This document shows positions 1-64,000 of a stretch of DNA of 64,000 nucleotides, one piece after another. Within the stretch, counting starts at the first letter, position 1. The number at the start of each line of letters is the position of its first letter. The stretch comes from Pavona decussata (lineage: Eukaryota). A model generated the notes under the pieces. It saw only the letters and a program-made list of their open reading frames with translations. It did no database searches and was not told the DNA's origin. The stretch is from positions 5,146,001-5,210,000 of the forward strand of contig CDRNST010000233.1 in NCBI GenBank assembly GCA_977016875.1, written 5' to 3'. The translations under genes and the position numbers were made by a program.

Positions 1-20
1 CAGAACTTAGGAGAATAAAC

Positions 21-304
21 GGGTGTCTCAATAACGAAGACCTCTAAAACGAAGACCCTAAGACCCTAAGACCCTAACGTGCTTCCGGTCCAGTGGAGCG
101 GGAAACGCACTTCCGGTCAGTATTCCATGGGAACGCGGTTACTCAGCTCAAGATGGCGGATGACCATGGTAGGACCACAGAAAGGAATTAAATTTCACTA
201 TTTAATTTTTTTTGTACTTCTACATGGAAATGTTGGGGGTCTTCGTTTTCGAGTTGTTGGGGTCTTAGGGTCTTCGTTTTAGAGGTCTTCGTTTTCAAAC
301 ACCC
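21..304. mobile_element. Palindromic non-autonomous DNA element (MITE-like)
   Basis: Left end gggtgtctcaataacgaagacctctaaaacgaagaccctaagaccc is the near reverse complement of right end gggtcttagggtcttcgttttagaggtcttcgttttcaaacaccc. No clear TSD. Confidence 0.7.
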
Positions 305-677
305 AGAAGAAACAGACTGTTTGTAATCTAAGATTTCAGCCACACTGCAGACAGGGAAATGTGGTATCATCATGTGACTGTTTTTACAAATCATTTTCAC
401 TTCCAACTCTTCACCTCTTCCGTAAAGGTATTACAAATTTACAAAATGAAAAGGCATGCACTTTGAACTCAAGAACAAGGTTAGAATGACAAATTTGAAT
501 ACAAAATGTCAGCCATTTTTGCATATATAGGGTCTATCATAGATGCATTTTTTGCCTTAAAATTGAAGTCGCTCCAGTTAAGCAATATTTGGCACATAGA
601 CTGGATATCATGGAAGAAACTTTATTGCATGTTTAATTTTTGAACAAAATGCTAAATAAGCAGAAATGGCTTATTAC

Positions 678-3600
678 TTTTCTATTGGTCTGATGCCTCT
701 TGGGAATTTGAAGACCTCAAAGCTTTGCTTCTTGGGCTTCTATAAGTTGATTACACGTTACGTCATGGTGGTCATGTTGGTGGTTAGAAACAATAAGATT
801 TTTCTCTTCTGGTAGTTACCTTCCTTTTTTATGCAAACTATGTGAGCAAATTTTCTTTTGTTTTCCCTGGTGAAAATCTTTTTAAGATCCTTGAGGATCT
901 TTAAAGATCCACATGAGGATCTTTTGTGGATCTTTTTGAGGATCTTTAAGGATCTTGATTCATGTCCTCAAAGATCTTGCAGGATCTTGTAAGAACCTTG
1001 AAGTCCCTGCAAAGATCCTTCAGGTCCCTGCAAAGATCCTTGAGGATCCTGCAAGATCTTTGCAGATTATGCAAGATCCTCGCTGGATCTTAACAGGATC
1101 CGGTAGGAACTTAGCAGGAACCTTTAGGATCCTCACAGGGCCCTGCAAAGATCCTTCAGGATCCTGTTTAGATCCTGCAAGATCCAGCAAGGATCTTGCT
1201 TAATCTGCAAAGATCCTGCAGGATCCTCAAGGATCTTTGCAGGGACCTGAAGGATCTTTGCAGGGACTTCAAGGTTCTTACAAGATCCTGCAAGATCTTG
1301 CAGGATCCTGTAGGAGGAACCTTAAGGATCCTCACAGGACCCTGCCAAGATCCATAAGGTTCTTGTAAGGATCTTTATAAAAATCTACAAAGATCCTGAA
1401 GGATCTTAACGGATCTTTGCAGGGACCTGAAGGATCTTTGCAGGGACTTCAAGGTTCTTACAAGATCCTGCAAGATCTTGCAGGATCCTGTAGGAGGAAC
1501 CTTAAGGATCCTCACAGGACCCTGCCAAGATCCTTAAGGTTCTTGTAAGGATCTTTATAAAAATCTGCAAAGATCCTGAAGGATCTTAACGGATCTTTGC
1601 AGGGACCTGAGGGATCTTTGCAGGGACTTCAAGGTTCTTACAAGATCCTACAAGATCTTTGAGGATATCAAATCAAGATCCTTAAAGATCCTCAAAAAGA
1701 TCCACAAAAGATCCTTAAGTAGATCTTTAAAGATCCTTAAGGATCTTAATGGATCTTTGCAAGGACCTGAAGGATCTTTCTGGGAACTGAAGGATCTTAA
1801 CAGGGCATTAGCAGGATTCTTTATGGTCCTTGTACTGTAGGATCCTTAAAGGGACCTGATGGATCCTTACAGGGTCCTGCTAAGATCCTTCAGGTTCAGG
1901 TTCTCTTAGGATCATGAAAAAACCTAAAAAGATCCTGAAGGATCTTGAAGGTTCTTTGCAGGGACCTTATGGATCTCGACAGGGGCTTTGCAGGATTCTT
2001 CATGGTCCTTGTAGGAGCCTTGCTGGGACCTGATGGATCGTTATAGGGTTCTGCTATTAAAGATCCTTCAGGTTCTTGCAAGGATAGTAAAAAATTTGCA
2101 AAGATCCTGAAGGATGTTTGAGGATTTTTGCAAGGAAGGGACGTGAAGGATCTTCTCAAGGTTTCTGCACAAATTCTCAAGGATCGTAACTACTCAGGGA
2201 TTTTCCGAAAAAATGGTAGAAAGATCCTTTTGTGCATCTCTCACAATACTCTTAATTTTCATACACAAATTAAGTATCCTATTTAACAAGCAGTAAATTT
2301 TATGCCAAATGTATTTTATTTCTCAGATTCTTCTCATCTTTTTACAAATAGATCTTTGATGTTTTACACTTGTAAAAATCTCATGGTTTAAAATCATCAA
2401 TCCCTTACCATGAAACGCAACAGTTAATGCAAAATGTAAAAATCTGAAAAAAGGGTAAAAATGTCTCATAAAGCAAACTTGTTCTTTTTCTTCTTATTTC
2501 TTCCTTTTGTGTGAGCCCTTTGTTGTCATGAAAATGAGGCCACTTACATGCAGAAAGACATGAAAAAAATTACTACGAATAAAGGATGAGAAATACAGAC
2601 AGCATTAATTATTTTTCTTTCAAGCTGTAGCACAACATTGTTATGACTTGAAAGTTGAAAGACATTGTTATACCTACATGTATTGCAACCGGTGTTGCAA
2701 GCTGCAGAAACGTGCTGTACAAAGTTGAACTAATGTCTGCTTCAATGTACAATGTTATCACAACTTGCAACAGGGTGGTAACATCCACAACAACACTTTT
2801 ACATGGTTGGATGACAAGTTAAAAGAAAATGTTGCCTACAGTGCCTAGTACAATGTCAGCTATCAAAATAATACCCTTCAATAAATTTGTAACAGTTATG
2901 CATTTATGTTACATTGAAAATTAAAAGAAATCATTCACTCTAATGAATATGAATTTTGACAAAATTGAAAATACGGTAAAAACCCACGTATAAGAACCTA
3001 GTGATTTAAGAACCTACAGGCTGAAATTGGGCATTTTAATACCTAAATATATAAGAACCTATTTAGCCTGGCTTAAATAGGCTTAAAATAAACATAAAAC
3101 AGGGATAATTTAATGGGGAAAAAAGGGAAAATGGTACAACAATACCTTTAAAACAGGTTTAAAATAGGGCATTAAATGTATGTCATGCAGGTTAAAATAG
3201 GGTTAAAATAGCACTCTGCTGGTTTATACACTGTAGATCCAGAAATAAAATAGCTATAAAATACATGTAGGTTGAAAATAGGTGATGGTTTAAATCCTTG
3301 TTCTAAGCCTAGAATTATCATAGTTCATGTGTTTTAATTAGTTGTAGCATTTGCCACTGCAAATGATTTCATGGTCAATACTTCATATATTCCTGCACCT
3401 AACTATATCTGGATGGTTAATTACATGCATTACACACAATCTAAATTTGTCATTCACAGACCGTATTCCACAGCCACAGCTACAAACAAGTAACAGCGAA
3501 AAACAATTTCACAGTAAACTTCTCAGGAAAGAAACATTCAGAAAATGGCTTTGTCTTGAATTATGTAAAGGTTCAGGGGGAGTGCTAAATAAAAAAAGAA

Positions 3601-6600
3601 AAATGATTGGATATTTCGTAAAAAAAAAAAAAGAAAAGATTGTACCCTTGCTGTTTTCAACTTCATGTACATGTATATGATATCAAGTAATGACCAATAC
3701 TCCATTATGCAAGTTACAAAAGTTTATTTGGTAATAATTATTGTTTCTCAGTAGGAGTAGCAGAAGTCACGATTTGCAACAAAATCAAATCAGTTAAAAT
3801 AGAGTCCAACGGTCATAAGTGACTTAGCTTATTGAGCAGGATTTGCTGACTTGACTCTGAAGCTGCACGATTAAGTATCAGTCTTGACAACATTATTGAG
3901 CTGAAAATCTGCAGTACAACAGAAAAAAGTGCATTTAAGTCAGTTCTTCTGAGTGACCAGTGGTCACTCAGTGATCACTGTGACAGTGATCTGGGCAGTG
4001 CCAAGCATACGCTTTTAGACACATGTTTCAGTGAGCTTCTCATCTGTAACAATCTTGTTGATTTCTGAGCAAAACAAGGGTATCCGACCTTTAATTCATG
4101 GTGCTACAGAAAATATAAGCTTATACACTCCATGAAGTTGATCATGAACTCCAGATCTTCATGCAACGTCAATCAAACCAAGATCGAATCACTATGTCTT
4201 CAGCTTATACCAAGACATGATAACAACCTGGCTACAAATTACTCTGTTAAAACGTTTGCAAAGGCTTTACATGTATAACAAAAATAAATAGGGAATGTTT
4301 ACCTTAACAATCTCGAATTTGCAGTTAAGCTCAAATAAGATTCAAGAAGCACATGCATTCGAAATTCCCATATATCGACGATCTATAAAATCACACATTT
4401 TCATGCAGTCTTTTTCATCAAAATTATTGATTTCAAAGCTTACCTCTTGCTAAAAGTAGTTATCCACATTTTTTTTGCTTGAACCCAACATTTTGAAGCT
4501 TCACAGAGGTAAAAATCCACGGGAAATGTCTCCTGTTTTCTTGAATATTCCGCCTAAATCGAAAATGAAACGGTCTTTTCCGCGAGCCTGCAGTGGCATA
4601 TCTGCTGACCAAAATGGCCTTGTTCGTGCCCAGTCTACCCAGTCTGAATGAAATCCAAGATGGCTGCCAGTGTTGCTGTGACCCCACGTTTTCTTGCTCA
4701 TTTTAAAAGCTAGCACTGTGCATGAAAGTTGTAGGAATTATGATTGAAAGCATTGTTGTTCTTTTTGGCATCAAATGGAGTCGAGATCCATCGAAGAAGG
4801 TCTGAATGTAATATTGTTTTCACAAATGCGTTTCAGTGACATGTACTACATGTAAGTCAAGTTTAATATAAGCTTCATTTTTTTTAATTAAAGCTTTTCC
4901 TGGAAAGCAGGCCAGTTACAAATACTAATATCAGGTGCTCATCTTGGTTTTATGTGTTTATTTGCCCAATTAAAATAACAAAAATACAGCTCAATCTTGT
5001 GGTATAGAAAATAAGTACATCCTTGCTCTTTCTTCTAAACCATTTGTTATTATTGCATACATAAGCTTAAAGTTTATAAGTTTATTGCAAAGAAGTACCT
5101 GGTATACGTAATTGTTAGATTGAGCAAAAAAGTGTACATGCAATAAGTATACATCATGCATTTGTCTTTTTTATATGGCTCAACATTGACGGTGTATACA
5201 TCAACAATGATGAATACAAAATAGTAACTTCACCTTAGATTAGGAAGATGAAGTTTCCCTTGGTGTATACAAAATTTGTACATACAACATGTGATACAGA
5301 CAATCTAACTGGCCATTGCCTATCCTATTTGTAGAAAAAATATAAATAAAACAGTGTGTTACTATGTTATTGAGCAATAGTGATATAGGATTACAGGCTG
5401 TTTTACTGGCTATTTTTCAGTTTGTTATGAGAAAATAGTAATAAAATAGAACACCTTGTTCTATCTTGCTTTAAAATAGGCTTAAAATTAAAAATAAAAC
5501 ACAAATAAAATAGATTCTCTATTTTTTTCCCTATCAGGTGAAATAGGAATAAAATATAACTCATGCATGGATATGGCTAACATCAGTTGTTACCTGAAAA
5601 TTCCACAATATTGGCCCATTGCAGCTCCAAAAATTAATATTGAATCGACTGATCACAATCTAATGTTGTAAAGTTTCGTCCTTTAGCTTCTTGTGTTGTC
5701 AAAGTCGAAGAAAGAGATTTTCAGTCATTGCTTGTCTTCACATTTTGTGAAAATATTTGTAGACCCAGGAAATCTTGTTTTGTTGAGATTTTATGTGGCT
5801 GATCACTTTCTTAATTGCAAGAAAAAAATATTTACTTCTGTTGCCTTTGAGGTGAGGTTTATAACTGCATTGCCCTGTGACGGTGTATGGTTTATGCATG
5901 ATTGAAAGGTGATTTCATCCACGACTGCAAAATTGGTACAATTAGCCTGTTTGGTTCCAAAGCAACCCCAATTATTTTTTAATGAATTGTTTATTATTCT
6001 ATATTTTGGTTAATCACAAGACCATGATTTGCAAAGTTCTCTCTAACAAACTGATAAGATTCTCATTACAAGTTTGTCTAAAGATCCTTGTAAGATCATT
6101 ATAATAATTATAGCCTTAAGGATCCTGACAAAAATCATTGAAAGGATCCTCAAAAATCTTTCTAAGATCCTCTTTGTCTCCTTGAAAGGATCTTCTTTAA
6201 ATCCTTCTAAGATTCTCATCAGATCCATGATGACTGTTAAGGATTTTGGGAAAGTTCTTTGAAAGAGATAAAATAGGATCCCTTTAAGATCCTTGTAAGA
6301 TCCTCATCAAACCTTCGAAGATTCCTAAGGATCCTGACAAAGATTTTTCAAGGACCCCTGATAGGATCCTTTGAAGATCATTGTAAGATCCTCATCAGAT
6401 CCTTGAGGATCCTTAAGGATCCTGACAAAAATCTTTTATAGGATCCTCTAAAGATCTTTTAAAGAACCTCTTAAGACCCTTGAGGATCCTGAAAAAGATC
6501 TTTGAAAGATCCTTGAACAGTTCTTAACAAGAACCTTGTAAGATCCTCATCAGATCTTTGAGGATCCTTAAGGATCCTGACAAAGATCTTTTATAGGATA

Positions 6601-8097
6601 ACCTAAAGATCTTTTTAAGAACCTCATAAGTCCCTTGAGGATCCTAAAGGATCCTGACAAAGGTCTTTGGAAGATCCTTGAACAGTTCTTACCAAGAACC
6701 TTGTAAGATCCTCATCATATCCTTGAGGATCCTTAAGGATCCTGACAAAGATCTTTTATAGGATCCTTCTAAGATCTTTTTAAGAACCTTGTAAGACCCT
6801 TGAGGATCCTTAAGGATCCTGACAAAGATCTTTTATAGGATCCTTCTAAGATCTTTTTAAGAACCTTGTAAGACCCTTGAGGATCCTTAAGGATCCTGAC
6901 AAAGATCTTTGGAAGATCCTTGAACAGTTCTTACCAAGAACCTTGTAAGATCCTCATCATATCCTTGAGGGTCCTTAAGGATCCTGACAAAGATCTTTTA
7001 TAGGATCCTTCTAAGATCTTTTTAAGAACCTTGTAAGACCCTTGAGGATCCTTAAGGATCCTGACAAAGATCTTTGGAAGATCCTTGAACAGTTCTTACC
7101 AAGAACCTTGTAAGATCTTCATCATATCCTTGAGGATCCTTAAGGATCCTGACAAAGATCTTTTATAGGATCCTTCTAAGATCTTTTTAAGAACCTTGTA
7201 AGACCATTGAGGATCCTTAAGGATCCTAATAAAGATCTTTGGAGGATCCTTGGACAGTTCTTACAAGACCCTTGTAAGATCCTCATCATATCCTTGCGGA
7301 TCCTTAAGGATCCTGACAAAGATCTTTGAAAGGATCCTTTAAAGGATCTTTTTCAAGATCCTGTAGGATCCTAATGAAATCTCTGAGGATCCTGCAGGAT
7401 CTTTTAGAAGATCTTTGAAAGGATCCTCATCAGCATCTTCAAGAGATCTTTATAGGATCCTCAAGAACTCCTCTAGGATCTGTGAGGATCTTTAAAAGAT
7501 CCTTGTCTTCAAGGATCTTTAGAAGACCTTTGCAGATCTTTGCAGATCTTGGAGGATCTTTGAAGATCTTTGAAGATCCTCCAAAGATTTTCACCAGGGT
7601 AATGGCACCAACATGGCAGCAATGTAATCAAACTATTTGCGACAGCTCACTATTACAAGCATGTCTGCATCTGACACTCATGATGTTAACATGTTAATTT
7701 AAGGGTAGTCTTACTTTTGGAAGGGGCTTTACAATTGCATTTATACCGGTTTTACCTAGTGATGAACTCGGAGGTTGGGGTGTCTTTGCATCACTACCAC
7801 CAACTGTGGAGGCATTGGACATAAACCTGCATATTACAGACGGTACTCGCTGTGAATTAAAAAAAAATGAGATAAATCACTGCAAGTTATCAAATTTGTA
7901 AATTTTGCCACATTTAAATATTTGAGTCCTCTAAACCATGTCCCAAAGAATAAAAGCCAGTTAAAGGGTTGTGTGATATCCTGCAATAAGAAAAGAAAAG
8001 TTCAAAAGGCAAGACGAAAGAACTGTTGCAGATAACAAATCCTTACCACGGCCAAGAAACGTGCATTTCCCGAATTCACTCTCATTACTGCCGCCAT
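678..8097 (-). CDS. 5' exons of an unidentified gene, probably a mitochondrially targeted protein (partial; continues leftwards)
   Basis: Minus-strand exons 8097-8047 (MAAVMRVNSGNARFLAV, donor gtaagg), 7849-7715 (RVPSVICRFMSNASTVGGSDAKTPQPPSSSLGKTGINAIVKPLPK, acceptor ttcacag, donor gtaaga) and 739-678 (KPKKQSFEVFKFPRGIRPIE, acceptor cttatag, donor gtaata). Phases 0,0,2 with no stops. Start context aagATGG. The first ~35 aa are Arg/Ala/Ser-rich with no acidic residues. Exon 3 is less certain. Confidence 0.55.
865..2190. repeat. Left subterminal array: 180-bp tandem units plus internal inverted repeat
   Basis: Units at 1231-1410 and 1411-1590 are nearly identical, with a partial third unit from 1591. 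~882-1040 is the reverse complement of ~1591-1750. Confidence 0.85.
6050..7599. repeat. Right subterminal array: ~165-bp higher-order tandem units
   Basis: aaagatctttgg(a/g)agatccttg(a/g)acagttctta-like blocks recur at 6901, 7066 and 7231; gaggatccttaaggatcctgacaaagatc is repeated many times. Confidence 0.85.
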
Positions 8098-8250
8098 CTT
8101 GAAAACCTCTCTCGTTTGGTTCCAGGTGCCAATACGCATGCCTTCCAGTATTTTCGGATCCAGTCCTTTGAGCGGGAAAATAAAATGGCGGACTGCAGGG
8201 CTCGATTTCTCTGAAAATAGTTTCAATATTTCTCGCCGTTTGATGCCGTC
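8098..8250. promoter_or_regulatory. Compact bidirectional promoter region between divergent start codons
   Basis: ATGs at 8097(-) and 8251(+). The region is locally CpG-rich. YY1-like motifs AAAATGGCGG (~8182, +) and AAGATGGCGG (8091-8100, -). An RFX X-box-like GTTTCCAGGGAAAT lies at 8364-8377, just inside DNAAF3 intron 1. Confidence 0.55.
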
Positions 8251-8739
8251 ATGGTAGACGGATTTGGAGCCATAACGTGGTGGGGATTTAGTCCAGCTCT
8301 TGATCTGCGAGATAATTACCAGTGTAAGTTAGTGAACCAGCTACAGTTTAGCTCAATTAGCTGGTTTCCAGGGAAATGACTTGTTGTTCAGTTAGAAGCC
8401 ATAGTTAATTAATTTGTGTGTACTTGATGTTATTTGGTAAGCTGGTCAAGGTATAAGTCCCAATGAGTCTAGCAAACAAGAGAAAGGCCCAGGCATGTGT
8501 TTCTCAAAACTTCCAAAAAGATATCAGACCCAAAAGCTATTTTCCTCGCACATTTTTGAAAATTTTACAAGGTATAGAGGCAGGGTTTGTTTTCACAAAA
8601 AAAACTACCATCCATCAGTTGAACATAGATTTAAAAGAAAATTTTACAGGCCCAGAAACTCTTTTGAGTTTTCCGAAACATAACCCAGAAGTTTAAGAAT
8701 TTGTCAAGAAGATATATCATCATCATCATCATCATCGCT

Positions 8740-8806
<67 letters not shown>

Positions 8807-11800
8807 CATTTATGACCAATTATTGGTGTGCAGGGCTTCAAACTAAAGGACATGACTATGTTAATTAACTGTCTATAATTTGTTGCTCTGCTCTGTCAAT
8901 TAAACAAGCCAGGCAATGCCTGGTAAAGTCTGTCAAAAACAGCAGATAGGTCAGTACTCTAACTCCAGTCTAAATAAGCTATATCCGTATTGTGTTTGTA
9001 GACTGTGTGGGTCTTTTGTTTTAGTTGACTGTCTGTTTTCACAATTTGTAGCACTTATCTCAAAAGTGGAAGATTTGAAGGTCTCTGAAGATGTTGCCAC
9101 AGATCAAGGTATGGAAATTAATATGAGACCATATAAAAGAAGTTTATTGTAACTGTTACAAACCGTGACCACACAATGACAGCTTTTCTTCTTCTGCAGT
9201 CTGCTCTCCTTAAGCTATTACAGCTTTGATTCTATTTGTAGCTTTCAAATTGTAATTTTCTTTCAAGTTGTCTTCTATATTTCCATTGTTGTGTCAGGAA
9301 AGTGTAACTTACTTATTATTGGGGCTGGAGACTGCAGACACATTTTGAAGACTATTGCACATGCTTGCAGGCATACAAAGAGGGATTTAAATGTAAGTTG
9401 TCTGTTATAAATAAACATGTCTTTTGTTATTAATATCGAAATATTATCAGTCATTGCTTAAAGGAATAATTATAACATTTTCTGCAAGATATATTCAGTG
9501 GTTTAAATAGTGTTTGAAAAATCAAATATTTATGTTTGAAAATTACTCCAGGGATCTATTTGGTTTAGGTGGTCACAAATACATGAGACAATGGACAGCT
9601 AAATGTGTTCCCACAGAAATTGACAGAGTTACTTTATTTTTATTTTTTAGCTAAACAACACCTACAAAATTGAACATATTTAATACTTTACATTCTTTGT
9701 CCATTATTGACGGTAATGTCGCCGGTTACGTTCTTGGATTGACTATATTTTATGAAATGCAGTTTGTTATTGATTCCTTTTAGATCTATGTTGTTGAGAA
9801 TAATCTTGAGATCTATGGAAGAGACCTTCTTTTTCTTTCCATTGCGCTTGAGCCCAAAGACAGGCTGGGACTGCAAGGTGAGTTTGGAAATGATTTTGTT
9901 AAACTTTGTGAAGGTGTCTTCTTAATGAATGTGTCCAGTAATATGGAATAATCAAATAAATTTATTTATTATACCTGCCAATGTTCATGCATTTGATTAT
10001 GTGTGAGTTTCATGCATGCGTATTAAAGACATTCATTTGATGTCATACATACAGCCCAGTTTCTTGTGCCATACTGTCAAAGCTGCACTGTAATTTTCTT
10101 AGCAAAACATCTTTTATATTTGATTCTATTTTGAACAGAACTCTAGTCATTTGAATGAAGCTACATGTACCTGTAATGTTTGATTCCTTCATTACCATGT
10201 CAGAATACATCTTTGTATTCCTGAAGGGAATCTTTGAAGTTACATTCAGACAAACCATTGGAACAACTTCAGATAGCTCGGTAATATTCTGGAACCATTG
10301 CAACATATTTGAAAATCCAAGAAATTATCTAAAGACAAAGATCTCCTGTATTTGACTCAAGAAAATTTGGCAGGTGTACACAAGGGTTTGTTATTTAATA
10401 TTTCTGTAGGTCAAACTGAGGGTAAAAAGTCATAAAAAAATCCTTTTTGTTATTTTTGTTGTTTTAGAAAAGACAGAAATGTTTCTTGAATTGTTTGGTA
10501 ACAGCCTTGTGAGGCCACAAGCCAGTGAATATTTACAACAGAAAGCAAATGAGTTTATCAGGTAGTATTTTTAAGTTTACTTACAACTTGTATCCAAAAC
10601 TGAAATATGTAAACCGTTTTTAAACAATATTTTATTATTCTAATAAAATGTTAGTAAGTTTACCATCTTACCTGTTGTTGACATAAATGAGTAATCATTG
10701 CACCAAAACGAATCAAGGTTCCTGCTAAAAATTAAGGCTCTCATATCAAACTACTTGTTTTTTTTTTTTTTGTTGCTTGTCTCAGAATGATAACAGATTC
10801 AGATTATCTTGAAGCTTGCTTGCCTGTGTTTAACCTTTCACAGCTAAAGGTAAATGATGTCATCGCTCTAATTTAGCAGTGTTGTAAAGTAATTAATTAA
10901 AAGAATTCTGTTTCATTCATTACCAATTTGTATCCATCTTTTTGCCCTTCAGTCCTTGGTTTCTTTAATTGCCATTACTCTGTTCTCACAAAAATGCATT
11001 AGTAAAATGACAATGGCTACCTCATTTTCCCACCAAAATGACACTGGTTCAAACTTGTGTGCTCTTTCTCTACTGGAAAACTTGTACACTCAGTAGCATC
11101 TAAAGGTCTGTAAAGTTGGGTTTTTTTAAAGTATTCACACTGTATATTAAATTAGTGACGTTGTTTTGGATAGACATCTGACATTAGCAATATTACATAG
11201 TGAGCTCTCTATTTCAAGAGGGTAACACTAAATATTATGGAAACACTAACAAACCTGTGGCCTTCTATCTAAAACTATAAGAAAATACAAAGTTAAAAAC
11301 TACAATATTCTAGAAATAATATTAATTAAAACGTACATGTAAAAATCCAAAAAATCTAATTGTTCTTTAAAAAAATATTACCCCTAATGGCACGTTTAAA
11401 AGATTTAAGTGATGCTTGTTTCTTTAAAAAAAGCTGGCAAACTGTTCCATGTTCGTACCGCTTGAACTAAAAAAGTTCTCCCACCTTCTGTTGCCCTATT
11501 ATAATGAGGACAAATAAAATATTGTAGTTTGGAAATCTGGTATTCCATGTTTATCCTGAGCTATCAAGATTAATTTAATCTATAAAATAATCAGGAACGG
11601 CAAGATGTGTCCTCTTGTAAAGAATACAGCACTGCCCCCGGGCTACATTTAAGTATCGACATGAAGTGTTGACCTACATGTACATTATCTCTGCAGTTTA
11701 AGGAAAGAGACCAACTGGAAAGCATCTTTAAATTTTGGAGGAATACAGACCCTAAAATGTTTGACATCTGCCAGCATTGGTAAGGAAAACAGTAATTACT

Positions 11801-14800
11801 GACAGAGGCGCCACCATAGACAATGAAATTATTCTGAATTCTGTTGTAATAACATAGCTTTTGTATAAGAATCATACAATGTTCTCTGCTGTAAAATGAT
11901 TTTATAAGCATTATTCTAAAGCATAAACTTATTGATTTTTCTCAGGGAGGAGAGGTTGAGGCAGTACTTTGCTGTTCGTTACGACTCACGGCAAAATATA
12001 TTTGACTGGGACTACAATATGAAACTTTCAAAAAAGGTTAAATGTTCTGTCTTTTGTTTAGTTTAAATTTTTACTTCATGTGGCGTAGCCATGCTACAAC
12101 AGCCTGCTCCAGATTACTGTGGGCCCTTGACTGTATTTTCTGTATAACTCTGACACCTGTTATTGAGTATATTATTGGAAATGCAATTCTATGAACTGTA
12201 GTAAAATAAATTCAGGTAGAAGAGTGGCAAATCCTTATTAAAACATGCATAATAGATACATGTAATCTGTTTGGGCAGGCATTTGACTAGGTAAGCAGCA
12301 AAACCACAGTGAAGTCAATGATTCTCATCACCAGATTAATTGCATCTCATAACTAAAGGCATTCCCATTTGAATGAGTTTAAAATAGTGCTGAGAAAACA
12401 ATACATTATTGACACCTCCCAAGGCTCACTTGTTGTGTAAAATTCAACACCTCCGATCAGAAACTGCAATTTATTTATTGATCCTCATCTGAGAACTTCA
12501 GTATTATGTACAATTAAAAAAAAACAAAACAACAACAACAAAACAAACAAAAAAAGTACATAGCAACTCAATTTTTTTGTATTTTCACTAAAAATTGTGC
12601 AATATCTTAAGTTTTATTAACTCATTGACAGAGAACTAAATACCTAGAGCCAAAGTTTCTAATTTAATTTGAAAGTTACAAACTATTAAAGAATTTGAAA
12701 ACTATGTAAACAATAAGAAAAAATTGTTTGTTCATCTGGGACTTATTGGGAACCTCTTTTTTTTTTTTTTGCAGGCATCAATTATCAATAGTCAAGAGTA
12801 CAAAAGCTGGCGGGAGCAAGGCGTGGCCTTTGAACTGCGCAGTGACTCCACATACGAAGTAGCTAACAGAACTCTGGCCTCGGGTCTCATCATCAAAAGG
12901 GTAACAGACTGAGATCACTTGATCACACAAAATCATTGCTTTATAATATCTCATTTCCCCGTAAAACACAAGGCATCCCGTGAAGTGGGTTTTCACTAAA
13001 AAGGATTTAGTAGATTTTGGGTCTCTTATTTTTCTCAACAATAGTAAAGTAGTGAGCGAAACACATATTAAATCGTCTTCTCGCTAGAGGCAATTTCCAG
13101 GGCTCACTTTACCATGTCTGAGAAAAATAAGACTGTCCATACACTGTAGTTCAGGATGGAAGAGACCAGCACTGTTTGCAACAGCTCAATGAACAACAAA
13201 ACAGTCCGCTTAGATGCAAAAAACAATGAAGCTCTAGGTTATCAGGGTCCAGTGAAGATAGAGCTAAGAACGGTGCAGGCATACTGCCAGGTTGTTTTTG
13301 ACTAACATTATTAAATTCCTAGGCTTTCCTGGACTTGCACTTCGCAAGTTCGTACTTCCAATGCTTCATGTCTCCTCTGTGGATTTTAAAAGAAATCAAC
13401 TTACTTTTTTTCAGTTTTGGTAAATTATCGTGCTATCATTCCCAGCTAATGGTAATATGAACAGTTAAATGAGTTCTTCTGAATGTTGGTGCTGTATTGT
13501 GCAGTTCCAGAAAATATTCATGCTCCTTACACGGATTTTTTTTTTTGTTTTGTTATGCATGCCCACCCCCCCCCCCCCCCCCGTAGGAAATTTCAGTTTA
13601 GCTTCACGTTTGCTTCTAATATTTTGAGTTTTAAGACCCCCCTCCCCCTAGGAATTCCCAAGGACCTTCCATTGGGTGGGTATGGAATTTTTCTGGAACT
13701 GCACATTTTATTTTTTTAGGATGGCGAGCGGTTTGCAAGGCGCGGTTACTGGGGTGACATTATCAACAGTCCATACCTAGCATTTGGCACAGAAAGTGAA
13801 GAAGAATCACTTTTTAAAATGTCAAATGGGCAACATGTCAGAGTGAGTTTGTAGAATATTTTACTATTTTTAGAGTGGCTCTGGTTGCTTTACCGTTTTT
13901 CAAAAGGAAGTCCTTCTTTATAGGCCAATTCTGAGTTGTTTTGGCCTCACAACGTGAGCACTAGACTGCAAGCAGTCCCTTTCTGGATTGTTGAGAGGTC
14001 GCGCGAAATAGCCGAAATAGCTCCAGTCTCGCCATGCTGTGAGCGCACCCTCTCGACTAACCAGAAAGGGATTGCTAGCAGTCTACGACTGAGCACAGGT
14101 GTAGTACTTCTCAAGATGGAGGTGGTTGGTGATGGATATTTCGTAAAGAGCCACTATTCACCAACACTTGGGAGAATAATCATCATTTGATCATTTGCAC
14201 TAAGCCTTAGAAGATATTATAAATAAATTGTTTGTACCAAGGCTAATTTACAGGGAATTTTTCCTCTGCCGTTGCTGTAATGTGTGGAGTTTCATGTGAT
14301 CAAATCCTTTGCAATTCAGCCTTTAGGCAAAGGCAAATATGGATCCACATTCTGCAATGCAATGCATACTAAACCTGGTTTGGAGCGTTTTCAGTCTGAC
14401 TTTTTGGCCACGCCCCTTTTGCAGAGAACCCTTTAGTTACATTTTGTTTTTCAACCAGGGATTGTTTTATTAGAGTGTGTAGAATTATGTTTACGGCAAA
14501 CGGCAAAAGTAAGATTCGCGTTTATGTTTTCTTGAAAATATGAATACAAAGACGAGAATAGAGCAAAACAATTCTGGTATTTCATGCTAACACAAAGCTA
14601 CTCAATTTTGCTGAGAAACCGAAAAAAGCGAGCGGCAAATGAAGGATAAACATGGTGACGTGGTCACATGATTTCTGCCGTTTGCCGTAAGCATAACTCT
14701 AAATCTTTGCAAATATTGTGTTAATAATTTGTATCTGTTGTAATTGAGCAGATGTTGATTGTAATTACGTGTTTTCTTCTCTCAAGTCAAGGTTCTCTAG

Positions 14801-17800
14801 TTTCGTTCTTTCAAGAGTTTTTTCTTTCATATTTTTAGACATCAACCCATGTGTCGGAATACAATGTCACTGCGCTCATGCATGAATTAATGACGGGAGA
14901 AAAATACGTCCTGCCAAAGATTGACGAGAAAAAAGCAGCTAAGAAAGAGAAGGCGACTTTGCGAGAAGTCAAGGAAGAAGACGAGAAAGAGACAGAGGAA
15001 AAAGAAAAGAAGAAAAAGGAAAATATAGCTAAAGATTCTGGGCCACAAACGCAAGGTAACACAAACGAATTGAGACTTTCACTGCACAGTAAACTCACTT
15101 TTTTGAAAAAGCCCATTGAAAGCTGTTTGTTGTTTTTGTGGGTTTTTGCAACTGTTATTGTTTTGTTTTTTAAATTTTTTGTATTCAAAATGTAGCGGAA
15201 ATAGAGAACCTAAATTAATTGTATCCATAAGGATGCACAGGTAAAGACAAAATGAGAAACAAGATCGTTAAAAACGACCAACCAACCAAAACAAACAAAC
15301 AAACACAGCAACAGAGCAACTACAGTCGAACCTCCACTAACGGCCACCTCTCCACAACGGCCACCTCTCTATAACGGCCACATTTTTTTCTCCCGGCGGA
15401 CACTCCATACATTAGCTCTTGTTTAAACCTCTCTACAACGGCCACCTCTCTACAACGGCAACGGCCACTAAAGTGCGCCGCCAACTGCCAAAATAACCTC
15501 TCGATAACGGCCAGTATGTAGTACTTTTTTGTAAAAACTTTTTTTTTTATAAACTGATGCAGTAATCGACATTTGTCTTCGGAACATTACGTTTCTGTAT
15601 CCGTTTTAATGATATACGTATTTTGACTGTGTTCCATTTATATGCTGCAGTAAGCATAAATTGTCTACAATAATATAGCGAATGTTGCGAACCTCGCTCG
15701 TTTCGTCTTGTTAACATTTTGTTTCAAAACATTATTTACGTTTTATTGTGTATTTTATCTATTACATTATTTAAGATTGGATTCGTATTATTATAGGCCA
15801 CAGTAAGCACGAACTTGGCACAATAAACATGTTGTACTTCCCGAAAATAAAAATGTGTCATATTACACCCCTACCTCCCCATAACGGCCACCTCTCCACA
15901 ACGGCCACTTTCTTCTGTCCCCAAGGTGGCCGTTGTGGAGAGGTTCAACTGTATGTTTTTACGATGTAATCTGAAAGGCAAAATTTTTTTCACTTTAATC
16001 CACTCTTAAATTCTTTCACTTGCGCATTCCTCTCTTTCAACTCTTTTTATCGCGACTATGCAACAGGTCGAGATCCTCCCTTCTGTCAGAGAGAATGATG
16101 GGATTTTATACCAGACAAAAACGACTGGGGAGGGGGGGCGGGGGGGTTGGTGGACGGGTACGCTGCGCCGGTGGAAATCATTATAGAGTAACCGCGTCCA
16201 AAGCACTTTCTGCAGAAGGCCTGGTCAGTAAGACATGAACTTGTTTTATTTTGCAGGTTATATGAAGTGTGAGGGCATCAAAGTTCATTTTCTTCCTATA
16301 AATTGTGTTCCTGATCTTTCCAAGAAAAGCAAATACAACAAACTCTTTGATGTAATTTACTTTTCAAACAGGTATGTGATCACGTGTGTTGTCATAGTGA
16401 TGGGGCATGGCGGAATGTTTTTTTTTTGAGGGATGCTTATAAGGCTAAAAAAACGGAATCATAAAGTGATAACTGCAAAATCTCTTAATTCAAAATGGCG
16501 CGTGTGCATTTCAGAGACCACTTCTCAATAATTAGTTCTGTATTTTATTGAATCGAAATTGCCAAAAGCGAACTCATACTTTTTCGATATGATTAATTTA
16601 ATGAACTGTTTTATTATGCTCTCTGCTTGCGTTTTTCAGTATGGTTCATTTATTGACTCCTGAGGTGAAGGAGATCTTTGCTGATGAAGCCATCGTGATT
16701 GCTGAAACAACGAAGTAAGATTATATTCAGCCTCCTTAACTGGTATATCTTTAGCCGAGCACGAACCACGAGACATCGCGGGAGACACGAACGTGAAACG
16801 CGAGACATCGCGCCCGATCACGAAGCGGGAGACACGAACGCCAGGCGAGAGGGAAAGAAATAATATTTTCCTCTCGCCTGGCGCTCCTCACTTCCTCTCG
16901 CGCTTCAATCTTGATGTCTCGCGTTTCAAGCTTGGCTAAATAAACGCCTGTTATACAGACGAATTGTGTTCTATGATTAAAATAACTAGACACTGTAGTT
17001 TCGTGCGAGTTAGGTCTGCATACGAACAAGCACTTTCTCATAGCAAAAGGCCTCAGCCTCGCCCATTCTGGCTGGATTTCAACAGTCGGAACGTTTATCA
17101 CTACTGCAAGGTTCTGACAAAATATAAACACTGTTTCAGAGATTCTCCCGTCGTTGTTGACTGTTTGAATTTTTAGGTCTCTGCCCTTTACCAATTTTTC
17201 TGATTTAATGGGTGCGTTCGATTGACCCTATTCCGGAATAGGAATACATATAACGATGACAAGAAATCCCTCATATGAGGTTTCAGGAATTACTGGAGTA
17301 TAAGACGGCTCTTAAATGATCTTGCGTCAGTGAACGTTTGTAGAAATGTCTTCCCAAATTACTTAAAAAAGAGAAATCTAACAGCTATTCCGCTTATTCT
17401 TATTCCTAAAACTTATGCCAGGTTACTCGCTTTTCATTAAGCTAATGGTCGAAAAATACGCGAGTCAAGTTATAGAATTCTGTTTTTGAACCAAATCCGG
17501 CACGACTGTTGTGTAATTTTGTGTACTATACTTTGTTTTTTTCAGGTTCATGTTGGATCTCAGACCTGAACAAATGCAAGAATATCTGAAAAAGATAATT
17601 TCTATGGCTCAGAGTGCAGACTGCAAGGTTTGTTTACATTGGAGCAGAAAAACTATCAGCACTGTTTCTTAATTCACAGACTCATTTCTCCACTTGACTT
17701 TATTTACTTATATTTGCCTTGATTTCTGATTGGCTCTGTGTGTCCTAGTTTAATGGCCTTAGCTCCCACGAGTTTCCTGTAGCTCAGTGGTAGAGCACCT

Positions 17801-18323
17801 GAACTAGTAATCAGAAGGTCTTAGGTTCGACTCCTGATAGGGGCACTCGGATTTCCTTTTTCCGAGGTTGCCTGTGTCACTCACTGAATAATACACCATT
17901 TTCATTCTGTGTCCTTCATGTTCTTGTGATAGGTTAGAAGGATTCCTCTGGTTTTAGTTTAACGGCACTTAATTGAAAACCGCGCTGTAAGCTTCAATTG
18001 CAAAAAAGTATTCACTTGTTTAAGTGCTTAAGGCGGCAACCCATATATAACAGTTGACCTTGAGATAGTTTGAATTATAAAAGCCACTGGAGTCCTGCTT
18101 CTACCTGACTGAGACAAGAACGATAAAATGTCATGTTCCTGAACGAAACTCTGATCCAATGTGATTGTAAGATCAGGGAAGGTACCAGCTGCACATGTTA
18201 CGCGAAAACTCTGAAGATTTGTATGTACAAAAACCCTCTGCACGCATTGCGTGCCTTTTTTTTTTTCTGTTGCAGACGGATGGAGAGAAAGATGCCCATG
18301 CTATCTTCACTTTCCAAAGATAA
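8251..18323 (+). CDS. DNAAF3: Dynein axonemal assembly factor 3 (PF22 homolog), 15 exons, ~478 aa
   Basis: Exons 8251-8323, 9052-9108, 9298-9392, 9784-9877, 10468-10561, 10786-10849, 11697-11779, 11946-12036, 12775-12900, 13720-13842, 14839-15055, 16257-16371, 16640-16714, 17546-17627, 18276-18323. All GT-AG and phase-consistent (1437 nt). Diagnostic motifs GFGAITWWGFSPALDL, GAGDCRHILKT, FKERDQLE, RYDSRQNIFDWDY, WREQGVAFELR...NRTLASG and RGYWGDI match human DNAAF3 as I recall it. The last exon is less certain. Confidence 0.93.
8716..8804. repeat. (CAT)n microsatellite
   Basis: Long catcatcat run with one cgctat interruption, in DNAAF3 intron 1. Confidence 0.95.
11190..11625 (-). mobile_element. 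5'-truncated, degenerate L2/CR1-group LINE 3' end
   Basis: The minus strand reads approximately ...CPHYNRATEGGRTFLVQAVRTWNSLPAFLK...SLKSFK, the typical RT C-terminal tail (WNSLP motif), with frameshifts. An AT-rich 3' UTR follows. Confidence 0.65.
13498..13705. mobile_element. MITE with TIR tgtgcagttccagaaaa
   Basis: tgtgcagttccagaaaat ... atttttctggaactgcaca inverted termini, with internal poly-C tracts. Confidence 0.75.
13962..14086. mobile_element. Short hairpin element (TAG...CTA termini)
   Basis: tagactgcaagcagtccctttctgg ... ccagaaagggattgctagcagtcta, an imperfect inverted repeat. Confidence 0.65.
14481..14700. mobile_element. Palindromic MITE-like element
   Basis: agaattatgtttacggcaaacggca ... 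tgccgtttgccgtaagcataactct inverted termini. Confidence 0.7.
15323..15951. mobile_element. Tc1/mariner (pogo/Tigger-type) MITE
   Basis: TA|cagtcgaacctccac ... gaggttcaactg|TA, giving a TA target duplication and CAGT-type TIR. Internal direct repeats acggccacctctc occur at both ends. Confidence 0.85.
17774..17904 (+). mobile_element. tRNA-derived SINE or tRNA pseudogene in the last DNAAF3 intron
   Basis: A-box TAGCTCAGTGG and B-box GGTTCGACTCC are present, but the anticodon stem is imperfect. The head runs into a non-tRNA tail (ctcggatttccttttccgag hairpin). Confidence 0.7.
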
Positions 18324-19046
18324 CACTGGCTCCAAGACTGCGTGACCAAACGACTGATTTTTGTCGTTGCGTGACTCTTTCGTGTCATAATACTCTTCCT
18401 TCAGTTCAGCGTGTGGAGTATTTACTTACCTAACGGCTGTGTCATCAGTTTCTGAATGGCGCTTCCAATGAGCGTTGTGTATATAGTACAAACATTACCT
18501 CTTGACCTTTCACTTCGTAATGCAGTGAAAATACTATTTACGATCTTGTAGCATAGCAGCTTGTGACACATACAATGTCACGCAAGGACGAGTAGATAAC
18601 AATTTTTATTTTAAAATGACGAGAAACCTATTTTGCTTTTTCGATCGCGTTTATTCGAAAATGAAGATTTAAAAAAACGATTTTTTTGTCCACGCGCATC
18701 TGTTTTCATTTGTTTTGCTGTCCACGAAAACGATTAAAAACCGTAGCTAACGATAGTTTTTATTGATTTCCGTCGACGATGGTGTGTCATTGTTTTCCAT
18801 TAGTTTCTTCCATCCACACGCAAACGATAAATCATTGATCAATCTCTACTTTGGGGATAGTGCGGTGCTTTTTTAAAATCTCTGTTTTAGGAGTGTTTTG
18901 GTCCGTAGACGTGTCAACGGAAGGCCCAACGGGGTAAAAATGTCTCTGTTTTCAAATAAAAACGATCGAAACGGATTTGTGTGCAGGAGCCCTAGTTTTT
19001 CGTCCAGCCCAACGATTCGGTGAAATATCCGTTCGTTAAGACATAA

Positions 19047-19362
19047 CCCGGGGGGGGGGGGGGGGGGCGGTATTACAAAAAAAATTGGGTAGGGTTGTGC
19101 GGCCCTCTTCCCAAAACCCTTACCCTATTTATGACCAAAATCTACGATTTTCCCTACCCTATTTATGACCTGAGGTAGCTTCTGCTAAAAAAAATCTAAC
19201 CCAGGACTAGAGTGCAAAAATCTATACCCTATTTATTACCCAAATGGCGGCAAAATGGCTAAAAGCGATACCCTATTTATGACCAAAACAGCCGAAAAAC
19301 CATACCCTTTGGCGCCGCACATACCTATATAGCCCATATAAGGGAGTACCCCCCCGCCCGGG
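19047..19362. mobile_element. MITE with CCCGGG/poly-G termini and 7-8 bp TSD
   Basis: gacataa|cccggggggg ... cccccgcccggg|gacataa. The internal motif accctatttatgacc is repeated. Confidence 0.8.
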
Positions 19363-20170
19363 GACATAACCCAACTCAGAAATTCGGATTACATTGTGAA
19401 GCCAGGTCTACCTAATAATAGTCCAAAATAATTTCCGGTATCATCATTATACTCATATTTATTTCATGTGTTTAAACGTTTTCATCAGGGTCTTAACTCT
19501 GGTATTAATTTAAAAAGAGCCTTTCCTACCATTACTGTCAATTCGTCTTGTAATTCTGTTACCTCTCCCCAGTCTTCACTCGGTTATTGGGGCACGCGTG
19601 GCTGCTTGGCGCGGGTTTTTGTTTTGGAAAAAAACAAATTTTCCTAGAAAAATGCTACTAAAATTCTCGAATGATGCGGCTTTTACCTCACTAAAATTCT
19701 CCGCTTTTGGCATATTTTTGCGATACTTTCTCCTTGAGACCAGACAAATTTCCCGTCTAAGCTGTTTATCTGTAATATGAATTCTGTAAATGTGAATTTC
19801 AAGCGCGACAACGCAATATATGATATTCTGCCTAAAATAATTTCTCGGTTCTTGGTTTTAAATGACAGCAGCAATTTGATCAATCCGGGATTTTTTGTGT
19901 AACGTAGCAAGATTAAAGCCGTATTTTTCTCTTTCTTTCGTTGAATTTCGCCGACGCCGTGCATTCTAGAATAAAATGAAAACTGTTTTGTCTTCAGTCG
20001 GCTATCCGCGCGCAAATCTTTCAATTCGTCACTAATTCTTCATTATGACGTTACTCGCAAATCTTAGTTTGGAAAATAGTTTCAAGGATAAACTTCATTC
20101 CCAATGATTCTAATATTGTAAAAGGAAAATGTAGCGAGGTGAAGAAAACCGTTTTGGCGCTGCTTTCAAG

Positions 20171-23100
20171 ATGGACGCAATGGAATTCATGTTTTCCCTT
20201 GCAAGGGAAGACAGTTCAAACGTGTTGGAATTTAAACCAGAATGTATCATGAAGGAAGATTTGATGAGTTTAAGCAGCAAGTTCCCACTCATTCCTGGTT
20301 CACAACGATCGATTACTTTCTGCACAACACCACTCTCGCAAAAGGTTAGTAAGAAAAGCCATTTTGGCGCGAAATAGCCATCCACGTTGAATTGGAAAAT
20401 ACAATTTTAAAATGTGAAATTTACGAAAAATGTTCAATTAATTTCTTAAATCTAAATTTCAACTCTGTGTGCCCAAACTATCAAATTTTAGCACTATATC
20501 AGCGTTAGGAAGTCATTCAGTCCGGCCTGACGTTATTTTAAATATTTTTTTCTGTAATTTCTTCACGGGTTGCCAAGTTTGTAGATGACATGAAACTCGA
20601 TTTCCCGCAGTTCAGTAAATTTAAGCTTACGTTCGGCTGAAAATATCTCAACATAATTTTTTTTACCAGAAATCTTAAATAAACGTCAAATGCTGTTTTA
20701 TGAACAGACCTGCTTAAAAATGCCCCCATAAGTTTCGAAACAAGTTATATCTTACTCGTAATAATCTAATAGCGCATGACTTATATTGCGAACGGTTTTT
20801 TTTTAAAAGATTTTTAGGCGTCGGAGATTTATTTTCAAGGGTAAAATAAGCCGAAGAACTTCTCACTGTATTAATTTAATTCAAAAAATTTTCGTTTTTA
20901 TTCCAGTTGCGGGAGATGCCTCCGGATGCTGATTTTGATCTGACGGATCCTTACAGCGCTCCACCGCGGTACAACGTGCTACATGACCCCCACTTGAAGG
21001 AATACTTTCAGAATTCGGCCATGAGAAGAAGACTTGTTGAAAAAGGTGGGTTACTGGGACGATTTATTAAAAGTCATTTAGAGCATTCGGCTGTTCTTCA
21101 AAATGTCCGCGTATAAAGGAAACAGGGCCATTTATACCAAAATTGAAGAGCGGTTTGCATTCGAGCGTCTTAAAACCAACACCAAAGTATTTTATTGCGT
21201 TGACCAGTTACAACAGATTGGCTAAATCACGCAATGAGCAAAATTAGCTAGGCGCGGTTGTTCCTTCGAAAGCAGATTAACGCTAATCCGCAATTAAAAA
21301 TTAACCGAGGTTTGCAACTCGCTCGTCAAAAATGGTTTTGAAAGCTAACTTTAGCTTTTGGTAAACTTTATTTAGCGCAGAGCACTAACCAGATCGAATT
21401 GAAATTTGGAAATGTTGGTTTTTGAGGAGAGGGGAAAAAAACCGGAGTGCTCGGAGTAAGGACGAGCCTCATTGTTGAATGCTTAGCCAACCTGTTGTTC
21501 GGAACAACAACCAACAAAGTCAACTCACATATGACGTCGAGTCAGGGAATTGAACCCGGGCCACATTGGTGAGAGGCGAGTACTCCCACCACTGCACTGT
21601 CCCGAGCCCGAAATCACAGAACAACTAAAATAAAGGCGAAAATGTCTTTATTACTTTACTTTCGACACTCACTTGAAAACCGCTCAGAAGTCGTGACTTA
21701 CCTTTCTTTCAGACAATTTGCTGGTTATGAATGGGTGAAAACTTGTTGGTCGTTTGGATGAATGGCGTGTTTTCACGCAGGAACAAATTTCCCCTCGTTG
21801 TTAAATGCATATGCATTGTGTGCGCTATCGGAGAAACGTTTTGAAATGCAGTGAAATGTAGTTGATGTTTTCGCAGCAGTTTAATTTGCTCATGGCCTTG
21901 TTGGCCGGCACCGCACTTATAAGCGCCATCAATGTTAAAGCGAAAAGAAACAGGTTTTCTCTGGGATAGCAAGAGAGAAAACAAATCAACTGAAAATGGA
22001 AGATGCCAACAGAACAAGACCGAAGCGTTTTCATGCCAGAACCTGTATACTGACGTTAGCCCGCCAATGTTGTTATTTAAAGGTTTTATCACACCTTCTG
22101 GCTTTGTCAAATGTACGCTTCTCGAATTCAACATGTTTCGGCAATGGATAAGGAAACTAAAGCTTGATCGCATACACCAGGAGGGGCGGAGACAACGCCA
22201 GATCGAGAAACAACAATGGAAGGAAAGGCTGGCCCGTGAACAACTGTTACGAGACGAGGAGCTTTACAGTATCGTGCGCGAAAGAGAGCAGAAAGCAAGG
22301 GAATTGATAGAACGTGGGAAGAAGCGGAGGGAAGCAGATCGACGAAAATATATCAAACTAGAAGAGACTGACAGAAAAAGACGGGAGAAACATCAACAGA
22401 ATATGAAAAGGCAAAAGGACATGAACGAGAGCAAAAGGGAGAAGGATCTTGCGAAGAAACAGGCGCAAAAAATTGAAGAGGACGAAACGGTTTGTAATAG
22501 ATCTGTAATGTAGGGTGAACCAGTTTGAAGTATACGCGTGTAGCTGATGCTTTTACCTGGGCGAAGGACATCTTGTTTTCTCATTTTTTTTAAAGTTTTA
22601 AGGTAAGGTCTTTGCACGGTCAAATGCGGAAACAATTCCCATTAGATGTAAGTTAAAAAAAAAAAACGTTTTAGGTTAGCGTTACCACTGACTAATGCTG
22701 ACGATGAAGTTTCATTCACGTGGAAGTTATAAAACCATTGGAGAAGGTAGCCATTTTCTTAATTAAAAATGTTATAATTCCTTCGAATTCCTAACCCGCC
22801 CCATTTTTCTATAAGGGACTGGTTGGTTTCATATCCATGGGCATTTTAACGCTATCTCCCCAGAACGTTTTTTTTTGGATAACTTCTCTTTCTTAAAAGA
22901 TAAAGAAGAAGACAGAAGCCTGGCTTACACTTAAGTTACATCAAGTAATTGAGTTACTTTATTTGTGCCAACTAAAACTGAAATGGTCTCTAATTTTCTT
23001 GGAAAACCGTAACGCTCGATTGAAGGCTGCTAAATGCACTGATAAATATGGCGCAGTTCTTTACCGTCAACGTTGTCTAATAGGAAGGAAGAAAATTTAT

Positions 23101-26100
23101 TTTTTTTAAAAGAGCCTCGTAAAAAACATCCATACCACTAACTACTGTATGCTGATTTTTTTGCAGGTAAAGAAAATTAAAATCCGTCTCCTTGTCAAAC
23201 GAGGTTCACAGGACAAACATCGGGAGGCCCAGTTACAGAAGAGAAGACAATCACTACTCGAGGAAAAAGAAAAGAAGGTACATCATTTTTTTTTACTCTT
23301 AGCTTGTTCTCTCGTTCCGTGTCCTGTGCCAGGGACTTCCCTCTTCCCGGCTTCTGTTTTCCCACTGTTTCAGTCTTTTCGCGTTCTCTCTCCTTGTATC
23401 CCTCGATTCTGCTTTCTAGAGAAAATAGGGAGCTTAAGCAAAGACGACGGCTACGGCAGCGAAAACGTCACTATTAAAATGAATTCGCGTCTTTTTAAAC
23501 GTGGTCGCGATTATTCCATCTTGCTTTAAATGTCAAATGTAGGTGAAATTTCCTGGAGTTAAATTCTTGGAGACCACACCCAAGTTTAAAAAGAGAAAGA
23601 AAAATGCGTCGTCATGTGTTTACGTCCTCCATAAAACGTCCCATCAGGAAATTTCACGTCGTAGTCGTGCAGTGATGGCAAAGAAATGTACCATAAAATG
23701 TAATGCACATACAGAGTTGTTGTTTTTCTTATTAAGCCTAGTACTTTTTCTGACGTTCTCGTTGCCGTCGCCGTCGTCGTTGCTAAAGCTCCCTATTGAC
23801 AAAGAATGCACTGTGATGGTTTTCGTCTTTTCCCCAAACGATCCCACACTCCCACAATCCCTCATAGGTAGTAGTGTCCTCGCAGTTTCTCAGTGGAGTG
23901 GGGAGTGTACTCGCACCCCTACCCTTGCAGTAGAGCGTCAATTACCGCCTCGTATTCAGCCATTTGGGATTTCTTGCCGGTGATCTTACGCTAAAGTTAC
24001 CCGTTACTTACAATGAAATGACTCCCAGCACGACAAACAACGAAACGTGAAAACAGCAAAAGAAAGTATTAAATTGTTGAGGAGTTGGCCTGAACCCAGG
24101 ATTCATCGGGTCATAAAATCATCATGTGTCAAACAAAAAATGTTCAAGGAACTTAAAGAGGCTATGTTACTTGACTTACGGTATATTGAAAGCAAAGGAA
24201 AGCCCTCAAAAATAGTCCAGTTTTGTCCAAAATTACCTCACTAGTAGCGGATGGCTTGGATGGAAATGTGCAGTCCTAATTCTTTCGATTTCTTCAGTCC
24301 TTTGTGCCTTGGACAAAATCGCTAGAAAGTATTCATGGTTCTTTTTTTCACCTAATATATTTCCAAACTCCGAAGTCGCTGTTTCTCACTCCCTCCTCTC
24401 ACAAGAGCGAGTAATCCCTGGTCATCTAAGAATGAAAGGTAGACTTTAGTTGGTTGCGTAAAGAGAAAATGTTTATTTACCAACTTCGTTGTTAGCTGAG
24501 AGAGAGCTGGAAGCGCCGCTGCTCTTTATCGCTGACTCGCCAAGAGGAAAAACGCAAGCAAGAGGAAGCGGAAAGAGAGGAGCACATCAGAAATGTGGCG
24601 CGAAGAACCTCTGTTGTGGAGCAACAGCGACGCAAGAGCCAAGGTAATAGATAGCACAATTTTCCTGTGATTATGACAGCCTCATTGTCATCTTTCCGTC
24701 TCTGTGTTTGTCACTTCATGTTTCGCTCTACTGTCCCCGGACCCCGTCCCCACCCCCTCATCAATTCACCTCCATCTTCCCCGGATGGGCTCGCTCTTTT
24801 ATCTTCTCATTTCCTTACAAATGCATAATCACTGAGCAGTTCAAGGCAAAAAGAAAATTCCGACTGATTTCCAGTGTAAATAATAGAATGATAGAGCAAC
24901 GACATTGCGCGGTCTTCTAACCAAAAGTCTGTAGCGAGCAATGAAGTTAAAAGTGAGACTTAGGAGATACACTCGACTCACACGCTTCGCGAGAATCCAG
25001 GCTTGCGCGATGTTCCACTTTCTGTGATTCGCGTGGCCCTCCGTAAATAGCCCATTCTTCAGTTGCCTCCAAAGTGAACTGGCCCTTTTGGTGGAGCGAA
25101 GATGGAGTTGGTATTGCCTTGATGCAAGCCTCAGTCCTGTTCATATGTAAATCCAAACCAACCAGCATAAGAACAACATGATCTTTACAAAAAAATCAGC
25201 GAGGTCTGTATCAAAATGTAGTCAGCTACAGCCTCGCTTCCACTCCAAGGCCAGGTCGCCAAGCGCACATCTGTAAAATGGGTTAGTCAAGAAAAGAAAC
25301 GACCGTTTTGCAGTCTTTTAAGATGAACGTCGATTACGCCAATCGTTCTGAAGTACTTTTCGTTCCTTGTGGTTGGATTTGCTTCAGCAACCTTATTGAT
25401 AAAAGTTTAATTCAGGATTTATGGCATCAGCGTGTTCGACCAGCGGACCCCGGGTGGAGAGAGACATTGCAGAGCGAATTTTGTTGTCTTTGTTGTTGCC
25501 ACAGCACGATGGAATACAAAATGACTCGAGGCTTCAAGTCAACAGTATGATCTTCCAAAACTTCATAAACCAAACCCCTTCTTTGACGTCTGAACCTTTT
25601 GGACCGAAATTATTAGGATTTCGACCGATTTTCATTCCTGTTTCTAGTGTACCATGACAGGTGCCTGCAAAGAAGACGAAATAACCTGGAGAAACAGCAT
25701 CAAGAGGCTGAACATTTCCTGGAAAAAATAAAAGAGAAGAAACTAAAGGACTTGGAGATTTGGAAACTGAAGCATGCGCGCATGCGTGAGAGGCACTTAC
25801 AACAGGTAAGCTGACAAGAATCTCTCTTGGGAGACAGTAGTCCTTTTGGGGCAGCCTCGCCTTCAGTCGTCCATGACGCGAGGTGCAACATGACGTCACC
25901 CGTTAAGATGATCGGGAAGACGATCACAGGACGCCCTCGCGATTAGGCCTGGGAATGAGGCTGTTTGGGGACTGAAAGTCAGGGGGCAATCAACGCTATC
26001 CACAATATCGTGGGCCCTGAAAGTGACAAAACTGTTGTTGCTTCATTCACATTCAGTGTCTTTCTGTTTCCTGGCCCTAAAATCACAGAAGGGCGTGTGA

Positions 26101-29100
26101 TGCCCACCTTCCTCAACCGCTTGCGATGGTGCGATGCTAACAAAGCTTAATCCTTACCAGATCGCTTGTAGATATACTCTTTCACTTATTTGACTTTGGA
26201 TATGTGTATTCTTTGTCTTAGGTGGGCAGAGCTTCGTTGCAATACAAATCAAGTGACCCTGGCCCTACAGACAGACGAAGGTCTCGTTTGTCAAGCGTCT
26301 GGGATTTACAGTCTTCCTTGAAAAGAGAATTTGGAATCGAAGACAATGTGGTTTACAGGTACAAGTTTAAGCAATTCTTAGCAACTGTCGTAGAAACAAA
26401 GCAGTTATCATTTTTTTTCCCAGGCACGCACAAATAGTTCCCTTTTGCCTTTAGGTGCAATAGGTTAGCTTGGGCGCAGACACGTAGTAGGCTAGTCAGG
26501 GTTAAAAAATATCAGAAAATCATTTCTCAAAGTAATGTGTTCTTTTGAAAAGTGGTGTCTGTCGTATTCTGTTACTCCAAGACTGGAAAAAGAGCAGTAA
26601 ACAGCCAGAGTACGAGTACCTCAGACATGCAACCTCAGCGCAGAGCTAAGTAGTGGCGTCAGCGATTCTGATTGGAGAAAGGATCTTCCAAAAAAAAAAA
26701 TGAACAATTTTTTTCACACAAATAGTTACATCGTTGATCGCAAACCAAAGCAAAACGTGTATTGAAGAGTTTAATCTACTAGGAAAAACTGCACTGCTCG
26801 GTTTTCTGAGTCGTACTTCCCCGGTTTTGTTTGTTTTTAGCGGCGTTGTTTTTGCGGGAAGGAAGCCCAGGAAAGAAGCGAGACTAAGTGCACAGCTGGA
26901 GGCGGTAAGATTTATTTTATCGGTATAAATGTAATCTGTATTGTTGACTTCTCACCCTCCAAGACAAATAAAGTTAATCTTCGCTTTGCGACCACCTCCC
27001 GCAAGCTACTATCCCTCGGAAGTATAAAGCTGCTGGTTTGAACCTTTACCTCTGCAATATGACTGGACCTCGACAAGGGCGCAAATTGAACGATGCGAAA
27101 CTATGCACTGAGCTACGGTATTTTGAAAGGAGAAAAAGAAAGAGACTCTTAGCTGGCTAGAAGACAGAATAATAGTTAATTTGTGCATATCAGTCCACGG
27201 GCCTTATTAGGTAATCCATGAGGCAAACAGTATCTCCTCGGCCGGCAGTCATCAAGAAATGTTTGTGGTTGTATAATGTTGGAAATTTTAAGTATTTTTT
27301 TCAAATTCCAAACTGCTATCATACTGCATTTGGAGCTATGAAGTATTTTTTTCAAATTCCAAACTGCTATCATACTGCATTTGGAGCTATGAAAACATTT
27401 CTAGATGGATTACGTCTCTGAAATTACCATGAGCTCCTGAATCAACATTTAGATCCTCTCGGTGTTAAGTGACCACCAATAGGCTTTCAATTGTATTACT
27501 CTCTTTCTTCCTTATGTGCTTTTCACTTCCTTCTTGTTTGACTTCGTGTTAATTGATCGTAATTTTCTTTTTGCAAATGTTAGCTTGCAGAGGAGGAAAC
27601 TTCCAGACAAGTTGAAGAAGCAGATCATTTTGAAAAGCTTTTGTTAAGGCTGGAGGCAGAGTTCGCCTTGCGCGAGAGAGTCCATTACGTCGTTTTCGGT
27701 ATAATTTCAAACGCACAGGACGTTTTGGATTTAGAGGAGAGACTTAAAATCTCCAGAGAAGTTCCCAGTTACGTCCAAGGCATCTTGAACGCTGCTCAGA
27801 GAATTTTGTCAGGTAGAGGTGATGAAGGAACAACAACTCAAGTGAGAAAGTACATCGAACGCTTGATTGATAATGCAGTTTCCACGGTTGAAGACTCATG
27901 CGATGATCAAACTCGGCGAGCCGCAAAAGAGATAGTTACCAACGTTGTTACTCAAGCCAAGGAAAAGATGCAGCGCAGGGCATCACTCCATGACACTGCT
28001 AGAGAAATTGTAGCCAACGCCATTAACTCTGCTTCTCAAAAAGCGCTTTCATACGGCATACTCGTCGGTAATAAAGAGAAGGACGACATGGCTTTAGCTG
28101 CAAAAGATATCTCCGAAAACCTCTCTAAGTGCGCGAAGGATGTTGTTACTGTCGCTATTGTATCTTCACTTCGCCGTAGGAAGGACGATCGAGAGGTAGT
28201 TGCAGCGAGATGTCTAGCTATTGAAGCTGTGCAAGCAGCGAAAGCTTCGCTAGAAAGGTTGTATGGCGTGAAGTTTGAGGTCATCGAGAGTAAGGAAATG
28301 GAAAATCAGGAAACTTCGGAAAGTCTGGATAAATGCGCTAAAGATGTTGCAGCTGCAGCTATTATTTCAGCCACGCGGTCATTGGAAAGGGTGATTACAA
28401 AAGATAATGGCTACAGAATAGCAGCGCGATCTTTGGCGCTTAATGCTGTTGCAGCAGCAAAAGCCTCTCTTGAGAAGTTGCATGGTGTGGTAGTTGAGAT
28501 AGAAGACGAGGAAGCACATTCTCCCATTGATACCTCCAAGTGTCTGGTGAAATCTGCCAAAGATGTTGCCGAAGCCATCGTTTTCTCATCTGCTCGGATA
28601 CTTGAAACATCCACTGGAAAAGAAAAACTTATAAATAGGACAGCGCAATCGCTTGCAAGTGACGCCACTAAAGAAGCGATTGCTTCTCTGGAAAACCTCC
28701 TCGGCATGAAGATCGATTCTGAAGAGAAAAGTGAGAAAAATGTCAAGCAAATAGCCGCCGCTGCCATTATTTCAGCTGCTGGATCCTTCGAAAAAGATTT
28801 GGAAAGGCCTGAGGTTGATCTGACAGTAGCAGCCAGAGGATTAGCCAGCAGTGCAATAGATTCTGCAAAGACATCGATGGATTGGCTTTACACCAAAAAT
28901 GTTGTGGCAGAAACCAACCAAGACGCCCAAAAAATATTGGAGGGGGCTGCAAAACATATCGCACAGGTTGCAATTGATCAAGCTACACAATCCCTTGAGA
29001 GCGTTGCCATGAAGAGCGAATGGAATTTAGCATCAACAACACGAGAACTTATAAACAATGTACTAGCTTCTGCAAAGGCCTCCTTAGAGAGACTTTATGG

Positions 29101-32100
29101 GATTGAGATTGAACCTGAGGAACAGCTGACACCTTCTCAAGAAACTTCCACCATTTCTTCTTCTACAGGCTCCTTGGAAGATAGTTTGAGTCTTGAGGTA
29201 CTCGAGAAAGAGTTTAAAGTAGCAGCGCAAAACCTTTCCTTGCATGCTGTAAAATCGGTAAGCTTTTCACTAGAGCGATTGCATAGCATTGTGAACGAAA
29301 TGGAGGCTAATATCAAGGGCACCGCTTTGGAAATATCCAAAAGCCTTGTGAATTCTTCCAGAAACCTTTTGCAACAACTCGAAGAGGACGGACTCGGAAT
29401 TGCTTCTCGAGATCTCGCGTGTAATGCCATTGAAGCGGCAGCTAAGTCTATCTCGAAACTTTACGAGGACGAAATGTCACTGCAGAACATTGTTGGAAGC
29501 GACTCTCGCCTTTTGCACGCAGCAGCCAAAGTATCCACAATTTCCGCTCGAGTATCTTTAGGGGAGCTCTTTGATCGTGGCTTCATTGGTGGTTCGGAGC
29601 TCGAAGAAGCTACGGGCTATTTAGCGTCTCATGCACTGATCTCTGCTGAAACAATGCTAGACGAAGTGCAAAAGAGGAGCAGCACAGTCGATCTTGACTT
29701 AGAGGTTTGCAAAGCTGCCACAGAGCTCGCGTCACAGGCGATAGTGTCGGCCGAGGACTCTGTTGCACGCTTGGTGCAATCACACCAACCAAGCAAGAAT
29801 GAGCGTAGTTCTGACCATGGGACGCTGTTCTGGAAAGTTGCAACGTTCGTTGAAAGTCTTGTTAACGGAGCCTTGAGGCGTCTTCGAACTACAGGATTCA
29901 GCGACGACATAAGTGATGACCCTGAACAATATGAAGTCATAACACACGACCAGGCCCGCATAGCTGATGGGGAATACAGTCCAAATGAGGAAGATCTTTA
30001 TAAGCGAGAAATTCTTGCGTTGAAAGCTTCAAGAATAGTCAATGATTTGCTGGAAAACGCCATGGACGTTGTAAAAGCGCGAAGGGCAAACATTGCATTC
30101 CATCCCACAGGTGACGCCAGACCAGGCAATGCCAAATTCACTCGCCGAAGAAGCAGCTCCGTGCACTTCAATGAAGGATCAATTTCCCATTCTCGCAAGG
30201 CCAGTTATGTTCCTTGCGAAACTGACTTCCTGAGTGCTGTCAACAGGCCTCCTACACCTCGCTTCAGAAAAAGCCGTGCCGGGTCGGTTGTTTCTCAAGA
30301 AATTCAAGAGGTCGAGAAAGAACTGGTCATTCCATCGGATGGTGAATTATCAGTAACCAATGTCTTTATTCCGCGACGCTCTTCTGATCCTGGACCGGGT
30401 ACCAGCCCTGATCACGCCTCACATTCTAGCCCAGGGCGATCGGCGTCCGATTCTAAGATTAAAGTTGAAGATCCGAGCTCTCTTACCGAAAAAAGATCCC
30501 TTTACGATATTATAAAGAAACGCGAAGGGACAGCGAGCTGTGGTATTTCTCCTTGTGGGTCATATGTTGTCCTTCCGCATTTAAACCCATCGGAATGTTC
30601 ATTGATCGCCGCCCGAGTGGAGAGCTACGAAAGCTTGTGGAACCAAAAGAAAACAACTTCCTCAGTAACAAGCTTGCCTTCCTTGTCACCCAAGGGATCT
30701 TTTATCGGACGCGCAGTTGTTGAAGAACATTGTCAAGGTAAAGAACCACAGAATCGTTCAGTGCCGTCTTCGTCTCGCCTCCCAGAAATCTCTTGCTCTA
30801 AATCCAAAAACACCAAGGGATCGTTGAGTGCAAGTTCTCTGAAACAATTAGCTGAGCATCCAAGGCGGACTTCTTCGTTACCGTGGAAGAAAACATCTCC
30901 TAAACTAACCCCGAGGACGTCAAAGGAGTCTGTAAAGTTGCAATCTAAATCTTCTACAGAAAAAAGGCTTCATGGTCCCGTTGGCAAAGTAACAGCGTCA
31001 TCGCATACATCTTTACGTGCACGAGAGCAACCTCGTGTAAGATCTTCAAAAAGCATATCCGTGGCTTCTCCAAAAAATGCTGTTAAAGACGTACGTCTTT
31101 CGCAGAATGCCTTAGCCGCGAAGAAAATTCTTTCCCCAGAAAGCTCATTAACAAGAACGTCGTTGCCTTCAAAACCATCTCCAGCAAGCTCTATTCTATT
31201 TGGACGTCCCTCTACGGAGAAAGCGGTAACCACGTTGGCTACATCCGAGGATAAAACGGCAACCTCATCTCAAAGCTCGTTGAATAAGATAGCGTTGACT
31301 TCACGTGTATCAACTGAGAGGGTAAACGTGTCCTCGCGTGCTTCAAAAGTAAAGGTGACACCTTCACCACGTGTATCGAGAGAAAAAGTGGTCCTCTCCA
31401 CCAAGATGTCGATAGAAAAAGTCACACAGTCCTTAGGAGACTCTACCGAGAGGGCAGCATTGTCTTTGCGTGCCTCCAAAGGAAAGCTGGCGCCGTCTCA
31501 ACGTACATCTACCCAGAACGTAGCATTGTCTCCAAGTGTTTCTAAGGGAAAGGTCTCTCAGTCCCCTCGTGCCTCTACTGAGAATGCAGCATTGTCTCCA
31601 CATGTCTCCAAAGGAAACGTCACACAGTGTCCTCGCGGATCTACCGAAAAGGCAGCATTGTCACCAAGTGTTTCAAAGGGAAAAGTCACGCAATCTGCAA
31701 ACGTATCTAAGAGAAACATAACGAAATCTTCACGTGCTTCTACTGAGAATGTAGCATTGTCTCCAAGTGTCCACAAAGAAAACGCCACGCAGCCTCCACT
31801 TGTATCTAGTGAGACTGGTATTTCCAAGGCAAAACTCACGCAATCTCAACATTCTTCAACTGACAACGCTGCATTGTGTCAAAGTGCTTCTAAGGGAAAA
31901 GTACGGCAATCTCCTCGAGTGTCAATAGAGAAGATAGCAGTTTCTTCTCATTCTTCCAAAGAAAAGGCATCCGTATCTCCTCGTGCCTCAGCAGAAAAGA
32001 CCCCGGCGTCTTCTTCTCATTCGGCAGAAAAGGTGTCATTGAAAAAGAGTGCGTTAAATGGCAGTAAGACATCTCCGCTTAGTGTAGCAATGGAAAAGAC

Positions 32101-34456
32101 TCTATCATCTGAGGACGCAGCTGTAATCCTGCACAAATCATTAAAAATCGAGGATAAAACGGTGCCAATCCAGTCGGCAAACACCTTAGGATCAAAAGAA
32201 AGTGCAATGAAGACAACAGAACTGAGTGTGAAAACTCAAAAAGAATCAAGCCGTGCTGAGGAAACAGTGGAAAGCAGTTTGGCGTCTTCTACTTCAAAAC
32301 TCGAGAAAAGAGTTGACCACACCAAAACGTCATCTCAGGTTGAGAAAGTTGCTGAGAAGAGTTTTGCTTTGACGCAAGGCGCACCTCTAGGATCAAGCAC
32401 TTCTCAAACACAAGGGGTTGGCGCAGAGCTAGATCACTCCGGTGTGGAAAAAAGCGAAACTGGTGGGACCTCCAACGAGCTAAAAGAAGTTGAGAAAAAC
32501 ATGAATTTGGTGAACCCGAGTCTGGAAAGAATCATCCAGGACAAACGTTTGACTCCAGAGGGAGCCGAAGCGGAATCACGGCCAGCGTCTAGCGCTGACG
32601 TCTTAGCATTGAGAAAGTGCACTGGTCCACAGAGTCTTCAAAACATCATTCCCTTCCAGTCGGACACAAGTAAGAATGTGAAAGAAGGCGAGAATTTGGA
32701 AACGTCCCTGTCAAAATCTCTTTCCTCTGCAGATTTAAAAGCAGGAGGAAAGACAACTGAACAAGTATCCTCCGGAACTTCTCAAGAGATTACAGTGTCA
32801 AAGGCAAGTTATGGAGATGAATTTGTTGCTCCAAGAACGAAACCAGAAGGTGAGGACAGGAGCGAGGCGCAGAACCTTCCATTTGTTGTTGGGAGTGTTT
32901 CGTCAGAGAAAAGAGGAGAAAAGAAGGAATTAGTCAGGAAGATGTCTGATGCATCAACTCACCAAATTAAAGAAGTACTTGACACCAAGCAACAGCCCGT
33001 GAAGAAAGACAGATATGTTGACAAAGTCGAAAGCTACCCAGCTTACAGAAAGGTCAGCATTTCACGATCCGTCCACGACGTCGTCAATGACATTGTGCAG
33101 AAAATGTTGAACACAGCTGACGAGCCGAGTGCAGTCGAGTCTTCCCCTTCGCTAAGTCGGAGCTCACGCCAAAAAGTGAAACAGGGCAGCGAAACGAACT
33201 TCGATGCACCAAGAAGGTTCGGTCGAGAAAGAAGGCTTCCGGCCAACAAGGTGTCTAAGACTGTGGTAGAGACTGTGGATTTCATGCTTCAAACTGTTTC
33301 ATCTTCGGATGACAGGAAACCTCGTCACAGTTCAGGAAGAAGGTTTAGTGGATCAGATGTCCAAGCTGGTTATGGTGAGTAGCATTACAGGCTGTTGGTT
33401 TGGTTTTCTGTGCTGTTTTTGTCAGTTTTGGTATTATTGCTACTTTTCTAAAGATTCTTGTAACGAATTTTTGCTAGAATTGCTACCGAAATTTGTTGGC
33501 AAATTTTTGTTTTACCACAGCTTTCAATCCTGGACATATCGCAAAACTAGCAAAAATGGTCAAATAGATACTTTTTGCTGCTTAATTCATTTCCATTTGC
33601 TGCTTTGTAACAAGTAGCCTGCGCATGCGCACAGATCTCTCCTATTTCCTTTGTTTTTACCGAGGAAGCAAATGAAATGGGTTATGTCAGCAGTTGCCAG
33701 TCTTACGGATCATTTTCTGTGGTAACCCATCCTTCCCTATAACTTCCTTTTATATACATAAACAATGCATTCATACTGTGTCTTGAGTCTGAATCCAGAC
33801 CGGTAACTTAGATATGTTTCCCACGATGAAATTTTGTCGTTAAATCGAAGGATTTTAAAATAGAAACATTACTCGACGCCACGTGTCACACGTTGGTTTA
33901 GCAATTTTAATAAGAAAAGGCTTTTTATTGTGCTGTTAACCAATCAGGTTTGCCGCGGCTCTACCTGACCTACACAATATTGAATCCACCATTGCACCAG
34001 ATTAAAATGTTTTAATTTCTGACTTCAACAGAAGTTCCAAGAACAGCTTCTTCCATGGAGAGGTTTTGTAGGAGTACTCCATCCACTCAGAGCATCTCCT
34101 GTGTGTACGGAATGAACCCCTCTCCTCCCAACAAACTTCTATCTCCAAAGCGTTCCCGACTCAAAACCACTTCTTCCCGAGACTCTCTGGTTGTCCGTGC
34201 TACACAGTCCGATTCCAGTATAGTCAGTTTATCCAGCAACAAAGCCGCTGACCTCAAACCTAAAATCTCCGGCGCATGGCTTGATGAAGTCACCGTTGGC
34301 GGAGGGGATGCCTCTGTTAGGTCCCAGTCTCCCAAGAGGCCGTCCTCGAGCCCAACTCCTTCGCTGCACAAACGCTCCTCTGGACGGCTTTCGATCCGGC
34401 ACTCTTTGGATAGAGTTTCCATGGAAACAGATATTGTGGGAAAGGTTACATCATGA
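20171..34456 (+). CDS. Fibrous sheath-interacting protein 2-like (FSIP2 N-terminal domain plus coiled coil plus giant repeat exon), ~2517 aa
   Basis: Exons 20171-20344, 20907-21045, 22083-22489, 23167-23277, 24496-24643, 25648-25805, 26222-26358, 26841-26904, 27584-33374, 34032-34456. All GT-AG and phase-consistent (7554 nt). The N-terminal motifs KFPLIPGS..ITFCTT..QKL, FDLTDPY, YNVLHDPHLKEYF and GFIT..G.VKCTLLEFNMFRQWIRKLKLD parallel the FSIP2 N-terminus as I recall it (LPVIPGS, FNLTDPY, SLHDPHL, VCTLRELNKYRQYL). AATAAA at ~34724. Orthology beyond the N-terminal domain is not established. Confidence 0.85.
21365..21603 (-). mobile_element. tRNA-derived SINE
   Basis: The minus strand begins gggacagtgcagtggt...ggttcaattccc (A/B boxes). 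It continues into a body with the ctccggttttt...ccctctcctc motif typical of V/Nin-type SINE central domains. Confidence 0.7.
23424..23797. mobile_element. Palindromic interspersed element (AATAGGGAGC termini)
   Basis: aatagggagcttaagcaaagacgacggctacggcagcgaaaacgtca ... tgacgttctcgttgccgtcgccgtcgtcgttgctaaagctccctatt; ~45-bp imperfect TIRs. Confidence 0.8.
27290..27391. repeat. Perfect 51-bp tandem duplication
   Basis: The unit aagtatt...caaattccaaactgctatcatactgcatttggagctatg occurs twice back to back (27290-27340, 27341-27391), in an intron. Confidence 0.9.
31330..32040 (+). repeat. Coding minisatellite, ~33-nt / 11-aa period (S-P-R-x-S-T-E-K/N alternating with S-P-S-V-S-K-G-K)
   Basis: Protein stretch ...ALSPSVSKGKVSQSPRASTENAALSPHVSKGNVTQCPRGSTEKAALSPSVSKGKVTQS...; DNA motif gcattgtctccaagtg recurs. 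Confidence 0.8.
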
Positions 34457-35923
34457 CTTTTGCTTGAATGTTTTCATTAATTAATTTTATTTGTCCTCGA
34501 AGGGCAATCTTCTCCGACATGATGCAATTCATTACATAATAACTACCTGAATTTTCGATTTTTTTTTTGGCCTTTTTTCACAAATATAGTTTCCAATATT
34601 TCACTGTTTTCGTTGTTTATTCATGTTTTGTAATAACATAATAATAAGAGACGAATCCTCTGTTTTTATTTCTGAGATATCATTTTGTTTTTCAATTGAA
34701 ACCTGTCAGAATATTTTTCAGTTGAATAAAATTCATGCTTTACAGAAGACATGTCTCGCTCCATTTCTTCTTCTAAGAAAAAAATCATCTTCATTCAGTG
34801 CATTCCAACAGCCTCTCCCACGTCATACACTTTGGAAAGAAAGACGCAGTTCAGATTTGAGGGCCATCCCTGAATGGTTTATTGCAGTGAAATATGTTCG
34901 TATGGCCTTGATCGCCTCAGAAATTCGGATTTAGTCGGGAAGAAAATCTAAGGCCGGTTTTCTTCGAAAGAAAATTATCAGCTCAAAATTTCATAACACT
35001 CGAAGGGCAAATAACGGTATGTCCTTAAAAATGCGAAAAGGCCAGCTAGCATCTCTTCGTAAAACCAACAACAGCTAGTATTATAGAAGAGTCTCTCGAG
35101 CACTTATTCATTTATTGTGATATATCAAGAATTTCTGGTTTTCGATCGGCGATAGAGTGGTTAAAAGAGTATAGTTTTGGTGTCAATCATCTGAATACAC
35201 TTGACATAACATTTGCACTTATAAGTAAAGAAAACTATTATTTAATTAATCATATAATTATAGGTAAACATATGATTTATCAAAGTTGCTCCTTAAATAT
35301 AAAACCCACTTTAACGTTCCAATTATCAAATAAAGTTTCATAGCGGAACAAATAAGGATTTAGAAATCCAGAAGAAAAAATGACAAAAGCTGCTTCCTTT
35401 TATTGACAACCTCGTACAAAAATGTACAGTCTTCCACAGCCATGTACGGCAATTTTTGGCTATCCGTCGCTTTGTACAGGTAACTAAGTAGTTTTTCGGC
35501 TACCTACGCTAGTCAATTCGAAGGTTCAACATCCCCAGAAATTGACGCATTTGAAGAGTGGCTTGAAAGTGGCTTTTTTGGTCATATTTCCGCTTTTCTC
35601 GAGCTCACGTTTGACTAAATTGAAGATTTGTAGCCTAGAAGCATTTTCGGACTACATTAGTGTGACGTTTTGGGAGGGTTTAGGGTCGTTTGAAGGAAAG
35701 GAGGAGGAAACAAAGAGTCCCGAGAACTTTTTGCCGGCCTGTTAACATTTTGGCGCGCTTTTCGGATTTTTGTTTTGTTTTGTTTTTGCCAATGTAGGTT
35801 ATAATGGACCAATGTTGACAAAATATAGGTCCCCTTGGACCCATATTGGCCAATGTAAGTCACCGTGGACCCATATTGGGTTAGGATTTAGGGTTTAAAG
35901 TCAGGGTTAGGGTCAGGGTAAGT

Positions 35924-36050
35924 ACAACAACAACAACAACAACAATTTATTTACAAATTCTGATGATATAAGTTGCTTGTCCCGCAAATAGCTACAAAGC
36001 TAGTCGAGGGCGGGACAAGACGAGCACGAGAACATAATGGAAAACAAAAA
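35924..36050 (-). mobile_element. Short retroposed LINE 3'-end/SINE fragment with (TGT)n tail
   Basis: (caa)n run, stem-loop cttgtcccgc...gcgggacaag, and an apparent duplication taagta on both sides. It interrupts a degenerate ggttaggg tract. Confidence 0.55.
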
Positions 36051-37527
36051 TTAAGTAAGTGGTTAGGGTTAGGTTTTAGGGCTCACACACACGTAAAAAA
36101 TCGAACAGCGCTCAACGTTTTACGTTTACGCAAGCTTTTCACACATCTCTTCCTCTTTTATTTCTGTACTGAAACCAGCTAAATTATCGTCTGCAACAGG
36201 AAAAACTCGTTGCCTTCGCCTATAATACACAAATGAGCGAGCTTGCTTAAAGACATTTTTCCCAGCGCTATTTCAGCTATTTCTTGATAGAACTGAAGTT
36301 GTTTGCACTTATTTCTCCGTTCCAGTACGGGGTTGCCATTCTCCCCGATATCTTCTCTCTTTTCCGGCGTGGTGCACATCTGCATGTTTTACCTTTCTAT
36401 TTTTGTGTTGTGTCCATTCTGGGTTTTGTTATGTTTATCTTGTTTTTGTGTGATGAATAACGAGGAAAACTTTTAACTCTTCACACAAACATAAAAACGT
36501 CACATTAAAATCATCAACGAGAACTTGAGTACACAAAAATAAACCAACTTTTTTAAAAGGAAGCTGAACCTGCGAATGTGCACAACGCTCTTGGTGATTC
36601 CTGTAGAGATTTACAAATGAAGAGACCTGAGGCAGCCCATGGGCTGCACATTTCCAGCTTGTTTTATTATTTAGAAAACCATCCTGATGTTCTCTATATT
36701 ACTGAAGTGAAGATCGCAGCAACTCCACGCCATCCATGTACAGTTTCTGAACAGAGTCGGCAAACGTCGCAAATACATGTACTCCCGCCGCTAGGTTTAG
36801 TTTTGGTTGATGACACTTCGCTGAAAACAATTCAAATAACAAGATATAAGTGAAAAGATATAAGTGCTGCCGTTAAAAGTGGCGCACGTATCATCGGTAA
36901 TTCTAAAGCCGTGTTGGTGTTCATTCATTGCTTCCGGCGCACAATGTCATTTGCTTCTACTTTGTGCCCTTGCAACGTTGACGCTTCGCAAAATCTTCCC
37001 CAGTGCGTATACAAACTCACTCAACTTTAAACAACAAAAACAGGGTAACAAAAACTACTTATCGTGCTCTGATAGGTTCTACAAACATTATCCTAGGCTC
37101 TACAAACATTTCCTACATTTTCTAATATCCCAATAAAGCTCACTGTCATTCTTTGTTTACTTAAGGTGGGGCTCTACCTGAATTTGAGTGAAATTTGAAG
37201 AGGTTTTAAGAAGGGATGGAAGAAAGGAAATGATTTTTGGAACAGTAACAGACAGTTGATACCCATGCAAGAGCACCCCAGGTTGCTAGTCAGTGGACTA
37301 ACTTGGTATCCGTCTATTAATTATTAACTACAAATTCTAATTTTAAAACTTCACTAAATCTTAACATTTCTTATTTCTTTTAATTTTACCAATCCTTCAA
37401 GAAAAATTATTTCCTTCCAAATATACCTAAAAATCACCCAAAAATTCATAAAACACCCCAAATCATTGATTTGTGTCATGAATGGAGGGTTTTTGTATTG
37501 CTAGAAATGCAAACAAGATATTTACCG

Positions 37528-37716
37528 AAGTATTTTTGTGCGGTTTATGACTATGCGGGAAAAGCAGACCTTAGCAAGGCCTATTGGAACCCCAAAAGAA
37601 AATTGGGGGTAACCACGCATTTGTCAGAGATAATAGAGCAATAATATCCAAAATAAGCGCCAAAATATAAAGCAATGTATGGGATTTTTTCCTAAATTGA
37701 AGCTTAATTATCTCTA

Positions 37717-37748
<32 letters not shown>

Positions 37749-37812
37749 AGATACCAAAAGCATTTGCTAAGTTCTGCCTTCTCCGTAAAGTTTTAAACTG
37801 CGCAAAAATATT
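37528..37812. mobile_element. Palindromic MITE, family copy 1
   Basis: tatttttgtgcggtttatgact ... ttttaaactgcgcaaaaata, with internal inverted aaagaaaattgggggtaacca / tggttacccccaattttcttt. Homologous to 49980-50281. Confidence 0.7.
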
Positions 37813-38176
37813 CCTGTATTAGTATACATTCCCAGCAGCCAGCCTAATTTCTGTTTTTTGTTGGAATTCGTTAACAATGAACAATTGATGCGAACAAAAT
37901 AATCACACGATAATTCGGCGACAGTTTGCAAAGGAAGTTTGTGAATGGCAGGTATAACAAACGGAAGGACTCTTTAATAAGTTACAAATAAACGTTTTTT
38001 AACCATCCGAAAGCGGCTATCCGAACGTAGCGGCCCCTTTGGCTTGCTAAATCCCAAGGAAACGGCGGCCGTTACTTTCGGAATTTTCCGGCATTTAGGC
38101 TATTAAATGTCTGGTCTCTTTTTACTAGAACTGTTACACAATGACCTTGAAACTTGTGAACTGTCTTGGCAAGGAT

Positions 38177-38352
38177 ATATATGCATTATTGACCAAGCGT
38201 GAGGTCAAGATGGCTGGATATTGGCCAAGTTCTTTTTTTGACTCTTTATGGACCGAGACGAATTCGAAGTCCATAAAAACGCAAAAAAAGAACGAGGCTG
38301 ATATCCAGCTATCTTGACCACACAAGCTTGGTCAATAAAGGATTTATTATAT
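38177..38352. mobile_element. Palindromic interspersed repeat
   Basis: ttattgaccaagcgtgaggtcaagatggctggata ... tatccagctatcttgaccacacaagcttggtcaataa. Confidence 0.7.
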
Positions 38353-41300
38353 GGCTTTACCTTCAAGTTAAAACTACGAAAACAAAAAAAAAAAAAAACA
38401 TGAAACTGTTCTGCTCGGACAGAAATTCTTCACAGCAGGCCAGGTTAAGACTGATTTTATTTTCTGCAGTGCATTTTTGGATTAGCATGTAATCATGGAA
38501 ACCGGAAATCCTAAATTATCTTAGGGAACTACAATCTTGGACGGAATAAAATAAGAAATTAAACCCCCCACCCCCCAAAATCAGTGATGAATTCGCGCGC
38601 AAAGCAAAACGCGCCATTTTTCCATCTTTGAAATGGAGGGGAGGGGTGGTCTTAATTTTCCATTTAAATTGTCCAAGATTCAGTGTAATGGCTTAAAGGG
38701 AGTATACAATTATTGAGTACGAAATATTTAGATTTTCGCAAGTGCGGGAAGATTTTAATAGGATCCGGCAAACTCGCCATTTTCAGCCGATCGCGCGGTG
38801 GCGTAAATAATAAACATTTTTGCACAGTTTTCGGCCCTTGAATGAAACAATACAATTTGAAAATATCAGTGCAAACATAAATGGAAAAATAGAGCGGGTA
38901 ATTATTCTAGAACTGTGAGCTTCTTCAGCGACTGGCTTGAGTAAAATACTTTTCTGACCTGCTCTAAACTTGCAAACCTAGACGGAACTAATCAATTTAG
39001 TTTTACAATATCAATCTAGCTAAGATACCACACACAGAGCAACTCACCTATTCGACGTCACATTCATTATAAATAACAATAATAATAATAATGGGTCTTT
39101 TATTCTTCAAAAGATACTGAACTAATACATATCTTCTGTTACAAGTAGGTAAAACAATTACATATAGTACAGCGTTCCTCTAAGTATCTATATTACATTA
39201 CAAAGCTCTTTCGTATTTAAATACTAAACGGTTAAAAACGCATTGTATATTTTGGCTTATGACAAGTCTTCAAGACAATTTGACACGTGAGTGGGTGCCT
39301 GGTCGACTTTGATACTTTTCTAATAGCTGAAACAAAAATTTCACTGCATCAGAATGATTCCATTCTCTTTCAATGTTGAGAGTTCATCGAACATTTTAGT
39401 GAGTATTTTCCCCCAGAACAAGGACAAAAACGAATAAAAGGTTGCATTGTTGCTTAATGGGCTCCTGTACTGGATTAAGGCCATTTTGGCGAGCTATCGC
39501 TTCCTGGGTTTTCCTCTCTAAGCGAAAAGTCAAGTGTTTTCTCCCTGTGCAGAAACCGGCCCTGTGGGACTTCTGTCCTATACTAACGTTGTAGCAATTG
39601 TTGAATTTGGCAATATTTTATCAGATTTTTTAAGCCCCGCCCCAAAGAACTGAAAAACCGATGTGACGTCACCAATTCCTTCCGGCTCGTTGAAAACATA
39701 TCAACAATGTCTCACGAAAGAGCAACAAACCTAAAAGCCATTTTCATTTTGCCAGAACATGCATGGTCTATAAAAAATATAATATTTTATGTACAAGTGT
39801 TGAGCACACAAACATAAAATGCCTGAGTGCTAAGCGATCCACGAACATTGTCTACGCCAAAACGTTCGTAACGGAAGGATCCTCGCTATGCCTTCATCAT
39901 CATGATTGTATCTTAACTGTATTATTTCATTGGTCTCAGTATCAGTCAGCTGAAATACATTCCTTTACGTGACGCTCTTTCGATAGGCTGTACTATCGCC
40001 GATATGGCTTGTCAAATATAAGAAAGCAAGACAATATACCAACGTTCTCTGAAACACGACCACTCATTGGCCAGCGTGCCAACTGTTAGTTAAAACTTTA
40101 TTATGACGCCTCTGCATCTAATTTTCCTGTATTTGCATATTTCGAGTTGTTGTCATTTGCCCTCGTTTTGATAATATACCACGTCTGGCCGCTTTGTGTG
40201 GTTAGCGGAAACCCTTAATCCTCGGTTCGTTTTAATGTTGCATCAATCTGATAATTTTCTCGACGTCTCTGGGATTTGGTATTCTCGCGGGAATTTTTCG
40301 CGCGAAAGTGACACATTTGTTGGGGCCATTGCGTGATGGTGTGACAAGCGACGAAACTCGGAGCGAATGTGATCACAATCTCGGGATTTCATATTCAAGC
40401 CAGCTTAAAGATTTCCAAGGTAAGCTGTCATGGCAATTTCATGTCCTTTGCACACCTTCAATGTCGATAAATTCTTTAATAACGCCTCGCTAAGCTACGT
40501 TGATAGAATATGTTGATAATTGTGAACAGAAATCGTAACATTCGGAAGGTTTGAAAGCCTGCAGTTGTTTTGAAATCTACAATTCCTGTTTTATTGTAAA
40601 CAAGTTGTGTTCCATTTCTTTTAATCGATGGACTTCAAATGCAAATATTTCAAGTATCCCAAAGTTAAACAACTGGAACCTTGCCATTGAGTTTGTGTTT
40701 GAACGATTTATTATACGAAATATTTCTTTTAGAACTGTACTAGTGAAGATGTTGTGCTTTTCCATCACGGCCGACAAGTGGAAACTATTATTGAGCTAAG
40801 AGCACGCCAACACACACAATGTCAATTCTTCCTTTAATAGACCGACAGCTTTCGTCAATAGAAGCCGTTCAATTTTGCCTTCATCGATTGATTTTCATTA
40901 TGTCGCTCGCAAAATATATAATTTTGCCGTAAAGGTTACAAATTTTCGGTTTTCCCGTCGAATGACCAAGGTATAATAAACGCCTTGTTTTTTTGTTTAC
41001 TTTTGTTGGATTTAGCTGGTTTTCACGTTCAGGGGGGTTTCTCGGTTAATCCTTCAGTCGAAATACATATAGTGTACTACTTGTGATATTGATATTTAAG
41101 ACAAGAACATTACATATGTAAATATTCTTCGTCCTTGATGTTTTGAATGCCTAACAATACCGCAAGCCAGTATCGGCCCACATCGATTGTACTAAATCTG
41201 TAAATCATAGTCTATTCTGATCTAAAATATGCTGAGATATCATTCTAAAGCTGCTTTCCGTTTATATTACTCACAGCCTAGTAAAACAGCAATTACAACA

Positions 41301-42435
41301 ATCTGAGTGAAATCCAATCGAGGAATTTTTTGCGAGTCAAAGAGCCCTTCTGCGGGGGAGTTTTTTAGTTGTTACAAGTCAGTGGTTGGTTGGCAAAATT
41401 GACGATTTTAATAACGGAATCTGTAGTTGTTTGAGCGAACAAAACAGATAAAAAACATTAATATCAACGTGTCAGGGAAGAAAGCGCCAAAGCGTTTAAT
41501 TGCGTTACTGGCCGCACCCAAACAAAACATTTGTCCTTAAGAATTTTTTCGTCAATTAGGGCTTCGAGATAAAACAAAACTATTTTAATTTCTTTTGTTG
41601 CCTTACGCATTGCTTTATAATTTTGTCAAGTCTCTCGTTTTTTTTGATTGGTCAGCATTAATTTTTTTTGGTAAACACAAATTACAAATGATTATTTCTT
41701 TTCATAAATGGTTAAATCTTGTTTTCTACGTTTTGCCCAATTCACGCAAGAGTAAATTTTGTTATTGTACGGTCGAGTAAATTGCTTCAATTAGCGAGAC
41801 TATGTTGAGTATTCAATTTTATCTCCAAAGGTACAACAAGACCATTTTAACACCGTTGCTTGCGTTATTCCTGCTTAGGAATTCCATCCTTGACTGCCGT
41901 ATTTTTGATCAGAAACATTTATCCCTCAAAAATGGACAGTGGGGTTTTCACTGCATGGGCGGAAGCGTGAAGCCGGCGTTCAAACGGCCAAACCGTCCAA
42001 AAGTTGACGTATCATTCAAGCATTCTCATTATAAAAATTTGTGGGGAAACTGAACACAGTCTCGTGCGTTCAAGCAACATTTTTAAACTAAATCTAGCTG
42101 ATTATTTCGGAAGACGAGAAGTGAGAAATTCTTTTCTTTTGTTGCAAAAGCCGTCTTCTTCCGGTATGTGGACGACGCGGGAAACAGTGTCATGGCAACT
42201 TCAGCTTGACTGACAAGTTCGAGAACCCGTAAACCCGTGGGAGGGTCGGACAGACGAGTGTTTGCATCGCGTCGAATATCTCGAACGGCGGACCTAACCT
42301 TTCGAGTTTTTCGGTACTTTAATCCGATATTTCAATTGCACTTTTGAAAATCACCTGCCTTAAAACACCGTCCTCGAAAAGCGGGCTTTATTTTGCTCGT
42401 ACCCGCGTCTGATTTTAGAGTAAACTCGTTTCACA

Positions 42436-45400
42436 ATGGCGTACCGCGGACGGGACTTGTATAACGACGATTCCGCCGCAAACCTTCTTCGTTCTGTCAG
42501 ACAACAGGTGAGAAATTAGTTTATCATTTCTACATAATGTTGATGTTATTAGAATCACCATTTACCATAGTAGTTATTTCTGCATGTGTCGTATCCATTG
42601 CATTAAATTTTGAGGTCAAGACTGGTTGCTGTTAGCTGCTTTACTCCTTGAAAGTGGCTTGCGAGTTCTATTTCCTTTCTACTACCAGAGCGTTCATGTA
42701 AGCGATTACAAATATTAAAGATAAAGCTTGTAAACATGCTAAGTTTTTTTGGTCTTATTTAACAGGAAGCTCATTTTGAAATGCTTTCTCGAGAACTGGA
42801 ACAAGAGAGAAGAAATGTTGCCCAACAGCTGGAAAAGGTAAGCCGAAAGAAAGCATTTTATGTGTGTTTTGATTACCACTGATCCATGTAGCAGCGGTTG
42901 ATCCATAAGCTACGCAGTTCATGAGGGAAGGTTAGCTTAACTATCTCTGACAAACGCATCAATCACTAAATTATTTAACGTCATTTTATTTTGAATTGTA
43001 GTGTAAATATGGCTCAGAAACGGCGAGTGTCAGTTCGATGGGAAGGTAGGATTGTATAATTTGTATTTTATGTAGAATGAATTTCAGCTTGAAATTCTCT
43101 TTAAGGTCTTGGGCTTCAAAATTCGAGTTTACGACCGATGTGTAATTTTCACACCGTTTGTTTTAATGTTAAGTGTTTCTTCGATTTCATGCTTCCAGTG
43201 AATTACGACTTGTGCTACAAGTGCCTAATATATGTATTTAAATGTAAAATCTTATGGAATCAAAAGAAGAAGTAAGCTTTATTTGATTGCCGTGGTAAAT
43301 GTAAACCATTGCTCCGGGCTTTTTTAAAGAATTATTTGTTATGAAAATAATCCTTAATGGTTCCATTTTGTAAAGCTTGGCGTATCTATAAAATTACAGT
43401 CCTTATCTGATGTAGCTTAAAATGTATCGAGTTGGATTAGAAAGAGTGTTGAGCGTATTTTGAGTACACTGACAAACGTTTCGATTCCGAATGTTTTCAT
43501 ATCTTAATTTCCTGAACGGCACTTTTCTCACGTGCCACATTCAGTGGCGTTCTTTTTGAAATAATTTGTGCATTACAATTTATGGAAATCTCATCAATGA
43601 ATTTGTATTTATATTTTATCCGGGGGTAAAACCTCGAAAGACGTATTTAAATACATCTGTAGTTGCTGGTTTTTTTGCAGTGCATTCTTCATTAAAACGT
43701 CTGTTTACATGCGTGCATTGTTCTAGGATGGCTATTTGCATGTACCTTGAGTCCAGTTCTTGAAAAATTTACGTAACTTGAATTGATCAGGCTCTTGTGA
43801 ATAGCATTTGTTTGCGGTTGCTACTTCTGGAATGTTCCCAAAATGTTAAATACATGTAATTTGATTAGGTGTCAAATTGTTGACAGGTCAATGGCCAAAC
43901 TGATCATGACTTTCCATACGATCACAAGTTCTTTTCCAGCGATCATTGTGTCTACAGCGTTAACTGTTTTAAGTTGAATTTAATAAATGCTATCAGTGGT
44001 AAATTGAACTTTATAAATGGAATAAACGAACCTCCTTTTTTCAGTACAGGGGTTTATATGATGAAAGAACAATTGCAAGTGATTTTTTTTGCGGGTTTTG
44101 CTAGCTGACATACACACAACACTACAATAGTCAACAGGGATCAAATTGCCTGCTGTGATCAGTTGACCTGACAGAGGTTACAGGAAACAGATGCAAGCAG
44201 AATGATTTTAAAATGTTCCCTCTGTGGGATTCTTGTTACTGATCACCAAGTTATGAGAAATTCTTGTTTTGGTGTCTGTACCATACCATTATGGCATGAA
44301 AACATGACAAGGGGTTTATTTAGAGTCTGGTTTCTGTCCATGGCTTGACTGTCCATACCCGTTTCCTCTCCCCCTTCGTATGGACACCTGTCGTTAAGGG
44401 TGGGGGGGGGAGGGGGTCATAACGTATTACACCTGTTACGGCTGAATACCCATGGCGTGACTACTCACCTAAATGTAAATACCGGTAACCAGATGTTCTG
44501 GGTGAAATTGACAGTTGAAGCTGCATCTTACCCAAAAAGCAACAATTTTGAGTATGAAGCTCATGACCGATTATGGCTCAAAACTTGCTAACAGCTCTGA
44601 ACACCTTGCTATTACTGATGGCTCTTTTGCTCTGCTGTATGCATGCATCTGGACAGTTGTTTTCCAGTCCTTATGGAACCTGTAGTAAAGGTGCACAATC
44701 CCATGTAACTGATGAAAACTACCCGATCTGTTTTCACGTTCTATCCTCAGTTCATTCAAAATATAAGAGTTTCTTAATTTTTTTTCATAATTTTTGTGTT
44801 CTGAGTCATTTTTGGAATTTGATGGACCTATGGTTGACAGTGTAGTCTTTTCATGATTTCAAGAAAAGCAAGGCCTCTTAGGGTTTAAATGGTAGCAAAG
44901 TATTGCCTTAGTTTTGCATTTTTACCTAATTCATGAAAAAAACTAGGACATGCATGAATATGGGAGGAAAAAGGACTTCATCTTCCCAGGCTAGACACCA
45001 AACATTAATGTTCAAAATGTATATGATTCAAATAACATATTTTTAAAAGGATTTGTGCACCATATCAGGGTTCTGACAAACTGTGTATTCTTGATGAGCT
45101 TATCAAGGTCATCAGTGGCCATGAATTTATGACATCAATTATCACCAAGCATTAATTAACCTTCCTCTCTACAGCAGTAAATCTGTTGCTTCATTTGAAA
45201 CAAATTTGCAATTGTACAACATGTATTTTTTCAGAGATTTTGACCAAATCAAAGTTAACAAGAAGCATTGAAAACACCAATTTCCCATATCATGGATAAC
45301 TACTGCATTAATTTGTAAATTCTTATTTTGATCTTTTCCCAACAAATAAACCACATCTTGCGTGTCTAAACATTAACCTTTCCTTATCTTTAGGTAAATT

Positions 45401-48400
45401 ATATGCAAACTTTTGGCCTTAGCTTCGTAATGGTGACATGTATTTTTTGTCAACAGCTCTACTGATGATTCCTTTGTATGGCGCGGGAATAACGGACCAG
45501 GAAGTATTGGTGATGAACAAGATTTCTCAGACAACGAGAGCCAGCTGAGTGGATCAGCGCTTGTCGATTCCTGCCTGTGAGTTGGAATTACCTTAAGTGC
45601 ACTGAAAAGCACATCTTAACCGTTGCACTGCCACTAATTATCAAGTGAAGACCAACTAACTTTGAAAGGCAATGGTTTGTCAGGGCAAACCTTTGCAATT
45701 TTAAAATGTCAATATCTTTGTTTATTTCTCTATGGATAACAGACATTTGTTACTGTATTCCATGGAACTCACCATTTTGGTGGGATACATTGGATTTGGA
45801 TACTAACACAAACAAGAGTCTGTAAACAGTAATGTGCACTGGCAAAATTCTTGTACATCATCATATTATGATGAAGTTAACAAGTGTTGTTTTTTATAAT
45901 CTTTTCTTTGCAACTGAGTATAATTTTTTTCTTAAATATTGGCATAATGAACATGCATGTAGTTCCCTCCAAGTTATGTAAATATGTTTCAAAATGATTT
46001 ATGGACAACCTTGAAGAATATTCCCAAGAGGTTTGGAGAAAATTTGTATCACTTACTTACAGGGACTTAGTACTTATATAATTTGTACCTTTCTCAAAAC
46101 AGCATTATAAATAGCTACATGTAATAGCAATGAAAAATGGGGCACAGTATTGATCAAATCCCAGTGTTGTGATCCCGTGTTAACATGCCAAGACTAAAAT
46201 CCCAGTATTCAGAAATGTATGCATGTATTAAGTAAACATGAACAGATAGACAACCCAAATGTTCCCAATCATTTCAAAAGGCATAGAATTAATGAAAATG
46301 TGTTCTTTGGGGAACTATCCATCTCCTTACTTTCTGCGAAATTTTTGGCTTTTGAGACCAATCATCCCCCCGTCCCCCTCCCCCTTCAGAATTTAAAATG
46401 ACATTCCTTGGGGTGGCTGTGGGATATTTCCGAGAAGCACATAATAATTTAATGTAATTGGCTCAGGCTCATTGTTTGGCTCATTATAAAGGGTAACTTT
46501 ATCTGTTCTTTTGAGTTTTTGACCTGTGAAATCTTCCTATCTTAACTATCATGGGAGAAAGTGGTATGAACAGTTTAGTTGTCATTCAACAAGGATTTAA
46601 CAGCTCAAGCCCCTACCTTCTGAGTTATGGAGCATATAGGACATTTCTTTGGCAAACCTTTGAAGCTACTGATGCTGTCATTGAAGCTTGCTTTCATGTT
46701 TTATTAAACTGTGTAAAAATATATTGAATTTTGTTGTAAATGTTATCTTCAGTATACATTTATTTCAATAAATCGTATGGTATAATTTTGCATGGTGCAC
46801 AAATGATTTTATCTTTTCTCATGCTATCTAAACATCCACTAAATTTGTTGAAGTCTTAAGCTGTGGTTAAATGTTTATGCAATAATTCAGTTGAAAAACC
46901 CAAACATACTCACATGCGTTTCACAAATTATATTAATAAAAAGAAATTTCTGGTAAATTTCAAATGAATAAAATGAACCCCATGTAGCATTACACTCAAA
47001 TGTAACTTCAACTTTGGGTTTGGATTAACAGAAATTTTATTTTCCTTTTATAATTTGTTCGTATTTTGTACTATTCGTCTGTTAGAATTCATTTTTGAAT
47101 GCTACAGACAGCGATTTCGTTGTTGTATTTTGTGCTTTAAACTGAAACAAAAAAGTTAACAATGAAAAGCTTTTCCTAGTGAGAAGGTTTTCATCCAGAG
47201 TAACACATAATATGTATGTGTGTTAAGACAATGCATGCAGAGGATTAGAATATGATATCAAGGACACATGGTGGCAACCTGTGTGTTCAAGAATGATCCA
47301 TGAATGATTACGTCCGATGCCCTCAGGGCAGACCGTGTCAAAATTTTAGTCACCTTCCTTTTTTTTCCTTCCTCATAGTCACAAATTCCAATAAATAAAT
47401 TAATTGAACCTGGATTAAATTCTGTTCTCTCCTAGAGGGGATATTTTTGTCTTCTATTATTCTTATTGTCTTCAACAAAAATGTCCCAATCAGAATCCAT
47501 TATCTGCTCGTATGTCAGAAAATTGACATATTGAGCAGATAATGGACATTCAACTGTTGATTTGTAAAAAGGATAAAATATCACATTTTGTCGTTGACTG
47601 TTTTAGTATAACTAATATTGTCAGAGTTGTTATAAAAAAATATTGAGCTATATACCATATTCTTTTTTTTTTCTTTGTTAGGTGGTAAGTTAGAATAATC
47701 TCCAGGTTGTTCATGTAAAATTCCCTTTCAAAATTTATGATGGAATTGATTATTTGATTAAAGTTGCCTTAAGTGGCCAGAATATTTATTTATTATTCAA
47801 GCTCTTGGTTCAAGAGGGGTATACTATGTGCATTTTGGCCTTGAAAATTTCTTTTGCTTCAGCAGCTCAAGGCTTTTTGGCATACAGACTGGATAGAGTT
47901 GATTTAGAGCAATTTATTGTCAATGATTTCTATTCCAAAAATCAAAATTCTCCCCTTGAACCAAGGCCTTCAATTATTGTTCTGGGAAGGTATAAACTAA
48001 CAGTTAAAATTCTGCACATTTTGTATGTTATTACTGTACATTCTTGTGAAAACATGAATTGTCCATGGAAACATTTATATTTGATGAGTGGCTATGGTTT
48101 AACATCAATTTTGCCATGATTGTATTTTTGGGGATAAAAACAAAAGGAAAAATTCATTTGCAGTAATTTCAATCTGCAGGATCAAAATCTCCCAACAGCT
48201 TTTGATTAAAGTTATTATTAATAATAAATTATGATGATAAATGTTTTGCGATATCAGATTTGACATGTAACTCAAGCATCTGACATTGTATACTTGTGGG
48301 TTATACAATGTCATCTAGTTGACATATGATCAATTGAAACTACATGTATTTTTGTGTAATCATGAATGTTGAAGAAATTAACTGCAATATGAACTGCACA

Positions 48401-50479
48401 TCAATAATATGTTATGTTTCCTTTCAGAAACTTTAATTGCTAGTTTTGTTTTATTTTCTCTGTTGTTACATTTACTCTCACTGCACAGATCTTTGATGGT
48501 TAGTGAAAATACCTATAAATTTAATGTATGTAAAGTTTAAAAAACATGTGGATATTTGCATCCTATACTGAAGACATGTTTCATTTGCCACACTGCCATA
48601 AGGAGAGTTGACACAGTTATCTTATTCATAAGGCAATGATTTTGTGTCAAATACATATTTGTGCCATTTTGTCCATTGTCAGAAGTTAAATTCATATTTT
48701 ACATGTTCACACGGGCCAGTGTTGTCATGGTTTATCTTGTGAGGCATATATTATAATTTTGTTCTTTTTTAGGACTATTCTGACCCTTTGTATTTTTGTT
48801 TTCAGGAAAGTACTTCAAGAGCGAGGCTTGTCTGACTCAAGGTACTTAATGATTTAATGGTATTTGTTCTCAATAAAAACAAATACTTTAAGTTTGAAAG
48901 CTATTGAACTGGTAGGGTTTTTTTTTTAGGAACATATTCTTTTTTGCTGCTGTAAACATTGACAGTATAAAAATTCATTCCTCTCTAGACTGTAGATATA
49001 AATTATGAAAGGCAACTTTTGGTAGTACAAGAAATCAGTAGGATTTCATGATATTAACTCTTACTCCTAGAATGATGTATAAAAAATGAAATATCAGGTT
49101 TTATAAACTCTGTAATTATACTATAAATTCAAAGCAACTAGCACTTAATAAGAATTTTATATGAAGAGTTAAAAGTTAAAATGGAGTATATGAATTGATA
49201 TAATATTTAACCGTCTCGGGGTGAAAAGGTTAAGAATTATTAATACTGACATCAAAAACACAAATGGCAGACAGTCTAGCGCAGCTCAAAGTTGAAACAG
49301 GTGCGAAAATTGTCTCAGGTAGTCATATGCTACTTATGTCAATGTGATGTACTGTATAAGCTGCAGGGTGTACTTCACTGTATTGTGTTTTCTCTGGCTT
49401 CTCATCTGCTGCTGTCCTTTGAATATCCCTGAATCGGTTTCAGACTAAAAACACCATTCTGTATGTTCACACAATTATTGTGAATAAACTCTCAGGAGGA
49501 AGGACAAAGACGTGAGGTTTTAAAATAATGATAAGTCACTATATTGTTTGCTTTTCTTCGTATTGTTCAACGTCTGTTTTCACCATTTTCCGATGACCAT
49601 GATAAGATTTTGTTGTGCTCAGCTCAGCAGGAAATGCTCTATTTGCCCTTTCCTTGGACAATTTTCTTCATGGCGTGAGTTAATTATTCTAAAAGGAGGC
49701 CAAGGTTACCTTTGGAATGTCAAACAGCTTAGAAAAATTATGAAATAAATATTATAGGAATTCAGCAAACAAAACTAAGAATGAAGTGAATATTTTGTCA
49801 ATAAAGATTCCATAAGGTAAGCTCAATGTATTCCAAAATAGCTGCTTCATTGAGTCTTACACTTGAGTCACAACGAAATGATATGCAACTGGTAGACAGC
49901 ACACTGATAAGCAGTATAATTTGACAGATTTATATGAGACATTATCAGAAGAGTAACATACAACATTACATGTAAATATAAATATTTTTGCGTGGTTTAT
50001 AACTGTGTGGGGAAAGCAGATCTTGGTAAAGGTTATTGGAATCCAGAAATGACACAAGAGGTAACCTTGCATTTTTCAGACATAAAATTATTAAGCTTAA
50101 ATTTGAGGGAAAATGCCAAATGCCAAATTCGTATTTTAACATTTTTTGGAATAATTTTTAAGTTGCTTATAAATAATTATCTTTGAAAACATGTATGGTT
50201 ATGCCCAATTTTCTTTTTGGATTCCAATAGCCCTGGCTAAGATCTGGTTTTACTGCATAGTCATAAAGTGCGCTAAAATGCATGTCTCTTTGTAATAGGA
50301 GGTACTTATAAGTAATAAACCTCATTGTTTGTTGGGATTGGTTTCAGGGATGAGCAAGACCCTCTTTGCAACAGGAGTTTAATTGACGGTAAGAGTGCCA
50401 TAACAGTACCACGCTCAAATGCACTAATGAGTCAGGACTGGGAAAAGGATCTTATGGAAGCAGGTGGGTATAGGGCTGT

Positions 50480-50527
<48 letters not shown>

Positions 50528-53500
50528 TATTTATAACAGTGTTTTACAGGGTGCTCTCTCACTGCATGGTGGTTTTCAGAGAGGCCCTGTATATAAAAAT
50601 TACCAACCAATAGAGATTTAATTACAATAGTTAAAATCTACTCTGACTACTAGATACATATATAATAAAAACTTGACGTATAAATACAATATGTTAGGTA
50701 CGAAATTCAAAAAGGATAACATGGATAAATACGTAGTACATAGTAAAAGGAAACAGTGGTGGGTAAGATAGTCTTACGTTTTAAGCCACATGTTTCTTAA
50801 AGCTTCACATCCATAACAATCTTGCTTCTTTGTGAGTTAAATGACCCTACAACTGTCAAGATTGGCCCAAGAAATTTTTCAAGGGTATTCGGCTGTAACA
50901 GGTGTTAAGGGCTACAGCCCTTGTAAACTGACAGCTCTGGGCACACTATTGCATCTTACCTAATCTACTAGATTGTAAAAAACAAGCAGTCAAAATTCAA
51001 ATTTTAGACAACATTTAACATCAACCTCTCCCCCATATTTTCCCTGTAGTTCACTGGAATCAGAGGGAGCTTAATCCATTTGGCATTCTGTACTCAAATT
51101 CAACTTGATATCTGCAGAACAGCACTCTCCTGCTTTAACTGAGAGATGTTGCCATTTTGACTTATCATCAAATTCTAAGACGTGACATCAGTAGAAGTTT
51201 ACAGTGTTAATTATTGATGAGAATCTTTGTCCCAAGCATAGCATAAAAAAGCAGAGTATCTTTATTTTGGTAAATGAAAATGACTATATTGAAATGCCTA
51301 TCACAGTACGGAAAATAGGTCTCGTCAATTAGTTGCAACACGTTAAGTTTTGTTTTTCATTAATTTTTCGACTTTTTTTGTGTGTGTGTTACTAGTGATT
51401 TCTCTACCTCCCCTAAATTCTATTTGTCCTGTCTTTCATGATTGTAATAACTGTTAGTAAAAATACCTAGATTAGCTCTCACCACCTGCAGGCCAGTCTC
51501 TCTTTTTTGCTAAATTTTTGAGTTTTTGAATAAACTTGAACTTGAAACTTGAGACTTTCATTGGTGCTTAAAAACATTTCAATTGATTGTTTTTTTTATG
51601 CAGAGCTTACCCCTGGGCAAACAGTCAAGAAAGTTGTGACGAGAACAGAAGTTCGCACATTAAGAACAGTCGATGGCAAAGTGATTCAAGATACATATGA
51701 TCCTGGCAGCACTCAAACAACGGTTGAACGATACACACTAGATAACAGAGCCGTCAATGGAAATACACCAAGAGCTTTAACAAAGCAGTATGTGCCAGGC
51801 GATGAATACCGGTCACCTGGGCGCCGTGGACCTGGATCGCAGTCTTCTGTTGAGGATTACCGAAGACCCTACAGTCCTGGAAGCCAGAGTGGTCCTGGTT
51901 CAGAGGGTCGTCGGACACCCACTGCTAACAACCTGTCTGGACACACATCAGATGGCTACCAGACACCAACAGGTACATTGTTGTAATGCTCTTCATTTTA
52001 TCCCACTCTTCATTGTGGTGTTCACTGTTCTGGCGCCCTCTAAGTGTGCAGTTACCCGACAATAACGTAATTCACCATTGCCATGGCATTCATTTTTAAA
52101 CACAGAATTAAATAAAAAGCAGAGTTCATGAATGGAATCATAGTTAGATCTTGATGGATTCAGCAAAAATGAAAAGTTTTTAACTTAGATCCTTCTCAAA
52201 CTCAAGAACTATTAATAGAAGTTTCACTTTTGTTATTTTTTAAACGAAATGCATTGACGGCAGGCTATTACTACCCGATTACTATTTCAGTGTATGACAG
52301 GTCTTATACTAGAAAATAGAGCTACATGTAAAGGACCGGTGTTTTGTTGCCCATAAAAAGAACTTTAGGCTGCAAATTGTTGAGCTTGTTCATGGACAGT
52401 TTAGACCACAAACTAAAAGATGCGATTTAAAAAAAACCTCTGAGTGAATGTCAGGTCACAACTCTGTACAACAGCGAGAAGTCAAATTATATGAATTTGC
52501 TGAGTGCTGGAAAACCTCTTAAACCTCAATAAAATGTCCGGCTTGTGACTAGTGCCAAATCTTTAGGTTCTGTGTGTTTTTTCTGTTTACTACCCTAACT
52601 GTATTTCTTAGATTTGGTTTAAAGCAAAACACTCAAGACATTAATGATGATATTTCAAACACTCTTGTAACAAAAGATTAAATAAGTGTATAACATGTTT
52701 CTCTTATCCTTAGTTAAAAGCATTTTTATTATCAGATTATTAGTAATACTCAGTTGGCTTCTGGATAGTTACTTTTGTTCCAAAATAATTAAATTTGTTG
52801 ACAAGATATATATCTCTAACCTTACTTCTTTATTGATATGCCAATTATCAGTCAGAAAACCTCCTTCTTCACAAAAATCCACTGAATTGGGCAGTTACAA
52901 GTATCCATTTGTATTATGAGGCCATGCAATCAATTAATTTAACATGCTTCCAATTCATTTCTCCCCCTCACTGTAAAAATTCGTATTAATCATGTCTTCT
53001 TTTTAGGTTCAAGGCATTCTTCTCAGTCTAGTTCTGTCAGCGCTAATCCATATCGTAACAAAACTCAATCGCTACCTCGCACTTCATTGTCAACACCTGG
53101 TGGTGGAACACCATCGTCTTCAACAACAATCCCACGATCATCAAGCAGTTCTGGACGATTAAGCAGTAAGTTATAATTTGATAACATTTAAAAAATCAGT
53201 TACAGTTAAACTGTTAGTTCTCTAAAAACAAATGTAAGTTAAAGGACTTACCACACAACCAAAAGCTTCAGGATGACACCTTGTAGTCACCTTCTGCAGC
53301 TTAATAAATAGCACCACAAGAGAGTTCAACTGACAGCTGCTACATGCAAGTGCTTTAATTTAATTGGTCACACTTTAGAATCTTATCTAGTACAGCTGTA
53401 TACTCTTCACTTTGCATATATGGTTGATTTACATGTTCCTTGAACAACACAAAAAAACACTACCACAAGAGAGTCCACTAGTTGCAATCGCTTTTGTTTT

Positions 53501-56500
53501 TTTATTCCATACTCCAACTTGAACTGTAAAACACTTTAATTTACAATCTAAGTACATGATTCATTTTTTTTTTACTTCAGAAGAGAAATCCAACCTTGGG
53601 TGAATTTGTCTCCAGCAGTGTAACGTTATTAAATATTATTTGCTTCTCTTTCAATAACCTTTTCAAACAGGCTCAAGCGATGAGCAGATCAATGATTCAA
53701 TCCTTTGCATTAAGCCATTTGATATACAAAAGTTATTGGTACCAATTGTGTGGAATTTTGATGTTTATTTTAAAACAAAAGCTTGCGTTCACGATCTTGG
53801 TAAAGTGCTTTCAGTATGTACATGTAGTCAAAATGATTGTGTTCAAAATTAAAATACAATTCAATTATCCAGCTACACTTTAACAAATTTCAGACTATTG
53901 GCACAATGAATACAATTATTTTTTTGTTTTCTTTTTTAATGTACAAACAATATTTACTCTACAATGAAGAGCTGTGTTTTGTTAAACAAAAACATTGTTA
54001 AAGATTTTTTTGAGCACATACATGTAGTTTTACACACCCATTTCTGTCAAAGTGTGGTTTGAATGTCATTGGACTAAAGACAATAATATTAAGACCTTAA
54101 ACATTTTGAAAATCTCTGTCTGCTTGGTGATAGAGAAAGGAAGATAAAATAATAACTAAAAAGAAATGCTAGTGGTTGGGTTAAAATGTGTCTCTGATAT
54201 TCATTGCCTTGATTAGCAATTCCTTGTTAATCCAGGTGTGTTTCTTAATCAAAGGTGTTTATTTTTTTTATCTCATCTGTGACTTTTGTAAATTATTAAC
54301 GACAGTAGGAAATCGCGTTGGGATTCAAATTTGAAGGGACATGGATATGTGGAATACGCAGTCGTTGTTTATGAGGTTTTTTCCTTTGGTATTGCCAGAT
54401 GAAAAACCCAAAGGTATTTCACTGTGTTGGTTTGTTATTTTTCATCGAAACTCTCTTAAGAGTTTGGATTCATTCAGTAGATTTTACAGATGCATGAAAT
54501 ATTTGATGTATGACATACATACAATGCAGCTTTGTTGAGTTTTGTTTTTTAGCATTAAAGTCTTACTTGAAATTTATGTTTCTTCCAGTGTAATATACAC
54601 TTAGAATTTATTCTAAAGCTATGAGAACTTAAGTGCTGTACTTGTTATTTATAATAAGTACTTCTTTTACCATGTATTGAACTTCACTGTGTGGCAATTT
54701 CATAATAAACATGGCATGGTAGTAAAGTCATTTTCTCTTTAGATTCTTCAGAAAGTCCATATATTTTATGCCCTATTTTCTTGTGTACACGTGTAGCTTG
54801 ACATTTTTGGAAAAACTGTTGAACTTATAATACATTGCTATGATGACTGTGTCAGATTTTATGTATGGAAATTTGAAGCTGCTAATTCAATTGATTAAAA
54901 GTAAAACTTGCAAATAACAGGTGCAAAATGGAGTTAAGATTTTTTAGTTTCAGGGACAAACACGTAATGTAAGAAGAATTATGGTTTAATTTTAATCAAG
55001 ATTAGGTTAGGGACCTTCCTGTGGAACTGTTTATTATTTCTGCTGGGTAAATATAAATGTTGAGTCAGCTACTAATGTAGAGGCTACAGAGGGGTTCTAT
55101 ATAGCATGGACAGGATTGCTTTTTTGGAAATTATTTTTTTTTACTTTCTTTGTGGTATGCATTTTTATAGCCCTATATTTGGGTTGGACATTATCCATTG
55201 GCATACATGACATATTAATGGTTACTGCAATGCATTGTGGGTAAATCCAACACAGAGTGGTCTGCAGATATATTAATGATGGGATAGTACTGTGACTTTG
55301 TATTTAAATTAAATGCTTTTTATACCAAATGTGGCCAGTAAACAAGGTTTTTGAACATAAATTCTACGTTTGCTCCACATTGTCTCTCTTGACCCAAGTG
55401 TATAAATGGGTACTGGCGACACATTGCTGGGGGTAATCCTGTGATGGACTAGCATCTCATCCAGGTGGGAGTAGCAATACTCCCCTTCTCACAAAGTTCG
55501 CGTTGGCGTTAACCGCAAGGGAGCATCCTTGGTCCACTTCTATTTCTTATCTACGTAAACGACCTCCCACACTGCTTGGAGTACTGCAAAGTTGTCATGT
55601 ATGCAGACGACACTGTGTTATACTATAGTGGGAAGAGCTGCCACGAAATTGAATCGCATCTAAATGCCGACCTTGGCAAGTTAGGACATTGGTTTGATAA
55701 CAATTACCTAACTTTAAACACGTCTAAATCTAAGTTCGTACTGTTTGGCAGCAATCGCAAATTGCAAAGTTGCCATGATGTCAAGCTTGTTATGCATAAT
55801 GTTTGCCTCGAGAATTCAGATTCAATCAAGTACCTTGGCGTGAAAATTCACAAGAACATGACTTGGAATGAGCAAATCGATTCATTAATTACCAAAGTGA
55901 ATCAAAGGATTGGCCCATTGAGACGTGTCAAGCCTCTGTTACCAGTAGATGCACGGATTACACTGTATAACACTTTGATTAGTCCCCTTTTCTACTATGC
56001 TGATGTTATCTGGGGTGACAAGGATAACACTACACTTATGGGCGATTTGCAGATTCTGCAAAATAAGGCAGCAAAAGTTATCCTTGATTTGCCTGGCTAT
56101 GTCTCATCCACCGATGCACTCAAGTCACTTGGCTGGCCAACCTTGTCCCAACGTCGCCTTGTACATAGATATATGATCACTTTAAAGTATATTCATGGAC
56201 TTGTAGATTATAATTTTAATATTCTTAAGAACAGCGACATCCATTCCTATAATACCCGGAGAAAGAATGATTTCCGTCTTCCACGAGTACGAACTAACTA
56301 CGGAAAGAAGACACTCCTTTACCAGGGTATTAAGGAATGGAACCTTTTAGAACAGTCTTACAAAGACATAAAATCGTTTTTAATTTTTAAGCAACGTATC
56401 AAAGAGCGCGTTTTTAGCTAGTTTTTAATTCTTATTTCTTATTTTTATTTCTTACCGCCGACTTTGTATTTTCTACTTTTAAATAATTGTAATTTTTAAA

Positions 56501-59500
56501 ATAATTGTAAGTTTTAAATCATTTCTCAATCTACAGGGCCCCACTGAATATCACTTTCGTGATGTGGGCTCCCTGTATAAAGATTGTTATTATTATTTAT
56601 TACTATTATTATTATTATTATTACTCCTAGTAGCTTCCTGCTACAGAAACTGGGCTAATCTCCAGCCCTGTGGGCCACTTAGGCTCATAGTGTGACTTAA
56701 ATCCTAACCTTTTTCAGCATAAACACCTGTCTGAACAAATTTTAGAATGAACAGGTATTTTGGAAATTAATGTGGTCAGACAATATTTGAGGACCAAGCA
56801 CTGGTAGGAGTGATCAATTGCTGAATAGTTGAGAAACAAACCCTTTAAAGGGACCAGAAATTAATTCAAGTTAATGCATTTCTCATTTTTTTCCAGCCAC
56901 GTACAACCTCAGTATAAAAGTTGGCGACGTCAAAGGCTCAGGCACTGATGGTAATGTTTACATTCAGCTGTTTGGTGAACGTGGAAATACGGCAAAGATT
57001 CAGCTTAGGCAAGCTGGAGACACTAGGAATAAGTTTGAGAAAGGGCGGACGTACAAGTTTACAGTGGACACTGTTGATATTGGCAAGGTAGTGAAAATTG
57101 TAAAAGTAACAAATAAATAATGTTTCCAAGGTTGCTCAAACTTGATCATTTTTCTCACGGTTCTGTAGCATAGGTGTGGATTGGGAAGTTCCCAAGGCTC
57201 TCTCTCTTTTGCCATGTTGGTGATGATGTCATCTGCCCATGCAAAATCTGTGGAGGATGCCAGATATGTGTCCTAAGATCCATTAATTTGTTGATTGTTC
57301 CTTTCAATCTTGACTCCAATCTGTATTACAAGTGCGTTCTTTCTGCGTCAAAGGCAATAAATTTCAATTTTGGAAGTTTGTAATGTCAGTAGGTACTGCG
57401 AGTTTCTTCCTATTAGTATAGTTATAGGTAGTCATAAAAAGACTAAATTTAAAGTTATAGTCACTGTGATTATATTATTCAAAAGAGATTTTCTGAAGCT
57501 GAAGCTTGCCAAACGGCTGTTAACTGTTCAAAATAATTTGATGCAACTTAAGATTTCTTGTTTTGGCATGGTTTGCAGGTTGATAGAATCAAGTTAAGTC
57601 ATGACCATACAGGTTATGGATCCGGTTTCTTTGTGGAGGAAGTTGAAGTGGAGGTTCCTGCTCGTCAGGATAGAGTCAAGTTTCCGTGTCGCTGTTGGCT
57701 GGCGCAGGATGTTGACGATGGTAAAATTGAGAGGGAGATGTTCGCAATAACCCCTTTACCAAGTAAGTCAACAAAATGGTTTCTTGTTTGCTTCTTTGTT
57801 AAAGGGGAAGTATCACGGAAATTTGATGTCATCTCAAAACCCAAAAATGTTTGTCAACAACAGAAACAGAAACAAAAAAAATAATTGTCAAGTTTTGTTA
57901 TAAATTATCACCCCATTAGTGCCTCTGGCCAGAGACAGAGTAGGTAGGAATGGATTGAATCTTGAAAAATGTAAAGCTAATGTTTTTCAAGTTTTCGTTT
58001 TTTTGTTTCCAAAATGTGCTAGAACAGAGTATGAGTTGTTCCTGTCAAGAATTTAGTTGATTGCTCTCCTTTCGTTGTTCTATAGAATTATTTTGTAGCA
58101 AAGTGAAGGTCTTATTTCACCATTTTTAACAAAAGAGGTCAAAAATCCCATGATACTTTCCCTTTAAATAAGTAGTAAAACACTGTAATGCCTTTATTTG
58201 GGTTGGTGCAATTACTGACATTTAAAATGCTGTCATAGTTTTTTTGTGGCCAAAGAAAATAAAAAGGAAATTTAAAAAATAGAGATAAATTTGGTTGAAT
58301 TGTTTGAAGTATGAAGAGATCATTTATGTTCCATGTGATGCGTTTTGGTCAAAGTTTGTCCCAAATTATGTTTACTTCAATTGAACATATATTTGTACAT
58401 GCTGAATGTTATTTCTCAGCCACACAACTATGGTACAGCAAATAAAGGACACGCACAACACATGTTCTGACAACAAGAACAAGTACATGTACATTTAATT
58501 GCAACTGAAATGAAACAGAAAATTTTGTTACTTAAAAGCACCATAATCTCACAGACTAGCTGGGTGTCGGTGGGTGGGAAAGCTTTTGTCTGATTGGGAA
58601 GAAGACAAAAACTGGATGTCATAACCTAGCATGAAAGTATGGTCTCACTTGTCATTCAGTGTGGGAACCTTGTGTCTTGAACCCTTTTGGAGGCTCAGGC
58701 AGCATGAAGACTATTTTTATCATTTTTTTTGCTTAAATTCTTATTTCAGACACCTCCTACACAATGTCAGTCAAACTTGGCGATGTTCTTAGTCCAGATA
58801 CCAATCTTTACGTTCAGCTGTTTGGAGAAAAAGGGGAAACAAGCAAAATAATGCTGCGACCTGTTGGTTCCTCACTTAACAAGTTTGAGAAAGGCAGAAC
58901 GTACAAGTTTACTGTTGAGACTGTGAATATCGGACGGGTGAGTCATTAAGTTGATCAGTCCATTCAGTCACTTGTTTTGTTAGTCAGTCAGTCAGTCAGT
59001 CAGTCAGTCAGTCAGTCATTCATTCAGTCAGGCAGGCAGGCAGGTAGTCAGTCAGTCAGTCGGTCGGTCGGTCAGACAGCCAGTATATCAGGCAGCTGCA
59101 GGCAGTCAGCCAGTCAGTCAATCAGGATTCAGTCAGTCAGTCAGACTGTCTGTCTGTCAGTCAGTCAGTCAGTCAGTCAGTCAGTCGGTCTGTCATGTGG
59201 TCAGTTGGTCTATCAGCCAGCCAGTCAGTCAGTCAGTCAGTCAGTCAGTCAGTCAGTCAGTCGGTCGGTCAGACAGCCAGTATATCAGGCAGCTGCAGGC
59301 AGTCAGCCAGTCAGTCAATCAGGATTCAGTCAGTCAGTTAGTTTTGGTCAGTCAGACTGTCTGTCAGTCAGTCAGTCAGTCGGTCGGTCTGTCATGTGGT
59401 CAGTTGGTCTATCAGCCAGCCAGTCAGTCAGGCAGTCATTTGGTCAGGCAGTCAGTCAATCAGTCAGTCAGTCAGGATGTCTATTTAATTTTCTGCAAAT

Positions 59501-61265
59501 ATTTCACTTTAAGATTGACAGACTGCGGATTGGCCATGACAGCAAAGGAGATGGGAAGGGCATATTTGTGGAAGAGGTAGAGGTAGCTCCAGCTGAAGGA
59601 GAGCGTGCTATCTTTCCTTGCTACTGCTGGCTGGCTGAGGGCAAAGGTGACAAGAAAATGGAGCGAGACATACTGCCAGGTCAACCAAGACCACCACGAC
59701 CAAGTGAGTGTTAAACTGACATTTTTTAGGAGAGATCTATAACCTTCATTTTGTTGTGAAAATAAATGTTTTCTCTAACTATCAACATTTATTTTGGAGT
59801 ATTTTCATGCCAAGGATGTGTGTAGAGTACACAGTGGTCCAGAAGTGTGCAAACTTTGCATTGAAGTTGTAGCATTGCTTAACTCCAGCAGATGTAACAT
59901 TACCTTTTACTGATAGGGACTTTATTTCTCGACAGATACCTCATATCATTTAGCAGTGAAAACTGGAGATATGCTGACAGCTGGTACAGACGCTAACGTG
60001 TATTTCCAGTTGCTTGGTGATGAAGGAGAAACCGAGAAAATCCAGCTACGCCAAGGTGGTAAAGCAGAAAAGAGATTTGAGAAGGGGAGAGTTGATAAGT
60101 TTATCGTGGAAACTGTGGATGTTGGAACGGTATGTTAGTTCTTAATTTATTTGTTCACAGATCTAAGGTCTTTTTATGCTGACATGTTTTGTTGTTATGT
60201 ATCTGAAGAGGCAGCAGTTGCTTATGTCAGAGTGAAACAAAACAAGAAAAGAAACTATGGTTCTTGTTATGTGATCAACTTAATTTTTTAATATGACCAT
60301 TACAAGTCAGACCTTACAAGACAAGTGAAGATTTACTCTCTCTTATTGACATATGTATAAGGTTCCCTCTTTTTATTAACAAAACCAGTTCCTGCTGGCA
60401 ACTAGAGAGACCCTGGTAACAAGGACCTTCTACACACTCTTAGCCCTTTTTAAAACCCTTGAGGCAAAATGACATTTTGTCCAGATCCAGGACTACAAAC
60501 TCAATGTCCATGTATGACTTGTGAGTGTATTTAATAACTGATATAATTATAAATGAGAAAACTAATGGCTTTGAGGTAAATGGGCTTAAAACGTAAAACT
60601 TTAAAAGTTCAAAAATGTCCCAATCCTCGTGTATATTAGGTATACCGCTAAACTATATAGGTTATTTTGCATTTCTCCACATGTTCATTAATGTGAGAGC
60701 TGTCTTAAGACCCACAACTGCTAGGGGGAAAAAGTTGAAAAGTTATGGGGGTGGTCAACCGTATCACATATGGGAAGGGGTTACGTTCTCATCCTATGAG
60801 AGATGAGTAGATCTTCACAAGACCATCTTGGTGTCAAAAATGCATAGAAATCTGTCAAATCTTGACAGAGTTATAGTATTCTGTGCCAATTGGCACTCTT
60901 AGGGATTAAAGAGTTAAGCTGGTTGGAAAATGAACACTTGTTCGCTGTTCTAACAGGTTCAAAAGTTGCGCATTGGACATGACAACAATGGATCAGCTCC
61001 TGGATGGTATCTCGAAGAAGTCGCTGTTGATGTGCCTGCCCATAATGAACATTTCATCTTCCCTTGCCATCGATGGCTTGCCAAAAATGAAGATGATGGC
61101 AAAATAGAGAGAGATCTAGTGCCAGGTATTCAATGTTTGCTTGGCCATAAGTGTCAGAAGATAAAATGTTGTTCAATTCAATTTGTTTCTTTTTCCTTGT
61201 CTCTGTAAGTTGTAAGCTTATTTAAGATAGAGGAAATTAGCTGATTAAGATCGATCGATTGATGG

Positions 61266-61348
<83 letters not shown>

Positions 61349-63697
61349 CAGTCAGGCAGTCAAGCTTTCTTGAAAGAGGAGAATTAAAAAGAACATAGCA
61401 CTTAAAAGGCTGTGGTCTCCAGGCAGCCAGTCACAAATTTTCTCTTGGTCTTTGAAGCTTGCCAAGAAATGTCACTCAGCTAAACCTACCAGCTGTTAAC
61501 TTCCCAAAACTTGATGATTTTCTCTGCCTGTGAACAAATCCTATGACTTGCTCAAATGTTGCTATTTTTTATTCCATGTTGAGTTTTTTATTAATATTCT
61601 GTGATATCAGGTTCCCCTGTCAGTTCTGGTGCAACTTCTCCAAGCAGGACTACGATTACGACAACCACAGAGCAAACAACCAGAACAGAGAGTCAGAAAG
61701 TCCCACCTCCTGTTGCTAAGAAACCTGATGAACGATATGGTACCCCCACAAAGAAGGTCATTACTGAAGAACTAAGATACACTACAGTGCCACCGCCTCA
61801 GAAAACAGTCATTGAGGAGATGCGTTACACCACACCCCCTGCCAAAAGAACTGTCATTGAGGAAGAATATAGGTTAGTAGCCTGCCTAATCCAAGGGTTT
61901 TTGTTTTACAGCGTACAAAATGCTTCTATGCAGCAATTGCTTACTTGCAGGGTTTCCACACTTGGCACAGAACTGTCTCACTGTGAAAATTGCATACCTT
62001 TTCAGGCATTATTTTGGAAATTTATGTTCTGTGTTTTTTAATTTCAGATACTCTACCCAAAGAAAAGAGCCAGCCCCCACACCTCCCCAGAGAAAAATCA
62101 TTGAAGAAAGGATGGTGATGAAAGAGACTCCCCCGCCTGTGCAGGGAGCCCCACCCATGAGGCCAGCAGAACCCAAACAGCGCATCACACAGGAAGAACT
62201 GACGGTTGAAGAAGTACGCAGACAGGACTACTCTACACCACCTCCTGCAAATGAGTATCAGTACCATGAGGAAATGCTTCCACCGCCTGATGAATATCAT
62301 TTTGAGGAGAAGAGGACGGAGATATCTGCACCTGCTCCAGAGGCCATGGACAGCAGAAAAAGTGAGTTTATAGAATTATATCCTGTGTAGCAAGCGTTTC
62401 TATTAGGGTTTTGTGTCTTTTTCAGTTTTTTACTGCGCGAAAAACCCGCAAAAGCCCACGGAAAAGCTTGCTATGCAGGCTAATAGAATTGCTATAAAAG
62501 CAACAGTGTCCAGGTTCGGTTGTAGACAAAATCAGGGTGGGGCAGTGTTCCAGGTAACTGTCAAAGTCAGGGAGTCAAGGAAGAATTTTGAAGGGTCAAC
62601 CATTTGGTTCTCTCCAAATCTTCTTCAGTTTACCAGTCCATTCATTTTGTTGGGTCAGGAAGCCAGCTTTCTTGGGTTTTTGATCTGAGACGCATCTCTT
62701 GTATGGAACACTGGTGGGGTGATCTGTCTCTTCTCAGAGCACTGATGTCTTCTAAATGCCGGTTTCCCTAACTTGTGCAATGTTTTGTGTTCTCTTTTAG
62801 TTGTTTTGCTGTAGTGTTGTAAAAAAGCTGAAAAGGTCGCCATGTTTGCAGAGTGCTTTTCCAAGGGCTGTTGTACTGGAATACGAAAAAAAAAAAAATA
62901 ACATCTGAATATAGGAACTATGACAACCGTTGTAAATGTAATACTTTATATCAATTATAAAAAGTCATAACGTACATGTGAAAGAAAAGAGATGTGTAAC
63001 TGGTGATAATTTGTTTTACTCCTGATTATATTGAAAAAAAATCGAGGAAGGATGCAAGCTAGTTTCTCTCCCTTTGTCAAAATTACATTTGTTTGTCTGT
63101 TGTTTTGTTGAATTTTTAATGTATTCTTTTACTCTTACAAAACAAAACTGAAAACTTTGTGAGCTTATACAGCCCTCGTTGTTTGTGGATTTGTTGTTCA
63201 TTGTTCGGTTTATCTAGATAACTTCTAACGATCTGTATTTTTTCTTGCAGTTGTTGCGTATCAGCTGTGCCTTAAAATGGGAGATGTGCTTGGTGAAGGA
63301 ACAGAAGGAAATGTGTTCATTCAGCTCATTGGCGACAAGGGCATGACAGAGCAAATACAGCTACGACAAGCTGGAAATTCCAAGATACGCTTTGAGAAAG
63401 GAAGAACCTACAAGTTCACTGTTGAAACAATCGATATTGGAAAAGTACGATTTCAACAATTTAAAACTGTTTGAGTTCTGTGGATCTGTAGTTGGGTCAC
63501 TCACATTTCTCCTTTGTTTTAGATTGAAAAGGTAAGTGTCAGTCATGACAGCCGGCAGCCCACCACAGGGTGGTACTTGGAGGAGGTCAGTGTTGATGTG
63601 CCATCACGTGGGGACCACACCGTATTTCCCTCACACTGTTGGTTGGCTTCAGGGAAAGGTGATGGCAAAATTGTCAGAGACTTTGTCTCAAAACCAT
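42436..63697 (+). CDS. p120/delta-catenin-family gene with multiple PLAT (LH2) domains inserted in its N-terminal region (partial; ~991 codons in window, continues past 64000)
   Basis: Exons 42436-42507, 42766-42837, 43002-43045, 45457-45576, 48806-48841, 50348-50388, 51604-51972, 53007-53165, 56897-57087, 57579-57762, 58750-58937, 59514-59703, 59936-60129, 60957-61125, 61611-61872, 62048-62361, 63251-63444, 63523-63697. All GT-AG, phase-consistent and stop-free. The N-terminus [49 protein letters not shown]...LVDSCLKVLQERG parallels CTNND2/PKP4 as I recall them ([47 protein letters not shown]...LVDSCIRSLQESG). TVKKVVTRT resembles p120. ARM repeats are not reached in the window. Confidence 0.8.
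49980..50281. mobile_element. Palindromic MITE, family copy 2
   Basis: atatttttgcgtggtttataact ... agtcataaagtgcgctaaaatg; a diverged relative of 37528-37812. Confidence 0.65.
50478..50830 (-). mobile_element. L2-like LINE 3' remnant with (AAAT)n tail
   Basis: (tatt)n at 50478-50526 lies next to acagggtgctctctc...gagaggccctgt. This stem-loop resembles the acagggccc...ccctgt 3' hairpin of the L2 copy at ~56533-56577. Confidence 0.55.
55372..56690 (+). mobile_element. SINE body split in two by the LINE insertion (55372-55483 and 56628-56690)
   Basis: ...gtataaatgggtactggcg...gggggtaatcctgtgatggactagcatctcatccagg...agtagcaatactcc [LINE] tagtagcttcctgctacagaaactggg... The joined halves read as a SINE body I recognise as common in metazoans. 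Confidence 0.6.
55484..56621 (+). mobile_element. 5'-truncated L2/CR1-group non-LTR retrotransposon (RT C-terminal half)
   Basis: [19 protein letters not shown]..., [27 protein letters not shown] and KEWNLL motifs (ORF to 56421), with a frameshift just before PQGS. It has a 3' hairpin, a (TAT)n tail, and a 6-bp TSD TACTCC (55478-55483 / 56622-56627). Confidence 0.92.
56897..57762 (+). other. PLAT domain 1 (two exons)
   Basis: [29 protein letters not shown]...FEKGRTYKF...DIGK / VDRIKLSHD...[19 protein letters not shown]; LOXHD1-type PLAT consensus. Confidence 0.9.
57803..58163. mobile_element. Kolobok-type MITE (TTAA TSD)
   Basis: ttaa|aggggaagtatcacgg ... ccatgatactttcccct|ttaa; purine-purine terminus with TTAA duplication. 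Confidence 0.8.
58750..59703 (+). other. PLAT domain 2 (two exons)
   Basis: [10 protein letters not shown]...[13 protein letters not shown]...FEKGRTYKF / IDRLRIGHD...FPCYCWLA...ERD. Confidence 0.9.
58960..59476. repeat. (TCAG)n degenerate microsatellite with ~197-bp internal duplication
   Basis: gtcagacagccagtatatcaggcagctgcagg block at 59071 and again at 59268, embedded in tcag runs. Confidence 0.9.
59936..61125 (+). other. PLAT domain 3 (two exons, most canonical)
   Basis: [31 protein letters not shown]...FEKGRVDKF / [20 protein letters not shown]...[20 protein letters not shown]. Confidence 0.93.
61266..61348. repeat. (ATCA)n microsatellite
   Basis: About 20 perfect units. Confidence 0.95.
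62379..62482. mobile_element. Short TAGCCTG-family hairpin element with ~9-bp TSD
   Basis: atagaatta|tatcctgtgtagcaagcgtttc ... aaagcttgctatgcaggcta|atagaattg. Confidence 0.75.
63251..63697 (+). other. PLAT domain 4 (two exons)
   Basis: [29 protein letters not shown]...FEKGRTYKF...DIGK / IEKVSVSHD...GWYLEEV...FPSHCWLA...DGKIVRDF. Confidence 0.9.
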
Positions 63698-63800
63698 GTA
63701 AGTAACATTGATTTTGTACGAAAACCAACCAGAACCTTGAGATAGCCTGCAAAGCAAGCATTTCTGTGAAGTTTTCTGCACTAAAAAGCCTACTTCCGTA

Positions 63801-63944
63801 TAGCCTGCGTAGCAGTCGTTTCCGTTTGCTTCAAGCCAAGCTGGGCAAGCGCGCGAGGGCATTGGGCAAAAAGTTTTGCCCAATGCCCTCGCGCGCTTGC
63901 CCCGCTTCGCTTGAAGGAAACGGAAACGACTGCTACGCAGGCCA
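63801..63944. mobile_element. Near-perfect 144-bp hairpin element with 9-bp TSD
   Basis: acttccgta|tagcctgcgtagcagtcgtttccg ... cggaaacgactgctacgcaggcca|acttccgta. The centre gcaagcgcgcgagggcattgggcaaaa-ag-ttttgcccaatgccctcgcgcgcttgc is perfectly paired. Confidence 0.88.
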
Positions 63945-64000
63945 ACTTCCGTATTACAGATGCGCGCGAAATGGGGTCCCAATTTCCGCGCGGTGAAACA

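Follow-up and report, generated by a model that had tools for sequence, protein, structure and literature searches.

A p120/delta-catenin orthologue with six PLAT domains ahead of the armadillo repeats in the coral Pavona decussata

How stably classical cadherins stay at the cell surface is controlled by the p120 catenins, whose domain plan, a regulatory N-terminus followed by armadillo (ARM) repeats, is regarded as conserved in animals. LOXHD1, which is required in hair-cell stereocilia, is built only of tandem repeats of PLAT, a domain type known for membrane binding elsewhere. Both kinds of module occur in a stretch of 64,000 nucleotides of the P. decussata genome (GenBank assembly GCA_977016875.1, contig CDRNST010000233.1, positions 5,146,001 to 5,210,000, forward strand; hereafter the window), for which a preliminary description had proposed a catenin N-terminus fused in frame to LOXHD1-type PLAT domains. 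Does this locus encode a single protein, and is that protein a catenin? Rebuilding the exon model from the sequence confirmed the existence of the PLAT-carrying p120/delta-catenin.

The exons within the window are listed below with the evidence for each. P0356 is a 1896-aa protein encoded by a transcript contig from a related coral (logan:SRR22097839_11289, L030) and P0013 is a canonical delta-catenin-like protein; L014 (Ga0099817_1108273, a cDNA-like contig) and L031 (SRR12053382) are further transcript contigs.

42436-42507, forward strand: exon E1, start ATG (at 42436) and first half of the N-terminal coiled coil; GT donor after 42507; 88% identity to P0356 residues 1-24
42766-42837, forward strand: exon E2, second half of the coiled coil, a phase 0-0 cassette; AG/GT sites; 60% identity to P0013 residues 5-29 and 96% to P0356 residues 25-48
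43002-43045, forward strand: exon E3, GSET..SSM delta-catenin motif; 100% identity to P0356 residues 49-62
45457-45576, forward strand: exon E4, acidic stretch with the LVDSC motif at its end; tblastn match to P0013 (E=1e-5); 95% identity to P0356 residues 64-102
48806-48841, forward strand: microexon E4b, 12 codons; located via L031; AG and GT at its borders
50348-50463, forward strand: exon E5, regulatory region; 72% identity to P0356 residues 116-154; blastn match in L031
51604-51972, forward strand: exon E6, TVKKVV motif and Ser/Pro/Gly-rich regulatory region, phase 1-1; 83-89% identity to coral orthologues
53007-53165, forward strand: exon E7, Ser-rich, the final catenin exon ahead of the PLAT array, phase 1-1; P0356 residues 278-327 and P0353 residues 125-175, directly before PLAT1
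56897-57087, forward strand: PLAT1 half-exon 1; Pfam PLAT, E=4.6e-13
57579-57762, forward strand: PLAT1 half-exon 2; Pfam PLAT, E=9.5e-6
58750-58937, forward strand: PLAT2 half-exon 1; Pfam PLAT; within L014
59514-59703, forward strand: PLAT2 half-exon 2; Pfam PLAT; within L014
59936-60129, forward strand: PLAT3 half-exon 1; Pfam PLAT; within L014
60957-61125, forward strand: PLAT3 half-exon 2; Pfam PLAT; within L014
61611-61872, forward strand: linker exon D1, disordered, with repeated V-I-E-E-x-R-Y-T-T-like motifs; L014 match; dN/dS 0.14
62048-62361, forward strand: linker exon D2, disordered, Pro-rich; L014 match
63251-63444, forward strand: PLAT4 half-exon 1; Pfam PLAT, E=9.6e-9; L014 match
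63523-63697, forward strand: PLAT4 half-exon 2; Pfam PLAT; L014 match; the gene runs on past the window

All introns in the window are of the GT-AG type, the phases are compatible at each junction, and the 18 exons comprise ~1016 codons free of stops, where frame continuity is a matter of phase bookkeeping over exons that were searched singly. The preliminary description had likewise given 18 GT-AG exons in one open frame, with a length of ~991 codons. Its junctions from 53165 to 56897, from 61125 to 61611 and from 62361 to 63251 have exactly the same borders in the rebuilt model, and the catenin features that it had named were all recovered: the coiled coil in E1 and E2, GSET..SSM in E3, LVDSC in E4 and TVKKVV in E6. 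The motif of microexon E4b prolongs the delta-catenin segment LVDSC-L-x-V-L-x-x-R-G-L that is present in P0013 and P0356. For the four PLAT domains that had been described from position 56897 onward, PF01477 matches all eight half-domain exons, five of them above the curated cut-off (23 bits) even as single half-domains.

Downstream of the window, the same strand contains the remainder of the gene:

L003:2171-2361 and 3003-3180, same strand: PLAT5 half-exons
L003:4273-4466 and 5527-5689, same strand: PLAT6 half-exons
L003:6274 to the stop codon at L013:4809, same strand, in phase: ARM exons A1-A10

The complete gene spans ~35 kb and has 32 exons with ~1898 codons, of which the window holds the 5' two-thirds; the frame is compatible at all 31 junctions, and the introns are GT-AG with the exception of one GC donor. 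A search for ARM-repeat exons beyond the window, which had been suggested as a check, thus revealed p120-type exons in phase, the last of which reads DSWV before the stop codon. The same ending is found in L014 and in two unrelated metatranscriptome p120 proteins. The predicted product consists of the coiled coil and regulatory motifs, PLAT1-3, a disordered linker of ~190 aa, PLAT4-6, a complete p120-type ARM domain and the DSWV tail. The six PLAT domains and the linker amount to an insert of ~930 residues between the regulatory region and armadillo repeat 1, and ~10 residues separate the end of PLAT6 from this repeat.

The same arrangement would be seen if a normal catenin gene had a long intron in which a separate LOXHD1-like gene, with the PLAT exons as its own, lay on the same strand and happened to share the reading frame. 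The intron between E7 and PLAT1 measures 3.7 kb and contains a retrotransposon fragment, and PLAT arrays are abundant in the P. decussata genome, both of which would suit a nested gene. Against it, PLAT1 opens at a phase-1 AG acceptor with no ATG in the open stretch ahead of it, a mere 584 bases lie between PLAT6 and ARM exon 1, and spliced contigs in three data sets connect E7 to PLAT1 and PLAT6 to ARM1. The contig L030 encodes the N-terminus, the PLAT domains and the ARM domain in a single protein, from the coiled coil through the armadillo domain, which is the transcript structure that the preliminary description had named as supporting evidence. Because one related-coral transcript encodes all three parts, the nested LOXHD1-like gene was rejected, and we consider it extremely improbable.

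Related corals transcribe the fusion into one mRNA, as three independent intron-less contigs (L014, L030 and L031) show. The P. decussata exons (all but E4b were compared) align in order on the 1896-aa protein, with E7 at residues 278-327, PLAT1 from residue 329, and so on up to the C-terminal exon A10. L014 contains one frame of 1423 aa from PLAT2 to DSWV; it matches every predicted exon in order, with borders that agree within a few bases, including the exon with the GC donor. L031 encodes 1736 aa and differs at its 5' end. Splicing in P. decussata is deduced from these orthologous transcripts, which have 80-90% nucleotide identity to it.

The affinity of the ARM region is with p120: that of the orthologue scores 376 bits against human p120 (3L6X, E=3e-111), compared to 212 bits against PKP1 and 65 bits against beta-catenin. 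Its next-best matches are bilaterian CTNND2 proteins, and the ten ARM exons of P. decussata all align in order to P0013 and P0356. In a tblastn comparison of the N-terminal exons with P0013, identity was 60% for E2 and 53% for E4. The p120 residues critical for contact with the juxtamembrane region of cadherins were reportedly identified by Ishiyama in 2010. In an alignment with 3L6X, the contact positions Q391, H392, K401, K444, W477 and N478 are kept in the orthologue, and most of them also in exons A1, A2 and A4 of P. decussata; the numbering was counted back from W477/N478 and fits the Y389, Q391 and H392 given in PMC5968619. On the cadherin side, the p120-binding motif is retained in classical cadherins of corals and Nematostella (PMC4890752; PMC4948710).

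With ARM homology, cadherin-contact residues, N-terminal motifs and DSWV, the protein has the characteristics of the p120 subfamily, apart from a layout in which ARM is the sole globular domain. The C-terminal PDZ ligand DSWV is a mark of the delta-catenin/ARVCF/p0071 group. Judged by its sequence, the gene is an anthozoan orthologue of the p120/delta-catenin family. The vertebrate delta-catenin group (CTNND2, ARVCF and PKP4/p0071; also CTNND1/p120) shares with it the coiled coil, GSET..SSM, LVDSC, TVKKVV, a p120-type ARM domain, the cadherin-contact residues and DSWV, but lacks the ~930 extra residues ahead of ARM1. A lineage-specific globular array N-terminal to a p120 armadillo domain has a precedent in Caenorhabditis elegans, where the p120 homologue JAC-1 carries N-terminal fibronectin type III domains. 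JAC-1 differs in that its modules are FN3 rather than PLAT, and it represents an independent event in another lineage.

The inserted repeats resemble those of LOXHD1, as had been claimed. When the L014 protein was used as a query, the first ten matches were fusion proteins and the next 110 were PLAT-only proteins, nearly all named LOXHD1; the best non-fusion matches are LOXHD1 orthologues. The coral repeats share with LOXHD1 the tandem organization with a G-H-D and a C-x-x-W-L..D-D-G-K-x-E-R-E-L tail signature as well as overlapping DUF7755 Pfam matches, and are 39-40% identical to LOXHD1 repeats of Trichoplax. In contrast to LOXHD1, a PLAT-only protein of 2000-2500 aa, the coral repeats (six, or 13 in a paralogue) are situated within an ARM-bearing catenin. 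PF01477 identifies six stretches in the orthologues, with 327-400 bits in total.

The AlphaFold model of PLAT1 (pLDDT 86.7) predicts eight strands, in agreement with the eight-stranded beta-sandwich that defines PLAT/LH2 domains, and a Foldseek search matched it to the PLAT domains of 5-LOX and coral 8R-LOX (E=7.8e-10, TM 0.77). Among solved structures, the sequence closest to PLAT1 is also the PLAT domain of coral 8R-lipoxygenase (E=1.6e-11), which is called C2-like in the title of PDB entry 2FNQ and is said there to mediate activation of the enzyme by calcium. For the PLAT domain of coral allene oxide synthase-8R-lipoxygenase (2FNQ, 3DY5), which is thus nearest in sequence and structure (Foldseek TM 0.74-0.77), the difference lies in the context: in the enzyme a single copy serves for targeting, whereas the catenin, a scaffold protein, has a six-fold array. 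By alignment, PLAT1 does not obviously retain the tryptophans with which 8R-lipoxygenase inserts into membranes.

Purifying selection acts on each of the six PLAT domains as strongly as on the ARM domain. No module of the protein is more constrained than PLAT1, whose dN/dS is 0.000-0.004; the values are 0.016-0.061 in PLAT2-6 and 0.035-0.051 in the ARM domain. The first PLAT1 half-exon matches five coral orthologues at 100% identity, Nematostella at 94% and octocorals at 87%. As PLAT1 is near-invariant over the anthozoan radiation, this conservation indicates that it most likely bears a specific binding interface.

Proteins that combine Arm and PLAT occur in Porites lutea, Oculina patagonica, Acropora palmata, Nematostella vectensis, Stylophora, Dendronephthya and Xenia. 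Six PLAT domains with Arm were detected by Pfam in each of the five proteins examined (P0356, P0357, P0354, P0359 and P0361), and in two related genomes PLAT exons lie directly upstream of Arm exons. The presence of the design in Hexacorallia (stony corals and sea anemones) as well as Octocorallia (soft corals) suggests an origin before these lineages split. The P. decussata genome has only two p120-type ARM loci, both behind PLAT arrays (six and 13 PLAT domains); the coiled-coil exons are absent from the 13-PLAT paralogue and from octocoral models. Taken with the tighter constraint on one PLAT domain than on the cadherin-binding domain itself, this gives the term "cadherin-catenin complex" another meaning in a major animal lineage.

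Outside this group, a Pfam scan found PLAT in none of 18 p120-family representatives, nor does it appear in the Pfam lists of ~240 arthropod/bilaterian p120-family matches, and the Protein Atlas p120 clusters contain Arm only. A search of the representative library with an ARM exon returned genomic exon fragments and bilaterian/ctenophore p120 only; this silence is not evidence of absence, because anthozoan fusions found by another search were missing there. The searchable literature yielded no description of a p120 catenin with PLAT domains. The architecture is present in automated annotations, as the preliminary description had anticipated, under the labels "uncharacterized" or "LOXHD1-like". 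NCBI gave the latter name to the fusions of octocorals and Stylophora on the basis of best hits, and it does not denote orthology. Both labels can mislead studies of cnidarian adhesion and of hair-cell genes. The Nematostella copy of the same gene is LOC5511245.

The exon phases bear on whether the array is a constant part of the product. Each two-exon PLAT cassette has the pattern 1-0-1, and each cassette, the PLAT block as a whole, E6 and E7 are all 1-1, so that isoforms in which they are skipped would keep the frame. The PLAT exons might accordingly be optional, with a canonical PLAT-less p120 as the main product of splicing from E7 to ARM exon 1 and PLAT-containing forms that are minor or cell-type-specific: the end of E7 and the start of ARM exon 1 are both in phase 1, any number of cassettes could be skipped, and isoforms do vary elsewhere in the gene, as in Nematostella isoform X3, which is missing E2, and in L031 with its other 5' end. 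However, six PLAT domains are present in all three transcript contigs and all annotated orthologues, PLAT exons and ARM domain have equal dN/dS, and no PLAT-less anthozoan p120 was found among proteins of 352-1120 aa with the coral ARM domain as query. We therefore regard a mainly PLAT-less product as improbable.

Our preferred reading, which we hold to be probably correct, is that the window contains the 5' two-thirds of a p120/delta-catenin orthologue with six PLAT domains before its ARM domain, and that this catenin would act as a multivalent tether at the cortex. Like its bilaterian counterparts, the ARM domain would bind classical cadherins at their juxtamembrane region. The beta-sandwiches of the PLAT array adjoin ARM1, which is near the inner leaflet when p120 sits on a cadherin, and could add a second attachment, either to membrane lipid (possibly in a Ca2+-dependent manner) or to a membrane-protein partner; the catenin may in this way hold on to the cortex at several points.

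A different role would follow if the protein had left the adherens junctions and worked mainly at the membranes of cilia or hair bundles, as a PLAT scaffold like LOXHD1, while its ARM domain engaged another partner. The LOXHD1-like nature of the repeats and the conservation of PLAT1 beyond that of the ARM domain are compatible with this, as is the report of a gene called LOXHD1 in jellyfish hair cells (PMC11250803); best-hit naming could hide fusions among "LOXHD1" genes, because NCBI names octocoral fusions "LOXHD1-like". Yet the p120 cadherin-contact residues are kept, the P. decussata genome has no other p120-type gene to serve the cadherins, and a separate multi-exon PLAT array without ARM matches exists on contig C27. 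A departure from the junctions hence appears quite improbable to us.

A broader proposal, which we put forward tentatively and consider unlikely as a whole, is that all anthozoan p120-family catenins are PLAT-array fusions, and that the cadherin-catenin complex of corals and sea anemones is therefore anchored through PLAT to the inner leaflet or a membrane partner, perhaps under Ca2+ control. If true, the gene could be read as a "Rosetta stone" fusion: free LOXHD1-type arrays and p120 catenins would be expected to cooperate in membrane-proximal cadherin complexes elsewhere, hair cells included.

The exon model was rebuilt from position 42436 on the forward strand by means of open stretches, splice sites and phases. 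The window (C233:5146001-5210000) contains 18 exons with GT-AG borders throughout, compatible phases and zero stops, amounting to about 1016 codons. This agrees with the 18 exons and about 991 codons of the preliminary description, and the three junctions it had named (53165 to 56897, 61125 to 61611 and 62361 to 63251) are confirmed by the rebuilt model. The N-terminus is of the catenin type (delta-catenin) and is encoded by eight short exons, two of which, E2 and E4, can be aligned with the N-terminal part of P0013, a canonical delta-catenin-like protein.

Catenin-type N-terminal exons
E1, E2 (+): coiled coil
E3 (+): GSET..SSM motif
E4 (+): LVDSC motif at the exon end
E4b (+): 36-base microexon, located only via a related transcript
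E5 (+): between E4b and E6
E6 (+): TVKKVV motif
E7 (+): serine-rich

From position 56897 four PLAT domains follow, each encoded by two exons and split at an identical position (Pfam PLAT matches 8/8 half-domain exons in the window), with a disordered linker of two exons separating PLAT3 from PLAT4. In the next 80 kb 3' of the window we identified, on the same strand and in phase, PLAT5, PLAT6 and ten p120-type armadillo (ARM) exons. The four PLAT domains described previously are correct for the window, but the whole array comprises six, placed after the regulatory region of the catenin and ahead of ARM1; the armadillo exons that had been suggested as a target downstream are present. ARM exon 1 begins 584 bases 3' of PLAT6, leaving about ten residues between the two domains, and the final exon ends in DSWV and a stop. 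In full, the gene comprises 32 exons and about 1898 codons in 35 kb. The intron after ARM exon 2 is GC-AG (donor AAG|GCAAGT at C233:5216728, L003:7728 in the downstream locus), and the match to ARM exon 2 stops exactly at this donor in all three transcript contigs of related corals (L014, L030 and L031).

Several repeats lie in the introns. The 3.7-kb intron between E7 and PLAT1 holds a reverse-transcriptase fragment of a retrotransposon on the same strand as the gene (55513-56418 (+), Pfam RVT_1 E=2.9e-14), and an element of ~145 bases after PLAT4 (63800-63945) matches dozens of genomic loci, with both strands matching at the same places, and is thus palindromic and MITE-like. Two tetranucleotide microsatellites, (AGTC)n in the PLAT2 intron (about 122 copies, 58982-59475) and (ATCA)n after PLAT3 (about 21 copies, 61266-61348), read through as long open frames that are spurious (SQSV and INQS repeats). 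Elsewhere in the window, one uninterrupted frame of 1913 codons (27641-33382 (+)) has no Pfam match at E<=0.001.

L014 (Ga0099817_1108273), an intron-less contig of a related coral with a nucleotide identity of 80-92%, was found when metagenome contigs were searched with an alignment built from the ARM exon that is conserved best. Its single frame of 1423 aa runs from mid-PLAT2 through PLAT3, the linker and PLAT4-6 to all ARM exons and DSWV; the predicted exons are matched one after another, that with the GC donor among them, and the borders agree to within a few bases. When its natural ORF was used as a long query, full-length relatives were retrieved: P0356 (1896 aa, transcript contig logan:SRR22097839_11289), P0353 (1736 aa, transcript contig of SRR12053382) and P0358 (1927 aa, from a 6-kb Logan contig). 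The Logan contig of SRR12053382 and Porites lutea are closest in sequence to the source coral. On P0356, 31 exons (all but E4b) map in order, with E1 at residues 1-24, E7 at 278-327, PLAT1 starting at 329 and the final exon covering 1720-1895. Both the junction of E7 to PLAT1 (53165 to 56897) and that of PLAT6 to ARM1 therefore exist in orthologous mRNAs, and a nested LOXHD1-like gene, which would separate the PLAT exons from the catenin exons, fails on these same joins. Going by these orthologous transcripts, the gene in the source genome itself is probably spliced in the same way. In L031 (logan:SRR12053382_10114), positions 1-244 lack a match to E1-E4 and contain stops, and the called ORF begins at a methionine in E5; this could reflect an isoform with a short N-terminus, made from an alternative promoter, or an assembly artefact. 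Such a shortened form of p120 exists in vertebrates.

Against the human p120 structure 3L6X, the orthologue's ARM region aligns over both halves (E=3e-111) and scores far better than against plakophilin or beta-catenin. Q391, H392, K401, K444, W477 and N478 (counted p120 positions) are conserved in this alignment, and most of them are visible in exons A1, A2 and A4 of the source genome. These six residues are said to have been identified by Ishiyama in 2010 as critical cadherin contacts. Our p120 residue count agrees with the residue numbers given in PMC5968619. On the cadherin side, the p120-binding motif is kept in classical cadherins of corals and Nematostella (PMC4890752; PMC4948710).

The PLAT repeats resemble those of LOXHD1, whose orthologues are the best non-fusion matches; Trichoplax LOXHD1 repeats are about 40% identical and have signatures in common with them. 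Among solved structures, the closest by sequence is that of the coral 8R-lipoxygenase PLAT domain (2FNQ), the entry title of which refers to calcium activation via a C2-like domain. A model of PLAT1 (pLDDT 86.7) has eight strands and reaches a TM of 0.77 on lipoxygenase PLAT domains. Selective constraint was estimated from the source genome versus two transcript contigs.

dN/dS by module (dS 0.75-2.2 across modules)
PLAT1: 0.000-0.004
PLAT2-6: 0.016-0.061
ARM domain: 0.035-0.051
Linker: 0.14-0.15
C-terminal tail (last exon, A10): 0.11-0.16

PLAT1 of the source coral is 93-94% identical to that of Nematostella and 69-87% to those of octocorals, against 73% and 43-46%, respectively, for the central ARM exon A5. 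On these figures, PLAT1 is the best-conserved module of the protein.

As the preliminary description had allowed, automated annotations already hold the architecture. Annotated Arm + PLAT proteins are found in Porites lutea (1870 aa), Oculina patagonica (1897 aa), Acropora palmata (LOC141875648, 1898 aa), Nematostella vectensis (LOC5511245, 1961 aa) and the octocorals Dendronephthya gigantea and Xenia sp. (1610-1642 aa), under names such as "uncharacterized", "hypothetical" or "lipoxygenase homology domain-containing protein 1-like". Pfam detects six PLAT domains and Arm in 5/5 of these proteins that were tested, and PLAT exons lie directly 5' of Arm exons in two related genome assemblies too. 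In Stylophora, a protein of 2463 aa combines 13 PLAT domains with Arm; its orthologue in the source genome (C233:4357770-4402359 (+)) sits some 790 kb upstream on the contig that carries the window, has its PLAT domains split into two exons at the position also used here and has an N-terminus without coiled-coil homology to E1-E5. A whole-genome search with the coral ARM domain returned only these two loci, so that both p120-type genes of the source coral are PLAT fusions. Among proteins of 352-1120 aa no PLAT-less anthozoan p120 was found, the next-best matches after one partial coral fusion being bilaterian CTNND2 proteins. At least 105 PLAT matches occur in the source genome, among them tandem clusters of intron-poor frames of 420-580 aa with one complete PLAT each (C60:6.18-6.47 Mb, C214:4.07-4.21 Mb and C6:0.63-1.01 Mb) and a multi-exon array on C27 (0.906-0.938 Mb), possibly the true LOXHD1 gene.

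No PLAT domain was detected in 18 p120-family representatives (Pfam scan) or, by precomputed Pfam lists, in some 240 p120-family matches from arthropods and bilaterians, and Atlas p120 clusters contain Arm only. In these p120 sets the fusion was thus seen nowhere outside Anthozoa. In the searchable full-text literature we found no description of PLAT combined with a p120/delta-catenin armadillo domain, and the publications consulted on how catenins evolved or on the complex in cnidarians (including PMC5968619 and PMC4948710) do not mention it. The novelty is in recognition and interpretation, not in the sequence, as the proteins are already publicly annotated.

The gene is the anthozoan p120/delta-catenin orthologue, made with six PLAT domains. 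All PLAT cassettes are phase 1-1, which makes exon shuffling a natural origin and in-frame skipping possible; no such skipping was observed. A V-I-E-E-x-R-Y-T-T-like motif repeated in the linker exons is reminiscent of the TVKKVV region of E6, a likeness that would fit cassettes inserted within what was originally regulatory region, as opposed to a fusion with the end of a foreign gene. The ARM domain probably binds the juxtamembrane part of cadherins, as its bilaterian counterparts do, which would put ARM1 beside the inner leaflet together with PLAT6-PLAT4, its neighbours in the chain. The PLAT array may then contribute contacts to lipid, Ca2+ or a partner protein, forming a multivalent tether, and given its extreme constraint PLAT1 probably holds a specific partner.

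What the first reader, a model, noticed from the sequence alone, without database searches (positions are those of the whole stretch)
51604..63697. Every PLAT is a symmetric phase 1-0-1 two-exon cassette: exon shuffling and a possible splice-controlled PLAT count
Seen: each PLAT enters in phase 1, has an internal phase-0 intron at the same position (after ..DIGK/NIGR/DVGT), and exits in phase 1. Exons 51604-51972 and 53007-53165, and the pair 61611-62361, are also phase 1-1. Any subset can therefore be skipped without frameshift; for example 51972->61611 would give a conventional PLAT-free catenin N-terminus. Established: 1-1 modules are the classic units of exon shuffling, and p120 catenins are heavily regulated through N-terminal isoforms. 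Inference: tissue-specific isoforms with 0 to 4 or more PLATs.
Basis: partly seen in the sequence, partly recalled or inferred. Interest (0 to 1): 0.75.

Follow-up and report, generated by a model that had tools for sequence, protein, structure and literature searches.

The report
Exon-shuffled PLAT cassettes in coral p120-catenin
A coral-type p120-catenin gene carries six PLAT domains, each built from the same two-exon, frame-neutral cassette, which most closely matches one repeat of the LOXHD1-like gene; this is a clean case of exon shuffling, but whether splicing varies the PLAT number could not be tested.

Summary
Observation confirmed and extended. All four PLATs in the window, and two more just downstream, are two-exon cassettes with phases 1/0/1. 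The internal intron sits after the D-I/V-G-x codon. Conserved DNA blocks in four other genomes stop at the predicted exon ends.

The gene is a true p120/delta-catenin. A p120 N-terminal coiled coil lies upstream and a p120-type ARM domain lies downstream of the PLAT array.

Exon shuffling is well supported. Genome-wide, the best non-catenin match of all 12 half-exons (two checked genome-wide) is one repeat of a LOXHD1-like PLAT array. That repeat alone shares the same intron position and phases. A paralog 0.8 Mb away has 15 such cassettes, and Nematostella has them too.

Indirect evidence leans towards constitutive inclusion:
- six PLATs are kept one-to-one across species;
- dN/dS is about 0.03, as low as in the ARM core;
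- synonymous divergence is not reduced;
- intron flanks are not conserved;
- one skip (PLAT4 to ARM) creates a TAG.

A conserved candidate alternative first exon (54341-54413, phase-1 donor) upstream of PLAT1 points to N-terminal isoforms by another route.

The scan had already noted this chimeric architecture on the same stretch.

The parts
42763..42840 (+). Exon segment encoding the p120-subfamily N-terminal coiled coil. This is the 5' part of the same gene, upstream of the finding.
   Evidence: 73% identical over 26 aa to residues 40-65 of Ptychodera catenin delta-2-like (E 1e-10). 60% identical to plakophilin-4 residues 43-67. Lies in a DNA block conserved in L030.
51604..51972 (+). Exon N1 (phase 1 to 1, 369 nt). 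Ser/Pro/Tyr-rich regulatory-region exon starting with a TVKKVV-type motif.
   Evidence: Splice sites. 25 homologous genomic ORFs at 48-100% identity; in the nine-sequence alignment built from them, conservation starts and stops at the predicted exon ends. DNA block 51601-51975 conserved in L030.
53007..53165 (+). Exon N2 (phase 1 to 1, 159 nt), Ser-rich.
   Evidence: Splice sites. DNA block 53002-53193 conserved in L030. No Pfam family.
53915..54340 (+). Conserved non-coding block directly upstream of the candidate alternative first exon. Possibly a promoter or 5'UTR.
   Evidence: 73% identical to L030 over about 500 nt and to L026 from 54175 on, while the surrounding intron does not align. 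Stops in all three frames. Single copy in the genome. No Rfam match.
54341..54413 (+). Candidate alternative first exon: ATG, 24 codons and one extra base, then a GT donor in phase 1. It fits the phase-1 acceptor of PLAT1a (junction G+CC = Ala).
   Evidence: ATG, open frame and G|GT donor are conserved in four genomes, each with an in-frame stop 3-9 codons upstream. Similarity ends at the donor. Variable columns by codon position are 6/4/16. There is no transcript evidence.
56897..57087 (+). PLAT1 first half (phase 1 to 0).
   Evidence: PF01477 positions 1-61, 47.4 bits. Splice sites. 100% amino-acid identity in L025 and L026 despite dS above 1.
57579..57762 (+). PLAT1 second half (phase 0 to 1).
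   Evidence: PF01477 positions 65-110, 27.8 bits. 100% amino-acid identity in L025 and L026.
58750..58937 (+). PLAT2 first half (phase 1 to 0). Divergent type lacking the G-T-D motif.
   Evidence: PF01477 positions 1-57, 21.5 bits, below the cut-off on its own. Ortholog identity 95-98%.
59514..59703 (+). PLAT2 second half (phase 0 to 1).
   Evidence: PF01477 positions 65-110, 18.9 bits. Orthologs 90-94% identical. AG and GT sites.
59936..60129 (+). PLAT3 first half (phase 1 to 0).
   Evidence: Acceptor read. PLAT match. Orthologs 97% identical.
60957..61125 (+). PLAT3 second half (phase 0 to 1).
   Evidence: PLAT match. 61% identical to the LOXHD1-like repeat C27:917184-917351, its best match in the genome outside itself.
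61611..61872 (+). Linker exon L1 (phase 1 to 2), Thr/Pro-rich.
   Evidence: Splice sites. 19 homologous genomic ORFs share the same exon ends. Omega about 0.1-0.2.
62048..62361 (+). Linker exon L2 (phase 2 to 1), Pro/Glu-rich.
   Evidence: Splice sites. DNA block 62042-62367 conserved in L026.
63251..63444 (+). PLAT4 first half (phase 1 to 0).
   Evidence: PF01477 positions 1-61, 34.1 bits. Orthologs in L023-L026.
63523..63697 (+). PLAT4 second half (phase 0 to 1). It ends in a T that completes a conserved Cys codon with PLAT5a.
   Evidence: Joint PLAT match across the 78-nt intron, 45.8 bits. Junction table. The final T is kept in L023-L026.

Best explanation
The stretch is the middle of a single gene of at least 35 kb (G000:C233, about 5,188,700-5,223,300, + strand). 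The gene encodes a p120/delta-catenin whose N-terminal regulatory region has been interrupted by six LOXHD1-type PLAT domains.

Each PLAT is a two-exon cassette with phases 1/0/1. The most likely history is as follows. One such cassette, already present in that form as a repeat of the LOXHD1-like PLAT array, was copied into a phase-1 intron of the ancestral p120 gene. It was then multiplied by tandem duplication. Only a cassette that is symmetric in phase can be inserted or duplicated without breaking the frame, so the phase pattern is a footprint of how the array was built.

The array is old, being shared with the sea anemone Nematostella. It has since been frozen: six PLATs in one-to-one orthology, each as constrained as the ARM core. 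I therefore take the PLAT exons to be mainly constitutive.

N-terminal isoform diversity, if present, more likely comes from a conserved alternative first exon at 54341-54413. That exon would start the protein just before PLAT1 and drop the p120 coiled coil.

Shown: exon structure, homology, conservation and selection. Inferred: direction of transfer, constitutive splicing, use of the alternative first exon, and any membrane-binding role of the PLATs.
For: Phases and splice sites. Two more cassettes, then p120-type ARM exons downstream. ARM exon best matches catenin delta-1 structure 3L6X (E 9e-20). p120 coiled coil upstream.

Only two p120-type loci exist in the genome, and both carry PLATs.

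Exon ends coincide with cross-species conserved blocks. Pooled omega is 0.027-0.043 for PLAT, 0.05 for ARM and 0.12-0.14 for the linker; pS for PLAT is 0.46-0.60 against 0.46-0.57 for ARM. PLAT1 is 100% identical at dS above 1.

The same internal site is present in all 47 cassettes examined, including the 15 of the paralog and the 6 of Nematostella. Outer phase-1 sites are also present in nearly all.

The LOXHD1-like repeat is the best non-catenin hit of all 12 half-exons, genome-wide for the two tested, and has identical phases. It sits on a very short branch at the base of the catenin PLATs. Recent tandem copies inside the paralog have 98/97 support.

Seven full-length p120 relatives from other phyla have no PLAT.
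Against: There are no transcript data of any kind, so every splice junction is predicted and constitutive inclusion is inferred.

The trees of about 60-residue half-domains are poorly resolved (basal split 58/88). The direction LOXHD1 to catenin therefore rests mainly on taxonomic breadth, which I could sample only thinly.

Symmetric exons and a family known for many isoforms (a hemichordate relative has at least 24 predicted isoforms) leave room for some exon skipping.

Full-length coral proteins seem to be absent or withheld from the protein libraries. Absence of an annotated PLAT-ARM protein there therefore means little.
Confidence: 0.6

Rival explanations
1. One reading: the symmetric cassettes are used as regulated alternative exons, so that tissues or stages make p120 isoforms with different numbers of PLATs, possibly none.
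For: All whole cassettes, N1, N2 and the linker pair are frame-neutral, and 35 of 36 possible phase-1 junctions are open. p120-family genes have many isoforms elsewhere; Ptychodera has isoforms up to X24. These two PLAT-bearing genes are the only p120 genes in the genome, so a conventional PLAT-free p120 could only arise by splicing or alternative starts.
Against: No junction evidence could be obtained. The six PLATs are kept one-to-one in L025/L026 and PLAT4-6 in L023/L024. Omega is as low as in the ARM core and synonymous divergence is not reduced. No conserved intron flanks or extra conserved exons were found between 56.0 and 70.0 kb. Skipping PLAT5-6 gives TAG. A PLAT-free product needs two separate multi-exon skips.
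Confidence: 0.2
2. No transfer between genes took place. The DIGK phase-0 intron and the phase-1 borders are ancestral features of this PLAT subtype, kept in one LOXHD1-like repeat and in the catenin PLATs and lost or moved elsewhere. Alternatively, the transfer ran from the catenin gene into the LOXHD1-like array.
For: The half-domain trees do not resolve the base. For PLAT3b the LOXHD1-like repeat scores higher than any other catenin PLAT, so it lies within the catenin diversity.
Against: PLAT domains had to enter a p120 gene somehow, because p120 relatives in seven other animals lack them. The repeat sits in the middle of an array of at least 17 repeats, and its neighbours have other intron positions. 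It has the shortest branch in the a-half tree (0.097), as expected of a slowly evolving source.
Confidence: 0.12
3. The PLAT array and the ARM part are two adjacent genes, as in the old Nematostella annotation, which has an 804-residue PLAT model followed by a 476-residue ARM model.
For: The Nematostella record GCA_000209225.1 has two separate models 576 bp apart. I have no transcript that joins them.
Against: p120-specific sequence lies on both sides of the PLATs on the same strand. The last PLAT exon has no stop before its phase-1 donor, and the first ARM exon starts in phase 1 only 584 nt away. The adjacency and both exon ends are conserved in five other genomes. The N-terminal exons would have nothing to splice to.
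Confidence: 0.04

Closest known systems
p120-catenin / delta-catenin subfamily (CTNND1, CTNND2, ARVCF, PKP4)
   Same: The ARM exon matches the catenin delta-1 crystal structure best, then plakophilins. The N-terminal coiled coil is 73% identical to a hemichordate delta-catenin. The ARM exon series aligns to p120 relatives.
   Different: Six PLAT domains and a Pro/Thr-rich linker lie between the N-terminal region and the ARM domain. None of seven full-length relatives scanned has a PLAT. No paper in the library links PLAT with p120 or delta-catenin.
LOXHD1 (protein made of PLAT repeats only)
   Same: The PLATs are of the LOXHD1 type. One repeat of the genome's LOXHD1-like array (C27:915729-917376) shares the exact exon structure and is 40-61% identical to every catenin half-exon.
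   Different: The LOXHD1-like gene has no ARM domain, and its other repeats are split at other positions or not at all. I did not test orthology of that array to vertebrate LOXHD1.
Class 1-1 exon-shuffling modules (Patthy's rule; from general knowledge)
   Same: The module is bounded by phase-1 introns, has been inserted into a phase-1 intron of an unrelated gene, and has been multiplied in tandem.
   Different: The module is two exons with an internal phase-0 intron. It is a cytoplasmic domain in a cytoplasmic protein, whereas the classic cases are extracellular domains. Here a donor-like copy is still identifiable in the same genome.
FN3-bearing p120 catenins (the architecture I recall for C. 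elegans JAC-1)
   Same: This is another lineage in which extra globular domains were added N-terminal to the p120 ARM domain. Two relatives in the library carry four FN3 domains before ARM (P0046, P0085).
   Different: The added domain is different (FN3, not PLAT). I did not look up the names or exon structure of those proteins.
Vertebrate p120 N-terminal isoforms made by alternative start sites (from memory, not checked here)
   Same: The candidate alternative first exon at 54341-54413 would give a protein without the coiled coil, as the shorter vertebrate p120 isoforms lack it.
   Different: Here the evidence is conservation only. The exon would join a PLAT array rather than the regulatory region.

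Membership tests
PLAT/LH2 domain (PF01477) | Match to the Pfam model above the curated cut-off (23 bits) | tested here: met
   First halves alone score 47.4 bits (PLAT1) and 34.1 bits (PLAT4). PLAT1b scores 27.8. PLAT4 read across its short intron scores 45.8. The PLAT2 halves score 21.5 and 18.9, each below the cut-off on its own.
PLAT/LH2 domain (PF01477) | Complete eight-stranded beta-sandwich fold | not tested
   This needs the two exons joined.
p120/delta-catenin subfamily | ARM repeats closest to catenin delta-1 and plakophilins rather than beta-catenin | tested here: met
   Exon A5 against 3L6X catenin delta-1 gives E 8.8e-20, then plakophilin-2 and plakophilin-1. Pfam Arm hits lie at C233:5216608 and 5220196.
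p120/delta-catenin subfamily | N-terminal coiled coil upstream of the regulatory region | tested here: met
   Window 42763-42840 against Ptychodera catenin delta-2-like residues 40-65: 73% identity, E 1e-10. Against plakophilin-4: 60%.
p120/delta-catenin subfamily | Binding of the cadherin juxtamembrane domain (key groove residues) | not tested
   I did not map the residues exon by exon. Binding itself needs an experiment.
Exon-shuffled symmetric module | Same intron phase at both borders, and module length a multiple of three | tested here: met
   All six cassettes are phase 1 to 1, with lengths 375, 378, 363, 369, 369 and 357 nt.
Exon-shuffled symmetric module | Homologous module with the same intron positions in an otherwise unrelated gene | tested here: met
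   LOXHD1-like repeat C27:915729-915922 + 917184-917376 has the same three intron positions and phases, and is the best non-catenin match.
Regulated cassette (alternatively spliced) exon | Reads or transcripts for both the included and the skipped junction | not testable with these tools
All database proteins found were unspliced genomic ORFs.
Regulated cassette (alternatively spliced) exon | Conserved intron sequence flanking the exon and reduced synonymous divergence (typical but not obligatory) | tested here: not met
   Conserved blocks end within 2-75 nt of the exon ends. pS is 0.46-0.60 in PLAT exons against 0.46-0.57 in ARM exons.
Alternative first exon | Conserved start codon, open frame and splice donor compatible with the downstream exon | tested here: met
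   Window 54341-54413: ATG, 24 open codons and a phase-1 G|GT donor in four genomes, with upstream in-frame stops. Variable sites by codon position are 6/4/16.
Alternative first exon | Transcription start and spliced transcript observed | not testable with these tools

The most novel reading that the evidence does not exclude
In hexacorals the only p120-type catenins carry arrays of LOXHD1-type PLAT domains. The number of PLATs per molecule would be set by regulated skipping of whole phase-symmetric cassettes, combined with an alternative first exon. Cells could then tune how many membrane- or partner-binding modules sit on the cadherin-bound catenin.
Probability: 0.12. Interest if true: 0.7.

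Novelty: new variant of a known kind. Interest (0 to 1): 0.5.

Why it matters
p120-catenin controls how long classical cadherins stay at the cell surface. Its N-terminal region is where regulation happens in well-studied animals.

Here both p120-type genes of a coral-type genome have that region filled with 6 and 15 PLAT domains, and a sea-anemone homologue also carries a PLAT array. PLAT domains bind membranes or partner proteins in other contexts. In LOXHD1 they help to keep a mechanosensitive channel at its site (PMC11387651).

The exon structure shows how this was built. A donor-like cassette is still visible in the same genome, which makes this an unusually clear example of exon shuffling of a cytoplasmic domain.

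The work also gives concrete, testable predictions about isoforms: a list of junctions and a candidate alternative first exon. These apply to Nematostella and corals, where the cadherin-catenin complex is already studied experimentally.

Tried and rejected
I went on with other tools on the same window by reference, and no tool called any part human-like.

(2) Spliced transcripts in the protein collections. Word searches with the ORFs around L1, PLAT2b and N1, and the closest hits of the exhaustive search with an ARM exon, returned only genomic ORFs that read into introns.

(3) An annotated full-length PLAT-ARM protein. None was among the 150 best representatives; seven long ones were scanned.

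(4) Similarity of N1 and L1 to a hemichordate delta-catenin. It is only weak and compositional (E 0.02-0.03), so it is inconclusive.

(5) N-terminal exons shared between the two paralogs. None was detected.

(6) The conserved block 53915-54444 as a repeat or a known RNA. It is single copy with no Rfam hit. Reading its 3' part as an internal cassette exon was rejected: in-frame stops lie 3-9 codons upstream of the ATG, and no acceptor in a compatible phase is conserved.

(7) A second LOXHD1-like repeat with an intron near the same place. Its intron is 5 nt away and in phase 1, so it is not the same intron.

(8) Splice-site strength. By eye the donors are a mixture of strong and weak with no pattern, and they were not scored.

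There is therefore no full-length search and no PLAT structure prediction.

One slip: the script contained one typed 72-nt string that was not used. The counts came from the stored files.
Full report
WHAT WAS CHECKED. The finding claims three things. Each PLAT domain between 51604 and 63697 is a two-exon cassette with intron phases 1/0/1. Neighbouring exons are also phase-symmetric. This implies exon shuffling and possibly a splice-controlled number of PLATs on a p120-catenin. I rebuilt the exon model from the sequence and extended it into the rest of the genome (the window is G000:C233:5146001-5210000). I then compared it with related loci and looked for transcript evidence.

Candidate splice sites around the open segments give one consistent model on the + strand (table).
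- N1 51604-51972 and N2 53007-53165 are both phase 1 to 1.
- PLAT1 is 56897-57087 / 57579-57762.
- PLAT2 is 58750-58937 / 59514-59703.
- PLAT3 is 59936-60129 / 60957-61125.
- The linker pair is 61611-61872 / 62048-62361, with phases 1, 2, 1.
- PLAT4 is 63251-63444 / 63523-63697.
Each PLAT enters in phase 1, is split in phase 0 right after DIGK, NIGR, DVGT or DIGK, and leaves in phase 1. Pfam puts the first halves on PLAT model positions 1-61 and the second halves on 65-110.

THE EXON ENDS ARE CONFIRMED BY COMPARISON. Related genomes have saturated synonymous sites (dS about 0.7-1.6). Against them, DNA similarity is confined to blocks that begin and end within a few bases of the predicted exon ends, the longest overhang being about 75 nt. 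Protein-level conservation of N1 and L1 also stops exactly at the predicted ends.

THE GENE. Downstream of the window there are two more cassettes with the same phases: PLAT5 at C233:5211171-5211361 / 5212003-5212180 and PLAT6 at 5213273-5213466 / 5214527-5214689. Ten ARM-region exons follow, ending at about 5223309. One ARM exon matches the crystal structure of catenin delta-1 best (E 9e-20), then plakophilins. Upstream, window 42763-42840 encodes the p120-family N-terminal coiled coil, 73% identical to a hemichordate delta-catenin with E 1e-10. The PLAT array is therefore flanked on both sides by p120-specific sequence, so it is an insertion inside a p120 gene. With two different queries the genome shows only two p120-type loci: this one and a paralog at C233:4.36-4.40 Mb. 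The paralog carries 15 cassettes of the same kind before its ARM domain.

CONSERVATION AND SELECTION. Contigs from other, unnamed organisms hold the same gene (ENA assemblies ERZ25067889, ERZ25071797, ERZ25072724 and ERZ25071802). L025 and L026 have all six PLATs, L1 and L2 in the same order. L023 and L024 have PLAT4-6 followed by ARM. A Tara metagenome contig and the Nematostella vectensis genome (DS469507.1) hold the counterpart of the paralog. In Nematostella it is annotated as two adjacent models, one PLAT and one ARM. Earlier notes of this scan call the genome coral-type, and these hits agree with that.

In all 47 cassettes examined, the GT follows the homologous codon and the AG precedes the second half. 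The outer phase-1 sites are present too.

Pooled dN/dS is 0.027-0.043 for PLAT exons, about 0.05 for ARM exons and 0.12-0.14 for the linker. Synonymous differences are as frequent in PLAT exons (pS 0.46-0.60) as in ARM exons (0.46-0.57). PLAT1 is 100% identical in protein over 124 residues at dS above 1.

ORIGIN. A PLAT-only array of at least 17 repeats lies at C27:903-938 kb. All 12 half-exons of the catenin gene have their best match in that array in one and the same repeat, C27:915729-915922 + 917184-917376. For the two halves tested genome-wide it is the best match outside the two catenin genes. That repeat is itself a 1/0/1 cassette with DIGK|gt inside and CCA-A|gt at its end, as in PLAT1 and PLAT2. 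The other repeats are unsplit or split elsewhere; the closest case is 5 nt away and in phase 1.

Trees of the half-domains are weakly resolved. They put this repeat on a very short branch at the base of the catenin PLATs and show recent tandem copies within the paralog. p120 relatives from seven other animals have no PLAT. The simplest history is transfer of one LOXHD1-type cassette into a phase-1 intron of p120, followed by tandem amplification before the anemone-coral split. The phase symmetry is what made each of these steps frame-neutral.

SPLICE-CONTROLLED PLAT NUMBER. This could not be tested directly. All related proteins in the collections were ORFs called on unspliced genomic DNA.

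By arithmetic, whole cassettes, N1, N2 and the linker pair can be skipped in frame. Half-cassettes cannot, being 2 and 1 mod 3. Of the 36 possible phase-1 junctions, one (PLAT4b to the first ARM exon) reads TAG.

The indirect signs do not favour regulated cassettes:
- a fixed set of six orthologous PLATs;
- constraint equal to the ARM core;
- no loss of synonymous divergence;
- no conserved intron flanks and no extra conserved exons between 56 and 70 kb.
None of this excludes some skipping. I put regulated PLAT-number control at about 0.2 or less.

A DIFFERENT ROUTE TO N-TERMINAL ISOFORMS. The N2-PLAT1 intron contains a single-copy block (53915-54444) conserved in three other genomes, where the rest of the intron does not align. 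Its last 73 nt (54341-54413) form an ATG, 24 open codons and a G|GT donor in phase 1. All of these are kept in four genomes, with in-frame stops just upstream. Variation is concentrated at third codon positions (6/4/16). Similarity ends at the donor.

This looks like an alternative first exon with its promoter region. Spliced to PLAT1a, it would give a protein without the coiled coil, N1 and N2 but with all PLATs. It is a prediction from conservation only.

KNOWN OR NEW. Exon shuffling of 1-1 modules is textbook, and p120 and LOXHD1 are well known. I found no paper in the searchable library that links PLAT with p120 or delta-catenin. The scan itself had already noted the chimeric architecture on this same stretch (note s1-480549). 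What this report adds is listed here:
- the full cassette count;
- the donor-like LOXHD1 repeat;
- the 15-cassette paralog;
- the Nematostella counterpart;
- the selection data;
- the junction table;
- the candidate alternative first exon.

LIMITS. There is therefore no full-length protein search and no structure prediction of a whole PLAT domain. All junctions are predicted. Organism names of the related contigs are unknown except for Nematostella. The LOXHD1-like array was not tested for orthology with vertebrate LOXHD1.

VERDICT. The exon-shuffling interpretation is well supported and sharpened. The alternative-splicing interpretation is untested and, on indirect evidence, less likely than constitutive inclusion. 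I rate it a new variant of known kinds, with interest 0.5.

Noticed in passing
window 53915-54444 and 54848-54893: Single-copy conserved non-coding sequence in the N2-PLAT1 intron. It is a block of about 430 nt upstream of the candidate alternative first exon, plus a separate 46-nt element that is 89-91% identical in two other genomes. There is no Rfam match.
   Followed up: partly
window 42714-43056, 43867-43917, 45445-45646, 48777-48847, 48971-49024, 49598-49667, 50345-50465: Further blocks conserved with L030 upstream of N1. The first holds the p120 coiled-coil exon. The others are candidate 5' exons or regulatory elements of the same gene, and the start codon was not located.
   Followed up: partly
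G000:C233:4359942-4402359 (loci L012-L018): Paralogous p120-type gene with 15 PLAT cassettes, all split at the same phase-0 site. Four of them (about 4368435-4374260) are recent tandem copies. Its counterpart is present in a Tara metagenome contig (L027) and in Nematostella (L029).
   Followed up: partly
L029 (Nematostella vectensis GCA_000209225.1, DS469507.1:450705-477263): The public annotation splits the homologous gene into an 804-residue PLAT model and a partial 476-residue ARM model (EDO49843.1) only 576 bp apart. This is probably one gene.
   Followed up: partly
window 55576-56421: A 281-codon open frame resembling the C-terminal part of a non-LTR retrotransposon reverse transcriptase (judged by eye, not scanned), on the + strand inside the N2-PLAT1 intron.
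   Followed up: no
window 58950-59480 and 61241-61395: Short tandem repeats inside introns that stay open in all three frames (translating as SQSV... and INQS...). They inflate ORF lists but are not coding.
   Followed up: no
window 63800-63945: Palindromic element of about 145 bp that matches itself on both strands and has at least 90 matches across the genome. It looks like a MITE-type repeat.
   Followed up: no
G000:C233:5216727/5216728 (locus L004:6727): The second ARM exon appears to use a GC-AG intron (AAG|gcaagt). The next exon continues in phase 0.
   Followed up: no
proteins P0046 and P0085: Two p120-type relatives in the library carry four FN3 domains before the ARM repeats. This is an independent case of domain accretion at the p120 N-terminus.
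   Followed up: no
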